Source of the DNA: Abiotrophia defectiva ATCC 49176
GTDB taxonomy: Bacteria > Bacillota > Bacilli > Lactobacillales > Aerococcaceae
Reading direction: 5' to 3'
Assembly: GCF_037041345.1 (NCBI RefSeq)
Contig: NZ_CP146287.1
Span: forward strand, 358,236 to 382,235
DNA length: 24,000 bases
The position numbers were made by a program, and so were the translations under genes. Positions 1 to 24,000 of this stretch are shown here, piece by piece (within the stretch, counting starts at the first letter, position 1; the number at the start of each line of letters is the position of its first letter). Under the pieces are notes generated by a model. The model ran no database searches. It was not told the origin of the DNA and worked only from the letters and a program-made list of their open reading frames with translations.

Positions 1-3000
1 GTGGATTATTTTTACGAGATTAAAGGGAAAGGCAATAATTCTGCCCACGTTCTGAACCCTTCTGACGCAACGCAAGAGAATGCGCTTAGAGCCTTAGAGC
101 ATATGTTCTATATCTTAGTCTGGTTCGTTATTAACTATATTGACGATGAAATTCAGGCTAATTTATTCGATGAATTTTTAGAACCTAAAGCTCAAGCCCT
201 CTACAAAACGGCTGAGCGGAAATTTATCTATGTTCAGACAGTTGACAATGCGAGTGGCCAATTTCCTGCTTTTGATGGGACTTACAAAGTTGGCGAAGGA
301 ACCGTTCCAGAAGACGAAGTCGAGGGAGACTGGAGTCCGAATAGTAGTTTCTTACGGAAGTTAGCTCCTAAAAGAATTAAACAATACATGAAGACCTCAG
401 GTCTGCCTTTTATGTTGGGATGGGTTGAACTAGCCTATCGCAAATCAGACAAGACCTGGTTTCATGATTATGATGTCCATAATGTATTGAGACGTTCTGG
501 AATTAAGCATGCGGAATTGCTAGAAGGCAATGAGTGGTTTGATACGGATTTGGAGACAGCTAAATCAGCTATTCAAGCGGTAAAGGCTGGACGTGAGTAT
601 ATCAATGAGTCGGTAGAAGAGAAGACGGCGGTCATTTTACGTCCAGAACAAGAAGAAGCAGTAGCGAAGACGCGTCAGGCCTTCAAGACTAAGGATACAA
701 TGCTATGGAATGCTAAAATGCGCTTTGGCAAGACATTAACGGCTCTTCAGTTGGTCAAAGAAGAAGGTTTCCAAAAAGTACTGATTATGACGCACCGTCC
801 CGTTGTGTCAGATTCTTGGTTCCAGGACTTTGAGAAAATGATGATGAGCCAAGAAGGTTATGAATATGGTTCAGTGACCCAAGGTGCCTCGCTTGAATCG
901 CTCAAAAAGGGAAACAAGCCTTTTGTTTATTTTGCTTCCATTCAGCTCTTACGTCATAATAATGCGCAAACGAACTTGAGCCAATTTGCTGAGGTAGACT
1001 GGGATCTTATTCTGATTGATGAAGCCCATGAAGGTACTCAGACTCAGCTAAGTGAACTTGTAATGGAGCAGTTAGTTAAGGATAAAACCAAAGTTCTGGA
1101 GCTATCTGGGACCCCCTTCAATCTCTTGGATAAATTTGAAGAAGATCAAGTTTATACCTGGGACTATACCATGGAACAGACGGCTAAGCTTAAGTGGGCG
1201 CTCGAGAAACCAAATGAACCAAACCCTTACGAGAAGTTACCGAAGGTATCTATGTATACCTTCGAGATGAAGAACAAGAAATTTTTAGATGAACGGAAAT
1301 CTTTTAATTTCAGAGAGTTCTTCCGCACAGATGATTCAGGTTGCCTGGTCCATAAGCAAGAGGTTCGAGCCTTTCTTGATAATATTACCAATCCTGATAG
1401 CCGAACAAACTATCCTTTTTCAACCAAGGCCTACCGAGAGGAGTTGCGGCACACACTCTGGTTATTACCAGGAGTTAAAGAAGCCAACGCCTTAGAAGAC
1501 CTTATGAAGCAGCATCCAATTTTTGGTAAGGAGTACCAAATTGTCAATGTAGTTCGAGGAAGCGAGCGGGATAGTGACGATGGTGTTGCCAATGAGGCGG
1601 ACTTAGAGAAAGTTCGCAAGGCGATAACAAAAGATCCCTCTCAGACAAGAACCATTACCCTAACGGTTCGAAAGTTAACAACTGGCGTCAATATTCCTGA
1701 ATGGACGGCTGTTATATTTTTATCCAATACTAATTCTGCTATGAACTATCTACAGGCCGCTTTTCGAGCTCAAACACCATTTTCTCATGAAAAATTAGGG
1801 ATGAAAAAACATTGTTATATCTTTGATTTTGCGCCAGATCGAGCGCTGACCGTGATGGCAGAGAGTGCGCAGATTAATTCTGGTGTGGGTAAGAAAAATA
1901 CACACCAGCAGAAGAAAGCCATGTCTCACCTCTTGAACTTCTTGCCAATTCTTGGTCAAGCAGACAATGGCATGAAAACTTATGATGTTGATCGCATGTT
2001 AACTCAATTGAAGAAGGTCTATGCGGAGAAAGCAGTACGGTCTGGATTTGAAGACGACAGTCTCTATAATGATAAGCTTCTAACCCTAACAGAGGGCGAT
2101 GCTAAGTTGTTCCAAGACTTGAACGCGATTGTAGGTAAAACGAGCAAACAGAAAACACCTAAGACGATTACGGTGAATGACAATGGTTTGACCGATGAAG
2201 AATACGAGAAGGGTGAGAAGGGCAAGAAAAAGAAAAAACGAGACCGCACCCCTGAAGAGCAAGAAGCAATTGAGAAGATTAAGAAGGCTAAGCAACAGCG
2301 CAAGACCATGATTTCAATCTTGCGAGGGGTATCAACTAAGATTCCTCTCATGATTTACGGGATGGATGTCGATATTCAAGATGATATCTCGATTGAGGAA
2401 TTCGTCAAGCAGGTGGATGATAAGTCTTGGAAGGAGTTTATGCCTAAGGGCTTTACTAAGGAGATGTTCCAGGAAATCACCCAATTCTATGATGCAGAAG
2501 TCTTCGTGGAAGCAGGCCGAATTATTCGACACCGCGCCAAAGAATTAGACGAGCTAGACTTTATTGAACGTGCTGAACGGATTGCTGAATTATTTGGTAG
2601 TTTCAAGAACCCCGACAAGGAAACAGTCCTCACCCCATGGCGTGTTGTCAACATGCAAATTGCCAAGGGAATAGGTGGCTTGAACTTCTACGATGATGAT
2701 TTCCATGTGATGACGGATGGCGGAAGGCCTAACCTACATTGGGTAGAGCGTGAAGTAACTAAGGAAATCTACCACCCAGATACTAAGATTATTGATATAA
2801 ACTCCAAGACTGGCCTATATCCTTTGCATGCTGCGATGAGCTTATACTATCAGGCCATGTTAGCGAATGAAGACAAGCGATTTATTGATAGACAGGTCTA
2901 TCAGTCGATTCTAAGCAGAAATATCTATGTTATTGCCCAAACCCCAATGGCCAAAACCATTACGGAGCGGACACTAGCAGGATACAGAGGTTATAAGACG

Positions 3001-4119
3001 AATGTGGTCTATATCCCGGGGCTAACGGACATCCTAAAGCAGGATATAGACAAGGGTAAAGAAAAAGTAGAGGAGGCGTTTGGTCACGTGAAATTTGATG
3101 TTGTGGTGGGGAATCCGCCGTATCAGGAAACTTTGGAGGGAACTAGTGATCGTCCTTTATATAATTACTTTATGGAATTATCATATAAAATAGCTGACAA
3201 AGTAATATTGATAACACCAGGAAGATTTTTGTTTAATGCGGGCAAAACTCCAAAGGCATGGAATGAAAAAATGCTGTCTGATGATAATCTAAAAGTTGTA
3301 TTTTACGAACAGGATTCTGCTAGTGTATTTCCAAATACGGACATTACAGGAGGCTTAGTAGTTTCATATAGAGAGAAAGGTAGCAAAATTGGCCCCATCA
3401 GAACGTTTACCACGTATGATGAGTTAAATAAAATTTTAAATAAAGTGATAAATTCAAATGACTTTCATTCTATTGTTTCAATTATATATTTACAGAATCG
3501 ATTTGATTTGAATCAACTTTTTGAAGATTATAATGAATTACGGCATGTAATTGGAAGCGAAGGGAAAGAAAGGCGGTTAACAACCTCCATATTTGAACAA
3601 GTGCCTATATTCTATGATAGTAGAGGTAATAAAGAAGATATTAAGGTGCTCGGTCTGATAAAAAATATCCGGAAGTATAAGTATATTAACAATAAATATA
3701 TCGAAGCCCACTCAAATCTAAAGAAATATAAAATAATTTTGCCAAAATCTAATGGGAGTGGAGCAATTGGAGATGCAGGGCCTACTCCTCTAATTGGAGA
3801 ACCCCTAATTGGAGAACCATTAACTGGATATACCCAATCATTTATTTCTTTTGGGGCATTTGAGAAGTTTATAGATGCTAGCAATTGTCTCAAATACATT
3901 AAAACAAAATTTGTAAGAGCTTTGTTAGGAACTTTGAAAATTACTCAAGACAATAATAAAGATACTTGGAAAAACGTTCCACTTCAAGACTTTTCATCCA
4001 ATTCCGATATCGATTGGTCACAATCTATTGCTGACATTGATCAACAACTCTACAAAAAGTATGGGTTGAGTGAGTCAGAGATTGCCTTCATTGAAGAAAA
4101 AGTCCAAGCGATGGAATAA
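1..4119 (+). CDS. SF2 helicase (ResIII/SNF2-like) fused to an Eco57I-family N6-adenine DNA methyltransferase-like domain. The true start lies upstream of the window.
   Basis: The frame is open from base 1, and the first residues (GNNSAHV...ENALRALEHMFYIL) look like the middle of a DUF4145-type domain. Helicase motifs are present: I (MRFGKTLTA), II (LILIDEAHEG), III (LSGTPF), V (TTGVNIPE) and VI (QAAFRAQT). Methyltransferase motif IV is FDVVVGNPPYQ at about nt 3100-3125. The stop codon TAA is at 4117-4119. Confidence 0.75.
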   Translation: MDYFYEIKGKGNNSAHVLNPSDATQENALRALEHMFYILVWFVINYIDDEIQANLFDEFLEPKAQALYKTAERKFIYVQTVDNASGQFPAFDGTYKVGEGTVPEDEVEGDWSPNSSFLRKLAPKRIKQYMKTSGLPFMLGWVELAYRKSDKTWFHDYDVHNVLRRSGIKHAELLEGNEWFDTDLETAKSAIQAVKAGREYINESVEEKTAVILRPEQEEAVAKTRQAFKTKDTMLWNAKMRFGKTLTALQLVKEEGFQKVLIMTHRPVVSDSWFQDFEKMMMSQEGYEYGSVTQGASLESLKKGNKPFVYFASIQLLRHNNAQTNLSQFAEVDWDLILIDEAHEGTQTQLSELVMEQLVKDKTKVLELSGTPFNLLDKFEEDQVYTWDYTMEQTAKLKWALEKPNEPNPYEKLPKVSMYTFEMKNKKFLDERKSFNFREFFRTDDSGCLVHKQEVRAFLDNITNPDSRTNYPFSTKAYREELRHTLWLLPGVKEANALEDLMKQHPIFGKEYQIVNVVRGSERDSDDGVANEADLEKVRKAITKDPSQTRTITLTVRKLTTGVNIPEWTAVIFLSNTNSAMNYLQAAFRAQTPFSHEKLGMKKHCYIFDFAPDRALTVMAESAQINSGVGKKNTHQQKKAMSHLLNFLPILGQADNGMKTYDVDRMLTQLKKVYAEKAVRSGFEDDSLYNDKLLTLTEGDAKLFQDLNAIVGKTSKQKTPKTITVNDNGLTDEEYEKGEKGKKKKKRDRTPEEQEAIEKIKKAKQQRKTMISILRGVSTKIPLMIYGMDVDIQDDISIEEFVKQVDDKSWKEFMPKGFTKEMFQEITQFYDAEVFVEAGRIIRHRAKELDELDFIERAERIAELFGSFKNPDKETVLTPWRVVNMQIAKGIGGLNFYDDDFHVMTDGGRPNLHWVEREVTKEIYHPDTKIIDINSKTGLYPLHAAMSLYYQAMLANEDKRFIDRQVYQSILSRNIYVIAQTPMAKTITERTLAGYRGYKTNVVYIPGLTDILKQDIDKGKEKVEEAFGHVKFDVVVGNPPYQETLEGTSDRPLYNYFMELSYKIADKVILITPGRFLFNAGKTPKAWNEKMLSDDNLKVVFYEQDSASVFPNTDITGGLVVSYREKGSKIGPIRTFTTYDELNKILNKVINSNDFHSIVSIIYLQNRFDLNQLFEDYNELRHVIGSEGKERRLTTSIFEQVPIFYDSRGNKEDIKVLGLIKNIRKYKYINNKYIEAHSNLKKYKIILPKSNGSGAIGDAGPTPLIGEPLIGEPLTGYTQSFISFGAFEKFIDASNCLKYIKTKFVRALLGTLKITQDNNKDTWKNVPLQDFSSNSDIDWSQSIADIDQQLYKKYGLSESEIAFIEEKVQAME

Positions 4120-4137
4120 ACTTTATATACACTTAGA

Positions 4138-4159
4138 GAGCCCGCCAATTGGTGGGCTC
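4138..4159 (+). terminator. Stem-loop just after the helicase-MTase stop codon; a weak terminator candidate
   Basis: GAGCCCGCC-aatt-GGTGGGCTC forms a 9-bp stem with one G-U pair. No clear T-tract follows. Confidence 0.35.
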
Positions 4160-4285
4160 TATCCATGGTAAAAAGCGAACTGAAGTTCGCATCGGCTCTT
4201 CCATATTCCCTCCAATAGGCGTATAATAGAGATTGTAGAGAAGTGAAGACGGTGGTGACTCCCACTCAGGAGGAGGTGGTGCTCT

Positions 4286-4432
4286 ATGTGCATCCATCAA
4301 AATCTAGAGGGAAGGAGGACACTGAATTTGTCAGCTGATGCTGTGGTAAGGCTTATCTTGGAATTTGGCACTTTTGTCATTGCCTTGATTGGGCTCTGCC
4401 ACAAACTCTTCAATAAGCACGACAAAAAATAG
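4286..4432 (+). CDS. Small hydrophobic type I toxin peptide (putative holin-like toxin, Hol_Tox-like)
   Basis: This ORF is too short for the supplied track. The core peptide is (M/L)SADAVVRLILEFGTFVIALIGLCHKLFNKHDKK*, one TM helix followed by a Lys-rich tail. The start is ambiguous. TTG at 4328 has the SD GGAAGGAGG 8 nt upstream, gives 34 aa and fits the family length. An in-frame ATG at 4286 has the SD GGAGGAGGT 8 nt upstream and gives 48 aa. A TATAAT box lies at 4222-4227. A convergent antisense promoter lies downstream. Confidence 0.6.
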   Translation: MCIHQNLEGRRTLNLSADAVVRLILEFGTFVIALIGLCHKLFNKHDKK

Positions 4433-4533
4433 CCGTCCCCACTTTGACACGCGGGACGGCTATTTCTAGTCATCTTGGCATCACCGTCTTATACGGCTCT
4501 GCATGGGAGTCGAGTTCGCCCTCGACTCCTTCT
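4424..4533 (-). ncRNA. Putative antisense antitoxin sRNA, convergent with the toxin 3' end
   Basis: A minus-strand promoter (see the next feature) reads toward the toxin stop codon and ends at the bidirectional terminator. The transcript contains a perfect 9-bp hairpin, GGAGTCGAG-N7-CTCGACTCC (4506-4530). That hairpin is 100% conserved in the second copy at 15.58 kb. Confidence 0.5.
4431..4461. terminator. Bidirectional intrinsic terminator shared by the toxin mRNA and the antisense RNA
   Basis: AGCCGTCCC...GGGACGGCT forms a 9-bp stem. It is flanked by AAAAAA (4424-4429), which gives the U-tract on the minus strand, and by a T-rich run on the plus side. Confidence 0.6.
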
Positions 4534-4539
4534 ATGTTT

Positions 4540-4569
4540 ATTATACTGTACAGGTTTGGAAGAAGTCAA
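4540..4569 (-). promoter_or_regulatory. Sigma-A-type promoter for the antisense RNA
   Basis: On the minus strand, -35 TTGACT is at 4564-4569 and -10 TATAAT is at 4540-4545, with an 18-nt spacer. Confidence 0.5.
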
Positions 4570-4803
4570 ATCTCTTTCTAGTTTCCACGGCAAAAGGGTA
4601 AAAAGTACAAGGAATCCTAAGGGGAGGAGAGGTCCAAGATAAGGTTATTAATGTATTGATCTTCCGCTAAATATCGAAATTTGTTGGAGGTCTAGAGAGG
4701 GGGATAAGAATACCAAGATAGATTATGGGTAGAAGTAGCGAACGGTCAAATCAAATATATTGGTCAGATGAAAAAAGTTCAAAGTTAAGAGAGGAGATAT
4801 TGC

Positions 4804-5514
4804 ATGAGTTATTTATACTATGAAATACGTAAGTTGTTCAAATGGGAAATGTTAAGTGCAGGAGTCTTTTCTGCGATTTTTAAAATGGGTTCTCTAGTAC
4901 TTGTATATTATTGGCTTTTTGATTTGAATAACCTTAAGGGTTTTGGCTTTTTGCTAGTGCCCCTCATTGCATACACTATTTATTTTGGTGCAGATTATTT
5001 TTTAATCGATAAGAAAAAAAGTGTAGTGACTGAATTGATGGAAAAAGATCTAGTTAATGAGCCTAATATAAGTAATATCATTAACGAAATTGATAGTTCA
5101 TTAGCTAAAACAACAAAATTTGCGCAATGGGTGTGTGGCTTCGTTGCGTCTATAACTCTTTTAATAGGAACAGGTATTGGCAGTGCAATCACCTTGTATA
5201 CGGAAAAGAGATATGAATTATTAAGCTCTACTTCAGAAAAAGTGAGAGCATTAAATGATTTCCAGAGACTTTTTGACACATTACTTGGGGGAACTGGACT
5301 TCAGCAAGTAGGTGCTATAATTATACTTCTTATTTTACCTGTTACTATTAGCTATGTTCTAATTCAGGGCTTCAGTTTTAGGAGAAGACAAATAAGACTT
5401 TATCTTCTAGACTGCAAATATGAATTAGATAGAAAAAATGCCTATAAGCAATGTGGGCAAAATGAATGTGTTGAGGATGCTTCAAATAACGTCAGATCCA
5501 TAGAGAAAAAATAG
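4804..5514 (+). CDS. Hypothetical integral membrane protein (about 4 TM segments), AT-rich, monocistronic
   Basis: The 236-aa ORF is preceded by the SD AGAGGAGA. Hydrophobic segments lie at about aa 17-39, 46-67, 106-130 and 167-190. A very strong terminator follows. I recognise no family. Confidence 0.6.
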   Translation: MSYLYYEIRKLFKWEMLSAGVFSAIFKMGSLVLVYYWLFDLNNLKGFGFLLVPLIAYTIYFGADYFLIDKKKSVVTELMEKDLVNEPNISNIINEIDSSLAKTTKFAQWVCGFVASITLLIGTGIGSAITLYTEKRYELLSSTSEKVRALNDFQRLFDTLLGGTGLQQVGAIIILLILPVTISYVLIQGFSFRRRQIRLYLLDCKYELDRKNAYKQCGQNECVEDASNNVRSIEKK

Positions 5515-5547
5515 TAGTCATAGTCTTCTATGTGAATCAGTATATTA

Positions 5548-5580
5548 GAGCTCGAGGTAGATAGTACCTCGAGCTCTTTC
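5548..5580 (+). terminator. Intrinsic terminator
   Basis: GAGCTCGAGGTA-gatag-TACCTCGAGCTC forms a perfect 12-bp stem, followed by TTTC. Confidence 0.8.
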
Positions 5581-5675
5581 TATTATTGCATTTGGTGGGG
5601 AGTAGTCCGAGTGTGTTTGACTTTCTTATCCAACACTTTTTTCCACAAAAAAAGAAAAAGATAATCTTTTCCCTA

Positions 5676-5695
5676 AGAAAGCGCTGTTATATAAT
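5676..5695 (+). promoter_or_regulatory. Candidate promoter -10 box with an overlapping cre-like site upstream of the PTS operon
   Basis: TATAAT lies at 5690-5695. AGAAAGCGCTGTTA at 5676-5689 resembles the CcpA cre core (TGAAAGCGCTTTCA-like) with outer mismatches. The -35 element is weak. Confidence 0.3.
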
Positions 5696-5737
5696 GAAGA
5701 TAGAGGATAGGACAGTTAATATGAAGGGGGAGAATAT

Positions 5738-7585
5738 ATGAGGCGTAAGGAATTATTGAAGAAATTGAAGCAGGAAAGCTTCATTAAATTAGATGACTTA
5801 GCACATACCTTTGATGTATCGACTCGGACCATTCGTGATGATGTGAAAGCACTGAACGATGAGTCGGCTTCTTTCAGAATCGAACTGTCCCGTAAACGCG
5901 GCTATTATTTAGTTATTAGTGACGCTAATCAGTTTGAGGATTTCTTATCAGATTGGACAGAGGATGGCTACGAGACCAAGAACAAGCGAATTGAGACGCT
6001 CTTAGTACATCTTCTATTACATTCCCAATATATCACTTATCGTCAACTAGCTGATTTATGCGGGATTAGTATTGCCCAGGTTAAGTTAGACTGTGGGGCT
6101 TTGCCCAAGTTGCTTGAAGGCAGTGAAATTAAATTAGTAACTAAAGCCCATCACGGGATTCGGCTACAAGGCAATCTCTACGATAAGATTAAACTGATTG
6201 ACGCTTACTATATCAAAGGACAACATTTAATACTGGATTACATTAGCCACTTGGTGACTAATCCAGACGATATCAGCCAAGGGGTGAGACTCATTTGTCA
6301 GGAGTATCGCCTAAGGCCTGATGGTGATTCAGCACGTATTATACGGAGATGGCTAGAATTATTAATCTGTTACCATATATTGAATGTGGAGACTCAGTAT
6401 CAGAGTCTTAATCTGTCCGATATGGAGCCTCTAAAAAAGATTCTTAACCAGTATGAGCTAACGAGGGCTTGTCTTCCACATGCTCAAGTCATTTATCAGT
6501 TACTCTTAGAACACCAATCGATTAACCTAGTACCCCAGACTGCGTTGCGTAAATTTCTCTATCAAGTCTATACAGAGATTGATCAACAGTTCGATACACG
6601 ATTTGTTGAAGATGTGGATTTCATGCGGATGATTCAGCTTCACGTTGCCGTGATGATGGAGAGTAATCATCTAGCGGATAGTAGTAAGAGTAGTCTAATC
6701 GATTCACTCTGCCGAGAGTTCCCAGCAATTATGAACTGCGCGCTACATCTAGTTAAGCGTCTCGAGCAAGAGTATCATATGACCATTACGGAAGAGGAAA
6801 TCGTCTACCTCACTTCCCATATGGCGGTTTCTTATGAGCGTCAGAACGATCGTAAGATACGTAGCTACTACCATATCGCCCTAGTTTCAAGTTCCGGTGG
6901 GGGTTTGGCTCAACTCATGGAGATGCGATTCTCTAAGATATTCCCATCTGCCAGAATCAAACTATTTTCACTAGACCAGAAGACAGAGCTCTTAGCCTTT
7001 CGACCTAATCTAGTCTTTTCCATTAAACTTCTAGATTATCCGGTTGATTGTCCTGTGGTTCTAGTTAAGGAAGTTTTGGAGGAGCTAGATTATTTTAGTA
7101 TCCAGAACAATTTGGAGTACTTAACTGAGATGGGGACACTCTTAGACGCCAATAAGGGTTTGTTGGAAATGATATCTCCTGATCTCTTCACAATAGGTGA
7201 CTACGACCAGTATCGCGATTTACTAGAAGATGTCGCAAGCAAACTAGAGTCTTATACGCATAGTGAGAACTATGTCACCTCTATCTTGGAGCGGGAGTCT
7301 TATGTCTCAACCGTGTATGACAATGGCTTAGCCATTCCCCATCCCATGGAAATGAAACATTCAGAAAATTTAATTAGTGTTACCTTACTTCCTAAGGGGA
7401 TCATCCACCAGGGGAAGACGGTCAAATTAGTCTTTATGTTAGCTCTTAAACCCAACCAAGTTGAAGTTCATCAGCATATCTCTAAGAAGCTATATGGTCT
7501 AATGCAACAATCTTCTGTGGTCCAGGAATTAGCTAATTGTCAAAATTATCAAGAATTCATCAACTTATTAAGAATCTGCTTATAG
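5738..7585 (+). CDS. PRD-domain transcriptional regulator (LicR/BglG/MtlR type): HTH, PRD, EIIB-like and EIIA-like domains
   Basis: The protein is 615 aa. It has an N-terminal DeoR-like HTH (LDDLAHTFDVSTRTIRDDV). Its C-terminal fructose/mannitol-type EIIA module is ESYVSTVYDNGLAIPHPME. The SD is GGGGGAG. It sits at the head of a PTS operon. Confidence 0.8.
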   Translation: MRRKELLKKLKQESFIKLDDLAHTFDVSTRTIRDDVKALNDESASFRIELSRKRGYYLVISDANQFEDFLSDWTEDGYETKNKRIETLLVHLLLHSQYITYRQLADLCGISIAQVKLDCGALPKLLEGSEIKLVTKAHHGIRLQGNLYDKIKLIDAYYIKGQHLILDYISHLVTNPDDISQGVRLICQEYRLRPDGDSARIIRRWLELLICYHILNVETQYQSLNLSDMEPLKKILNQYELTRACLPHAQVIYQLLLEHQSINLVPQTALRKFLYQVYTEIDQQFDTRFVEDVDFMRMIQLHVAVMMESNHLADSSKSSLIDSLCREFPAIMNCALHLVKRLEQEYHMTITEEEIVYLTSHMAVSYERQNDRKIRSYYHIALVSSSGGGLAQLMEMRFSKIFPSARIKLFSLDQKTELLAFRPNLVFSIKLLDYPVDCPVVLVKEVLEELDYFSIQNNLEYLTEMGTLLDANKGLLEMISPDLFTIGDYDQYRDLLEDVASKLESYTHSENYVTSILERESYVSTVYDNGLAIPHPMEMKHSENLISVTLLPKGIIHQGKTVKLVFMLALKPNQVEVHQHISKKLYGLMQQSSVVQELANCQNYQEFINLLRICL

Positions 7586-7597
7586 GAGGCGAGGAAG

Positions 7598-8638
7598 ATG
7601 GATTATGAATTGCTAGGGGCACTCTGCAATGCGGATGCTCTGGCTGGAGATGAGGAGGAAGTCCGACAAGTGATTCGCTCGGAGCTTAGCCAGTTGGGCT
7701 GGGTAGAGCGAACGGACGGCTTAGGTAGCTTAATCTACAGCAAAGAGAGTCCGCAAAATAGTCAGAGTGTGATGCTATGTGGGCATATGGATGAGGTAGG
7801 CTTCATGGTTCGGACAATTGATGAACTAGGCTTGATTCATCTTATGAAGGTAGGAGGGGTCCAGACCTACGGTCAGTGCTATCAACATGTGCGAGTTACA
7901 ACTCAAGACGGGCGAAAAGTGAAAGGCATGGCTATTGCTCAGTACCAAAATGAAACAGTGCAGCGTGTATTCTGTGATATCGGTGCCCAATCACGTGAAG
8001 AAGTTGAGGCTTTAGGGATTCAGACTGGCGACATGGTGACCTTCGATACAGACTTCAAGGCCTACCAAGTAGACGACATCTATGCCGGTAAGGCTATGGA
8101 TAATCGCCTAGCCTGTTATATAATGTGTCAGTTAGCCAAGCGCTTGGATAAAGTTGATTTACCTTATAATTTACACCTAGCCTTCACCAGCAGTGAAGAA
8201 GTTGGGATTCGTGGCGCTCGGACAGCTGCCCAGATGATCAATCCCGACTCAGTCTTCGTAATTGATGTTGCGACTGCTCCTAACCAGTTGATTCGGGACC
8301 ATACCAATCAGCGCCAAATGGGGCAAGGCCCTATCCTGACTTTCTTCGATCGAACACTGTCACCAAACCGCAAGATGACGCAATACATTCGTCACATCGC
8401 CAAGGACAAAGGCATCAAAATTCAGTGTGATATGTTTAATTCTGGTGGTACGGATGGTGGTGAAGCACATAAGGTCCATGACGGTAAGCCTACAGTCGTG
8501 ACTATTGTACCCGTCCGCTATGGGCACTGTACAGCTTCCTTGGTTAATAGCCGAGATGTGGATCAGATGACCGATTTATTCCAAGCGATTCTCGAGTCCT
8601 TAGACTCAGCGCGATTGACGCAATTCAGACAATTCTAG
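7598..8638 (+). CDS. M42 family aminopeptidase (FrvX/YpdE/CelM/PepA-like)
   Basis: The protein is 346 aa. It has the motif MLCGHMDEVGFMV, the pattern GKAMDNRLACY, and SSEEVGIRGA. Confidence 0.8.
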   Translation: MDYELLGALCNADALAGDEEEVRQVIRSELSQLGWVERTDGLGSLIYSKESPQNSQSVMLCGHMDEVGFMVRTIDELGLIHLMKVGGVQTYGQCYQHVRVTTQDGRKVKGMAIAQYQNETVQRVFCDIGAQSREEVEALGIQTGDMVTFDTDFKAYQVDDIYAGKAMDNRLACYIMCQLAKRLDKVDLPYNLHLAFTSSEEVGIRGARTAAQMINPDSVFVIDVATAPNQLIRDHTNQRQMGQGPILTFFDRTLSPNRKMTQYIRHIAKDKGIKIQCDMFNSGGTDGGEAHKVHDGKPTVVTIVPVRYGHCTASLVNSRDVDQMTDLFQAILESLDSARLTQFRQF

Positions 8639-8651
8639 AGGAGGTGACGAG

Positions 8652-8957
8652 ATGTCAGTGAAGGAACAAGATATTGTCAAGATTATTGCCAACTCAGGTG
8701 AAGGCAAAATGAAGGCCTTTGAAGCGCTCAAGTGCATCAAGACGAAGGAATTCAAGAAGGCACGTGAATTGTTGAAAGAATCACGCCAGGTAGAGGTGGA
8801 TGCCCATAATGCGCAGACCCAAATCATTGCTGATGCGCTAGATCCTGATAACAAAGAAGCCGTGACTTTACTCATGGTTCACGCGCAGGATCATTATATG
8901 ACTTGCCAGTTAGCTCGTGATTTAATTGAGGCTTTAATTGATATATTTGAGGAATAA
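8652..8957 (+). CDS. PTS lactose/cellobiose family EIIA
   Basis: The protein is 101 aa. It has the signature HAQDHYMT and typical size. The SD is AGAGGAGG. Confidence 0.85.
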   Translation: MSVKEQDIVKIIANSGEGKMKAFEALKCIKTKEFKKARELLKESRQVEVDAHNAQTQIIADALDPDNKEAVTLLMVHAQDHYMTCQLARDLIEALIDIFEE

Positions 8958-8979
8958 ATAGAATAGAGGAGGAAGTATC

Positions 8980-9318
8980 ATGAAAATCCTATTATGTTGT
9001 GCGGGTGGTTTCTCAACCAATATGCTGATGCAGAACATGAAGAAGGTTGTGAAGCAGAGTGAAAAACTCAATGAAGCAGATTTTGACTTCACTGCCATTC
9101 CCGCTGATTCACTTGAAGGAACGGTTGAGAATTGGGATATTGTTTTGGTAGGGCCACAAATTGCACATAAGATTGATTTTATCAAATCTATCCTAACGCC
9201 GTTAGATATTCCTTATGCCATCATAGATAAGGACGTGTATGGAGAGATGGATGGAGCGACAGTTATGAAGTTAGCGCTCGTAACCTATAAGAAACATCAA
9301 CTCAGTAAAGAAAAATAA
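8980..9318 (+). CDS. PTS lactose/cellobiose family EIIB
   Basis: The protein is 112 aa. Its N-terminus MKILLCCAGGFSTNMLMQ carries the active-site Cys. Confidence 0.85.
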   Translation: MKILLCCAGGFSTNMLMQNMKKVVKQSEKLNEADFDFTAIPADSLEGTVENWDIVLVGPQIAHKIDFIKSILTPLDIPYAIIDKDVYGEMDGATVMKLALVTYKKHQLSKEK

Positions 9319-9348
9319 TGAGGACAAAGATTTAAAGGAGTGAGTAAA

Positions 9349-10674
9349 ATGTTTGATAAGTTTGCCGAATTTATGAACCGTTTTTTCCTACCTTTAGCTC
9401 GTAAGGTAGATAACCAACGACATCTAAGTGCTATTAAGGCCGGTATGATGGCTCTAACACCTTTCACGATTTTAGGGAGTTTCTTTGCGGTCATCCCTGC
9501 TATTCCAAATATGCTATCGCCCACTAATCCAGTAGCTGTATTCATCAATGATAATGCAGCACTAATAGATTTGCCGGTGACTTTATCAATTGGATTGATT
9601 GGGATGTATGCTTGCATGGCGATTTCCTATAACTTAGGGAAATATTATAAGCTCTATATTCCAGGTTGTGTTACCCTGTCGACATTCTCCTTCCTCTTTA
9701 TGGTAGCGACTTTCAATGATGAGGGACAGCTAATTCTGAAGAACCTAGGAGCGCGTGGCCTTTTTACGGCGATGATTGTTGGCTTGTTAACAGTAGAACT
9801 CTATAACTTCTGTAAGAAGCGTAATATCACCATCCGGATGCCAGAAGGGGTGCCTGATTTCGTATCTCAATCCTTCGAGTTAATTCCGGTTACGCTGATT
9901 GTTGGGGGGACTTTTATCGTCCTACGCTTTATCTTCCTTAATGTCATTGGAGAATTACCACCAAGCCTGTTGACCCGCTTCTTGACTCCATTAGTAGGGA
10001 GTATGGATAACCCATGGGCTGTACTTATGCTTAACTTCGCTATCTGTACCATCTTCTTCTTCGGGATTCACTCATCCGTCTTCAGTCCAATTACGCGACC
10101 TATTATGGTGGCCTTCATTGCAGAAAATATTGCAGCTTTCCAAGCTGGGGAACCACTGCCACACTTCTATACAGCAGGGACATCTAGTGCCTTCTTCGGT
10201 TTTACAGGATGTGGGATTAGTATTGGCTGTATTATCGCCTGCATGATGTCTAAGAACCAACGCTACAAACAAATTGGTCGGGTCTCTCTCTTCCCAGCCT
10301 TATTCGGGATTAACGAACCCATCTTGTTCGGGGCACCCATTATCTTGAACCCTATTATGTTTATCCCGCATGTTTTTGGGGGTGCCATTATTGGGACCTT
10401 CCCAATGTTCCTCATGCACTGGGGCTTGCTGAATAAGCCGGTTTTTGATCCGCCATATGTCGGGATTTTCTTAGAAGGATTTCTTACTAACGGGGACTGG
10501 CGGACTATTATCGCTTGCGCCATTCAATTGATTGCTTCCGTGGCAATTTACTGGCCATTCTTCAAAATTATGGAACGAAATGATGAATTACAAGCCGCAC
10601 AAGCCAAGGCTGATAAGGCAATCTTCAATGCGGAAGATGAGGCCTTATTAGCGGATCTAGACTTAGACTTCTAG
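9349..10674 (+). CDS. PTS lactose/cellobiose family EIIC permease
   Basis: This is a polytopic membrane protein with the EIIC pattern (FxxFxxRFFLPLA, GINEPILFG). I prefer ATG at 9349 (SD AAAGGAG 8 nt upstream) over the track's GTG at 9340. Confidence 0.85.
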   Translation: MFDKFAEFMNRFFLPLARKVDNQRHLSAIKAGMMALTPFTILGSFFAVIPAIPNMLSPTNPVAVFINDNAALIDLPVTLSIGLIGMYACMAISYNLGKYYKLYIPGCVTLSTFSFLFMVATFNDEGQLILKNLGARGLFTAMIVGLLTVELYNFCKKRNITIRMPEGVPDFVSQSFELIPVTLIVGGTFIVLRFIFLNVIGELPPSLLTRFLTPLVGSMDNPWAVLMLNFAICTIFFFGIHSSVFSPITRPIMVAFIAENIAAFQAGEPLPHFYTAGTSSAFFGFTGCGISIGCIIACMMSKNQRYKQIGRVSLFPALFGINEPILFGAPIILNPIMFIPHVFGGAIIGTFPMFLMHWGLLNKPVFDPPYVGIFLEGFLTNGDWRTIIACAIQLIASVAIYWPFFKIMERNDELQAAQAKADKAIFNAEDEALLADLDLDF

Positions 10675-10683
10675 GTGATTCTT

Positions 10684-11739
10684 ATGGAACGAATTGAGAG
10701 ATTGCAAGCCATGATGAGGGATCAAGGATTGGATGCTATCGTGGTAACTAACAAGATTACTAAGCAATACCTGGGCTTAATAACAGGGAGTGGCTGTGTA
10801 CCGGTTGTCTTAGTTGATCGCGTCGTCCAATTTATGGATGGACGCTATCAGAACGAAAGCTATCGATTAAGGAGCGCAGAAAAAAAGGTCCTAGACAATC
10901 GGAACTACTATGGGGCCATTATCCCATTTTTAAAGGAGGTGGGGTCTAAGGTGGTTGGTCTTGAAGATGAAGGAATCTCTGTAGCAAAATACCTAGAGAT
11001 GAGAGAATTCTTCGAGATTCGTTCGGTAGGAGAATTGATTGTGACCATGAGAAGTATCAAAGATCAAGACGAGATTGCAAAGATTCGCACAGCTTGTCAG
11101 ATTACTGATGAGATCTTCAATCGCCTACTTCCATGTATCCGTGCTGGTATGACGGAGAAGGAACTGGTAGCTTATCTCTACTTCGAATGCTTCAAGGCGG
11201 GAGCGGATCGAATGTCCTTTGAGCCAATCATAGCAAGTGGTTGGCGGGGCTCCTTACCTCATGGGCGTCCAAGCAACAAGGTGATTCAGGAAGGTGAGCT
11301 TGTAACCATTGACTTCGGGATTGTCTTCGAAGATTATATGTCAGATATGACACGGACTGTCGGTATTGGTAAGATTAAGCAAGAACTCTTGGATATTTAT
11401 GAGGCCGTCCAACTAGCTCAGCAAGCAGCAGTAGAGGCCGTTCGGCCCCGTCTCATGGGCCAGGAAGTAGATGCTCTTGCTCGTCAAATCATCGAAGACA
11501 AGGGCTACGGCGCCTATTTCACGCATGGCCTAGGGCATGGAATTGGGATAGGAGGCGATTATCCTATGCTTAATCCGACCAGTAAGTTCTGCTTGGAGGC
11601 GAATATGGTCCTGACTTGCGAACCAGGTATTTATGTCCCGGAAGTTGGTGGCGTGCGAATTGAAGATGTCGTGCTAGTCACTTCAAGCGGCAGCCAAGCG
11701 TTGACTAAGACCGATAAGTCATTAATACTGGTGGGATGA
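10684..11739 (+). CDS. M24 family Xaa-Pro aminopeptidase/dipeptidase (PepP/PepQ/YpdF-like)
   Basis: It shows a pita-bread fold signature: VTIDFGIVFEDYMSDMTRT, HGLGHGIG and EPGIYVPEVGGVRIED. I prefer ATG at 10684 (AGGTGA upstream) over GTG at 10675. Confidence 0.8.
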   Translation: MERIERLQAMMRDQGLDAIVVTNKITKQYLGLITGSGCVPVVLVDRVVQFMDGRYQNESYRLRSAEKKVLDNRNYYGAIIPFLKEVGSKVVGLEDEGISVAKYLEMREFFEIRSVGELIVTMRSIKDQDEIAKIRTACQITDEIFNRLLPCIRAGMTEKELVAYLYFECFKAGADRMSFEPIIASGWRGSLPHGRPSNKVIQEGELVTIDFGIVFEDYMSDMTRTVGIGKIKQELLDIYEAVQLAQQAAVEAVRPRLMGQEVDALARQIIEDKGYGAYFTHGLGHGIGIGGDYPMLNPTSKFCLEANMVLTCEPGIYVPEVGGVRIEDVVLVTSSGSQALTKTDKSLILVG

Positions 11740-11742
11740 TTT

Positions 11743-12924
11743 ATGGATAAATTTGATAAAGCATTCGACAGAAGCGCTATTGGAACACGCAAATGGGATC
11801 CAAGCTTATTAGAAGAGAAGATGCCAGGAGCGAAGGACGTAATTGCGATGGACTTAGCCGATATCGACTTCGAGTGTGCCCCGGCCATTCAACAAGCCCT
11901 TGTGGAGCGCGCTATGCAGGCCGATTATAGCTATACTTATGTGCCCGATAGCTTCTATCAAGCCGTTATCGATTGGAATCGTCGCTACTATGGGCTAGAG
12001 ATAGAGAAGGATTGGATTCGATTAGTGTTTGGGACCGTCTCAGCCCTTCATAATATTGTGCAAGCTCTGACAGAAGAGGGCGAAGCCGTGATGATTCAGA
12101 CACCGGCTTATGCCCCCTTTGCAGAAGCTGTGCAGCATAATGGGCGACGCTTAATCTGTAATGACCTTGAGATTCGAGATAATCGTTACTATATGAACTT
12201 TGAACGCATGGAACGTGACATCCAACAAGAAGGCGTGAAATTATTCATCCTCTGTAATCCACAAAACCCTTCAGGAAGGGTTTGGACCAAGGAGGAATTG
12301 AATCGACTCGCCCAAATCTGCCAACGGTATCAGGTCTGCCTTGTGTCAGATGAGATTCATCGCGATATCGTTTTTAGGAGTCAACACTTCACAAGTCTAT
12401 GGCAGGCCAATGAATCCATTATGCAGAATAGCGTCTTATGCGTCTCTCCCAATAAGGGATTCAACCTTGGGGGGCTTAAAACCTCTTATATTGTAGTGCC
12501 TAATCCTCAAATAAGGGCTCAAATCTATGAACGCCTATCAGCTAACTATGTCACTTCCCCCCATGTTTTTGCGGTACCAGCTATTGTAGCCGCCTATAAC
12601 AAGGAAAGACAGTGGCTAGAGGACATGGTAGCATATATTGAGGAAAATCATCGACTAGTAGAATCTTTCGTCAAGGAGTACATGCCGAGATTCGAAGTAA
12701 TGCCTGCCGAATCATCCTTCCTAGTTTGGGTACGGGTTGGAGATCTACTTAAGACAGAAAGTGAAGTGAAGGCATTCTTCGATGCATGCGCACTTACAAT
12801 GGTGCTAGGGAGTTACTTCGTCCAGAATGGCGAAGGCTATGTCCGCTTGAATATAGGTATGCAGCGTGAGAAAGTATCAGAGGCACTAGATCGAATGTTT
12901 AGGGAATATAAATTGAGAATATAA
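11743..12924 (+). CDS. PLP-dependent C-S lyase / aminotransferase class I-II (MalY/PatB type)
   Basis: The protein is 393 aa. It has the motifs CNPQNPSGRVW and SDEIHRD, and the PLP-lysine region SPNKGFNLGGLK. Confidence 0.75.
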   Translation: MDKFDKAFDRSAIGTRKWDPSLLEEKMPGAKDVIAMDLADIDFECAPAIQQALVERAMQADYSYTYVPDSFYQAVIDWNRRYYGLEIEKDWIRLVFGTVSALHNIVQALTEEGEAVMIQTPAYAPFAEAVQHNGRRLICNDLEIRDNRYYMNFERMERDIQQEGVKLFILCNPQNPSGRVWTKEELNRLAQICQRYQVCLVSDEIHRDIVFRSQHFTSLWQANESIMQNSVLCVSPNKGFNLGGLKTSYIVVPNPQIRAQIYERLSANYVTSPHVFAVPAIVAAYNKERQWLEDMVAYIEENHRLVESFVKEYMPRFEVMPAESSFLVWVRVGDLLKTESEVKAFFDACALTMVLGSYFVQNGEGYVRLNIGMQREKVSEALDRMFREYKLRI

Positions 12925-12930
12925 GATACT

Positions 12931-12961
12931 ATCAGCCACCTGTAATCGGTGGCTGATTTTT
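12931..12961 (+). terminator. Intrinsic terminator of the PTS operon
   Basis: ATCAGCCACC-tgtaatc-GGTGGCTGAT forms a 10-bp stem, followed by TTTT. Confidence 0.8.
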
Positions 12962-13006
12962 AATATGGGGAAGTGAGGTGAGGGAATATTGCCATATTAG
13001 ATAGAG

Positions 13007-13185
13007 GCACGTCGTGTTGGGAGGCAGCCACGTCGTATTGGAGGTAGCGATGTCTCGATGGACCTCCAACACGACGTGGCTCGGCAAGGAAGCGAGTATT
13101 TTGAGTCAAAAAGGGCGAAAAAGCGTGAGCCACGTCGTATTGGGAGGCAGCCATGTCTCGATGGAGGTCCAACGCGACGTGGCTC
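13007..13185. repeat. Palindromic intergenic repeat element (about 1.7 units), same family as 21101-21469
   Basis: It contains repeated 14-16-nt motifs CCACGTCG(T/C)(G/A)TTGG and their inverse CCAACRCGACGTGG. These form long hairpins, for example AGCCACGTCGTATTGGAGG...CCTCCAACACGACGTGGCT. The shared spacer is TATTTTGAGTCAAAAAGGGCGAAAAAGCG. Confidence 0.8.
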
Positions 13186-13331
13186 AAAATGTAAGCTAGG
13201 TTTAAGCTGAAAAAGGTGAGGGAGAACCCCAAAAGTCGCGAATGGCGTGCTTTTTAGCGCATATAGGTGCAAGAAGGGGTCAAATCACTAAAATAGATAA
13301 ACTATTGTTTAAAAATAATACTGTGCCATTA

Positions 13332-13360
13332 TTGGAGAAGACAGAAGGCAAGAGTATAAT
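13332..13360 (+). promoter_or_regulatory. Sigma-A-type promoter for the 13439-15365 gene pair
   Basis: -35 TTGGAG is at 13332-13337 and -10 TATAAT is at 13355-13360, with a 17-nt spacer. Confidence 0.5.
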
Positions 13361-13438
13361 GGAGTTAGTGGATTAATGCACAGATGGGCGGTAACGTATG
13401 CAACCCCAAAATTCCAAGAGAATGTTAGGAGTTTAAGT

Positions 13439-14221
13439 ATGAAGTTTGGTTTACGAACACCAAGTTTAAAAAAACGCCTCTCGGCCCGAACAAGTGGCGC
13501 GATGAAACGAAAAATTAAAAGAGCTTTGATTCCCGGCTATGGGCGTAGGGGGAGAGGGTGGCTTACCAACCCTCGGAAAGCACTATATAACAAAATCTAT
13601 CGTAAAACGACAGTTGGCTGCCTTTTACCTTTTCTAATTAGCGCTAGCCTAGTAGTTGGGGGCACGTCATTTATTGCTGCAGCACCATCATCAGTGACCA
13701 TAGAGGAACGCAGTAAACAATGGATAGATGAGCATCTAAAGGATCGAACACTCTCAGAATTTACTCAAGACTTAATTAAGCTTGAAGACGAGAAGCTCAA
13801 GGAAGTAATCTTATTTGGGCACAAAAAAGGAACGCAATTGAAAGATGACTTCGATATCATTGGACGTGATGTAACAATCAAAGGGAAAGTGGTTTACATA
13901 GCGCGTCCACCTCAAAAACAGATGGATGGCAAGTACTTTGGCACCTATCTTGTCTATCTAGGAGATAAGCCAATTGAAGATTTCCAGATTATTGAAGACC
14001 ACAGTAGTACTCGTAAAGATATGTCAAAAGAAGATTTCTTTCTAGGTAAATACCCGGAGGAGAAGATTCAATTGGTACTGGTAGAGATAAAATCTAACCA
14101 GGAGCTTGAGAAGTGGACAAATGTAGAAGGTGTAGGGAATTTGAAGAACTATGTGCTTAAAGTTAAAGTAGATGGAACAGTGGAAGAGTTTTCAGCACTA
14201 ATTAATGAGTTAGAGATATAG
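13439..14221 (+). CDS. Hypothetical membrane-anchored protein: basic N-terminal motif, one TM segment and an approximately 170-aa extracytoplasmic domain
   Basis: I prefer ATG at 13439 (SD AGGAG 7 nt upstream) over the track start at 13376. The N-terminus is SLKKRLSARTSGAMKRKIKRALIPGYGRRGRGWLTNPRKALYNKIYRKTT. The TM segment is VGCLLPFLISASLVVGGTSFIAA. Confidence 0.6.
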   Translation: MKFGLRTPSLKKRLSARTSGAMKRKIKRALIPGYGRRGRGWLTNPRKALYNKIYRKTTVGCLLPFLISASLVVGGTSFIAAAPSSVTIEERSKQWIDEHLKDRTLSEFTQDLIKLEDEKLKEVILFGHKKGTQLKDDFDIIGRDVTIKGKVVYIARPPQKQMDGKYFGTYLVYLGDKPIEDFQIIEDHSSTRKDMSKEDFFLGKYPEEKIQLVLVEIKSNQELEKWTNVEGVGNLKNYVLKVKVDGTVEEFSALINELEI

Positions 14222-14270
14222 ATTTATATGAAATTCAAGGGATTTAAATTACAAAATTAGGGGAAAGCTA

Positions 14271-15365
14271 ATGAGTAAAAAAGTAGTATGTTTAATAGGT
14301 AATGGATTTGATTTAGCTCTGGGTCTCAGAACATCATATACGGATTTTCGAAACTTCATAGAGCTTAAGCATGGGAGTAAAATGTCCGAAAATCTGATTT
14401 ATAAAGCACTCGAAGAGCATACGGGGGGCAATTGGAGTGATTTAGAGAAAAAATTAGGGGAAATATTCAAGAAATCTACATGGGAAGGTATTTTTAAAAA
14501 CTCTGATTCTGTTTTAGATGGAGAGGAGTTACAGTTTTCAATTAATGAAGCAAGGGAAAATCTTATTGATGACTTAATAGAGCATCTCAAACAAGAAGAA
14601 AAAATACTAGGAAAAATTCAAATTGATGACGAAGTAAAAAATAACATGATCGAAGGTATACAACGCCTGTTTTCTCCGACGATTGAAAGAGATCAAGATA
14701 TTTTAAAAAATCATCAGAGCTTGTATGGAGAAGATATATATTTTTATACTATTAGCTTCAACTATACAGATTCTTTCTCTTATCTGTTTAATAAAATCGA
14801 GAGTAGTGATTATAGCATTGGGAGAAGTTTTTCTCGATACGCTACTCTCTATCCGCATGGGACTAGTGAAATAGGGACTACAATTGGAGTGAATGATGAG
14901 ACTCAGTTATTAGGTTATAAAGAAGGGGAAAGTGTTTTGGAGGCGGATACCGCTAAATTTATGATTAAACCTAGAAATAAAGAGCACGGGCAAGATAATC
15001 AATATGAGGATGCTCTACAACGAATCTCCATAGCTGATATCATCATAATATATGGGATGTCTTGCGGTGAGACGGACAAAGATTGGTGGGAGGCGATTGA
15101 AAAGAGACTTTTAGGGTATAAAAACTCAATCGCGATAGTTTTTAGCTATGAAACACTTCGGAGAACCCATAATAGCCAGGTAGAGAGAGTCCGGAATAGG
15201 GTCAGAAGTAAACTATGTAGTAGCTCAGAAAACATGGCTACTATAGGAAATCGAATTATTGTTGAATGTAGTAAGGACTTATTTTCCCATATTAAGAGTA
15301 AAACGGAGGAAGTACGTAAGCAAGTAGACGAAGTGCAAGTAACGAAAGAAGAGGATACTATTTGA
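14271..15365 (+). CDS. AbiH-like abortive-infection family protein
   Basis: The N-terminus VVCLIGNGFDLALGLRTSYTDFRNF and the later IIIIYGMSCGETDKDWWEAI match my memory of the AbiH (PF14253) pattern (GNGFDL..GL.TSY.DF and GhS....D..Y). The gene is AT-rich. It starts 50 nt after the upstream gene with no terminator between them. Confidence 0.65.
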   Translation: MSKKVVCLIGNGFDLALGLRTSYTDFRNFIELKHGSKMSENLIYKALEEHTGGNWSDLEKKLGEIFKKSTWEGIFKNSDSVLDGEELQFSINEARENLIDDLIEHLKQEEKILGKIQIDDEVKNNMIEGIQRLFSPTIERDQDILKNHQSLYGEDIYFYTISFNYTDSFSYLFNKIESSDYSIGRSFSRYATLYPHGTSEIGTTIGVNDETQLLGYKEGESVLEADTAKFMIKPRNKEHGQDNQYEDALQRISIADIIIIYGMSCGETDKDWWEAIEKRLLGYKNSIAIVFSYETLRRTHNSQVERVRNRVRSKLCSSSENMATIGNRIIVECSKDLFSHIKSKTEEVRKQVDEVQVTKEEDTI

Positions 15366-15470
15366 AACTTCGTCTTTAGATGTTTTATCGATGGTAAATA
15401 AGCTGCTCACAAAAGTTGAATTGTTTGTTCGTGTTGGGGAAGTTTATTTTGTGAACATAAGTTAAGATTC

Positions 15471-15510
15471 GCTCTGCCACAAACTCTTCAATAAACACGA
15501 CAAAAAATAG
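15471..15510 (+). pseudogene. 5'-truncated remnant of the holin-like toxin gene
   Basis: Only the last 13 codons plus the stop remain recognisable (..LCHKLFNKHDKK*). An in-frame TAA lies two codons upstream of the homology boundary. No start codon or SD is present. Confidence 0.55.
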
Positions 15511-15611
15511 CCGTCCCCACTTTGACTCGCGGGATGGCTATTTTTAGTCATCTTCGCATAACCTTCTTATATAGCTCTGAACGGGAGTCGAGTTCGCCCT
15601 CGACTCCTTTT
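15502..15611 (-). ncRNA. Putative orphan antisense sRNA (paralog of 4424-4533)
   Basis: On the minus strand, -35 TTGACT (15642-15647) is conserved and the -10 is weakened to AATAAT (15618-15623). The terminator hairpin lies at 15509-15539, with an A-run at 15502-15507. Confidence 0.4.
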
Positions 15612-15675
15612 GTGCTTATTATTTCGTAAGGGTTTGGGGGAAGTCAAAACTATAATGTTCAGGATAAAAATACTT

Positions 15676-15705
15676 TTGTTGTTAGTTCATTAAATCGGAT
15701 ATAAT
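15676..15705 (+). promoter_or_regulatory. Candidate promoter for the nuclease-like gene
   Basis: -35 TTGTTG is at 15676-15681 and -10 TATAAT is at 15700-15705, with an 18-nt spacer. Confidence 0.4.
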
Positions 15706-15814
15706 ATGGGTAGTATCGAATTTGTAAATCATCTCATTCAATTACGGGTGAGTTTGGTTAGAAAATGTTATAAGATATGTATAAAGAAATCTGTAATATC
15801 AATGGAGGTTGGGT

Positions 15815-16675
15815 ATGGAAAAATATACATCAGATAAAGCATTAGAGGCTATTGATTTAAGTCGAGATGAGTTGGAATGTTTGATTAGGGCGGGAAAAGA
15901 TTTAAGCGTGGAAAGTGTAAGTAACGAAGGAGAACTTGATCTTGATTTGGTCTTCATAGAGGACGGTGGCTATTATAAGGTAGGGAACTATTGGGAGCAA
16001 TATTCAACGGACGATAAGGTTTTAATAAAGCCTATACTCCTAAATGAAGAAATAGATGGTATGAAAAAGAATAGTGGCTGGATAGCAAATTTAAGAAATA
16101 GTAAAGAGGGGAAGGAATCAAAGGATGAAATTGATAATATTGACATAAATTACTTGCGTAATTCACAGAGGGCAATTGGTTACCCTCGTAGAGTTATTAA
16201 CAAAAATGCCAGTAGTATGAATGAATTCCTTCATCGTGGCCACTTGATGGCAAATGAAATAATTAGAGACTATATTAATAAGAGAATACAAGATCAACGG
16301 TGTCATATGTTTCGTTCTAAAAAGCACAGACATAATATATACGCTCAATTTAAACAATCTAATTGTTATTATAGTGATTGTTTTACTCGAAAAGGGCAAA
16401 GTTATTTTGAAAAGAACATCATAGACTATTTAAAATATAAAGAGGGCTATGTCAATTACGAAGTTCGTGCCTTATTTAAGAGTCCGGGCGATAAGGTTCC
16501 ACGAGCTAATCTATTATGTGCGAGATTCTACGATTCTTGTGGGCTGCTCGATGAGCAAGAGACATTTTGTGTTGTAATTCCAAATATGGGAAGCCTAGGG
16601 AGAGACTATAGCTCAATAGCAAGTTATAAATTTTCATATGAAGATGGGTTAATGGAACCAAGTAAAGGGAATTAA
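15815..16675 (+). CDS. DNA/RNA non-specific endonuclease-like protein (beta-beta-alpha-Me, EndA/NucA-like C-terminal domain) with an unknown acidic N-terminal domain and no signal peptide
   Basis: The start is ATG at 15815 (SD GGAGG 6 nt upstream). The C-terminal half carries HRGHLMANE (compare the DRGHL catalytic motif), NIYAQFKQSN (compare N..PQ...N) and GQSYFEKNIIDYL..VNYEVRALFKSPGDKVPRANLL. This last stretch resembles the EndA-type YYEN...YKVTPIY..ELVPR layout. The first 125 aa or so are acidic and have no hydrophobic leader. Confidence 0.6.
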   Translation: MEKYTSDKALEAIDLSRDELECLIRAGKDLSVESVSNEGELDLDLVFIEDGGYYKVGNYWEQYSTDDKVLIKPILLNEEIDGMKKNSGWIANLRNSKEGKESKDEIDNIDINYLRNSQRAIGYPRRVINKNASSMNEFLHRGHLMANEIIRDYINKRIQDQRCHMFRSKKHRHNIYAQFKQSNCYYSDCFTRKGQSYFEKNIIDYLKYKEGYVNYEVRALFKSPGDKVPRANLLCARFYDSCGLLDEQETFCVVIPNMGSLGRDYSSIASYKFSYEDGLMEPSKGN

Positions 16676-16741
16676 CCATAAAAAGGTAAAGAGTAATTGA
16701 AAAAATAAGACATCAATGAGTAGGTTGTCCAATAAAGTCAC

Positions 16742-16770
16742 CCCGTGCTTATAAAGCACGGGTTATTTGT
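16742..16770 (+). terminator. Intrinsic terminator after the nuclease-like gene
   Basis: CCCGTGCT-tataa-AGCACGGG forms the stem, followed by TTATTTGT. Confidence 0.7.
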
Positions 16771-16888
16771 ATGGATTTAAAAATCAAATAACCACAAGAA
16801 TTCTAAACTCTAGCGCAAGAATGAGCAAGATATTTTGAGGCTGCTAAGTTATACTCAGGATAGATTACCAAATTTTGGAGGGATATTA

Positions 16889-17152
16889 ATGGGATTTTTG
16901 GATAATGCAAAGAATGAAAGTAGCTATTCAGTAGCGTCTGGTAGAGATTTGAATTATGTGGTTTTACAGGTAACCCTGAAGGAAAAATTTATTGGGACGG
17001 GTTCTGGAAATCTAGCGGAGCTAGAGGAAGTCATTAACAGACAAGCTGCAAAAGGATATAGACTTCATACTATTGCGACAAGTAATGGTGGCAGCAAAGG
17101 CTTTATGGGCGGAGATAGAATCCAGGCTACACTAGTTTTTGAGTCGCTTTAG
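16889..17152 (+). CDS. Small DUF4177-like protein
   Basis: The start is ATG at 16889 (SD GGAGGG), giving 87 aa. The pattern YVVLQV...GNLAELEEVINRQAAKGYRLHTIA...ATLVFE resembles DUF4177 (WEYKVV...LN.LG.EGWELVSV...VFKR). Confidence 0.5.
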   Translation: MGFLDNAKNESSYSVASGRDLNYVVLQVTLKEKFIGTGSGNLAELEEVINRQAAKGYRLHTIATSNGGSKGFMGGDRIQATLVFESL

Positions 17153-17285
17153 CGTTTACTAGAATGAATAAGGTAAAGGGATGAAGGTATGCCAGAAAAT
17201 AACCTAGATATACTGAGCATGCGACATGTCAAGCATGATAAATGATTGTATCATGCGCGCAGGGGACGTGTTAAGTATCCTATAG

Positions 17286-17316
17286 AAGAGGGCCGTAAAA
17301 GGCTCTTTTTATTTTT
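17286..17316 (+). terminator. Intrinsic terminator in the ORF-free gap
   Basis: AAGAGGGCC-gtaaaa-GGCTCTTTT forms the stem, followed by a long T-run (TTTTTATTTTT). Confidence 0.5.
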
Positions 17317-17712
17317 GGAATAAGACACTACCATTTGAGGGACATGGCGCAATCATATTCGATCAAATCAGGCCAACAGAATTGACAGTTTCTGTCTCAA
17401 TCGTTCGCTTGTCTACCTTTAAAACTCTCTCGTCTCATACTGTAATGTGCACACGCTCATTTGATGATTCAAATACCAACAGCCCATCACTAAGCCATTC
17501 CTTAGACCATAATATTGCTCAAAATGAATTTTGTTGCAAATTATGAAATCATTTAGTGAAGGGCTTTCTTTCTAGAATTTCTGGGCGTATAATATAACTA
17601 TAGTAAGTTAAGGCGGATTCTCTCTCTCGTTTGGCTCCATGGTTAAGCAGTTAGGTAGAAGTCGTCTTTTTGCTATATCAAGATAAATTCTATAAGAAAG
17701 GAGAGTTACTTT

Positions 17713-18018
17713 ATGAGAGAGATGCAGCAAATTCAGATCAGCTACCAATACGATCATGAGCGTCTCTATGAGGCACTTAAGCGGAGAGGCATGACCGAGC
17801 GTGCGTTGGCAGAGAAAATCTATTGTTCGCCCGCTACGGTCTCTCGCATCTTCAATGGTTGTGGCCGTCTAAGCATTGAGACCATCATTATGGTCTGTCT
17901 AGCTATGAAACTAACAGTTGAAGAGCAGCTTGAGATTTTCTATTTCTCTTGTATGGGTATCTTGCACCATTTAGGGGTGAGTATGGGCGATACCCAAGAC
18001 ACTAAATTCGACATATGA
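17713..18018 (+). CDS. XRE-family helix-turn-helix regulator
   Basis: The protein is 101 aa. The HTH is MTERALAEKIYCSPATVSRIFNG. The SD is AAGGAGAG. This is the first gene of the GC-rich module. Confidence 0.7.
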   Translation: MREMQQIQISYQYDHERLYEALKRRGMTERALAEKIYCSPATVSRIFNGCGRLSIETIIMVCLAMKLTVEEQLEIFYFSCMGILHHLGVSMGDTQDTKFDI

Positions 18019-18185
18019 CATCAGGAGGCACAGTTTATAAAGTTGTTATATTGGCTCAATATAATTACTCGAGTTGTGGTTAACCACAACTCAGAAAAGA
18101 ATCGTGACTGGACAAGAAAGTTATACATAAGAATAGATAATGTTGTTGAATAGGTTTTTATGACTATTTGGAAGGAAGAAAAACC

Positions 18186-19349
18186 ATGAAATTCGATGAT
18201 TTAGAAAATTTAAATTTAGATAGCATCAGGGAGCAGATTTTAGCCTATGCGGTTCAGCTTACTCAGTCCTATTGGGAGATTGGTCGGCGGTTGCATTATG
18301 CCAAGCAGTCTTTGTTGTCAGAAGATGGATTTCTACCATGGTTAGAGACGCTTTATATCGATTATCCCGAGGCTAATCGCATGATGTATGTAGCCAAGAA
18401 TTTACCTAAGATGAAGTGCTACGAGCATCTAGGCTTATCGCTACTTTATCTGATCGCAACTATCCCCGAGGAACATCGTCAGAAGATTTATACTTTACCT
18501 TCAGGCAAATGTAAGTACCTGCATCAAATGTCTCAGTTAGAACTTCGGACCGTTAAGCGGCTGTTGAAAGCGGGACAGTTGGAGTCTTGCTTCCAAGGAG
18601 ATAGTCAGTTACAAGTTGACTGTCAAGAGGTGAAGAAGGAGACACAGGATGCCGTCTCGCCTGAAGCAAGTCAGGCTAGAGCACCGCAAGCTCCTGCTAC
18701 CAATCAAGCTACTACGCAACAGGTTCCAACCAGCCCTCAAGCTGACGGGCTTCAGCCTGACGCCCAATCGGACGATGCTATACACCAATCTAGACAGCCC
18801 CAGACTAAGTTGCTTACCCCAAGTCAAGATCTCAAGTCCAACCCCCTAGCTCCCAAGCTAGCCGAGGCGGAGGCGACTAACCAGCGCCTAAGAGAATCCC
18901 TTAAGCAGGCTAATGCCAAGTATCAGGAAGACCTACAATCTATCGAGGAGCGCTACCGTTATCTCAAGCGATTCCGGGAGGGTTTATCGCATTTCGCTAA
19001 TCGGTCCACGACCTTCATTCCGGATTTGGAGGGTCTTAATCGCATCATCGCCTTCAGTCATGAGATTGACCACTTGCTAGTTAAGCTGGCGCCTATGCGC
19101 TATATCGATGACTTTAAGGCGATTCAGAATCAGGTCATGGTCGACCATTACCTCAAGCAGATTGACCGAGTAGATGACTGGGTCCAATCCATGCGTGCTA
19201 GCATCCATCAAGCCCAAGCAGTAGGCCGGCGAGATGTGACATCTGAGGGGGCTGATGGCCAAGCTCGGCCTCAACAAGCAAGCTATGGCCCTAGCGAACC
19301 TAAGACTAACTTCTCTAACTCAACACAAGAAAATCAAGCCGTTGCATAA
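18186..19349 (+). CDS. DUF3102-like protein with a Q/P/A-rich low-complexity linker and a C-terminal coiled-coil region
   Basis: I prefer ATG at 18186. The N-terminus SYWEIGRRLHYAKQSLLSEDGFLPWLETL..YPEANRMMYVAKN fits the DUF3102 pattern (IG..L..AK..L.HG.W..WL). The low-complexity stretch is QARAPQAPATNQATTQQVPTSPQADGLQPDAQ. Confidence 0.55.
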   Translation: MKFDDLENLNLDSIREQILAYAVQLTQSYWEIGRRLHYAKQSLLSEDGFLPWLETLYIDYPEANRMMYVAKNLPKMKCYEHLGLSLLYLIATIPEEHRQKIYTLPSGKCKYLHQMSQLELRTVKRLLKAGQLESCFQGDSQLQVDCQEVKKETQDAVSPEASQARAPQAPATNQATTQQVPTSPQADGLQPDAQSDDAIHQSRQPQTKLLTPSQDLKSNPLAPKLAEAEATNQRLRESLKQANAKYQEDLQSIEERYRYLKRFREGLSHFANRSTTFIPDLEGLNRIIAFSHEIDHLLVKLAPMRYIDDFKAIQNQVMVDHYLKQIDRVDDWVQSMRASIHQAQAVGRRDVTSEGADGQARPQQASYGPSEPKTNFSNSTQENQAVA

Positions 19350-19366
19350 TATAAGGAGGAACTACC

Positions 19367-19810
19367 ATGGAAACAGCAACACCAAGTACATTGAACAATC
19401 AAATGACTAGCCTAGAAGCCCAAGTCCAAGCTCAACACCAGTTGCTGGGGCAGATTAACAGCCATCTCCAAGTTTTAACGACTCTCTTAGAGCACCAACC
19501 CCTGTCACCTGAGGCCACTTATGCCCTAACGCGTTTGCGCCGTCATGAGATCCACCAACGCCTAGGGGACAAGGACCGCTTACTAACGGCTCGACGTCCG
19601 GAACTGGTGCGTCTGGTCTATCGGACGGCACGCCTGGCCTTCCTCAGTCATTTTAGCTTATCCAGCTATGGGCATCTACCACAAGAGCGATATGAAGCTG
19701 CTGTCAGCTTCTGGAAGGAATGGAAGGTCCCGGTCGACTTGCAGGCTAAGCTAGACCAAGCCTATAAGGACTTGGCTCAAGACCGGCCTCAACTCCATGC
19801 AGTTGCCTAA
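19367..19810 (+). CDS. Hypothetical phage-type protein, possibly with an ORF6C-like C-terminal domain
   Basis: The protein is 147 aa. The SD is AAGGAGGA. The C-terminal segment LVRLVYRTARLAFLSHFSLSSYGHLPQERYEAAVSFWKEW resembles ORF6C domains of phage antirepressor-type proteins. Confidence 0.45.
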   Translation: METATPSTLNNQMTSLEAQVQAQHQLLGQINSHLQVLTTLLEHQPLSPEATYALTRLRRHEIHQRLGDKDRLLTARRPELVRLVYRTARLAFLSHFSLSSYGHLPQERYEAAVSFWKEWKVPVDLQAKLDQAYKDLAQDRPQLHAVA

Positions 19811-19833
19811 CTAGGGATAAGGAGGGAACAGCT

Positions 19834-20367
19834 ATGACTTCCGACCATTATCCCTTGGACCAGGAGCAACTCCTGGCCCGCTACCGACTTTTGTTACATC
19901 ATGTCTTGCACCAATACCATCTCTTGGCTGAGGATCAAGACTATGACGATTACTACAATGAACTTTACCTACACCTTGTCCGCCTAGCCCGCGACTTCGA
20001 TGGGGACGCGCTCAGCGAGTCTGACCGCTTCCGATTCGTGGGCTATGCTCAGCGGGGCCTGAGTTGGCATCTGGGTCAACTCCTAGCCAAACGATCACGT
20101 CAGGCTCAAGGCCTGATTGGCAATCAGAAGGTCCTGCATTTTGCCGAACAGGCTGGCGCCAGTCGCCCGCCTATGGACGACTTGGTCAACTCGCTGCTGC
20201 TGTCGCAAGTCTTGTCGCCAACCGATTATCATTTCCTCTGTGTGGCCCAGAACGAGCAACTCTCGCTTGGGGCCAAATGCCAAGAGCTGGGCATATGTAA
20301 GAATACCTACTATGCCCGCCTAAAGCGCCTACGCCAGACCCTGCAAGCAAGCGACTGGTCGGCTTAA
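19834..20367 (+). CDS. Sigma-70-like / ArpU-type transcriptional regulator (candidate late-gene activator)
   Basis: The protein is 177 aa. The region-2-like stretch is YYNELYLHLVRLARDF. The C-terminal region-4-type HTH is LSLGAKCQELGICKNTYYARLKRLRQTL. The SD is AAGGAGGG. Confidence 0.6.
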   Translation: MTSDHYPLDQEQLLARYRLLLHHVLHQYHLLAEDQDYDDYYNELYLHLVRLARDFDGDALSESDRFRFVGYAQRGLSWHLGQLLAKRSRQAQGLIGNQKVLHFAEQAGASRPPMDDLVNSLLLSQVLSPTDYHFLCVAQNEQLSLGAKCQELGICKNTYYARLKRLRQTLQASDWSA

Positions 20368-20456
20368 GTGCCTACGCCAGACCTTGAAAGCTAGCGATTG
20401 GTCGGCTTGAGTGCCTGCGTCAGACACTGCAAGCCAGTGACTGGTCAGCTTGAGTG
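20328..20456 (+). repeat. Three tandem 43-nt units, plus a partial fourth, overlapping the sigma-like gene's 3' end
   Basis: The units lie at 20328-20370, 20371-20413 and 20414-20456. Each contains a 39-nt segment reading LRQTL(Q/K)ASDWSA plus a stop codon, followed by GTGC. Confidence 0.9.
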
Positions 20457-20478
20457 CCTTGCTCAGCTCTTTTTCTCC

Positions 20479-20506
20479 AGCTCCCGCAGAGGGGGCTTTT
20501 TATTTT
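20479..20506 (+). terminator. Intrinsic terminator after the repeat stack
   Basis: AGCTCCC-gcaga-GGGGGCT forms a stem with one G-U pair, followed by TTTTTATTTT. Confidence 0.65.
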
Positions 20507-20608
20507 GCAGAAAAATAAATTTTTAGGGCTGACTTGGGCATGAGGAGGGGGCTTAATTCTTTTTAAGTATGTAACGTTACAAGAAACTAGTTCAAGGAGT
20601 GATTCATT

Positions 20609-20806
20609 ATGGCACGATCATATGTTAAGGGTATCCTCAAGTTCAAGTCCCTAGATGAGAACAAGAAGGCGGAGAATGTTTCCATGCCCAACCTAGTAGA
20701 GAACGCTAGCGCCGAGGACATCAAGTCCGTGCGCGACGCTATTGCTACCCTGGTTGAGCATCCCATCACCGAGACCCAGGTGACCGAGGTCTTCAGCGTC
20801 AACTAG
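20609..20806 (+). CDS. DUF1659-like small protein
   Basis: The protein is 65 aa. The SD is AAGGAG. The pattern LKFKSLDENKK...NLVENASAEDIKSVRDAIATL resembles DUF1659. It is paired with a DUF2922-like gene, as is usual for this family. Confidence 0.5.
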   Translation: MARSYVKGILKFKSLDENKKAENVSMPNLVENASAEDIKSVRDAIATLVEHPITETQVTEVFSVN

Positions 20807-20848
20807 TCGGCTTGTTGAGTAGAGCAGTGAATTAAGGAGGAACCCATC

Positions 20849-21088
20849 ATGGCTAACAAAACCATTAAGACTTTTGAGATGAATTTCGCGACCGCAGACG
20901 GCAAGTCTAAGAAGATTAGCCTGCGCCACGCCAAGGCAGACATCACCAAGGACCAGGCCAAAGCCGCCATGGCCACCATCGTAGGCAAGGACATCTTCAC
21001 CAAGGACGCCGTCGACCAGTTCGCCAAGGAGAAGACCGCCAACTACGTCACCCGCACCGTAGAGGAAGTCTACAAGGCTGAGGCTTAG
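20849..21088 (+). CDS. DUF2922-like small protein
   Basis: The protein is 79 aa. The SD is AAGGAGGA. The pattern KTFEMNFATADGKSKKISLRHAKADITKDQAKAAM resembles DUF2922. Confidence 0.5.
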   Translation: MANKTIKTFEMNFATADGKSKKISLRHAKADITKDQAKAAMATIVGKDIFTKDAVDQFAKEKTANYVTRTVEEVYKAEA

Positions 21089-21100
21089 GGTGAGTTGGGC

Positions 21101-21469
21101 GCCCCGCCATGTCGTGTTGGAAGAGCGCCATGTCGCATTGGGCCTCCAACGCGACGTGGCTAAGGCGGCACGCCCTATTTTAGCTCAGAAAATGGCGAAA
21201 AGCGCCCGCCACGTCGTGTTGGGCGTGAGCCACGTCGCTTTGGGCTTCCAACGCGACATGGCTAAGGCGGTACGCCCTCTTTTAACTCAGAAAATGGCGA
21301 AAAAGCGCCCGCCACGTCGTGTTGGGAGTGAGCCACGTCGCATTGGGGCTCCAATACGACATGGCTGCGGCAGGAAACTCCCTTTTAGCCTGAAAAATGG
21401 CGAAAGAGCACCCGCCACGTCGTGTTGGGCGTGAGCCACGTCGCATTGGGCTTCCAACGCGACATGGCT
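21101..21469. repeat. Tandem palindromic repeat element, about 3.6 units of 102-103 nt
   Basis: The motif CCAYGTCGTGTTGG starts at 21107, 21209, 21312 and 21415. Each unit has two direct motifs (CCACGTCGTGTTGG, AGCCACGTCGCATTGG) and one inverted motif (CCAACGCGACATGGCT), plus the spacer TTTTAGCTCAGAAAATGGCGAAAAGCG. Confidence 0.85.
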
Positions 21470-21494
21470 CAGCCAAAGACACCTAGTATCTTAC

Positions 21495-21611
21495 GAGCCA
21501 GTCCATAGATAGGGGGAACGGTGGACTGGCTCGGTCGCTAGGTGGCGAAAACCGGGCATTTTACTGGATTTGCGACAAGCTAGTCCATGGATAGCTAGAA
21601 CAATGGACTGG
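21495..21611 (+). promoter_or_regulatory. Two related stem-loops upstream of the lysis genes (function unknown)
   Basis: Hairpin 1 is GAGCCAGTCCA-N16-TGGACTGGCTC (21495-21532). Hairpin 2 is CTAGTCCAT-N14-ATGGACTGG (21580-21611). Both share AGTCCAT.GATAG....AAC..TGGACT. Confidence 0.4.
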
Positions 21612-21659
21612 CGCCAGCCACTCAGCCACCCCATCATTATTCAGAAAGGAGCCTTCATC

Positions 21660-22019
21660 ATGACATGGCTACAGCTTACGACGCTGGCGTCCGGCCTAGT
21701 CGCGGGCGCGACCCTCCTGGGCAAGTTGGTGCGCCTGATTGCGGCGATCCAGACGCTGATTCTTCGAATCGAGCGCATGCAGACGGACTTAGCTAGCACG
21801 CAGAGTAACCTGCAAGGCGCGCAAGCCAGTCTTGCGACAACTCAGGATAACTTACATGCCACGCAAAATGACCTAGCCACCACCCAAGCCAAGCTCCAGG
21901 TCACTCAGACCGACCTAGGTGCCACCCAGACTCAAGTCACAACAGTTGCACAGGACCTGTCCCGCGTCCGCCAACGTCTGGGACGTCTGGAAGACAAGCG
22001 GGTCCACAGTCTGGCTTGA
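21660..22019 (+). CDS. N-terminal TM protein with eight perfect heptads (L-x-x-T/A-Q-x-x); lysis-module accessory protein in the XhlA-like position
   Basis: I prefer ATG at 21660 (SD AAAGGAG 8 nt upstream). The TM segment is WLQLTTLASGLVAGATLLGKLV. The heptads LASTQSN LQGAQAS LATTQDN LHATQND LATTQAK LQVTQTD LGATQTQ VTTVAQD span 21789-21956. Confidence 0.55.
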   Translation: MTWLQLTTLASGLVAGATLLGKLVRLIAAIQTLILRIERMQTDLASTQSNLQGAQASLATTQDNLHATQNDLATTQAKLQVTQTDLGATQTQVTTVAQDLSRVRQRLGRLEDKRVHSLA

Positions 22020-22067
22020 CGCAGCCAGGCACTTCTATCTCTAAGCAAAGAAAGCGAGGCAGTCATT

Positions 22068-22301
22068 ATGCATCTTCCCACTAGTCGCAAGGCCTATACG
22101 ACGATTCAATGGATGGCACTGATCCTGATTCCGGCGCTAGCGGTCCTAGTCCAAGGTCTAGCCGAACTCTATGCCTGGCCCGACCCCTGGCCTCGTCGCC
22201 TGGTTGGCACCCTCAATCTAGTCGGCGTCTTCCTAGGGGCGCTACTTCAAGGCTGGCATTATGGCCGACGCAAGACTAGGAGCAAGGCAAAGTCCGCTTA
22301 G
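22068..22301 (+). CDS. Holin (two TM segments and a basic C-terminal tail)
   Basis: The protein is 77 aa. The TM segments are WMALILIPALAVLVQGLA and LVGTLNLVGVFLGALLQ. The tail is GRRKTRSKAKSA. The gene lies immediately upstream of the endolysin. Confidence 0.6.
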   Translation: MHLPTSRKAYTTIQWMALILIPALAVLVQGLAELYAWPDPWPRRLVGTLNLVGVFLGALLQGWHYGRRKTRSKAKSA

Positions 22302-22377
22302 GCTCTCCGCTCACGCCCTTAGCCACATAGCCCGCACTCCAAACCCATCTCATCCCATCCAAAGGAGGAACCCACTC

Positions 22378-23058
22378 ATGAAGCCACAAATTCAACAACT
22401 CCTATCCAAGGCCCAAGCCTACCTAGGCGTCCAAGGCGGAAGTCCCACCCATCAGGGCCTCGTTGATGCCTATAACGCTGTCCAACCCCTGCCGGTCGGC
22501 TACGCAGTTACCTACAGCGACGACTGGTGCGATGTCTTCGTTACCGTCATGGGAGACCAGGCCGGCATCGCTCATCTGATTGGGCGCGAATGCGGCGTGC
22601 CTCGTCATCTGACCTGGTGCCAAGAGCAGGGCATCTGGCTAGGCCATGTCTGGCCTCAAGCTGGCGATCTGATTTTCTTCGATTTTGGGGGTGGGCCTGC
22701 ATCTCACATCGGCATTGTGGAAAGTGTGGACGGCGACAGCGAAACCGTCAATACTATTGAGGGTAACTGGCTCAACCAGGTTGTCCGCCGTCATTATGCT
22801 AGTGACGACTGGCGCATCCTAGGTTATGCCCGGCCTCAATATGATGCGAGGGCTGGGAGTGTAGCCACTGGCAGTGAAGCTGGGGGAGCTAATCATCCGA
22901 ATGGCTGTGTCGATGCAGCTAGCGACCTAGATGAAGTGGTCTGGTCAGTTATCCGAGGTGACTGGGGCAATGGACAGGAACGAATCGACCGGCTAACTGA
23001 TGCGGGTTATGATGCGCAAGTTCTGCAGGAATTGGTGAATGAGAAATTGGCAAGTTAG
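22378..23058 (+). CDS. Endolysin: N-terminal CHAP domain plus a C-terminal CW_7 (Cpl-7-like) cell-wall-binding motif
   Basis: The start is ATG at 22378 (SD AAAGGAGGA). The CHAP catalytic Cys context is YSDDWCDVFV and the His context is ASHIGIVESV...NTIEGN. The C-terminal VIRGDWGNGQERIDRLTDAGYDAQVLQELVN matches the CW_7 repeat consensus. Confidence 0.8.
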   Translation: MKPQIQQLLSKAQAYLGVQGGSPTHQGLVDAYNAVQPLPVGYAVTYSDDWCDVFVTVMGDQAGIAHLIGRECGVPRHLTWCQEQGIWLGHVWPQAGDLIFFDFGGGPASHIGIVESVDGDSETVNTIEGNWLNQVVRRHYASDDWRILGYARPQYDARAGSVATGSEAGGANHPNGCVDAASDLDEVVWSVIRGDWGNGQERIDRLTDAGYDAQVLQELVNEKLAS

Positions 23059-23069
23059 AGGATAAGAGA

Positions 23070-23096
23070 AAAAGCGCCGGGAGGGCGCTTTTTTTG
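23070..23096 (+). terminator. Intrinsic terminator after the endolysin
   Basis: AGCGCC-gggag-GGCGCT forms the stem, followed by TTTTTTTG. Confidence 0.8.
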
Positions 23097-23104
23097 TTAT
23101 AATA

Positions 23105-23133
23105 TTGAGAATTTTAGGCATTTATGGTATAAT
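23105..23133 (+). promoter_or_regulatory. Near-consensus promoter in the AT-rich CRISPR leader
   Basis: -35 TTGAGA is at 23105-23110. After a 17-nt spacer comes the extended -10 TGGTATAAT at 23125-23133. This is about 90 nt upstream of the first repeat. Confidence 0.6.
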
Positions 23134-23223
23134 AAAGAGTAGTAATTAAGGGAGTATCTGATACTAGAAAACCCTTGAAATCTATATATTGTATATCGTG
23201 TCTAGGGTGACACAAGATATAGA

Positions 23224-23473
23224 GTTCAGATACCTTAATCCCCGAGAGGGGACGGAAACTACCGCCGTTCAGTTCATCATCAATCGGCGTTAAGTCGTTC
23301 AGATACCTTAATCCCCGAGAGGGGACGGAAATATGTATAATCTTTGGTTTTCTTATTGAATTGGTCTGTTCAGATACCTCATTCCCCGCGAGGGGACGGA
23401 AACTTCTAAAGCGTACTGCGATTGTGGTTTTTTTAACATTTAGATACCTCATTCCCCGCAAGGGGTCAAAAAG
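23224..23473 (+). CRISPR. Mini-CRISPR array with 4 repeats (36 nt) and 3 spacers (37, 35 and 34 nt); the repeat is type III-A-like
   Basis: The repeats start at 23224, 23297, 23368 and 23438. R1 is GTTCAGATACCTTAATCCCCGAGAGGGGACGGAAAC. R2 is identical except the last base is T. R3 has 3 substitutions. R4 is degenerate (ATTTAGATACCTCATTCCCCGCAAGGGGTCAAAAAG), which puts the trailer on the right and the leader on the left. The 3' half CCCCGAGAGGGGACGGAAAC closely matches the S. thermophilus CRISPR2 (III-A) repeat as I remember it. Confidence 0.85.
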
Positions 23474-23608
23474 GCACAACCATAACTTAGTACTAACCCT
23501 AGGTTGGCCTTATATAAACAAAACAACGCTAGCGTCAACTAGCGTTGTTTTTATAGTATTTTATTCGTATAATATGACTGTATCCTACCATCAAAAGGAG
23601 CCCTCACC

Positions 23609-24000
23609 GTGTCCAATTATTTTCAATCGCAACTTACTAAATCTCTCCAGCATGGCTTCATTCATCGCCATGACTATCCGGATGGCAACTATGCCCCGCA
23701 GATTCTCATTAATAAGCCGGCCAAGGGGGCCCATGTTCTCACCGCTATTCAAGATGAGCTTCTTAAGTGTGATCGTTTCTACTTCTCTGTGGCCTTTATC
23801 TCCAAGGCTGGGATTGCCATGCTTAAGACTCAACTCTCGGATCTGGCTGATCGCGGGGTAGAAGGCTACATCCTGATTTCGCCCTATCTAGGTTTCAATG
23901 ATCCGGATGCTATGCGGGAGCTGCTCAAGCTATCCAATGTTCAGGTGCGGCTGACCCGTGAGGAGCTCAATATGCATGCCAAGTGCTATCTCTTCCAACA
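23609..24000 (+). CDS. N-terminal PLD-like (HKD) nuclease domain of a probable DUF3427-type helicase; the 3' end lies outside the window
   Basis: This ORF is not in the supplied track because it runs off the edge. The start is GTG at 23609 (SD AAAGGAG 8 nt upstream). My translation is MSNYFQSQLTKSLQHGFIHRHD...YAPQILINKP...RFYFSVAFISKAGIAMLKTQLSDLADRGVEGYILISPYLGFNDP...NMHAKCYLFQ. It contains the HxK motif (HAK). Confidence 0.65.
   Translation, partial: MSNYFQSQLTKSLQHGFIHRHDYPDGNYAPQILINKPAKGAHVLTAIQDELLKCDRFYFSVAFISKAGIAMLKTQLSDLADRGVEGYILISPYLGFNDPDAMRELLKLSNVQVRLTREELNMHAKCYLFQ

What the first reader, a model, noticed from the sequence alone, without database searches (positions are those of the whole stretch)
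15660..17320. Signal-less non-specific-endonuclease-like protein with a novel N-terminal domain, followed by a DUF4177-like protein, in an AT-rich islet
**What the sequence shows**
- The C-terminal half of the 15815-16675 product carries the RGH catalytic motif (HRGHLMANE) and the downstream N/Q/E pattern of EndA/NucA-type beta-beta-alpha-Me nucleases.
- Those nucleases are normally secreted or membrane-anchored because they degrade any nucleic acid.
- This protein has no signal peptide or TM segment. Instead it has an acidic domain of about 125 aa that I cannot place.

**Interpretation (inference)**
- A cytoplasmic non-specific nuclease must be held inactive. That is the logic of abortive-infection effectors or of toxin-immunity pairs.
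- The next gene, after a terminator and under its own SD, is a small DUF4177-like protein of unknown function. It could be an inhibitor, an immunity factor or a partner.

**Context**
- Neighbours are an AbiH-like gene, a TA remnant and a phage-like module.
- Composition is AT-rich relative to the surrounding genes.
- Both points fit a defense islet.
Basis: partly seen in the sequence, partly recalled or inferred. Interest (0 to 1): 0.68.

Follow-up and report, generated by a model that had tools for sequence, protein, structure and literature searches.

The report
Leaderless EndA-like nuclease in defence hotspot
This Abiotrophia defectiva gene encodes a complete EndA/NucA-type DNA/RNA-cutting enzyme that lacks the usual export signal and sits in a strain-variable anti-phage gene slot, while the small DUF4177 gene after it is a common prophage gene and probably not its partner.

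Summary
The ORFs, the HRGH motif, the terminator, the ribosome-binding sites, the AT-rich composition and the AbiH neighbour are all real. The 286-aa protein has no direct Pfam, NCBIfam, PADLOC or PHROG hit. A profile of its family matches the EndA and NucA crystal structures (E = 5e-21 and 2e-18). An AlphaFold model (pLDDT 81, pTM 0.85) matches them over nearly its full length. The catalytic residues (H143, N183, E199, Q178) are invariant.

The "novel acidic N-terminal domain" appears to be the N-terminal beta-sheet half of the EndA/NucA fold. Its acidity is not conserved in the family.

The absence of a signal peptide is genuine: an in-frame stop lies 7 codons upstream, and none of 35 family members has a hydrophobic segment.

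The gene lies in a variable slot (14079-17439). Another Abiotrophia genome carries SLATT+SMODS there. Distant relatives sit beside AbiD, Fic/PDC-S04 or AlbA_2+HsdS genes, or alone between rplA and rplJ.

The immunity-pair idea is not supported. The DUF4177 type has about 4,900 clusters and lies in streptococcal prophage lysogeny modules without this nuclease. No distant nuclease locus carries it. It stays 95-98% identical while nuclease alleles are 57-66% identical.

Most likely this is a stand-alone intracellular nuclease effector. How it is kept harmless is unknown.

The parts
14079..17439 (.). Strain-variable cargo slot (AT-rich islet) between conserved flanks
   Evidence: blastn of the window against Abiotrophia sp. 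locus L012: the flanks align at 90-95% and this segment is replaced by 2.4 kb carrying SLATT_4 + SMODS-AGS_C. GC is 0.32-0.38.
14271..15365 (+). AbiH-family abortive-infection gene (independent neighbour)
   Evidence: Pfam AbiH 3.9e-30 and PADLOC AbiH 8e-08. It is absent from locus L004 and only partly matched in L001 (64% over aa 154-364), so it is not a fixed partner.
15471..15651 (+). Remnant of a Hol_Tox (type I toxin-like) gene 3' end plus two terminator hairpins; 88% copy of 4393-4573
   Evidence: the repeat finder family D3 and alignment. The intact ORF 4286-4432 hits Pfam Hol_Tox at 7.8e-07. Terminator-like hairpin at 15583-15608.
15700..15705 (+). Candidate -10 box (TATAAT) of the nuclease gene's own promoter
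   Evidence: Read directly from the sequence. Essentially conserved in the aligned alleles; five read TATAAT and L028 reads GATAAT. The promoter role is inferred; the consensus scan did not list it.
15804..15808 (+). Shine-Dalgarno GGAGG of the nuclease gene
   Evidence: Sequence, conserved in 6 alleles.
15815..16675 (+). Leaderless EndA/NucA-type beta-beta-alpha-Me nuclease, 286 aa (identical to WP_338543065.1, 'hypothetical protein', Abiotrophia defectiva)
   Evidence: Family profile against PDB: EndA 3OWV 4.9e-21, NucA 4QGO 1.7e-18. AF2 model pLDDT 81.4, pTM 0.85. Foldseek to EndA/NucA about 1e-11. Identity to the NCBI record.
16232..16243 (+). HRGH motif (aa 140-143); H143 corresponds to the general base His160 of EndA
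   Evidence: G142 and H143 are invariant in 35 sequences. Register with EndA/NucA. Role of His160 from PMC3074123.
16334..16411 (+). Second strand and helix D of the metal finger: N174, Q178, N183 (= EndA Asn191, Mg2+ ligand), a hypervariable finger-loop (aa 184-194), E199 (= EndA Glu205)
   Evidence: Invariant columns, alignment register, residue roles. The model's secondary structure is E175-179, H180-183, a break, then H195-208.
16742..16772 (+). Intrinsic-terminator-like hairpin and T-run after the nuclease gene
   Evidence: 9-bp stem with 6 GC pairs; 6 terminator-like sites found in the region against 1.3 expected.
16889..17152 (+). DUF4177 protein, 87 aa (WP_338543067.1), a phage-borne lysogeny-module gene type; probably functionally independent of the nuclease
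   Evidence: Pfam DUF4177 6.3e-06. phrog_22683 1.4e-45. 54 streptococcal phage or satellite records. 4,859 clusters.
17285..17310 (+). Terminator-like hairpin after the DUF4177 gene

Best explanation
**What it is.** The 15815-16675 gene encodes a complete EndA/NucA-type (DRGH-class, His-Me finger group 5) Mg2+-dependent sugar-non-specific nuclease. It has lost, or never had, the N-terminal signal or membrane anchor of its secreted relatives, so it stays in the cytoplasm.

**Family and setting.** It belongs to a small Lactobacillales family (Abiotrophia, Ligilactobacillus, Streptococcus ruminantium and metagenomic members; 36 representatives at 50% identity). Its members are single-gene cargo of small variable islets and defence hotspots.

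**Most likely function (inferred).** It is a stand-alone intracellular nuclease effector against invading DNA, or an abortive-infection-type suicide nuclease. H143 would activate the attacking water. N183, with E199 and Q178 through the hydration shell, would hold the Mg2+.

**Control.** The control that keeps it harmless is intrinsic or acts in trans, and is not encoded by an adjacent dedicated gene.

**The DUF4177 gene.** It is a separately transcribed, very widespread prophage lysogeny-module gene that happens to be a neighbour.

**Shown:** fold, catalytic residues, lack of a leader, hotspot variability, defence-gene neighbourhoods, fast protein evolution with a conserved active site.

**Inferred:** nuclease activity, intracellular action, anti-phage role.
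For: - **Fold and family.**
  - The family profile hits EndA at 4.9e-21 and NucA at 1.7e-18.
  - Foldseek matches EndA/NucA at about 1e-11, ahead of Sda1, Spd1 and EndoG.
  - Distant family members pass the Pfam Endonuclease_NS / Endonuclea_NS_2 thresholds.
- **Active site.** G142, H143, N174, Q178, N183 and E199 are invariant. They map to EndA His160, Gln186, Asn191 and Glu205, which are experimentally essential.
- **Leaderless.**
  - There is an upstream in-frame stop and a conserved start.
  - No hydrophobic segment occurs in any of 35 members.
- **Hotspot.** The slot is replaced by SLATT_4 + SMODS-AGS_C in L012.
- **Neighbours of family members.**
  - AbiH.
  - DUF2971, which hits PADLOC PDC-S31.
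  - Fic, which hits PDC-S04 at 2e-91.
  - AbiD plus an IS.
  - AlbA_2 + HsdS.
  - An integrase fragment.
- **No adjacent partner needed.** One member is a solo insertion between rplA and rplJ.
- **Under selection.** All alleles keep an intact ORF. dN/dS is 0.3-0.6, against 0.02-0.2 for neighbouring genes.
Against: - No hit to any PADLOC 2023 defence model.
- No paper in the library describes such a system.
- An always-active non-specific nuclease in the cytoplasm should be lethal. Wild-type EndA historically had to be purified from S. pneumoniae or made in cell-free systems. No control mechanism was identified here.
- Context evidence rests on about 8 informative loci, several on short contigs.
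- All close homologs come from one syntenic locus in one genus.
- Activity and localisation are untested.
- dN/dS below 1 does not prove diversifying selection.
Confidence: 0.5

Rival explanations
1. Toxin-immunity or inhibitor pair. The DUF4177 protein would bind and neutralise the nuclease, as NuiA does for Anabaena NucA or EsaG for EssD.
For: The two genes are adjacent and co-directional in all 7 Abiotrophia loci that carry the nuclease. Both are absent from the alternative allele L012.
Against: - All those loci are one orthologous locus.
- DUF4177 of this type has 4,859 clusters against 17 for the nuclease.
- It occurs in 54 phage or satellite records without this nuclease, in the order repressor, ImmA-like protease, DUF4177, integrase.
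- tblastn finds no DUF4177 in any distant nuclease locus.
- One nuclease is a solo insertion between rplA and rplJ.
- A terminator separates the two genes.
- There is no co-diversification. DUF4177 is 95-98% identical against 57-66% for the nuclease, and dS is discordant between the two genes.
Confidence: 0.08
2. Lysis-released extracellular nuclease. The enzyme would be made without a leader and reach the outside when part of the population lyses, for example through the conserved holin plus CHAP/CW_7 lysin cassette 5 kb downstream. It would then degrade eDNA or neutrophil traps, or feed nucleotide scavenging, as the secreted streptococcal DNases do.
For: - The closest structural relatives are extracellular virulence or competence DNases.
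- A conserved phage-derived regulator, holin and lysin module lies at 17.4-23.1 kb in every Abiotrophia locus.
- Abiotrophia is an oral and endocarditis organism (my own knowledge).
Against: - Distant homologs are not next to lysis cassettes.
- This does not solve cytoplasmic toxicity.
- The gene is strain-variable while the lysis cassette is fixed.
Confidence: 0.12
3. Substrate-restricted housekeeping or accessory nuclease. It would act, for example, on RNA, ssDNA or damaged or structured nucleic acid. It would not be toxic and not be a defence factor.
For: - It exists as a solo gene without any inhibitor.
- The first position of the DRGH motif is H, not D.
- By my reading of the motif register, the EndA DNA-binding pair Arg209/Lys210 falls on I203/D204 in the window protein (residue roles; register).
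- The finger-loop and hairpin loop are divergent.
Against: - It is strain-variable and absent from every GTDB species-representative genome.
- It evolves fast.
- It is repeatedly embedded among defence and mobile genes.
Confidence: 0.12
4. Interbacterial or addiction toxin exported or controlled by an unidentified route, such as T7SS-type leaderless export as for EssD/LXG nucleases.
For: The Endonuclea_NS_2 fold is used by T7SS and polymorphic toxins (PMC5714182). BFVD hits carry 'EssD-like' names.
Against: - There is no LXG/WXG or other delivery domain. From about residue 18 (by my motif mapping), the HMM and Foldseek alignments cover almost the whole protein with the mature NucA enzyme.
- No T7SS genes are in the window.
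- No conserved immunity gene exists.
Confidence: 0.05
5. Decaying, non-functional remnant of a secreted nuclease gene that lost its leader.
For: Neighbouring remnants exist: a Hol_Tox fragment, and in L001 an AbiH region that is only partly matched (64% over aa 154-364) and is called there as short ORFs. The nuclease's dN/dS is elevated.
Against: - The ORFs are intact in the full-length homologs (14 of the 17 clusters cover at least 98% of the query; the shorter ones sit on short contigs) and across a family as divergent as 21-30% identity.
- The N-terminus, start codon, ribosome-binding site and -10 box are conserved.
- The catalytic residues are invariant and dN/dS is clearly below 1.
Confidence: 0.04

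Closest known systems
EndA (Streptococcus pneumoniae, PDB 3OWV) and NucA/Gbs0661 (S. agalactiae, PDB 4QGO/4QH0): DRGH-motif beta-beta-alpha-Me DNA/RNA non-specific nucleases (Pfam PF13930/PF01223; His-Me finger group 5)
   Same: - Same predicted fold over nearly the whole length.
- Same catalytic set: His in the xRGH motif, the Asn Mg2+ ligand, Glu and Gln.
- Same break of helix D right after the metal-binding Asn (finger-loop).
- Same C-terminal 'V(F/L)(I/V)PN' strand.
   Different: - No signal peptide or membrane anchor.
- HRGH instead of DRGH.
- A longer and hypervariable hairpin loop and finger-loop.
- The window protein itself falls below the Pfam thresholds.
- It is strain-variable islet cargo, not a conserved competence or virulence gene.
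Prophage-encoded streptococcal DNases Spd1 and Sda1 (PDB 2XGR/2XH3, 5FGW)
   Same: Same superfamily fold, and associated with prophage-derived DNA.
   Different: - Those are secreted, and lie between the lysin gene and attR (my own knowledge).
- The matches are weaker (E about 1e-5).
- This gene has no leader and lies upstream of the remnant's regulatory genes.
Nuclease-inhibitor or toxin-immunity pairs of the same fold (Anabaena NucA-NuiA; S. aureus EssD/EsaD-EsaG; YxiD-YxxD)
   Same: A non-specific nuclease of the same superfamily that needs neutralisation inside the producer (PMC5714182).
   Different: No conserved adjacent inhibitor gene and no delivery domain. DUF4177 fails every linkage test applied here.
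Single-gene abortive-infection or defence candidates of Lactobacillales (AbiH, AbiD; PADLOC candidates PDC-S04 Fic and PDC-S31 DUF2971)
   Same: Same genomic niche: small, AT-rich, strain-variable, stand-alone genes in hotspots, often side by side.
   Different: Unrelated folds. This family is not in PADLOC-DB 2.0 and has no phenotype on record.

Membership tests
EndA/NucA-type DRGH beta-beta-alpha-Me non-specific nucleases (PF13930/PF01223) | Catalytic general-base His at the end of the (D)RGH motif | tested here: met
   HRGH at aa 140-143. G142 and H143 are invariant in 35 sequences and align to EndA His160, which is Ala in the crystal construct. The first motif position is H, not D.
EndA/NucA-type DRGH beta-beta-alpha-Me non-specific nucleases (PF13930/PF01223) | Asn that ligates Mg2+ on helix D (EndA Asn191), plus Glu205 and Gln186 equivalents | tested here: met
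   N183, E199 and Q178 are invariant. The register N-I-x-x-Q-x-x-x-x-N ... GQxY(F/Y)E is identical to EndA and NucA. Roles from PMC3074123.
EndA/NucA-type DRGH beta-beta-alpha-Me non-specific nucleases (PF13930/PF01223) | Significant sequence-profile match to the family | tested here: met
   The window protein alone has no Pfam hit. The close-homolog profile scores E = 0.0075 against NucA. The 35-sequence profile scores 4.9e-21 against EndA and 1.7e-18 against NucA. Distant members pass the PF01223/PF13930 cut-offs.
EndA/NucA-type DRGH beta-beta-alpha-Me non-specific nucleases (PF13930/PF01223) | Fold: metal finger inserted in a large beta-sheet, with helix D interrupted by a finger-loop | tested here: met
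   AF2 model pLDDT 81.4, pTM 0.85. Foldseek probability 1.00, E about 1e-11, target-normalised TM-score 0.63-0.69 to 3OWV/4QGO/4QH0. This is a predicted structure, not a solved one.
EndA/NucA-type DRGH beta-beta-alpha-Me non-specific nucleases (PF13930/PF01223) | N-terminal signal peptide or membrane anchor (typical of the characterised members, though not a catalytic requirement) | tested here: not met
   In-frame stop at 15794-15796. Hydrophilic N-terminus. Maximum KD19 is 0.66 for the window protein and below 1.6 in all 35 members.
EndA/NucA-type DRGH beta-beta-alpha-Me non-specific nucleases (PF13930/PF01223) | Mg2+-dependent non-specific DNA/RNA cleavage | not testable with these tools
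   Needs enzyme assays.
Nuclease toxin + cognate immunity/inhibitor pair | Partner gene adjacent and conserved across the nuclease family | tested here: not met
   DUF4177 is found only in the Abiotrophia locus. tblastn finds none in the distant loci tested (L018-L025), and none is called in L031-L033. One member is a solo insertion between rplA and rplJ.
Nuclease toxin + cognate immunity/inhibitor pair | Co-transcription and co-evolution of the two genes | tested here: not met
   A terminator-like hairpin lies between them and DUF4177 has its own ribosome-binding site. DUF4177 is 95-98% identical against 57-66% for the nuclease, and pairwise dS is discordant.
Nuclease toxin + cognate immunity/inhibitor pair | Physical binding and neutralisation | not testable with these tools
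   No multimer prediction was available. Needs co-expression or pull-down.
Anti-phage defence / abortive-infection genes | Residence in strain-variable defence islands or hotspots | tested here: met
   The slot 14079-17439 alternates with SLATT_4 + SMODS-AGS_C. Neighbours are AbiH, AbiD, PDC-S04, PDC-S31 and AlbA_2 + HsdS. A type IIG RM gene and a CRISPR array lie in the same window.
Anti-phage defence / abortive-infection genes | Match to a described defence protein model | tested here: not met
   No PADLOC-DB 2.0 hit at E <= 1.
Anti-phage defence / abortive-infection genes | Protection against phage | not testable with these tools
   Needs phage challenge.
DUF4177 (PF13783), for the 16889-17152 product | Score above the Pfam gathering threshold | tested here: met
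   26.8 bits against a cut-off of 25, E = 6.3e-06. phrog_22683 1.4e-45. NCBI names the identical protein 'DUF4177 domain-containing protein'.

The most novel reading that the evidence does not exclude
The leaderless EndA-like proteins could be a previously undescribed single-gene anti-phage system of Lactobacillales. It would be a fully non-specific nuclease kept silent in the cytoplasm by an intrinsic switch and unleashed by infection. The switch might be conformational or oligomeric control through the fast-evolving N-terminal hairpin, the hairpin loop or the finger-loop. The fast evolution of exactly those surface elements would then reflect an arms race with phage triggers or inhibitors.
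Probability: 0.3. Interest if true: 0.65.

Novelty: new variant of a known kind. Interest (0 to 1): 0.42.

Why it matters
EndA/NucA-type nucleases are known as secreted or surface enzymes used for competence, NET escape and virulence. They are also known as toxin domains paired with immunity proteins.

A compact clade that keeps the whole catalytic machinery, has no export signal and no linked inhibitor, and travels as single-gene cargo in defence hotspots raises a concrete question. How does a cell tolerate such an enzyme, and what releases it?

If it is a defence effector, it adds a simple nuclease-only module to the Gram-positive anti-phage repertoire. It also gives a name to proteins now annotated as "hypothetical".

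The negative result matters too. DUF4177 proteins of this type should be treated as a very conserved prophage lysogeny-module gene of unknown role, not as nuclease immunity factors.

Tried and rejected
- **Direct family scans.** Scans of the 286-aa protein against Pfam, NCBIfam, PADLOC and PHROGs gave nothing useful. Single-sequence phmmer against PDB gave nothing.
- **Shallow structure model.** AlphaFold with only the 18 close homologs failed (pLDDT 39). It worked only after adding distant relatives.
- **Public collections.**
  - The close-homolog profile A1 found no relative in the GTDB species-representative genomes.
  - The 35-sequence alignment A2 could not be used for that scan, because it has no conserved stretch to search with.
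  - There was no match in the phage collection by DNA or protein.
- **LRR match.** Residues 5-55 match repeats of giant proteins, but those are LRR proteins. The match reflects an LxxLxLSxxEL-like pattern, not homology.
- **N-terminal half alone.** A profile of it does not find EndA/NucA or anything else in PDB. Its assignment to the EndA/NucA fold therefore rests on three things: the single-unit model, the near-full-length Foldseek alignment, and the HMM alignment that extends to NucA residue 12.
- **Acidic DNA-mimic idea.** Rejected, because the net charge of that half ranges from -14 to +17 across the family, with a median of -1.
- **Leader hairpin.** A terminator-like hairpin in the 5' leader (15733-15752) is not supported by compensatory changes among alleles.
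- **AbiH or DUF2971 as partners.** Rejected, because each is present in only some nuclease-bearing loci.
- **DUF4177 against PDB.** No sequence relatives.
- **Literature.** Searches on DUF4177 and on defence roles of Endonuclease_NS found nothing relevant.
Full report
**1. What is in the sequence**

The + strand carries a 286-codon ORF at 15815-16675. It starts at an ATG six bases after a GGAGG. An in-frame TAA at 15794-15796 means it cannot be extended upstream.

It is followed by a terminator-like hairpin at 16742-16762. Next comes an 87-codon ORF at 16889-17152 with its own GGAGGG, then a second hairpin at 17285-17310. The region has 6 terminator-like sites against 1.3 expected.

GC is 0.32-0.38 across 14001-17000, against roughly 0.42-0.49 to the left and 0.41-0.59 to the right.

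- The upstream gene 14271-15365 is a clear AbiH (Pfam 3.9e-30).
- The small ORF passes the Pfam DUF4177 threshold (26.8 against 25 bits).
- The stretch 15471-15651 is an 88% copy of 4393-4573. It holds the last 12 codons and the terminators of a Hol_Tox toxin gene, whose intact copy is 4286-4432.

**2. The nuclease**

The protein alone hits nothing in Pfam, NCBIfam, PADLOC, PHROGs or PDB. It has 17 close homolog clusters. An exhaustive HMM scan of 1.84 billion representatives found only 36 proteins at E <= 0.001.

Several distant members pass the Pfam cut-offs for Endonuclease_NS or Endonuclea_NS_2.

A 35-sequence alignment (A2) has these invariant residues: G142, H143, N174, Q178, N183, E199 and N257.

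Its profile matches the crystal-structure sequences of EndA (3OWV, 4.9e-21) and NucA (4QGO, 1.7e-18). The register gives these correspondences:

| Window protein | EndA residue | Role in EndA |
|---|---|---|
| H143 | His160 | general base |
| Q178 | Gln186 | hydrogen bond to a Mg2+-coordinating water |
| N183 | Asn191 | Mg2+ ligand |
| E199 | Glu205 | crucial for catalysis |

Mutagenesis showed that His160, Asn191 and Glu205 are needed for EndA activity; Q186A only reduced it (PMC3074123).

With this deeper alignment AlphaFold gives pLDDT 81.4 and pTM 0.85. A model from the shallow alignment had pLDDT 39. Foldseek then ranks EndA and NucA first (E about 1e-11, probability 1.00, 268-286 aligned columns, target-normalised TM-score 0.63-0.69). 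Sda1, Spd1 and EndoG follow.

The model's secondary structure is strand 139-143, strand 175-179, helix 180-183, a break, then helix 195-208. This reproduces the EndA-type metal finger, with helix D interrupted right after the metal-binding Asn.

**3. The "novel N-terminal domain"**

Residues 1-125 are indeed acidic (net -10), but they are not a separate module.

- The model is a single compact unit.
- The Foldseek alignment spans almost the entire query.
- The HMM alignment to NucA runs from chain residue 12. It includes a hairpin that reads LVFIEDGGYYKV in the window protein and LPFQYVNGIYEL in NucA.

A caveat applies. A profile of the N-terminal half alone finds nothing in PDB, so this assignment is structural, not independently sequence-based.

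The acidity is not conserved; it ranges from -14 to +17. An apparent match of residues 5-55 to giant proteins is an LRR-like pattern, not homology.

**4. Leaderless status**

- No family member has a hydrophobic segment. The maximum 19-residue Kyte-Doolittle mean is below 1.6 in all 35.
- The start codon, ribosome-binding site and a TATAAT box are conserved in six alleles.
- The refutation condition "homologs routinely carry signal peptides" is therefore not met.

**5. Organism and locus**

The protein is identical to WP_338543065.1, "hypothetical protein", from Abiotrophia defectiva. The DUF4177 protein is identical to WP_338543067.1. The flanking aminotransferase matches Abiotrophia genomes at 96%.

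All close homologs lie at the same syntenic place. The order is: PTS/peptidase operon, aminotransferase, variable genes, nuclease, DUF4177, sometimes DUF2971, then a conserved phage-derived module. That module runs HTH, ORF6C, sigma-like gene, DUF1659, DUF2922, holin and CHAP/CW_7 lysin.

Against an Abiotrophia sp. genome, the window segment 14079-17439 is replaced by SLATT_4 plus SMODS-AGS_C. This is a defence hotspot with alternative cargo.

**6. Evolution**

Between loci whose flanking genes are 94-100% identical at protein level, the nuclease is only 57-66% identical. DUF4177 is 95-98% identical.

| Gene | Pairwise dN/dS |
|---|---|
| Nuclease | 0.3-0.6 |
| DUF4177 | 0.05-0.2 |
| HTH gene | 0.02-0.13 |
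| Aminotransferase | about 0.15 |

Change concentrates in the N-terminal 60 residues, in aa about 93-135, in the loop after HRGH (33-aa insertions in two alleles), in the finger-loop and in the C-terminus. The catalytic residues stay fixed.

dS values of the nuclease and DUF4177 are discordant between pairs of loci. The two genes have therefore recombined independently.

**7. DUF4177**

- The protein matches phrog_22683 (1.4e-45).
- It matches 54 streptococcal phage or satellite records at 74-78% identity. There it follows the repressor and an ImmA-like metalloprotease and precedes an Abi or Fic gene or the integrase.
- None of those phages encodes this nuclease.
- It has 4,859 clusters in the big protein collection, with about 80% identity even in Clostridia and Erysipelotrichia.
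- tblastn found no DUF4177 in the distant nuclease loci tested (L018-L025), and none is called in the three loci fetched later.
- One nuclease is a solo insertion between rplA and rplJ.

Together with the terminator and the lack of co-variation, this argues strongly against a dedicated inhibitor or immunity role.

**8. Neighbourhoods of distant relatives**

- Fic, matching PADLOC candidate PDC-S04 at 2e-91.
- AbiD plus IS elements.
- AlbA_2 overlapping the nuclease stop, followed by HsdS.
- An integrase fragment next to rpsI.
- DUF2971, matching PDC-S31, in the Abiotrophia loci.

Five of about eight informative contexts have known or candidate defence genes immediately adjacent.

**9. Interpretation**

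The best-supported reading is a stand-alone, cytoplasmic EndA/NucA-type nuclease carried as defence-hotspot cargo. The chemistry can be inferred with high confidence: His-activated water, with Mg2+ held by Asn183 and by Glu199 and Gln178 through the hydration shell.

The biological role is inferred from context. It could be anti-phage or anti-plasmid, and possibly abortive. I put it at about 0.5.

How the cell tolerates the enzyme is unexplained. No adjacent inhibitor is conserved.

Rivals retain some probability: a DUF4177 inhibitor, a lysis-released DNase, a substrate-restricted accessory nuclease, an exported toxin, or a relic.

**10. Novelty**

The enzyme family is well known. The leaderless, solo, hotspot-resident clade is not described in PADLOC 2.0 or in the searched literature. 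The window protein and its Ligilactobacillus relatives are annotated as hypothetical, while the Streptococcus ruminantium member is named 'DNA/RNA non-specific endonuclease'.

I rate it a new variant of a known kind, of moderate interest. Those were the novel domain and the DUF4177 immunity partner.

Noticed in passing
window 23224-23472: A short CRISPR-like array: four 35-nt repeats (GTTCAGATACCTTAATCCCCGAGAGGGGACGGAAA) spaced 70-73 nt apart. From memory, the repeat's 3' end resembles type III-A repeats. ORFs 23114-23479(-) and 23361-23861(+) overlap it and are probably spurious.
   Followed up: no
window 13004-13230 and 21103-21509: Related tandem repeats of about 103 nt (2 and 4 copies) with a palindromic core (GCCACGTCG...CGACGTGGC). 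They bracket the region from the variable slot to the lysis genes. ORFs called inside them (12932-13272 on both strands, 21090-21434) look spurious. There was no Rfam hit. The nature of the repeat is unknown.
   Followed up: partly
window 17440-23058 (also L001, L004, L012): A phage-derived module with no structural genes, conserved in all Abiotrophia loci. It contains a Cro/CI-type HTH, a DUF3102-like gene, ORF6C, a sigma-like/HTH gene, DUF1659, DUF2922, a coiled-coil protein, a Dp-1-type holin and a CHAP+CW_7 lysin. GC is 0.49-0.59 over about 18.5-23 kb, against about 0.42-0.47 for the chromosomal genes. It looks like a domesticated regulator-plus-lysis cassette.
   Followed up: partly
window 20317-20445: Three tandem 43-nt repeats that start inside the 3' end of the sigma-like gene (19834-20367) and continue past its stop. 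They repeat the C-terminal coding sequence.
   Followed up: no
window 4286-4432 and 15471-15651: An intact Hol_Tox (putative holin-like toxin) small ORF, followed by two terminator hairpins. A 181-nt, 88% identical copy of its 3' end lies just upstream of the nuclease gene. The same element occurs in loci L004 and L012.
   Followed up: partly
window 1-4119: The ORF is open to the first base of the window and may continue upstream of it. It encodes a fusion of at least 1,372 aa: a ResIII/SNF2 helicase and an Eco57I-type methyltransferase (PADLOC REase_MTase_IIG, 1.9e-43). It is another defence gene in the same window.
   Followed up: partly
L012 10608-12474 (Abiotrophia sp. MAG, same chromosomal slot): The alternative cargo of the hotspot is a SLATT_4 two-TM effector plus a SMODS-AGS_C nucleotidyltransferase. 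This is a CBASS-like pair.
   Followed up: yes
L008, L009, L010 (Streptococcus phages Javan514 and Javan64, satellite Javan303): The DUF4177 gene type sits in the lysogeny module, directly after the repressor and an ImmA/IrrE-like metalloprotease and before an Abi or Fic gene or the integrase. It is about 75-83% identical across several Firmicutes classes, which is unusually conserved for a phage accessory gene. Its function is unknown.
   Followed up: partly
L019, L018, L020 (Ligilactobacillus and metagenomic contigs): The intergenic gap between rplA and rplJ acts as an insertion site for small cargo. It holds the leaderless nuclease alone, or the nuclease plus a Fic/PDC-S04 gene.
   Followed up: partly
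window 13376-14221: A 281-aa protein with one predicted TM segment. Residues 22-82 match several PHROG families (down to 5e-26). It is conserved at the left edge of the variable slot, and the breakpoint at 14079 lies inside its 3' end.
   Followed up: no
P0029, P0031, P0037, P0048 (distant nuclease homologs): Four family members carry an extra conserved C-terminal extension of about 130-150 aa. P0029, the only one of the four scanned against Pfam, had no match for the extension at the E <= 0.01 limit used. It may be a regulatory or sensor domain.
   Followed up: no

What the first reader, a model, noticed from the sequence alone, without database searches (positions are those of the whole stretch)
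20328..20470. Three stacked copies of the sigma-like gene's 3' end, each encoding the same peptide plus a stop, differing almost only at synonymous sites
**What the sequence shows**
- The last 39 nt of the sigma/ArpU-like gene (20329-20367) read cta cgc cag acc ctg caa gca agc gac tgg tcg gct taa, which translates as LRQTLQASDWSA*.
- This segment is followed by GTGC and then repeated twice with a 43-nt period.
- Unit 2 (20372-20410) reads LRQTLKASDWSA*.
- Unit 3 (20415-20453) reads LRQTLQASDWSA*.
- A partial fourth unit (gtgc ctt gct cag) follows.

**Pattern of differences**
- Unit 1 versus unit 3 has 7 differences. Six are third-position synonymous changes (cta/ctg, cgc/cgt, acc/aca, gca/gcc, agc/agt, tcg/tca) and one is stop-to-stop (taa/tga).
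- Unit 1 versus unit 2 has 5 differences: 3 synonymous, 1 conservative (Q to K) and 1 stop-to-stop.
- Only about a quarter of random single-base changes are silent. This pattern is therefore very unlikely without protein-level purifying selection on every unit. Each unit appears to have served as a real gene end.

**Interpretation (inference)**
- This may be a fossil stack of displaced gene ends, left by repeated site-specific integration or module exchange targeting the 3' end of this regulator gene. In that case it marks a recombination hotspot or att-like site.
- A less likely alternative is recoding. The 43-nt period equals 14 codons plus 1 nt, so a +1 shift at each stop would append (K/E)CLRQTL(Q/K)ASDWSA repeats.
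Basis: seen in the sequence. Interest (0 to 1): 0.78.

Follow-up and report, generated by a model that had tools for sequence, protein, structure and literature searches.

The report
Copy-variable tandem repeat of gene end
The last 43 bases of a sigma-factor-like gene in the oral bacterium Abiotrophia are repeated one to four times depending on the strain; only the first copy is read, and the extra copies are displaced gene ends shuffled in by ordinary recombination, so this is a real but ordinary repeat polymorphism.

Summary
Window 20329-20457 holds three head-to-tail 43-nt units (TRF: period 43, 3.2 copies). Each unit encodes LRQTL(Q/K)ASDWSA plus a stop, and the units differ almost only at silent sites (7 random changes leaving the peptide intact: 0 of 50,000 simulations).

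I parsed the array in 56 related Abiotrophia loci, which gave 31 distinct arrays. Copy number is 1 (18 arrays), 2 (5), 3 (7) or 4 (1). Flanks are always collinear and nothing is ever inserted between units.

- First units never carry a premature stop (0 of 28). Downstream units do (4 of 19), and some carry multiple missense changes.
- 13 of the 17 silent variants in downstream units also occur in functional first units of other strains.
- Variants private to downstream units look neutral (4 silent against 9 missense or nonsense).
- The locus recombines heavily. One relative is identical to the window for at least 3.5 kb up to unit 1, then 5-13% diverged.

Best reading: a minisatellite (VNTR) spanning the stop codon of a sigma-70-family gene. 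The extra units lie in the 3' UTR before the terminator. They are alleles of the gene end brought together by recombination, and they decay once displaced. Site-specific integration and recoding are not supported. Interest is low to moderate.

The parts
19834..20367 (+). Sigma-70-family (ECF/FliA-like) regulator gene, 177 aa. Its last 12 codons plus stop form unit 1.
   Evidence: ORF. TIGR02937 sigma70-ECF E=7.8e-5 over residues 11-171. A profile of 27 remote homologues hits FliA sigma-factor structures at E=3.5e-11, and members match Sigma70_r2 and r4.
20317..20330 (+). Left copy of a 14-nt imperfect direct repeat (CGCCTAAAGCGCCT) that matches each unit's end (CGGCTTRAGTGCCT). It is the likely slippage substrate that set the 43-nt period.
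   Evidence: the repeat finder family D1: 57-nt copies at 43-nt spacing starting at 20317. Also present in single-unit alleles.
20329..20371 (+). Unit 1: LRQTLQASDWSA, TAA, then GTGC. This is the translated gene end.
20372..20414 (+). Unit 2: would read LRQTLKASDWSA then TGA in the +1 frame. It lies in the 3' UTR and is not in frame with the gene.
20415..20457 (+). Unit 3: would read LRQTLQASDWSA then TGA in the +2 frame. It lies in the 3' UTR.
20458..20469 (+). Weak partial unit (CTTGCTCAGCTC). It is present after the last unit in all alleles, including single-unit ones.
20479..20507 (+). Intrinsic terminator (7-bp stem, 5-nt loop, T run) that closes the sigma transcript after the array.
   Evidence: Conserved in all relatives.
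20609..20806 (+). DUF1659 protein (SroA-like). Downstream neighbour, context only.
   Evidence: Pfam PF07872 E=1.6e-8. S. aureus SroA: bioRxiv 10.1101/2022.10.19.512975.
20849..21088 (+). DUF2922 protein (SroB-like). Context only.
   Evidence: Pfam PF11148 E=7.6e-20.

Best explanation
This is a copy-number-variable tandem duplication (minisatellite/VNTR) of the last 43 nt of a sigma-70-family regulator gene. The gene sits in a small holin-endolysin island of Abiotrophia.

- Only unit 1 is translated. Units 2 and 3 are non-coding and sit in the 3' UTR between the working stop codon and the intrinsic terminator (inferred).
- The duplication most likely began by slippage or unequal exchange between the 14-nt imperfect direct repeat that brackets the last 43 nt (inferred).
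- Every unit carries its own stop codon, and any in-register exchange between units rebuilds an intact gene end. Gains and losses of units therefore do not alter the protein and are tolerated.
- The silent-site pattern does not come from selection on each unit where it now sits. The strains recombine heavily, so the units of one array are different alleles of the functional gene end drawn from the population. Those alleles were filtered by selection while they served as unit 1. Once displaced downstream they decay neutrally.
For: **Copy-number polymorphism with fixed flanks**
- 31 distinct arrays from 56 loci have 1 (18), 2 (5), 3 (7) or 4 (1) units.
- Flanks are collinear in all loci.

**First versus downstream units**
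- First units: 24 of 28 distinct sequences encode the intact peptide, and none has a premature stop.
- Downstream units: 11 of 19 are intact and 4 have premature stops (Fisher P = 0.045 and 0.022).
- Without the long-read assemblies, premature stops are 0 of 26 against 3 of 14, P = 0.037.

**Origin of the silent variants**
- 13 of 17 synonymous variants in downstream units also occur in first units of other strains.
- Variants private to downstream units are 4 synonymous against 9 missense or nonsense, which is 31% silent. The neutral expectation is 25-34%.
- Two downstream units are identical to functional single-unit ends elsewhere.
- 18 of 20 downstream units are closer to another strain's first unit than to their own.
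- Units within an array differ about as much as random first-unit alleles do (5.6 vs 4.1 differences).

**Recombination**
- Window vs L002: 0 mismatches over at least 3.5 kb up to unit 1, then 5-13% divergence.
- L040 is a mosaic of tracts a few hundred nt long.
- Upstream and downstream distances are uncorrelated, r = -0.004.

**Other**
- The flanking 14-nt direct repeat is present.
- The terminator lies directly after the array.
- The array RNA has no significant structure, z = -0.49, and no Rfam family matches it.
- A second repeat 0.7 kb downstream (103-nt period) also varies widely in copy number, so the region is slippage-prone.
Against: - The first-versus-downstream contrasts are only modestly significant (P about 0.02-0.12). 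They rest on distinct sequences that are not phylogenetically independent.
- Rare variants in first units are also mostly missense. The clearest signal of relaxation is therefore the four nonsense changes and the multi-hit units.
- Four synonymous variants remain private to downstream units, so weak constraint in place cannot be excluded.
- Most relatives are metagenome contigs. Some recombination joints at a repeat could be assembly chimeras, although the L002 form was recovered at identical length from two samples.
- There are no expression data. That units 2 and 3 are transcribed but untranslated is inferred.
Confidence: 0.75

Rival explanations
1. The repeated units are a functional 3'-UTR or DNA element. 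They could be binding or protection sites that tune stability of the sigma mRNA, possibly through the adjacent SroA/SroB-like DUF1659/DUF2922 pair. They could also set the distance to the terminator. Copy number would then act as a tuning knob.
For: - The array lies in the 3' UTR directly before the terminator.
- It sits upstream of a DUF1659/DUF2922 pair.
- In S. aureus the homologous pair is driven by the ECF sigma factor SigS, and SroA stabilises sigS mRNA (bioRxiv 10.1101/2022.10.19.512975).
- Multi-unit arrays persist in many strains.
Against: - Single-unit alleles are the commonest class (18 of 31).
- The array shows no RNA structure signal (z = -0.49) and no Rfam match.
- The unit motif occurs nowhere else in the window.
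- The three-base periodicity of variation points to a coding-derived constraint, not a binding-site one.
- The nearest remote homologue examined has no repeat at its 3' end.
Confidence: 0.1
2. The array is a selected recombination linker. It would be a stretch where crossovers between a regulatory module (upstream) and an effector or lysis module (downstream) always regenerate an intact gene, so it favours module exchange.
For: - A sharp joint lies inside unit 1 between the window and L002.
- Upstream and downstream distances are uncorrelated.
Against: - Breakpoints are just as frequent at neighbouring 200-nt boundaries.
- Correlations decay everywhere in the locus.
- Both flanks are conserved homologous DNA in all strains, so no special linker is needed for exchange.
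Confidence: 0.07
3. The array is a fossil stack of att-like sites left by repeated site-specific integration into the 3' end of the gene, with each element bringing a replacement gene end.
For: Displaced gene ends lying downstream of a working end resemble what integrative elements leave at tRNA, tmRNA or protein-gene 3' ends (established knowledge, not tested here).
Against: - Units are exactly abutting, with a 43-nt period and nothing between them in any of 56 loci.
- No integrase was found in the island.
- There is no other copy of the 43-mer in the window and none in IMG/VR.
Confidence: 0.03
4. The downstream units are translated by recoding. A +1 shift at each stop codon (period = 14 codons + 1) would append (K/E)C-LRQTL(Q/K)ASDWSA repeats, so the downstream units would be under selection in place.
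For: - The period is 3n+1, so each next unit lies in the +1 frame.
- Many downstream units keep the peptide intact (11 of 19).
Against: - The P-site codon (GCT or GCC) cannot re-pair in the +1 frame, and no Shine-Dalgarno-like stimulator lies upstream (inference from the known prfB mechanism).
- The stop codon varies among TAA, TGA and TAG. The spacer varies among GTGC, GTAC, GCGC, GTTC, GGGC and GCGT, which would change residues in the +1 frame.
- 4 of 19 downstream units have in-frame stops.
- Most alleles have only one unit.
Confidence: 0.03

Closest known systems
Bacterial minisatellites / VNTR loci such as mycobacterial MIRU-VNTRs
   Same: - Head-to-tail units of tens of bases.
- Copy number polymorphic among strains.
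- Conserved flanks.
- Located at gene boundaries within operons. MIRUs carry short ORFs that overlap flanking stop and start codons (PMC12548453; otherwise my own knowledge).
   Different: - Here the unit is a duplicate of the gene's own last 12 codons plus stop, not a dispersed element.
- It occurs at a single locus.
- The downstream units have no start codon in the peptide frame and are not coupled ORFs.
Gene 3'-end duplications left by integrative elements (att sites in tRNA, tmRNA or protein-gene ends)
   Same: A working gene end is followed by displaced copies of the same end.
   Different: There is no element, no integrase and no spacing between copies. Copy number changes without any insertion.
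Programmed +1 frameshifting at a stop codon (prfB/RF2 type)
   Same: The geometry would allow a +1 shift at each stop to read the next unit in frame.
   Different: There is no slippery codon and no stimulator. The stop and spacer vary, and downstream units contain premature stops.
Diversity-generating retroelement VR/TR pairs
   Same: A copy of the gene's 3' end lies just downstream of it.
   Different: - No reverse transcriptase was found among the neighbouring genes scanned.
- Differences are not adenine-specific (A/G, C/T, C/A, G/A).
- Changes are silent rather than diversifying.
S. aureus SigS-SroAB circuit (ECF sigma with a DUF1659/DUF2922 pair)
   Same: The gene context matches: a sigma-70-family factor followed by a DUF1659 and a DUF2922 gene.
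   Different: The S. aureus paper, as read here, does not mention a tandem repeat at the sigS 3' end. Here the trio is joined to a Dp-1-type holin and a CHAP/CW_7 endolysin.

Membership tests
VNTR / minisatellite (tandem duplication by slippage or unequal exchange) | Head-to-tail copies with a constant period and no intervening sequence | tested here: met
   TRF period 43, 3.2 copies, 0% indels. All arrays are exact multiples of 43 nt.
VNTR / minisatellite (tandem duplication by slippage or unequal exchange) | Copy number polymorphic among related strains, with conserved flanks | tested here: met
   1, 2, 3 or 4 units in 18, 5, 7 and 1 distinct arrays. Flanks are collinear.
VNTR / minisatellite (tandem duplication by slippage or unequal exchange) | Short direct repeat bracketing the unit in the single-copy state (slippage substrate) | tested here: met
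   A 14-nt imperfect direct repeat, 10 of 14 identical, lies 43 nt apart.
att-site stack from site-specific integration | Integrase or mobile element adjacent to or between copies in at least some genomes | tested here: not met
   None in 56 loci. Neighbouring genes carry no integrase domains.
att-site stack from site-specific integration | A matching copy of the site on an element elsewhere (attP) | tested here: not met
   No further copy in the window or in IMG/VR viral contigs. Whole genomes were not searched for the 43-mer itself.
Programmed +1 frameshift at a stop codon | Slippery P-site codon able to re-pair in the +1 frame, with a conserved stop context | tested here: not met
   GCT/GCC followed by TAA, TGA or TAG. 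The spacer is variable.
Programmed +1 frameshift at a stop codon | Downstream frame kept open and conserved | tested here: not met
   4 of 19 distinct downstream units have premature stops. 18 of 31 arrays have no second unit.
Programmed +1 frameshift at a stop codon | Extended protein product detected | not testable with these tools
   Needs proteomics or ribosome profiling.
Diversity-generating retroelement | Reverse transcriptase nearby and adenine-specific VR/TR differences | tested here: not met
   No RT domain among the scanned ORFs. Differences involve all bases.
Sigma-70 family (the gene that carries the repeat) | Region 2 and region 4 (HTH) homology over the full length | tested here: met
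   TIGR02937 E=7.8e-5 over residues 11-171, below the curated cut-off. The family profile hits FliA structures at E=3.5e-11. Members match Sigma70_r2 and r4. No ArpU-specific match was seen.

The most novel reading that the evidence does not exclude
The stacked gene ends are a functional 3'-UTR module. Extra units would act as decoy or protective sites that change the decay of the sigma-factor mRNA, possibly through the adjacent SroA/SroB-like DUF1659/DUF2922 proteins. Slippage-driven copy-number change would then be a heritable dial on a sigma-controlled holin-endolysin (lysis) cassette.
Probability: 0.05. Interest if true: 0.6.

Novelty: new member of a known kind. Interest (0 to 1): 0.25.

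Why it matters
- It is a clean worked example of how a strong signature of purifying selection (silent-only differences) can appear in non-coding DNA. The copies are alleles that were filtered while they were coding and were then stacked by recombination. This is a caution for dN/dS-style inference on repeats and for calling recoding or att sites from sequence alone.
- The 43-nt array, and the 103-nt array nearby, could serve as strain-typing markers for oral Abiotrophia.
- The surrounding module has not been characterised and may merit study in its own right. It comprises a sigma factor, an SroAB-like pair, a holin and an endolysin, with no phage structural genes.

Tried and rejected
- blastn of 19300-21600 against 50,697 phage records gave no match.
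- Protein-based and pattern-based scans of IMG/VR gave no relatives.
- An Rfam scan of 17000-24000 found nothing on the array.
- RNA folding of the array was no better than shuffles, z = -0.49.
- A search for dispersed copies of unit sub-motifs as possible operators found none.
- A DGR was considered and rejected: no RT, and differences are not adenine-specific.
- An independent ORF per unit was considered and rejected. No start codon lies in the peptide frame apart from a chance TTG in window unit 2 with no ribosome-binding site.
- A test for a breakpoint hotspot at the array was inconclusive. Few pairs were informative and the array was no different from neighbouring boundaries.
- An alignment-based search for distant sigma relatives in IMG/VR failed because no block was conserved enough.
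- The closest remote homologue I could fetch (P0007, 35% identity) has no tandem repeat at its 3' end. Stacking is therefore not shown to be a family trait, on one data point.

Full report
**1. The observation**

- The 177-aa ORF 19834-20367 ends LRQTLQASDWSA-TAA.
- It is followed by GTGC and two more 43-nt units, at 20372-20414 and 20415-20457. These would read LRQTLKASDWSA-TGA and LRQTLQASDWSA-TGA.
- A weak partial unit follows at 20458-20469.
- Tandem Repeats Finder reports 20323-20459, period 43, 3.2 copies, 84% matches, no indels, score 183.
- Unit patterns match nowhere else in the 24-kb window, with 0 expected by chance.

The differences are also as listed.
- Unit 1 vs unit 3: six synonymous third-position changes plus TAA/TGA.
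- Unit 1 vs unit 2: three synonymous changes, Q>K, and TAA/TGA.

In a Monte Carlo test, 7 random substitutions never left the peptide unchanged (0 of 50,000). Five substitutions gave at most one amino-acid change with P = 0.024. The silent bias is therefore real. Because 43 = 14 codons + 1, the three units lie in three different reading frames.

**2. What the gene and the locus are**

The gene has no Pfam hit above threshold, but several lines place it in the sigma-70 family.
- It aligns end to end with TIGR02937 (sigma70-ECF, E = 7.8e-5).
- An exhaustive search found 72 remote homologues of similar length.
- A profile of 27 of them hits FliA sigma-factor structures at E = 3.5e-11. Members match Sigma70_r2 and Sigma70_r4.
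- The repeated peptide is the tail just after the region-4 helix-turn-helix.
- I found no ArpU-specific evidence.

The gene sits in a 5.5-kb island (about 17.7-23.1 kb, GC 51-58% against 34-45% upstream). The island contains, in order:
- an Xre-type HTH gene;
- a 393-aa protein;
- an ORF6C protein;
- the sigma gene;
- DUF1659 and DUF2922 genes;
- a 103-nt tandem repeat;
- a coiled-coil protein;
- a Dp-1-type holin;
- a CHAP/CW_7 endolysin.

Upstream are ordinary chromosomal and defence genes: an Eco57I-like restriction-modification enzyme, PTS components, peptidases, an aminotransferase and AbiH. The window holds no phage structural genes. Two genome-collection hits name the host as uncultured Abiotrophia sp.. 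In S. aureus a DUF1659/DUF2922 pair (SroA/SroB) is the main target of the ECF sigma factor SigS, and SroA stabilises sigS mRNA (bioRxiv 10.1101/2022.10.19.512975). An intrinsic terminator (20479-20497 plus a T run) follows the array directly.

**3. Relatives**

I collected 56 loci in which the array could be parsed, giving 31 distinct arrays. They came from look-ups of exact proteins from the window, the genome scan and one pattern scan of metagenome contigs.
- Copy number is 1 in 18 distinct arrays, 2 in 5, 3 in 7 and 4 in 1 (L034).
- All arrays are exact multiples of 43 nt.
- The flanks are collinear in every locus, and nothing is ever inserted between or beside units.
- The window's own 3-unit array recurs identically in several independent assemblies.
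- Junction-spanning k-mers cannot arise from single-unit genomes, so the arrays are not assembly artefacts (inference).

**4. Is each unit under selection where it sits?**

Pooled over distinct units:

| | First units | Downstream units |
|---|---|---|
| Synonymous variants | 15 | 17 |
| Missense variants | 4 | 5 |
| Nonsense variants | 0 | 4 |
| Intact peptide | 24 of 28 | 11 of 19 |
| Premature stop | 0 of 28 | 4 of 19 |

- Before the last loci were added (first units 13 synonymous and 3 missense; downstream units 17 synonymous of 26), both classes were far more silent than the neutral expectation of 25-34% (binomial P between 1e-5 and 1e-3).
- The two classes differ in intactness. Fisher P = 0.045 for intact peptides and P = 0.022 for premature stops (L012 U2, L006/L063 U3, L020 U3, L048 U2).
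- One downstream lineage carries three missense changes (LCQTLQVSNWSA).
- Excluding long-read assemblies that may contain errors, premature stops are 0 of 26 against 3 of 14, P = 0.037.
- 13 of the 17 silent downstream variants also segregate in functional first units of other strains. This number rose as more first units were sampled.
- Variants private to downstream units are 4 silent against 9 missense or nonsense, which is the neutral proportion.
- Two downstream units are identical to single-unit gene ends elsewhere. 18 of 20 downstream units are closer to another strain's first unit than to their own.
- Units within an array differ about as much as random first-unit alleles (5.6 vs 4.1 differences).

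The silent-site signature is therefore inherited from time spent as a working gene end. It is not maintained in place.

**5. How different alleles come to be stacked**

The locus is a recombination mosaic.
- The window and L002 are identical for at least 3.5 kb up to position ~20348 inside unit 1. They differ by 5-13% from there on, and L002 has one unit.
- L040 alternates identical and diverged tracts of a few hundred bases.
- Upstream and downstream distances are uncorrelated, r = -0.004.
- Breakpoints are no denser at the array than at neighbouring 200-nt boundaries, though few pairs were informative. I do not claim a special hotspot.

In single-unit alleles the last 43 nt are already bracketed by a 14-nt imperfect direct repeat (CGCCTNAAGCGCCT ... 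CGGCTTRAGTGCCT). This is a classical substrate for slippage or unequal exchange and explains the period (inference). Once two units exist, ordinary in-register recombination with other alleles replaces unit 1 together with the upstream flank, or the last unit together with the downstream flank. That makes arrays heterogeneous (inference). A second repeat 0.7 kb downstream (103-nt period) also varies from roughly 1.5 to 9 units among the same strains, independently of the 43-nt copy number. This fits a generally slippage-prone region.

**6. Rivals**

- **Integration or att stack:** no element, no integrase and no second copy of the site was found.
- **Recoding by +1 shifts:**
  - There is no slippery codon (inference from the prfB mechanism).
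  - The stop codon and spacer vary.
  - Downstream units contain in-frame stops, and most alleles have a single unit.
  - A frameshifted allele (P0003/L006) does end in unit 2 with ...QTLQASDWSA. That is a geometric consequence of the 3n+1 period in a gene whose HTH is destroyed.
- **Functional RNA or DNA element:** there is no structure signal, no Rfam family, no dispersed motif and no repeat in the nearest remote homologue. A role of 3'-UTR length or content in sigma mRNA stability cannot be excluded without experiments. The SroA precedent makes this the most interesting residual possibility.
- **DGR:** there is no reverse transcriptase, and the differences are not adenine-specific.

**7. 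Verdict**

The feature is real, statistically solid and polymorphic in the population, but its explanation is conventional. It is a VNTR that spans a stop codon. Its spare units are displaced alleles of the gene end, assembled by recombination and slowly decaying. It is a new member of a known kind. Interest is low to moderate (0.25). I put confidence in the main explanation at about 0.75.

Noticed in passing
window 21103-21469 (also 13007-13182): There is a second tandem repeat: period 103 nt (also 3n+1), 3.6 copies, between the DUF2922 gene and the coiled-coil/holin genes. Each unit holds two direct copies and one inverted copy of a 14-mer, CCACGTCGYRTTGG, forming hairpins. The same 14-mer occurs 5 times in an unrelated intergenic region at 13007-13182, so it looks like a dispersed REP-like element. 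The array spans about 125 to 890 nt in related strains, independently of the 43-nt copy number. The 114-aa ORF called across it (21090-21434) is probably spurious.
   Followed up: partly
window 23224-23472: A CRISPR-like mini-array lies just downstream of the endolysin. It has four 35-nt repeats (GTTCAGATACCTTAATCCCCGAGAGGGGACGGAAA; the last two are degenerate) at 70-73-nt spacing. It gives weak sub-threshold Rfam CRISPR-DR hits. No cas genes were seen within the window. ORFs 23114-23479 (-) and 23361-23861 (+) overlap it and may be spurious.
   Followed up: partly
window 17713-23058: A compact island of higher GC (51-58% against 34-45% upstream) holds an Xre HTH gene, a 393-aa protein, an ORF6C protein, a sigma-70-family factor, a DUF1659/DUF2922 (SroA/SroB-like) pair, a coiled-coil protein, a Dp-1 holin and a CHAP/CW_7 endolysin. 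There are no phage structural genes. Exact copies of the DUF1659 and DUF2922 proteins are indexed in more than 1,100 blocks of the assembly collection, including a 2.26-Mb contig. This could be a sigma-controlled lysis cassette or a prophage remnant. It was not investigated further.
   Followed up: partly
L006 2635-3210 (protein P0003); compare window 20230-20410: An allele with a 1-nt deletion in TTATCATTTCC shifts frame, destroys the HTH, reads through unit 1 out of frame and ends in frame in unit 2 with ...QTLQASDWSA. This gives a 191-aa call. It is probably a pseudogene. Several long-read (BNJ*) contigs also show homopolymer indels at the same spot, which are likely sequencing errors.
   Followed up: partly
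window 1-4119 and 14271-15365; L053-L060 downstream; L040/L062 upstream: The island is embedded in a variable defence-gene neighbourhood. The window has an Eco57I-like helicase/methylase and AbiH. Relatives carry GmrSD, FRG-domain, DUF2971 and DNA methylase/NgoFVII-like genes at the same flanks.
   Followed up: no
window 20349 vs L002 ~3515; window 20000-20600 vs L040: Sharp recombination joints are present. L002 is identical to the window for at least 3.5 kb upstream and 5-13% diverged from unit 1 onward. L040 alternates identical and diverged tracts of a few hundred bases. This indicates very frequent homologous exchange among Abiotrophia strains at this locus.
   Followed up: yes
window 20489-20498 and 20545-20554: GAGGGGGCTT occurs twice, once in the terminator stem and once 56 nt downstream. 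The second copy lies in the highly conserved stretch ahead of the DUF1659 gene (…AAGTATGTAACGTTAC…), which may hold the sigma-dependent promoter. This was not tested.
   Followed up: no

What the first reader, a model, noticed from the sequence alone, without database searches (positions are those of the whole stretch)
23100..23480. Orphan type III-A-like mini-CRISPR array directly after a phage-type lysis cassette
**What the sequence shows**
- A 4-repeat, 3-spacer array sits about 165 nt after the endolysin stop codon. In Firmicute prophages this is the classic moron or attR-proximal position.
- It has its own near-consensus promoter (TTGAGA-17-TGGTATAAT).
- No cas gene lies within the approximately 6 kb upstream. 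The approximately 0.4 kb of coding sequence downstream is a PLD-nuclease N-terminus, not a cas gene.
- The repeat ends in ACGGAAAC. As I recall, this is the 8-nt crRNA 5' handle used by S. thermophilus Csm (III-A).
- Repeat degeneration increases toward the right-hand end: R1 and R2 are near-identical, R3 has 3 changes, and R4 is degenerate.

**Interpretation (inference)**
- A cas-less mini-array at the edge of a phage-like module could be a phage-borne or hitch-hiking array. It would exploit a host type III system for inter-element competition.
- Alternatively it could be the decayed remnant of a lost III-A locus.
Basis: partly seen in the sequence, partly recalled or inferred. Interest (0 to 1): 0.72.

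Follow-up and report, generated by a model that had tools for sequence, protein, structure and literature searches.

The report
Stranded type III-A CRISPR array
This is a real but ordinary CRISPR array: the outermost of three arrays of the type III-A immune locus of the oral bacterium Abiotrophia, left without its cas genes in this strain, apparently by swapping of neighbouring defence cassettes, and not carried by a phage.

Summary
Four 36-nt repeats and three spacers lie at 23224-23473, behind a near-consensus promoter, and no cas gene lies in the 23 kb upstream. The repeat ends in ACGGAAAC, the S. thermophilus III-A crRNA tag.

Related Abiotrophia contigs explain the array. Many strains carry cas1-cas2-(array A)-cas6-cas10-csm2-6-(array B)-[5.7-kb HTH...holin-endolysin module]-(array C)-SauUSI-like PLD-helicase. 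The window's array is array C: it has the same leader, the same oldest spacer and the same degenerate last repeat.

The lysis module is present in every strain sampled, with or without arrays, so the array does not travel with it. The repeat is absent from IMG/VR viral contigs.

In the window an AbiH cassette sits where the csm operon and array B would be. The window matches an array-less strain without a mismatch up to position 22505, inside the endolysin gene, and then diverges by roughly 7-11%. That marks a recombination crossover, or possibly an assembly chimera.

Spacer 1 matches phage contigs 37/37, antisense to a phage gene, just as spacers of csm-bearing strains do.

Verdict: this is a stranded, probably inert, remnant array of a known kind. 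Trans use by cas genes elsewhere in the genome cannot be excluded. Interest is low.

The parts
23062..23100 (+). Terminator hairpin of the endolysin gene. It marks the right edge of the conserved lysis module and the point where strains start to differ.
   Evidence: 17-nt inverted repeat, 88% complementary, followed by a T run. Homology with the array-less loci L006 and L010 ends at 23098-23105.
23101..23223 (+). CRISPR leader with promoter: -35 TTGAGA at 23105-23110, TG-extended -10 TATAAT at 23128-23133, and the leader-repeat junction motif ACAAGATATAG.
   Evidence: The promoter scan matches 11 of 12 positions. The leader aligns with the array C leaders of other strains and with the array B leader that follows csm6; the promoter region and junction motif are conserved.
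23224..23259 (+). Repeat 1, GTTCAGATACCTTAATCCCCGAGAGGGGACGGAAAC
   Evidence: It folds into a 5-bp hairpin and leaves the 3' tail ACGGAAAC unpaired.
23260..23296 (+). Spacer 1 (37 nt), newest. It matches phage contigs.
   Evidence: 37/37 match in IMG/VR UViG_3300008486_000085 (L024 2909-2945) and in ODKN01000485.1 (L027 2053-2089); 36/37 in L025 and L026. The target ORF is on the opposite strand, so the crRNA would pair with its mRNA.
23297..23332 (+). Repeat 2. Its last base is changed from C to T, giving the tag ACGGAAAT.
23333..23367 (+). Spacer 2 (35 nt), target unknown.
   Evidence: No match in IMG/VR, in JGI metagenomes, in the phage collection or in any fetched locus.
23368..23403 (+). 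Repeat 3, with 3 changes relative to repeat 1.
23404..23437 (+). Spacer 3, the trailer-end anchor spacer shared by all copies of array C.
   Evidence: 97% identical in L001-L005, L008, L018 and L020. A diverged version (85% over 34 nt) is in L021-L023; L019 gave only a 21-nt match of borderline E-value.
23438..23473 (+). Degenerate terminal repeat.
   Evidence: 74% identical to R1 over 35 nt. The same degenerate repeat ends array C in the other strains.
23474..23592 (+). Trailer with a terminator hairpin at 23520-23551; the end of the array unit.
   Evidence: Terminator scan. Homology with L010, which lacks the array, resumes at 23593.
23609..24000 (+). 5' part of the gene for a SauUSI-like type IV restriction enzyme (PLD nuclease, helicase, DUF3427); 993 aa in relatives.
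   Evidence: The PADLOC model mREase_IV matches with E = 2.9e-252.
17436..23100 (+). Conserved prophage-remnant lysis module: HTH 17713-18018, 393-aa protein, ORF6C-domain protein, 177-aa protein, DUF1659, DUF2922, holin 22068-22301 and CHAP/CW_7 endolysin 22378-23058. In relatives it separates csm6 and array B from array C.
   Evidence: Pfam and PHROGs matches. The same block with the same left edge (17436-17442) is found in L004, L008, L010, L018, L020 and L022. The gene lists show it in the other loci.
22400..22506 (.). Crossover zone inside the endolysin gene. To its left the window is identical to an array-less strain; to its right it belongs to a different lineage.
   Evidence: Window 1743-22505 has no mismatch to contig ERZ27319033 k141_35221 (L013/L006). 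From 22506 to 23081 there are 67 differing positions, counting a 15-nt indel as 15.
13376..17435 (+). AbiH-containing cassette occupying the place where csm-bearing strains have cas1...csm6 and arrays A and B.
   Evidence: AbiH by Pfam and PADLOC. Compare the gene order of L018-L023 and L028-L029.

Best explanation
**What it is**
- The repeats are a bona fide chromosomal CRISPR array of the type III-A (Csm) system of the Abiotrophia defectiva group.
- It is 'array C', the most distal of three arrays of that locus. The full order in relatives is cas1-cas2-(array A, inverted)-cas6-cas10-csm2-csm3-csm4-csm5-csm6-(array B)-(5.7-kb prophage-remnant lysis module)-(array C)-SauUSI-like restriction gene.

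**How it works in csm-bearing strains (inferred from established III-A biology)**
- The leader promoter makes a pre-crRNA.
- Cas6 cuts each repeat 8 nt from its 3' end, leaving the ACGGAAAC tag.
- Csm complexes use the spacers to recognise complementary phage transcripts.

**What happened in this strain**
- The segment with cas1...csm6 and arrays A and B is missing from its usual place. An AbiH cassette sits there instead.
- The array and the helicase gene are joined to that backbone at a crossover inside the endolysin gene.
- The conserved lysis module acts as a homology anchor on either side of which defence cassettes are exchanged.
- The array is therefore a stranded immune memory. It is probably still transcribed, but without Cas6/Csm it is not processed or used, and it is shrinking and decaying.

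**Shown versus inferred**
- Shown: the anatomy, the homology with relatives, the absence of cas genes in 23 kb, the crossover and the phage match.
- Inferred: that no csm operon exists elsewhere in this genome, and hence that the array is inert.
For: **Identity as array C**
- L001, L003, L004, L008 and L018-L023 have an array at the same site. It has the same leader, the same trailer-end spacer and the same degenerate last repeat, and the same 993-aa helicase gene follows it.
- Leader-end spacers differ between strains and partly overlap in order. L008 carries spacers 36-43 and 8; L018 carries 54-59, 36, 39-43 and 8. This is the pattern expected of polarised acquisition.

**Link to a III-A system**
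- The same repeat flanks a complete operon in L018-L023 and L028-L032.
- NCBIfam equivalog models name Cas1, Cas2, Cas10/Csm1, Csm3, Csm4, Csm5 and Csm6 there, and a domain model names Csm2. Cas6 scores 58.1 bits, just under its 58.65-bit cut-off, and also has a Pfam Cas6 hit.
- Cas10 keeps its HD motif (residue 15) and GGDD motif (residue 569).
- The tag is identical to the S. thermophilus III-A tag.

**Not phage-borne**
- The module occurs without any array in L006, L007, L009, L010 and L011.
- In L010 the array unit alone is replaced by another cassette.
- The repeat is absent from IMG/VR. The region 17500-24000 has no match in 50,697 phage records.

**Loss of cas genes by cassette exchange**
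- No cas gene lies in the window.
- The window has no mismatch to the array-less L013/L006 contig over 1743-22505, then abrupt divergence.
- A second case exists: L008 has a 10-repeat array C sharing 7 spacers with csm-bearing L018, but no cas gene within 10 kb upstream.
- Wherever the sequence downstream of csm6 is visible, the csm operon sits at this locus, next to the module.

**A real immune memory**
- Spacer 1 matches four phage-like contigs at 37/37 or 36/37. The matches lie next to terminase genes, antisense to a gene (phrog_5057 in L024).
- Only 2 of the 8 bases flanking the protospacer are identical to the tag (reading).
- Four spacers of csm-bearing strains hit the same contig, L027, in the same antisense orientation.
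Against: - Only 24 kb of the genome is visible, so a csm operon elsewhere cannot be excluded.
- The promoter, the leader-repeat junction and R1 are intact, and spacer 1 still matches extant phages perfectly. That fits either recent stranding or continued use.
- Small size is not diagnostic. The csm-bearing locus L019 has only 5 repeats in array C, and trailer-end repeats are degenerate in csm-bearing strains too.
- The abrupt switch from identity to roughly 7-11% divergence inside a conserved gene is also what a chimeric join of two co-occurring strains looks like in a metagenome assembly. The origin of the window is unknown.
Confidence: 0.72

Rival explanations
1. The array is a 'distant' rather than an orphan array. 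The same genome encodes a compatible Csm/Cas6 set elsewhere, which processes this transcript in trans, so the array is a working part of the strain's immunity.
For: - The promoter, leader and first repeat are intact.
- Spacer 1 matches circulating phage contigs perfectly and in the correct antisense orientation.
- In complete genomes 23% of arrays are distant from cas genes, and 75% of those match the subtype of a cas cluster present in trans (PMC7145637).
Against: - In all 37 contigs read for two Csm6 alleles, every place shown has the operon in the same gene order. Wherever the downstream sequence is visible, the operon sits next to the lysis module, and no second location was seen.
- The backbone to which the window is identical (L006/L013 type) has neither a csm operon nor an array at this locus.
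- The R2 tag base is mutated, and the array has only three spacers.
Confidence: 0.15
2. One reading: the mini-array belongs to the phage-like module. It would be a phage- or satellite-borne array that hijacks a host type III system to fight competing elements.
For: - The array directly follows a holin-endolysin pair.
- It is short.
- Spacer 1 targets a phage.
Against: - The module has no integrase, packaging or structural genes.
- It sits at the same chromosomal site, with a constant left edge, in every strain sampled.
- It occurs without the array (L006, L007, L009-L011), and the array unit is replaced independently of the module in L010.
- The window's module is identical to that of an array-less strain up to position 22505.
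- The repeat is absent from IMG/VR, and the module has no match in the phage collection.
- Targeting of phages is equally expected of a host array, and spacers of csm-bearing strains hit the same phage.
Confidence: 0.03
3. The cas-less context is an assembly artefact. The contig joins an array-less strain (left of 22505) to a different strain (right of it) through the shared endolysin gene. In reality the array may belong to a csm-bearing strain.
For: - More than 20.7 kb without a mismatch to one metagenomic contig is followed by sudden divergence of roughly 7-11% inside a conserved gene.
- All comparison loci come from metagenome assemblies in which several Abiotrophia strains may co-occur.
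- No contig on record encodes the window's hybrid endolysin.
Against: - Natural recombination gives the same pattern, and this site clearly exchanges cassettes between strains: five different right-hand cassettes and at least four different left-hand ones were seen.
- An independent scaffold, L008 (97.9 kb), also has array C with no csm operon upstream.
- Even if the join were chimeric, the array's identity as array C would be unchanged.
Confidence: 0.1

Closest known systems
Type III-A (Csm) CRISPR-Cas loci of Streptococcus thermophilus and Staphylococcus epidermidis
   Same: - 36-nt repeat with a short G/C hairpin.
- 8-nt 3' tag ACGGAAAC, identical to the S. thermophilus tag (PMC9297841).
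- Relatives carry cas1, cas2, cas6, cas10 and csm2-6 in the canonical set.
- Spacers are antisense to phage genes, as transcript-dependent type III targeting requires.
   Different: - The Abiotrophia locus has three arrays. One is inverted between cas2 and cas6, and one lies about 7 kb beyond csm6 behind a conserved lysis module.
- In the window the whole cas operon is missing.
- Csm6 is only 27% identical to the nearest named homologue, from an Enterococcus sp..
Distant and orphan CRISPR arrays (Bernheim et al. 2019, PMC7145637)
   Same: - An array with no cas gene within 20 kb upstream.
- It is short, as orphan arrays tend to be (8 repeats on average, against 24 inside CRISPR-Cas loci).
- Its repeat can be typed to a subtype known in the species.
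   Different: - Here the history can be read directly. The array's normal partner operon, the site of the exchange and an isogenic array-less strain are all visible.
- Whether it is 'orphan' or 'distant' in that paper's sense cannot be decided from 24 kb.
Virus- or prophage-borne mini-CRISPR arrays. This comparison rests on my own knowledge: mini-arrays have been described in archaeal viruses and in some prophages, where they are thought to act in competition between viruses.
   Same: - Small size.
- No adjacent cas genes.
- Position next to phage-type lysis genes.
- A spacer against a phage.
   Different: - The carrier is not a mobile phage genome but a fixed chromosomal remnant.
- The array does not co-vary with the carrier.
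- The repeat is absent from viral contigs.
- Phages and prophages are nearly devoid of CRISPR arrays (PMC7145637).
Defence islands and hotspots with exchangeable cassettes
   Same: - The window carries a type IIG restriction-modification enzyme, AbiH, the array and a SauUSI-like type IV restriction gene.
- Other strains carry GmrSD with MutH and a methylase, FRG with AbiGi and AbiGii, a DUF2971 protein, or the csm operon at the same two junctions.
   Different: The anchor between the two variable sites is a conserved holin-endolysin module rather than a tRNA gene, an integrase or a core housekeeping gene.

Membership tests
Type III-A (Csm) CRISPR array | Regularly spaced repeats of about 36 nt with a short hairpin and an 8-nt 3' tag typical of III-A | tested here: met
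   Four repeats spaced 70-73 nt apart, against a chance expectation of 0.00. The repeat forms a hairpin. The tag ACGGAAAC equals the S. thermophilus III-A tag. Rfam CRISPR-DR models give only sub-threshold matches.
Type III-A (Csm) CRISPR array | The same repeat family lies physically next to cas10/csm genes in related genomes | tested here: met
   L004, L018-L023 and L028-L032 carry cas1, cas2, cas6, cas10/csm1 and csm2-6, with this repeat in arrays on both sides.
Type III-A (Csm) CRISPR array | cas10/csm/cas6 genes in cis (a complete CRISPR-Cas locus) | tested here: not met
   No Cas family is found in any ORF of 80 aa or more in the window. No cas gene lies within 10 kb downstream of the helicase gene in the relative L004.
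Type III-A (Csm) CRISPR array | Polarised spacer turnover: variable leader end, conserved trailer end | tested here: met
   Spacer 3 is shared by the array C copies, while spacers 1 and 2 are unique to the window. Ordered partial overlap is seen between L008 and L018, and among L021, L022 and L023.
Type III-A (Csm) CRISPR array | Spacers match mobile elements, with the crRNA complementary to the target transcript and no tag/anti-tag pairing | tested here: met
   Met for spacer 1: 37/37 matches, antisense to a phage gene, with 2 of 8 flank bases identical to the tag. All five significant hits on L027 are antisense to genes. The targets of spacers 2 and 3 are unknown.
Type III-A (Csm) CRISPR array | Production of mature tagged crRNAs and interference | not testable with these tools
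   This needs RNA sequencing and a phage challenge of the source strain.
Orphan CRISPR array (no cognate cas genes in the genome) | No cas cluster within 20 kb | tested here: inconclusive
   Met for the 23 kb upstream. Only 0.5 kb downstream is in the window, and relatives show no cas gene in the next 10 kb.
Orphan CRISPR array (no cognate cas genes in the genome) | No cognate cas cluster anywhere in the genome | not testable with these tools
   The genome is not available. Indirect evidence: wherever its downstream flank is visible, the csm operon in this taxon sits at this locus.
Phage- or prophage-borne mini-array | The array lies inside a mobile viral genome that has integrase, packaging or structural genes and variable insertion sites | tested here: not met
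   The module has only a regulator, proteins of unknown function, a holin and a lysin. It occupies the same site with the same left edge in all strains. It has no match in the phage collection.
Phage- or prophage-borne mini-array | The array co-occurs with the element, and its repeat is found in viral sequences | tested here: not met
   The module occurs without the array in L006, L007 and L009-L011. The array unit alone is replaced in L010. The repeat gives 0 hits in IMG/VR.

The most novel reading that the evidence does not exclude
The conserved holin-endolysin module, flanked in csm-bearing strains by two paralogous leader-array-trailer units, may not be a passive prophage scar. It may be a maintained recombination anchor that lets Abiotrophia strains exchange CRISPR memory (array C) and effector cassettes (csm, AbiH, GmrSD and others) independently by homologous recombination. 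On this reading, cas-less arrays such as this one persist as transferable memory that can be re-armed when a csm cassette is re-acquired on the other side of the module. A bolder version is that the lysis genes themselves serve the defence island as a suicide output.
Probability: 0.1. Interest if true: 0.5.

Novelty: new member of a known kind. Interest (0 to 1): 0.22.

Why it matters
It matters little beyond housekeeping. The finding assigns an apparently enigmatic 'phage-borne mini-array' to an ordinary type III-A locus, and it shows how an array becomes separated from its cas genes.

Three points are modestly useful:
- It documents a III-A system with three arrays in Abiotrophia, an oral commensal and endocarditis agent. 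My two literature searches found no description of its CRISPR biology.
- It gives a clean natural example of an array stranded by cassette exchange. The window has no mismatch to an array-less strain over more than 20 kb up to a crossover inside a lysin gene.
- It links spacers to uncultivated phage contigs, which are thereby assigned to Abiotrophia as their likely host.

Tried and rejected
- **Endolysin look-ups.** Exact look-ups of the window's endolysin, with either start codon, found no contig. No second copy of the window's exact junction is therefore available.
- **Phage collection.** The region 17500-24000 gave no match. A query of about 110 spacer clusters gave one hit, from another strain's spacer to Streptococcus phage Dp-1 at 33/35, and nothing for the window's spacers.
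- **Spacers 2 and 3.** IMG/VR scans found nothing, and the JGI metagenome scan for spacer 2 found nothing. Their targets remain unknown.
- **Self-targeting.** No spacer matches any non-array part of the Abiotrophia loci fetched by then (L001-L023). This rejects the idea that the arrays target the adjacent lysis module.
- **Split-array idea.** I considered that the module had inserted into a single ancestral array and split it. I rejected this because arrays B and C each have their own homologous leader, promoter and degenerate end. They are paralogous complete units.
- **Rfam.** No match at gathering threshold. CRISPR-DR families appear only as weak sub-threshold matches.
- **Csm6 look-up.** I went through a homologue search instead.
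- **Module as type III accessory effector.** I considered this possibility. No Pfam family at all, and hence no CARF or SAVED domain, matches the 393-, 177- and 149-aa module proteins, and the module is equally present in strains without csm. I kept it only as the low-probability novel case.
Full report
**1.
Reading 22700-24000 and the repeat finder give four direct repeats at 23224, 23297, 23368 and 23438, spaced 73, 71 and 70 nt apart. The unit is 36 nt, GTTCAGATACCTTAATCCCCGAGAGGGGACGGAAAC. R2 differs only in its last base (C to T), R3 has 3 changes, and R4 is degenerate with 10 of 36 positions different. With up to 3 mismatches the repeat occurs three times in the window, against 0.00 expected in shuffles.

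The repeat RNA folds into a 5-bp hairpin that leaves the ACGGAAAC tail single-stranded. A promoter, TTGAGA-17-TATAAT with a TG extension, lies at 23105-23133 and matches 11 of 12 positions. Terminator hairpins bracket the unit at 23062-23100 and 23520-23551.

**2. The window is a defence-rich chromosomal stretch without cas genes.**
Pfam, PADLOC and PHROGs give the following gene content:
- a type IIG helicase-methylase restriction enzyme (1-4119);
- a PTS/peptidase/aminotransferase operon (5738-12924);
- an AbiH cassette (13376-17152);
- a G+C-rich module (17436-23100): Cro/CI-type HTH, a 393-aa protein of unknown function (phrog_1733), an ORF6C (anti-repressor C-terminal) protein, a 177-aa protein, DUF1659, DUF2922, a Dp-1-type holin and a CHAP/CW_7 endolysin;
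- after the array, the start of a PLD-helicase-DUF3427 protein that matches the PADLOC type IV restriction model with E = 2.9e-252 (SauUSI-like).

The endolysin most likely starts at 22378, not 22261. No Cas family was found anywhere in the window.

**3. Relatives identify the organism and the locus.**
A scan of species-representative genomes for the repeat found one contig, from an Abiotrophia defectiva MAG (L001). It has the same leader and ten repeats. It shares the last spacer, the degenerate final repeat and the helicase gene.

The helicase cluster has 558 members, some named 'uncultured Abiotrophia sp.'. Looking up members and the window's own proteins gave 30 further loci.

The decisive ones are L004, L018-L023 and L028-L032. 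Their order is cas1-cas2-(array A, on the opposite strand)-cas6-cas10-csm2-csm3-csm4-csm5-csm6-(array B)-the same HTH...holin-endolysin module-(array C)-helicase. NCBIfam equivalog models name Cas1, Cas2, Cas10/Csm1, Csm3, Csm4, Csm5 and Csm6, and a domain model names Csm2. Cas6 scores just under its cut-off and also has a Pfam hit. Cas10 retains its HD and GGDD motifs.

The leaders of arrays B and C are homologous. They share the promoter and the ACAAGATATAG leader-repeat junction, and both arrays end in a degenerate repeat followed by a similar terminator. They are paralogous complete units, not halves of an array split by an insertion.

The window's array is therefore array C of an ordinary III-A locus. 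Its cas operon normally lies about 7 kb upstream, on the far side of the lysis module.

**4. The array does not belong to the phage-like module.**
- The module is present, with a constant left edge (window 17436-17442), in every Abiotrophia contig that covers the site.
- Its flanks vary. On the left: the AbiH cassette, a DUF2971 gene, a PTS operon followed by a 278-aa gene, or the csm operon.
- On the right: array C with the helicase gene; GmrSD with MutH and a methylase; FRG with AbiGi and AbiGii; or 316-aa and 188-aa genes with AbiH and then the helicase gene.
- L006, L007 and L009-L011 have the module and no repeat at all.
- In L010 exactly window 23106-23592 (leader, array and trailer) is replaced by another cassette, between the same terminator and the same helicase gene.
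- The module has no integrase, packaging or structural genes.
- Neither the module nor the repeat is found in the phage collection or in IMG/VR.
- Published surveys find phages and prophages almost devoid of CRISPR arrays, whereas 23% of chromosomal arrays are distant from cas genes and 12% are orphans, the orphans being shorter (PMC7145637).

**5. How the array lost its cas genes.**
Sliding comparison and megablast show that window 1743-22505 has no mismatch to contig ERZ27319033 k141_35221 (L013/L006). That contig has the AbiH left flank, GmrSD on the right, and no array.

Differences begin at 22506, inside the endolysin gene. There are 67 differing positions up to 23081, counting a 15-nt indel as 15. 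Homology ends at 23098.

The right-hand part (the 3' end of the lysin gene, the array and the helicase gene) is 94-98% identical to array-bearing strains but identical to none of them.

This is the signature of a homologous-recombination crossover in the lysin gene. It put, or kept, array C and the helicase gene on a backbone that has no csm operon at the locus. Which of the two states is ancestral cannot be told.

A second, independent case is L008. Its 10-repeat array C shares seven spacers in order with csm-bearing L018, but there is no cas gene in the 10 kb upstream.

One caveat applies. The same pattern would arise from a chimeric assembly of two co-occurring strains, and I cannot test this without reads.

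**6. The spacers are normal anti-phage memory.**
- Spacer 3 is the anchor spacer shared by the array C copies. Spacers 1 and 2 are unique to the window.
- Spacer 1 matches 37/37 in an IMG/VR contig (L024) and in a JGI contig (L027), and 36/37 in two more viral contigs.
- The match lies in a 249/250-aa gene (phrog_5057 in L024) next to terminase genes. The gene is on the opposite strand, so the crRNA would be complementary to its mRNA.
- The eight bases beside the protospacer share only 2 of 8 positions with the tag, so targeting would not be blocked as 'self' (reading).
- Four spacers from arrays A and B of csm-bearing strains hit the same L027 contig, all in the antisense orientation.
- Spacers 2 and 3 have no match in any collection tried. 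No spacer matches the lysis module or any other non-array part of the Abiotrophia loci fetched by then, L001-L023.

**7. Mechanism and verdict.**
In csm-bearing strains the leader promoter drives a pre-crRNA. Cas6 trims it to tagged crRNAs, and Csm complexes detect phage transcripts. This is established type III-A biology, not tested here.

In the window strain the promoter and R1 are intact, so transcription is likely. Without Cas6 and Csm the RNA would remain an unprocessed transcript of about 400 nt.

The array's small size and the mutated R2 tag base fit relaxed selection, but they are not proof. The csm-bearing locus L019 also has a 5-repeat array C.

My probabilities are:
- about 0.7 that the array is a stranded, inactive remnant;
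- about 0.15 that a csm operon elsewhere uses it in trans;
- about 0.1 that the cas-less context is an assembly artefact;
- about 0.03 for the phage-borne reading.

**8. Novelty.**
The thing itself is a new member of a well-known kind: a III-A array, and a distant or orphan array. I found no description of the Abiotrophia locus in the searchable literature. Its three arrays and its conserved lysis module between csm6 and array C make it a mildly unusual layout, but nothing suggests a new mechanism.

Noticed in passing
window 21103-21469, 13008-13186 and 21488-21612; L004 6798-6958 and 13065-13345; L001 3913-4117: A family of G+C-rich interspersed and tandem repeats of about 80-103 nt lies in intergenic DNA, including inside the lysis module and downstream of the helicase gene. 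It resembles the REP/BOX-type repeats of other Firmicutes. The 114-aa ORF at 21090-21434 is probably an artefact of these repeats.
   Followed up: partly
window 17436-23100 and its two junctions (about 17436 and about 23100): The 5.7-kb lysis module (HTH to holin-endolysin) is conserved at 78-100% nucleotide identity per 300-nt segment in every Abiotrophia contig sampled. Both flanks act as hotspots that carry different defence cassettes in different strains: csm, AbiH, a DUF2971 gene, GmrSD with MutH and a methylase, FRG with AbiGi and AbiGii, or the SauUSI-like gene. Holin and lysin are intact everywhere, which suggests that the module is maintained rather than decaying.
   Followed up: partly
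L018 2201-3382, L019 2059-3382, L020 2826-3373 (minus strand): Strains with the csm operon have a third array between cas2 and cas6. It is oriented opposite to the cas genes and has many degenerate repeats (3-11 mismatches). Its leader-proximal spacer nevertheless matches the same phage contig, L027.
   Followed up: partly
L004 2031-3066 and 8838-9864 (arrays B and C): Arrays B and C are direct repeats flanking the module, so recombination between them should delete it. Yet every csm-bearing contig that covers the site keeps the module.
   Followed up: no
window 4393-4570 and 15471-15648: A 178-nt sequence is present twice in the window at 88% identity, in two intergenic regions of the island.
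   Followed up: no
window 1-4119: A large ORF combines ResIII/SNF2 helicase and Eco57I-type methylase domains (PADLOC model: type IIG restriction-modification enzyme; 1455 aa in relatives). It is one more defence gene in the same 24 kb.
   Followed up: partly
L024, L025, L026 (IMG/VR) and L027 (ODKN01000485.1): These uncultivated phage-like contigs, with about 46% G+C, are hit by spacers from several Abiotrophia strains. They can therefore be assigned to Abiotrophia as their probable host. A spacer of another strain matches Streptococcus phage Dp-1 at 33/35.
   Followed up: partly
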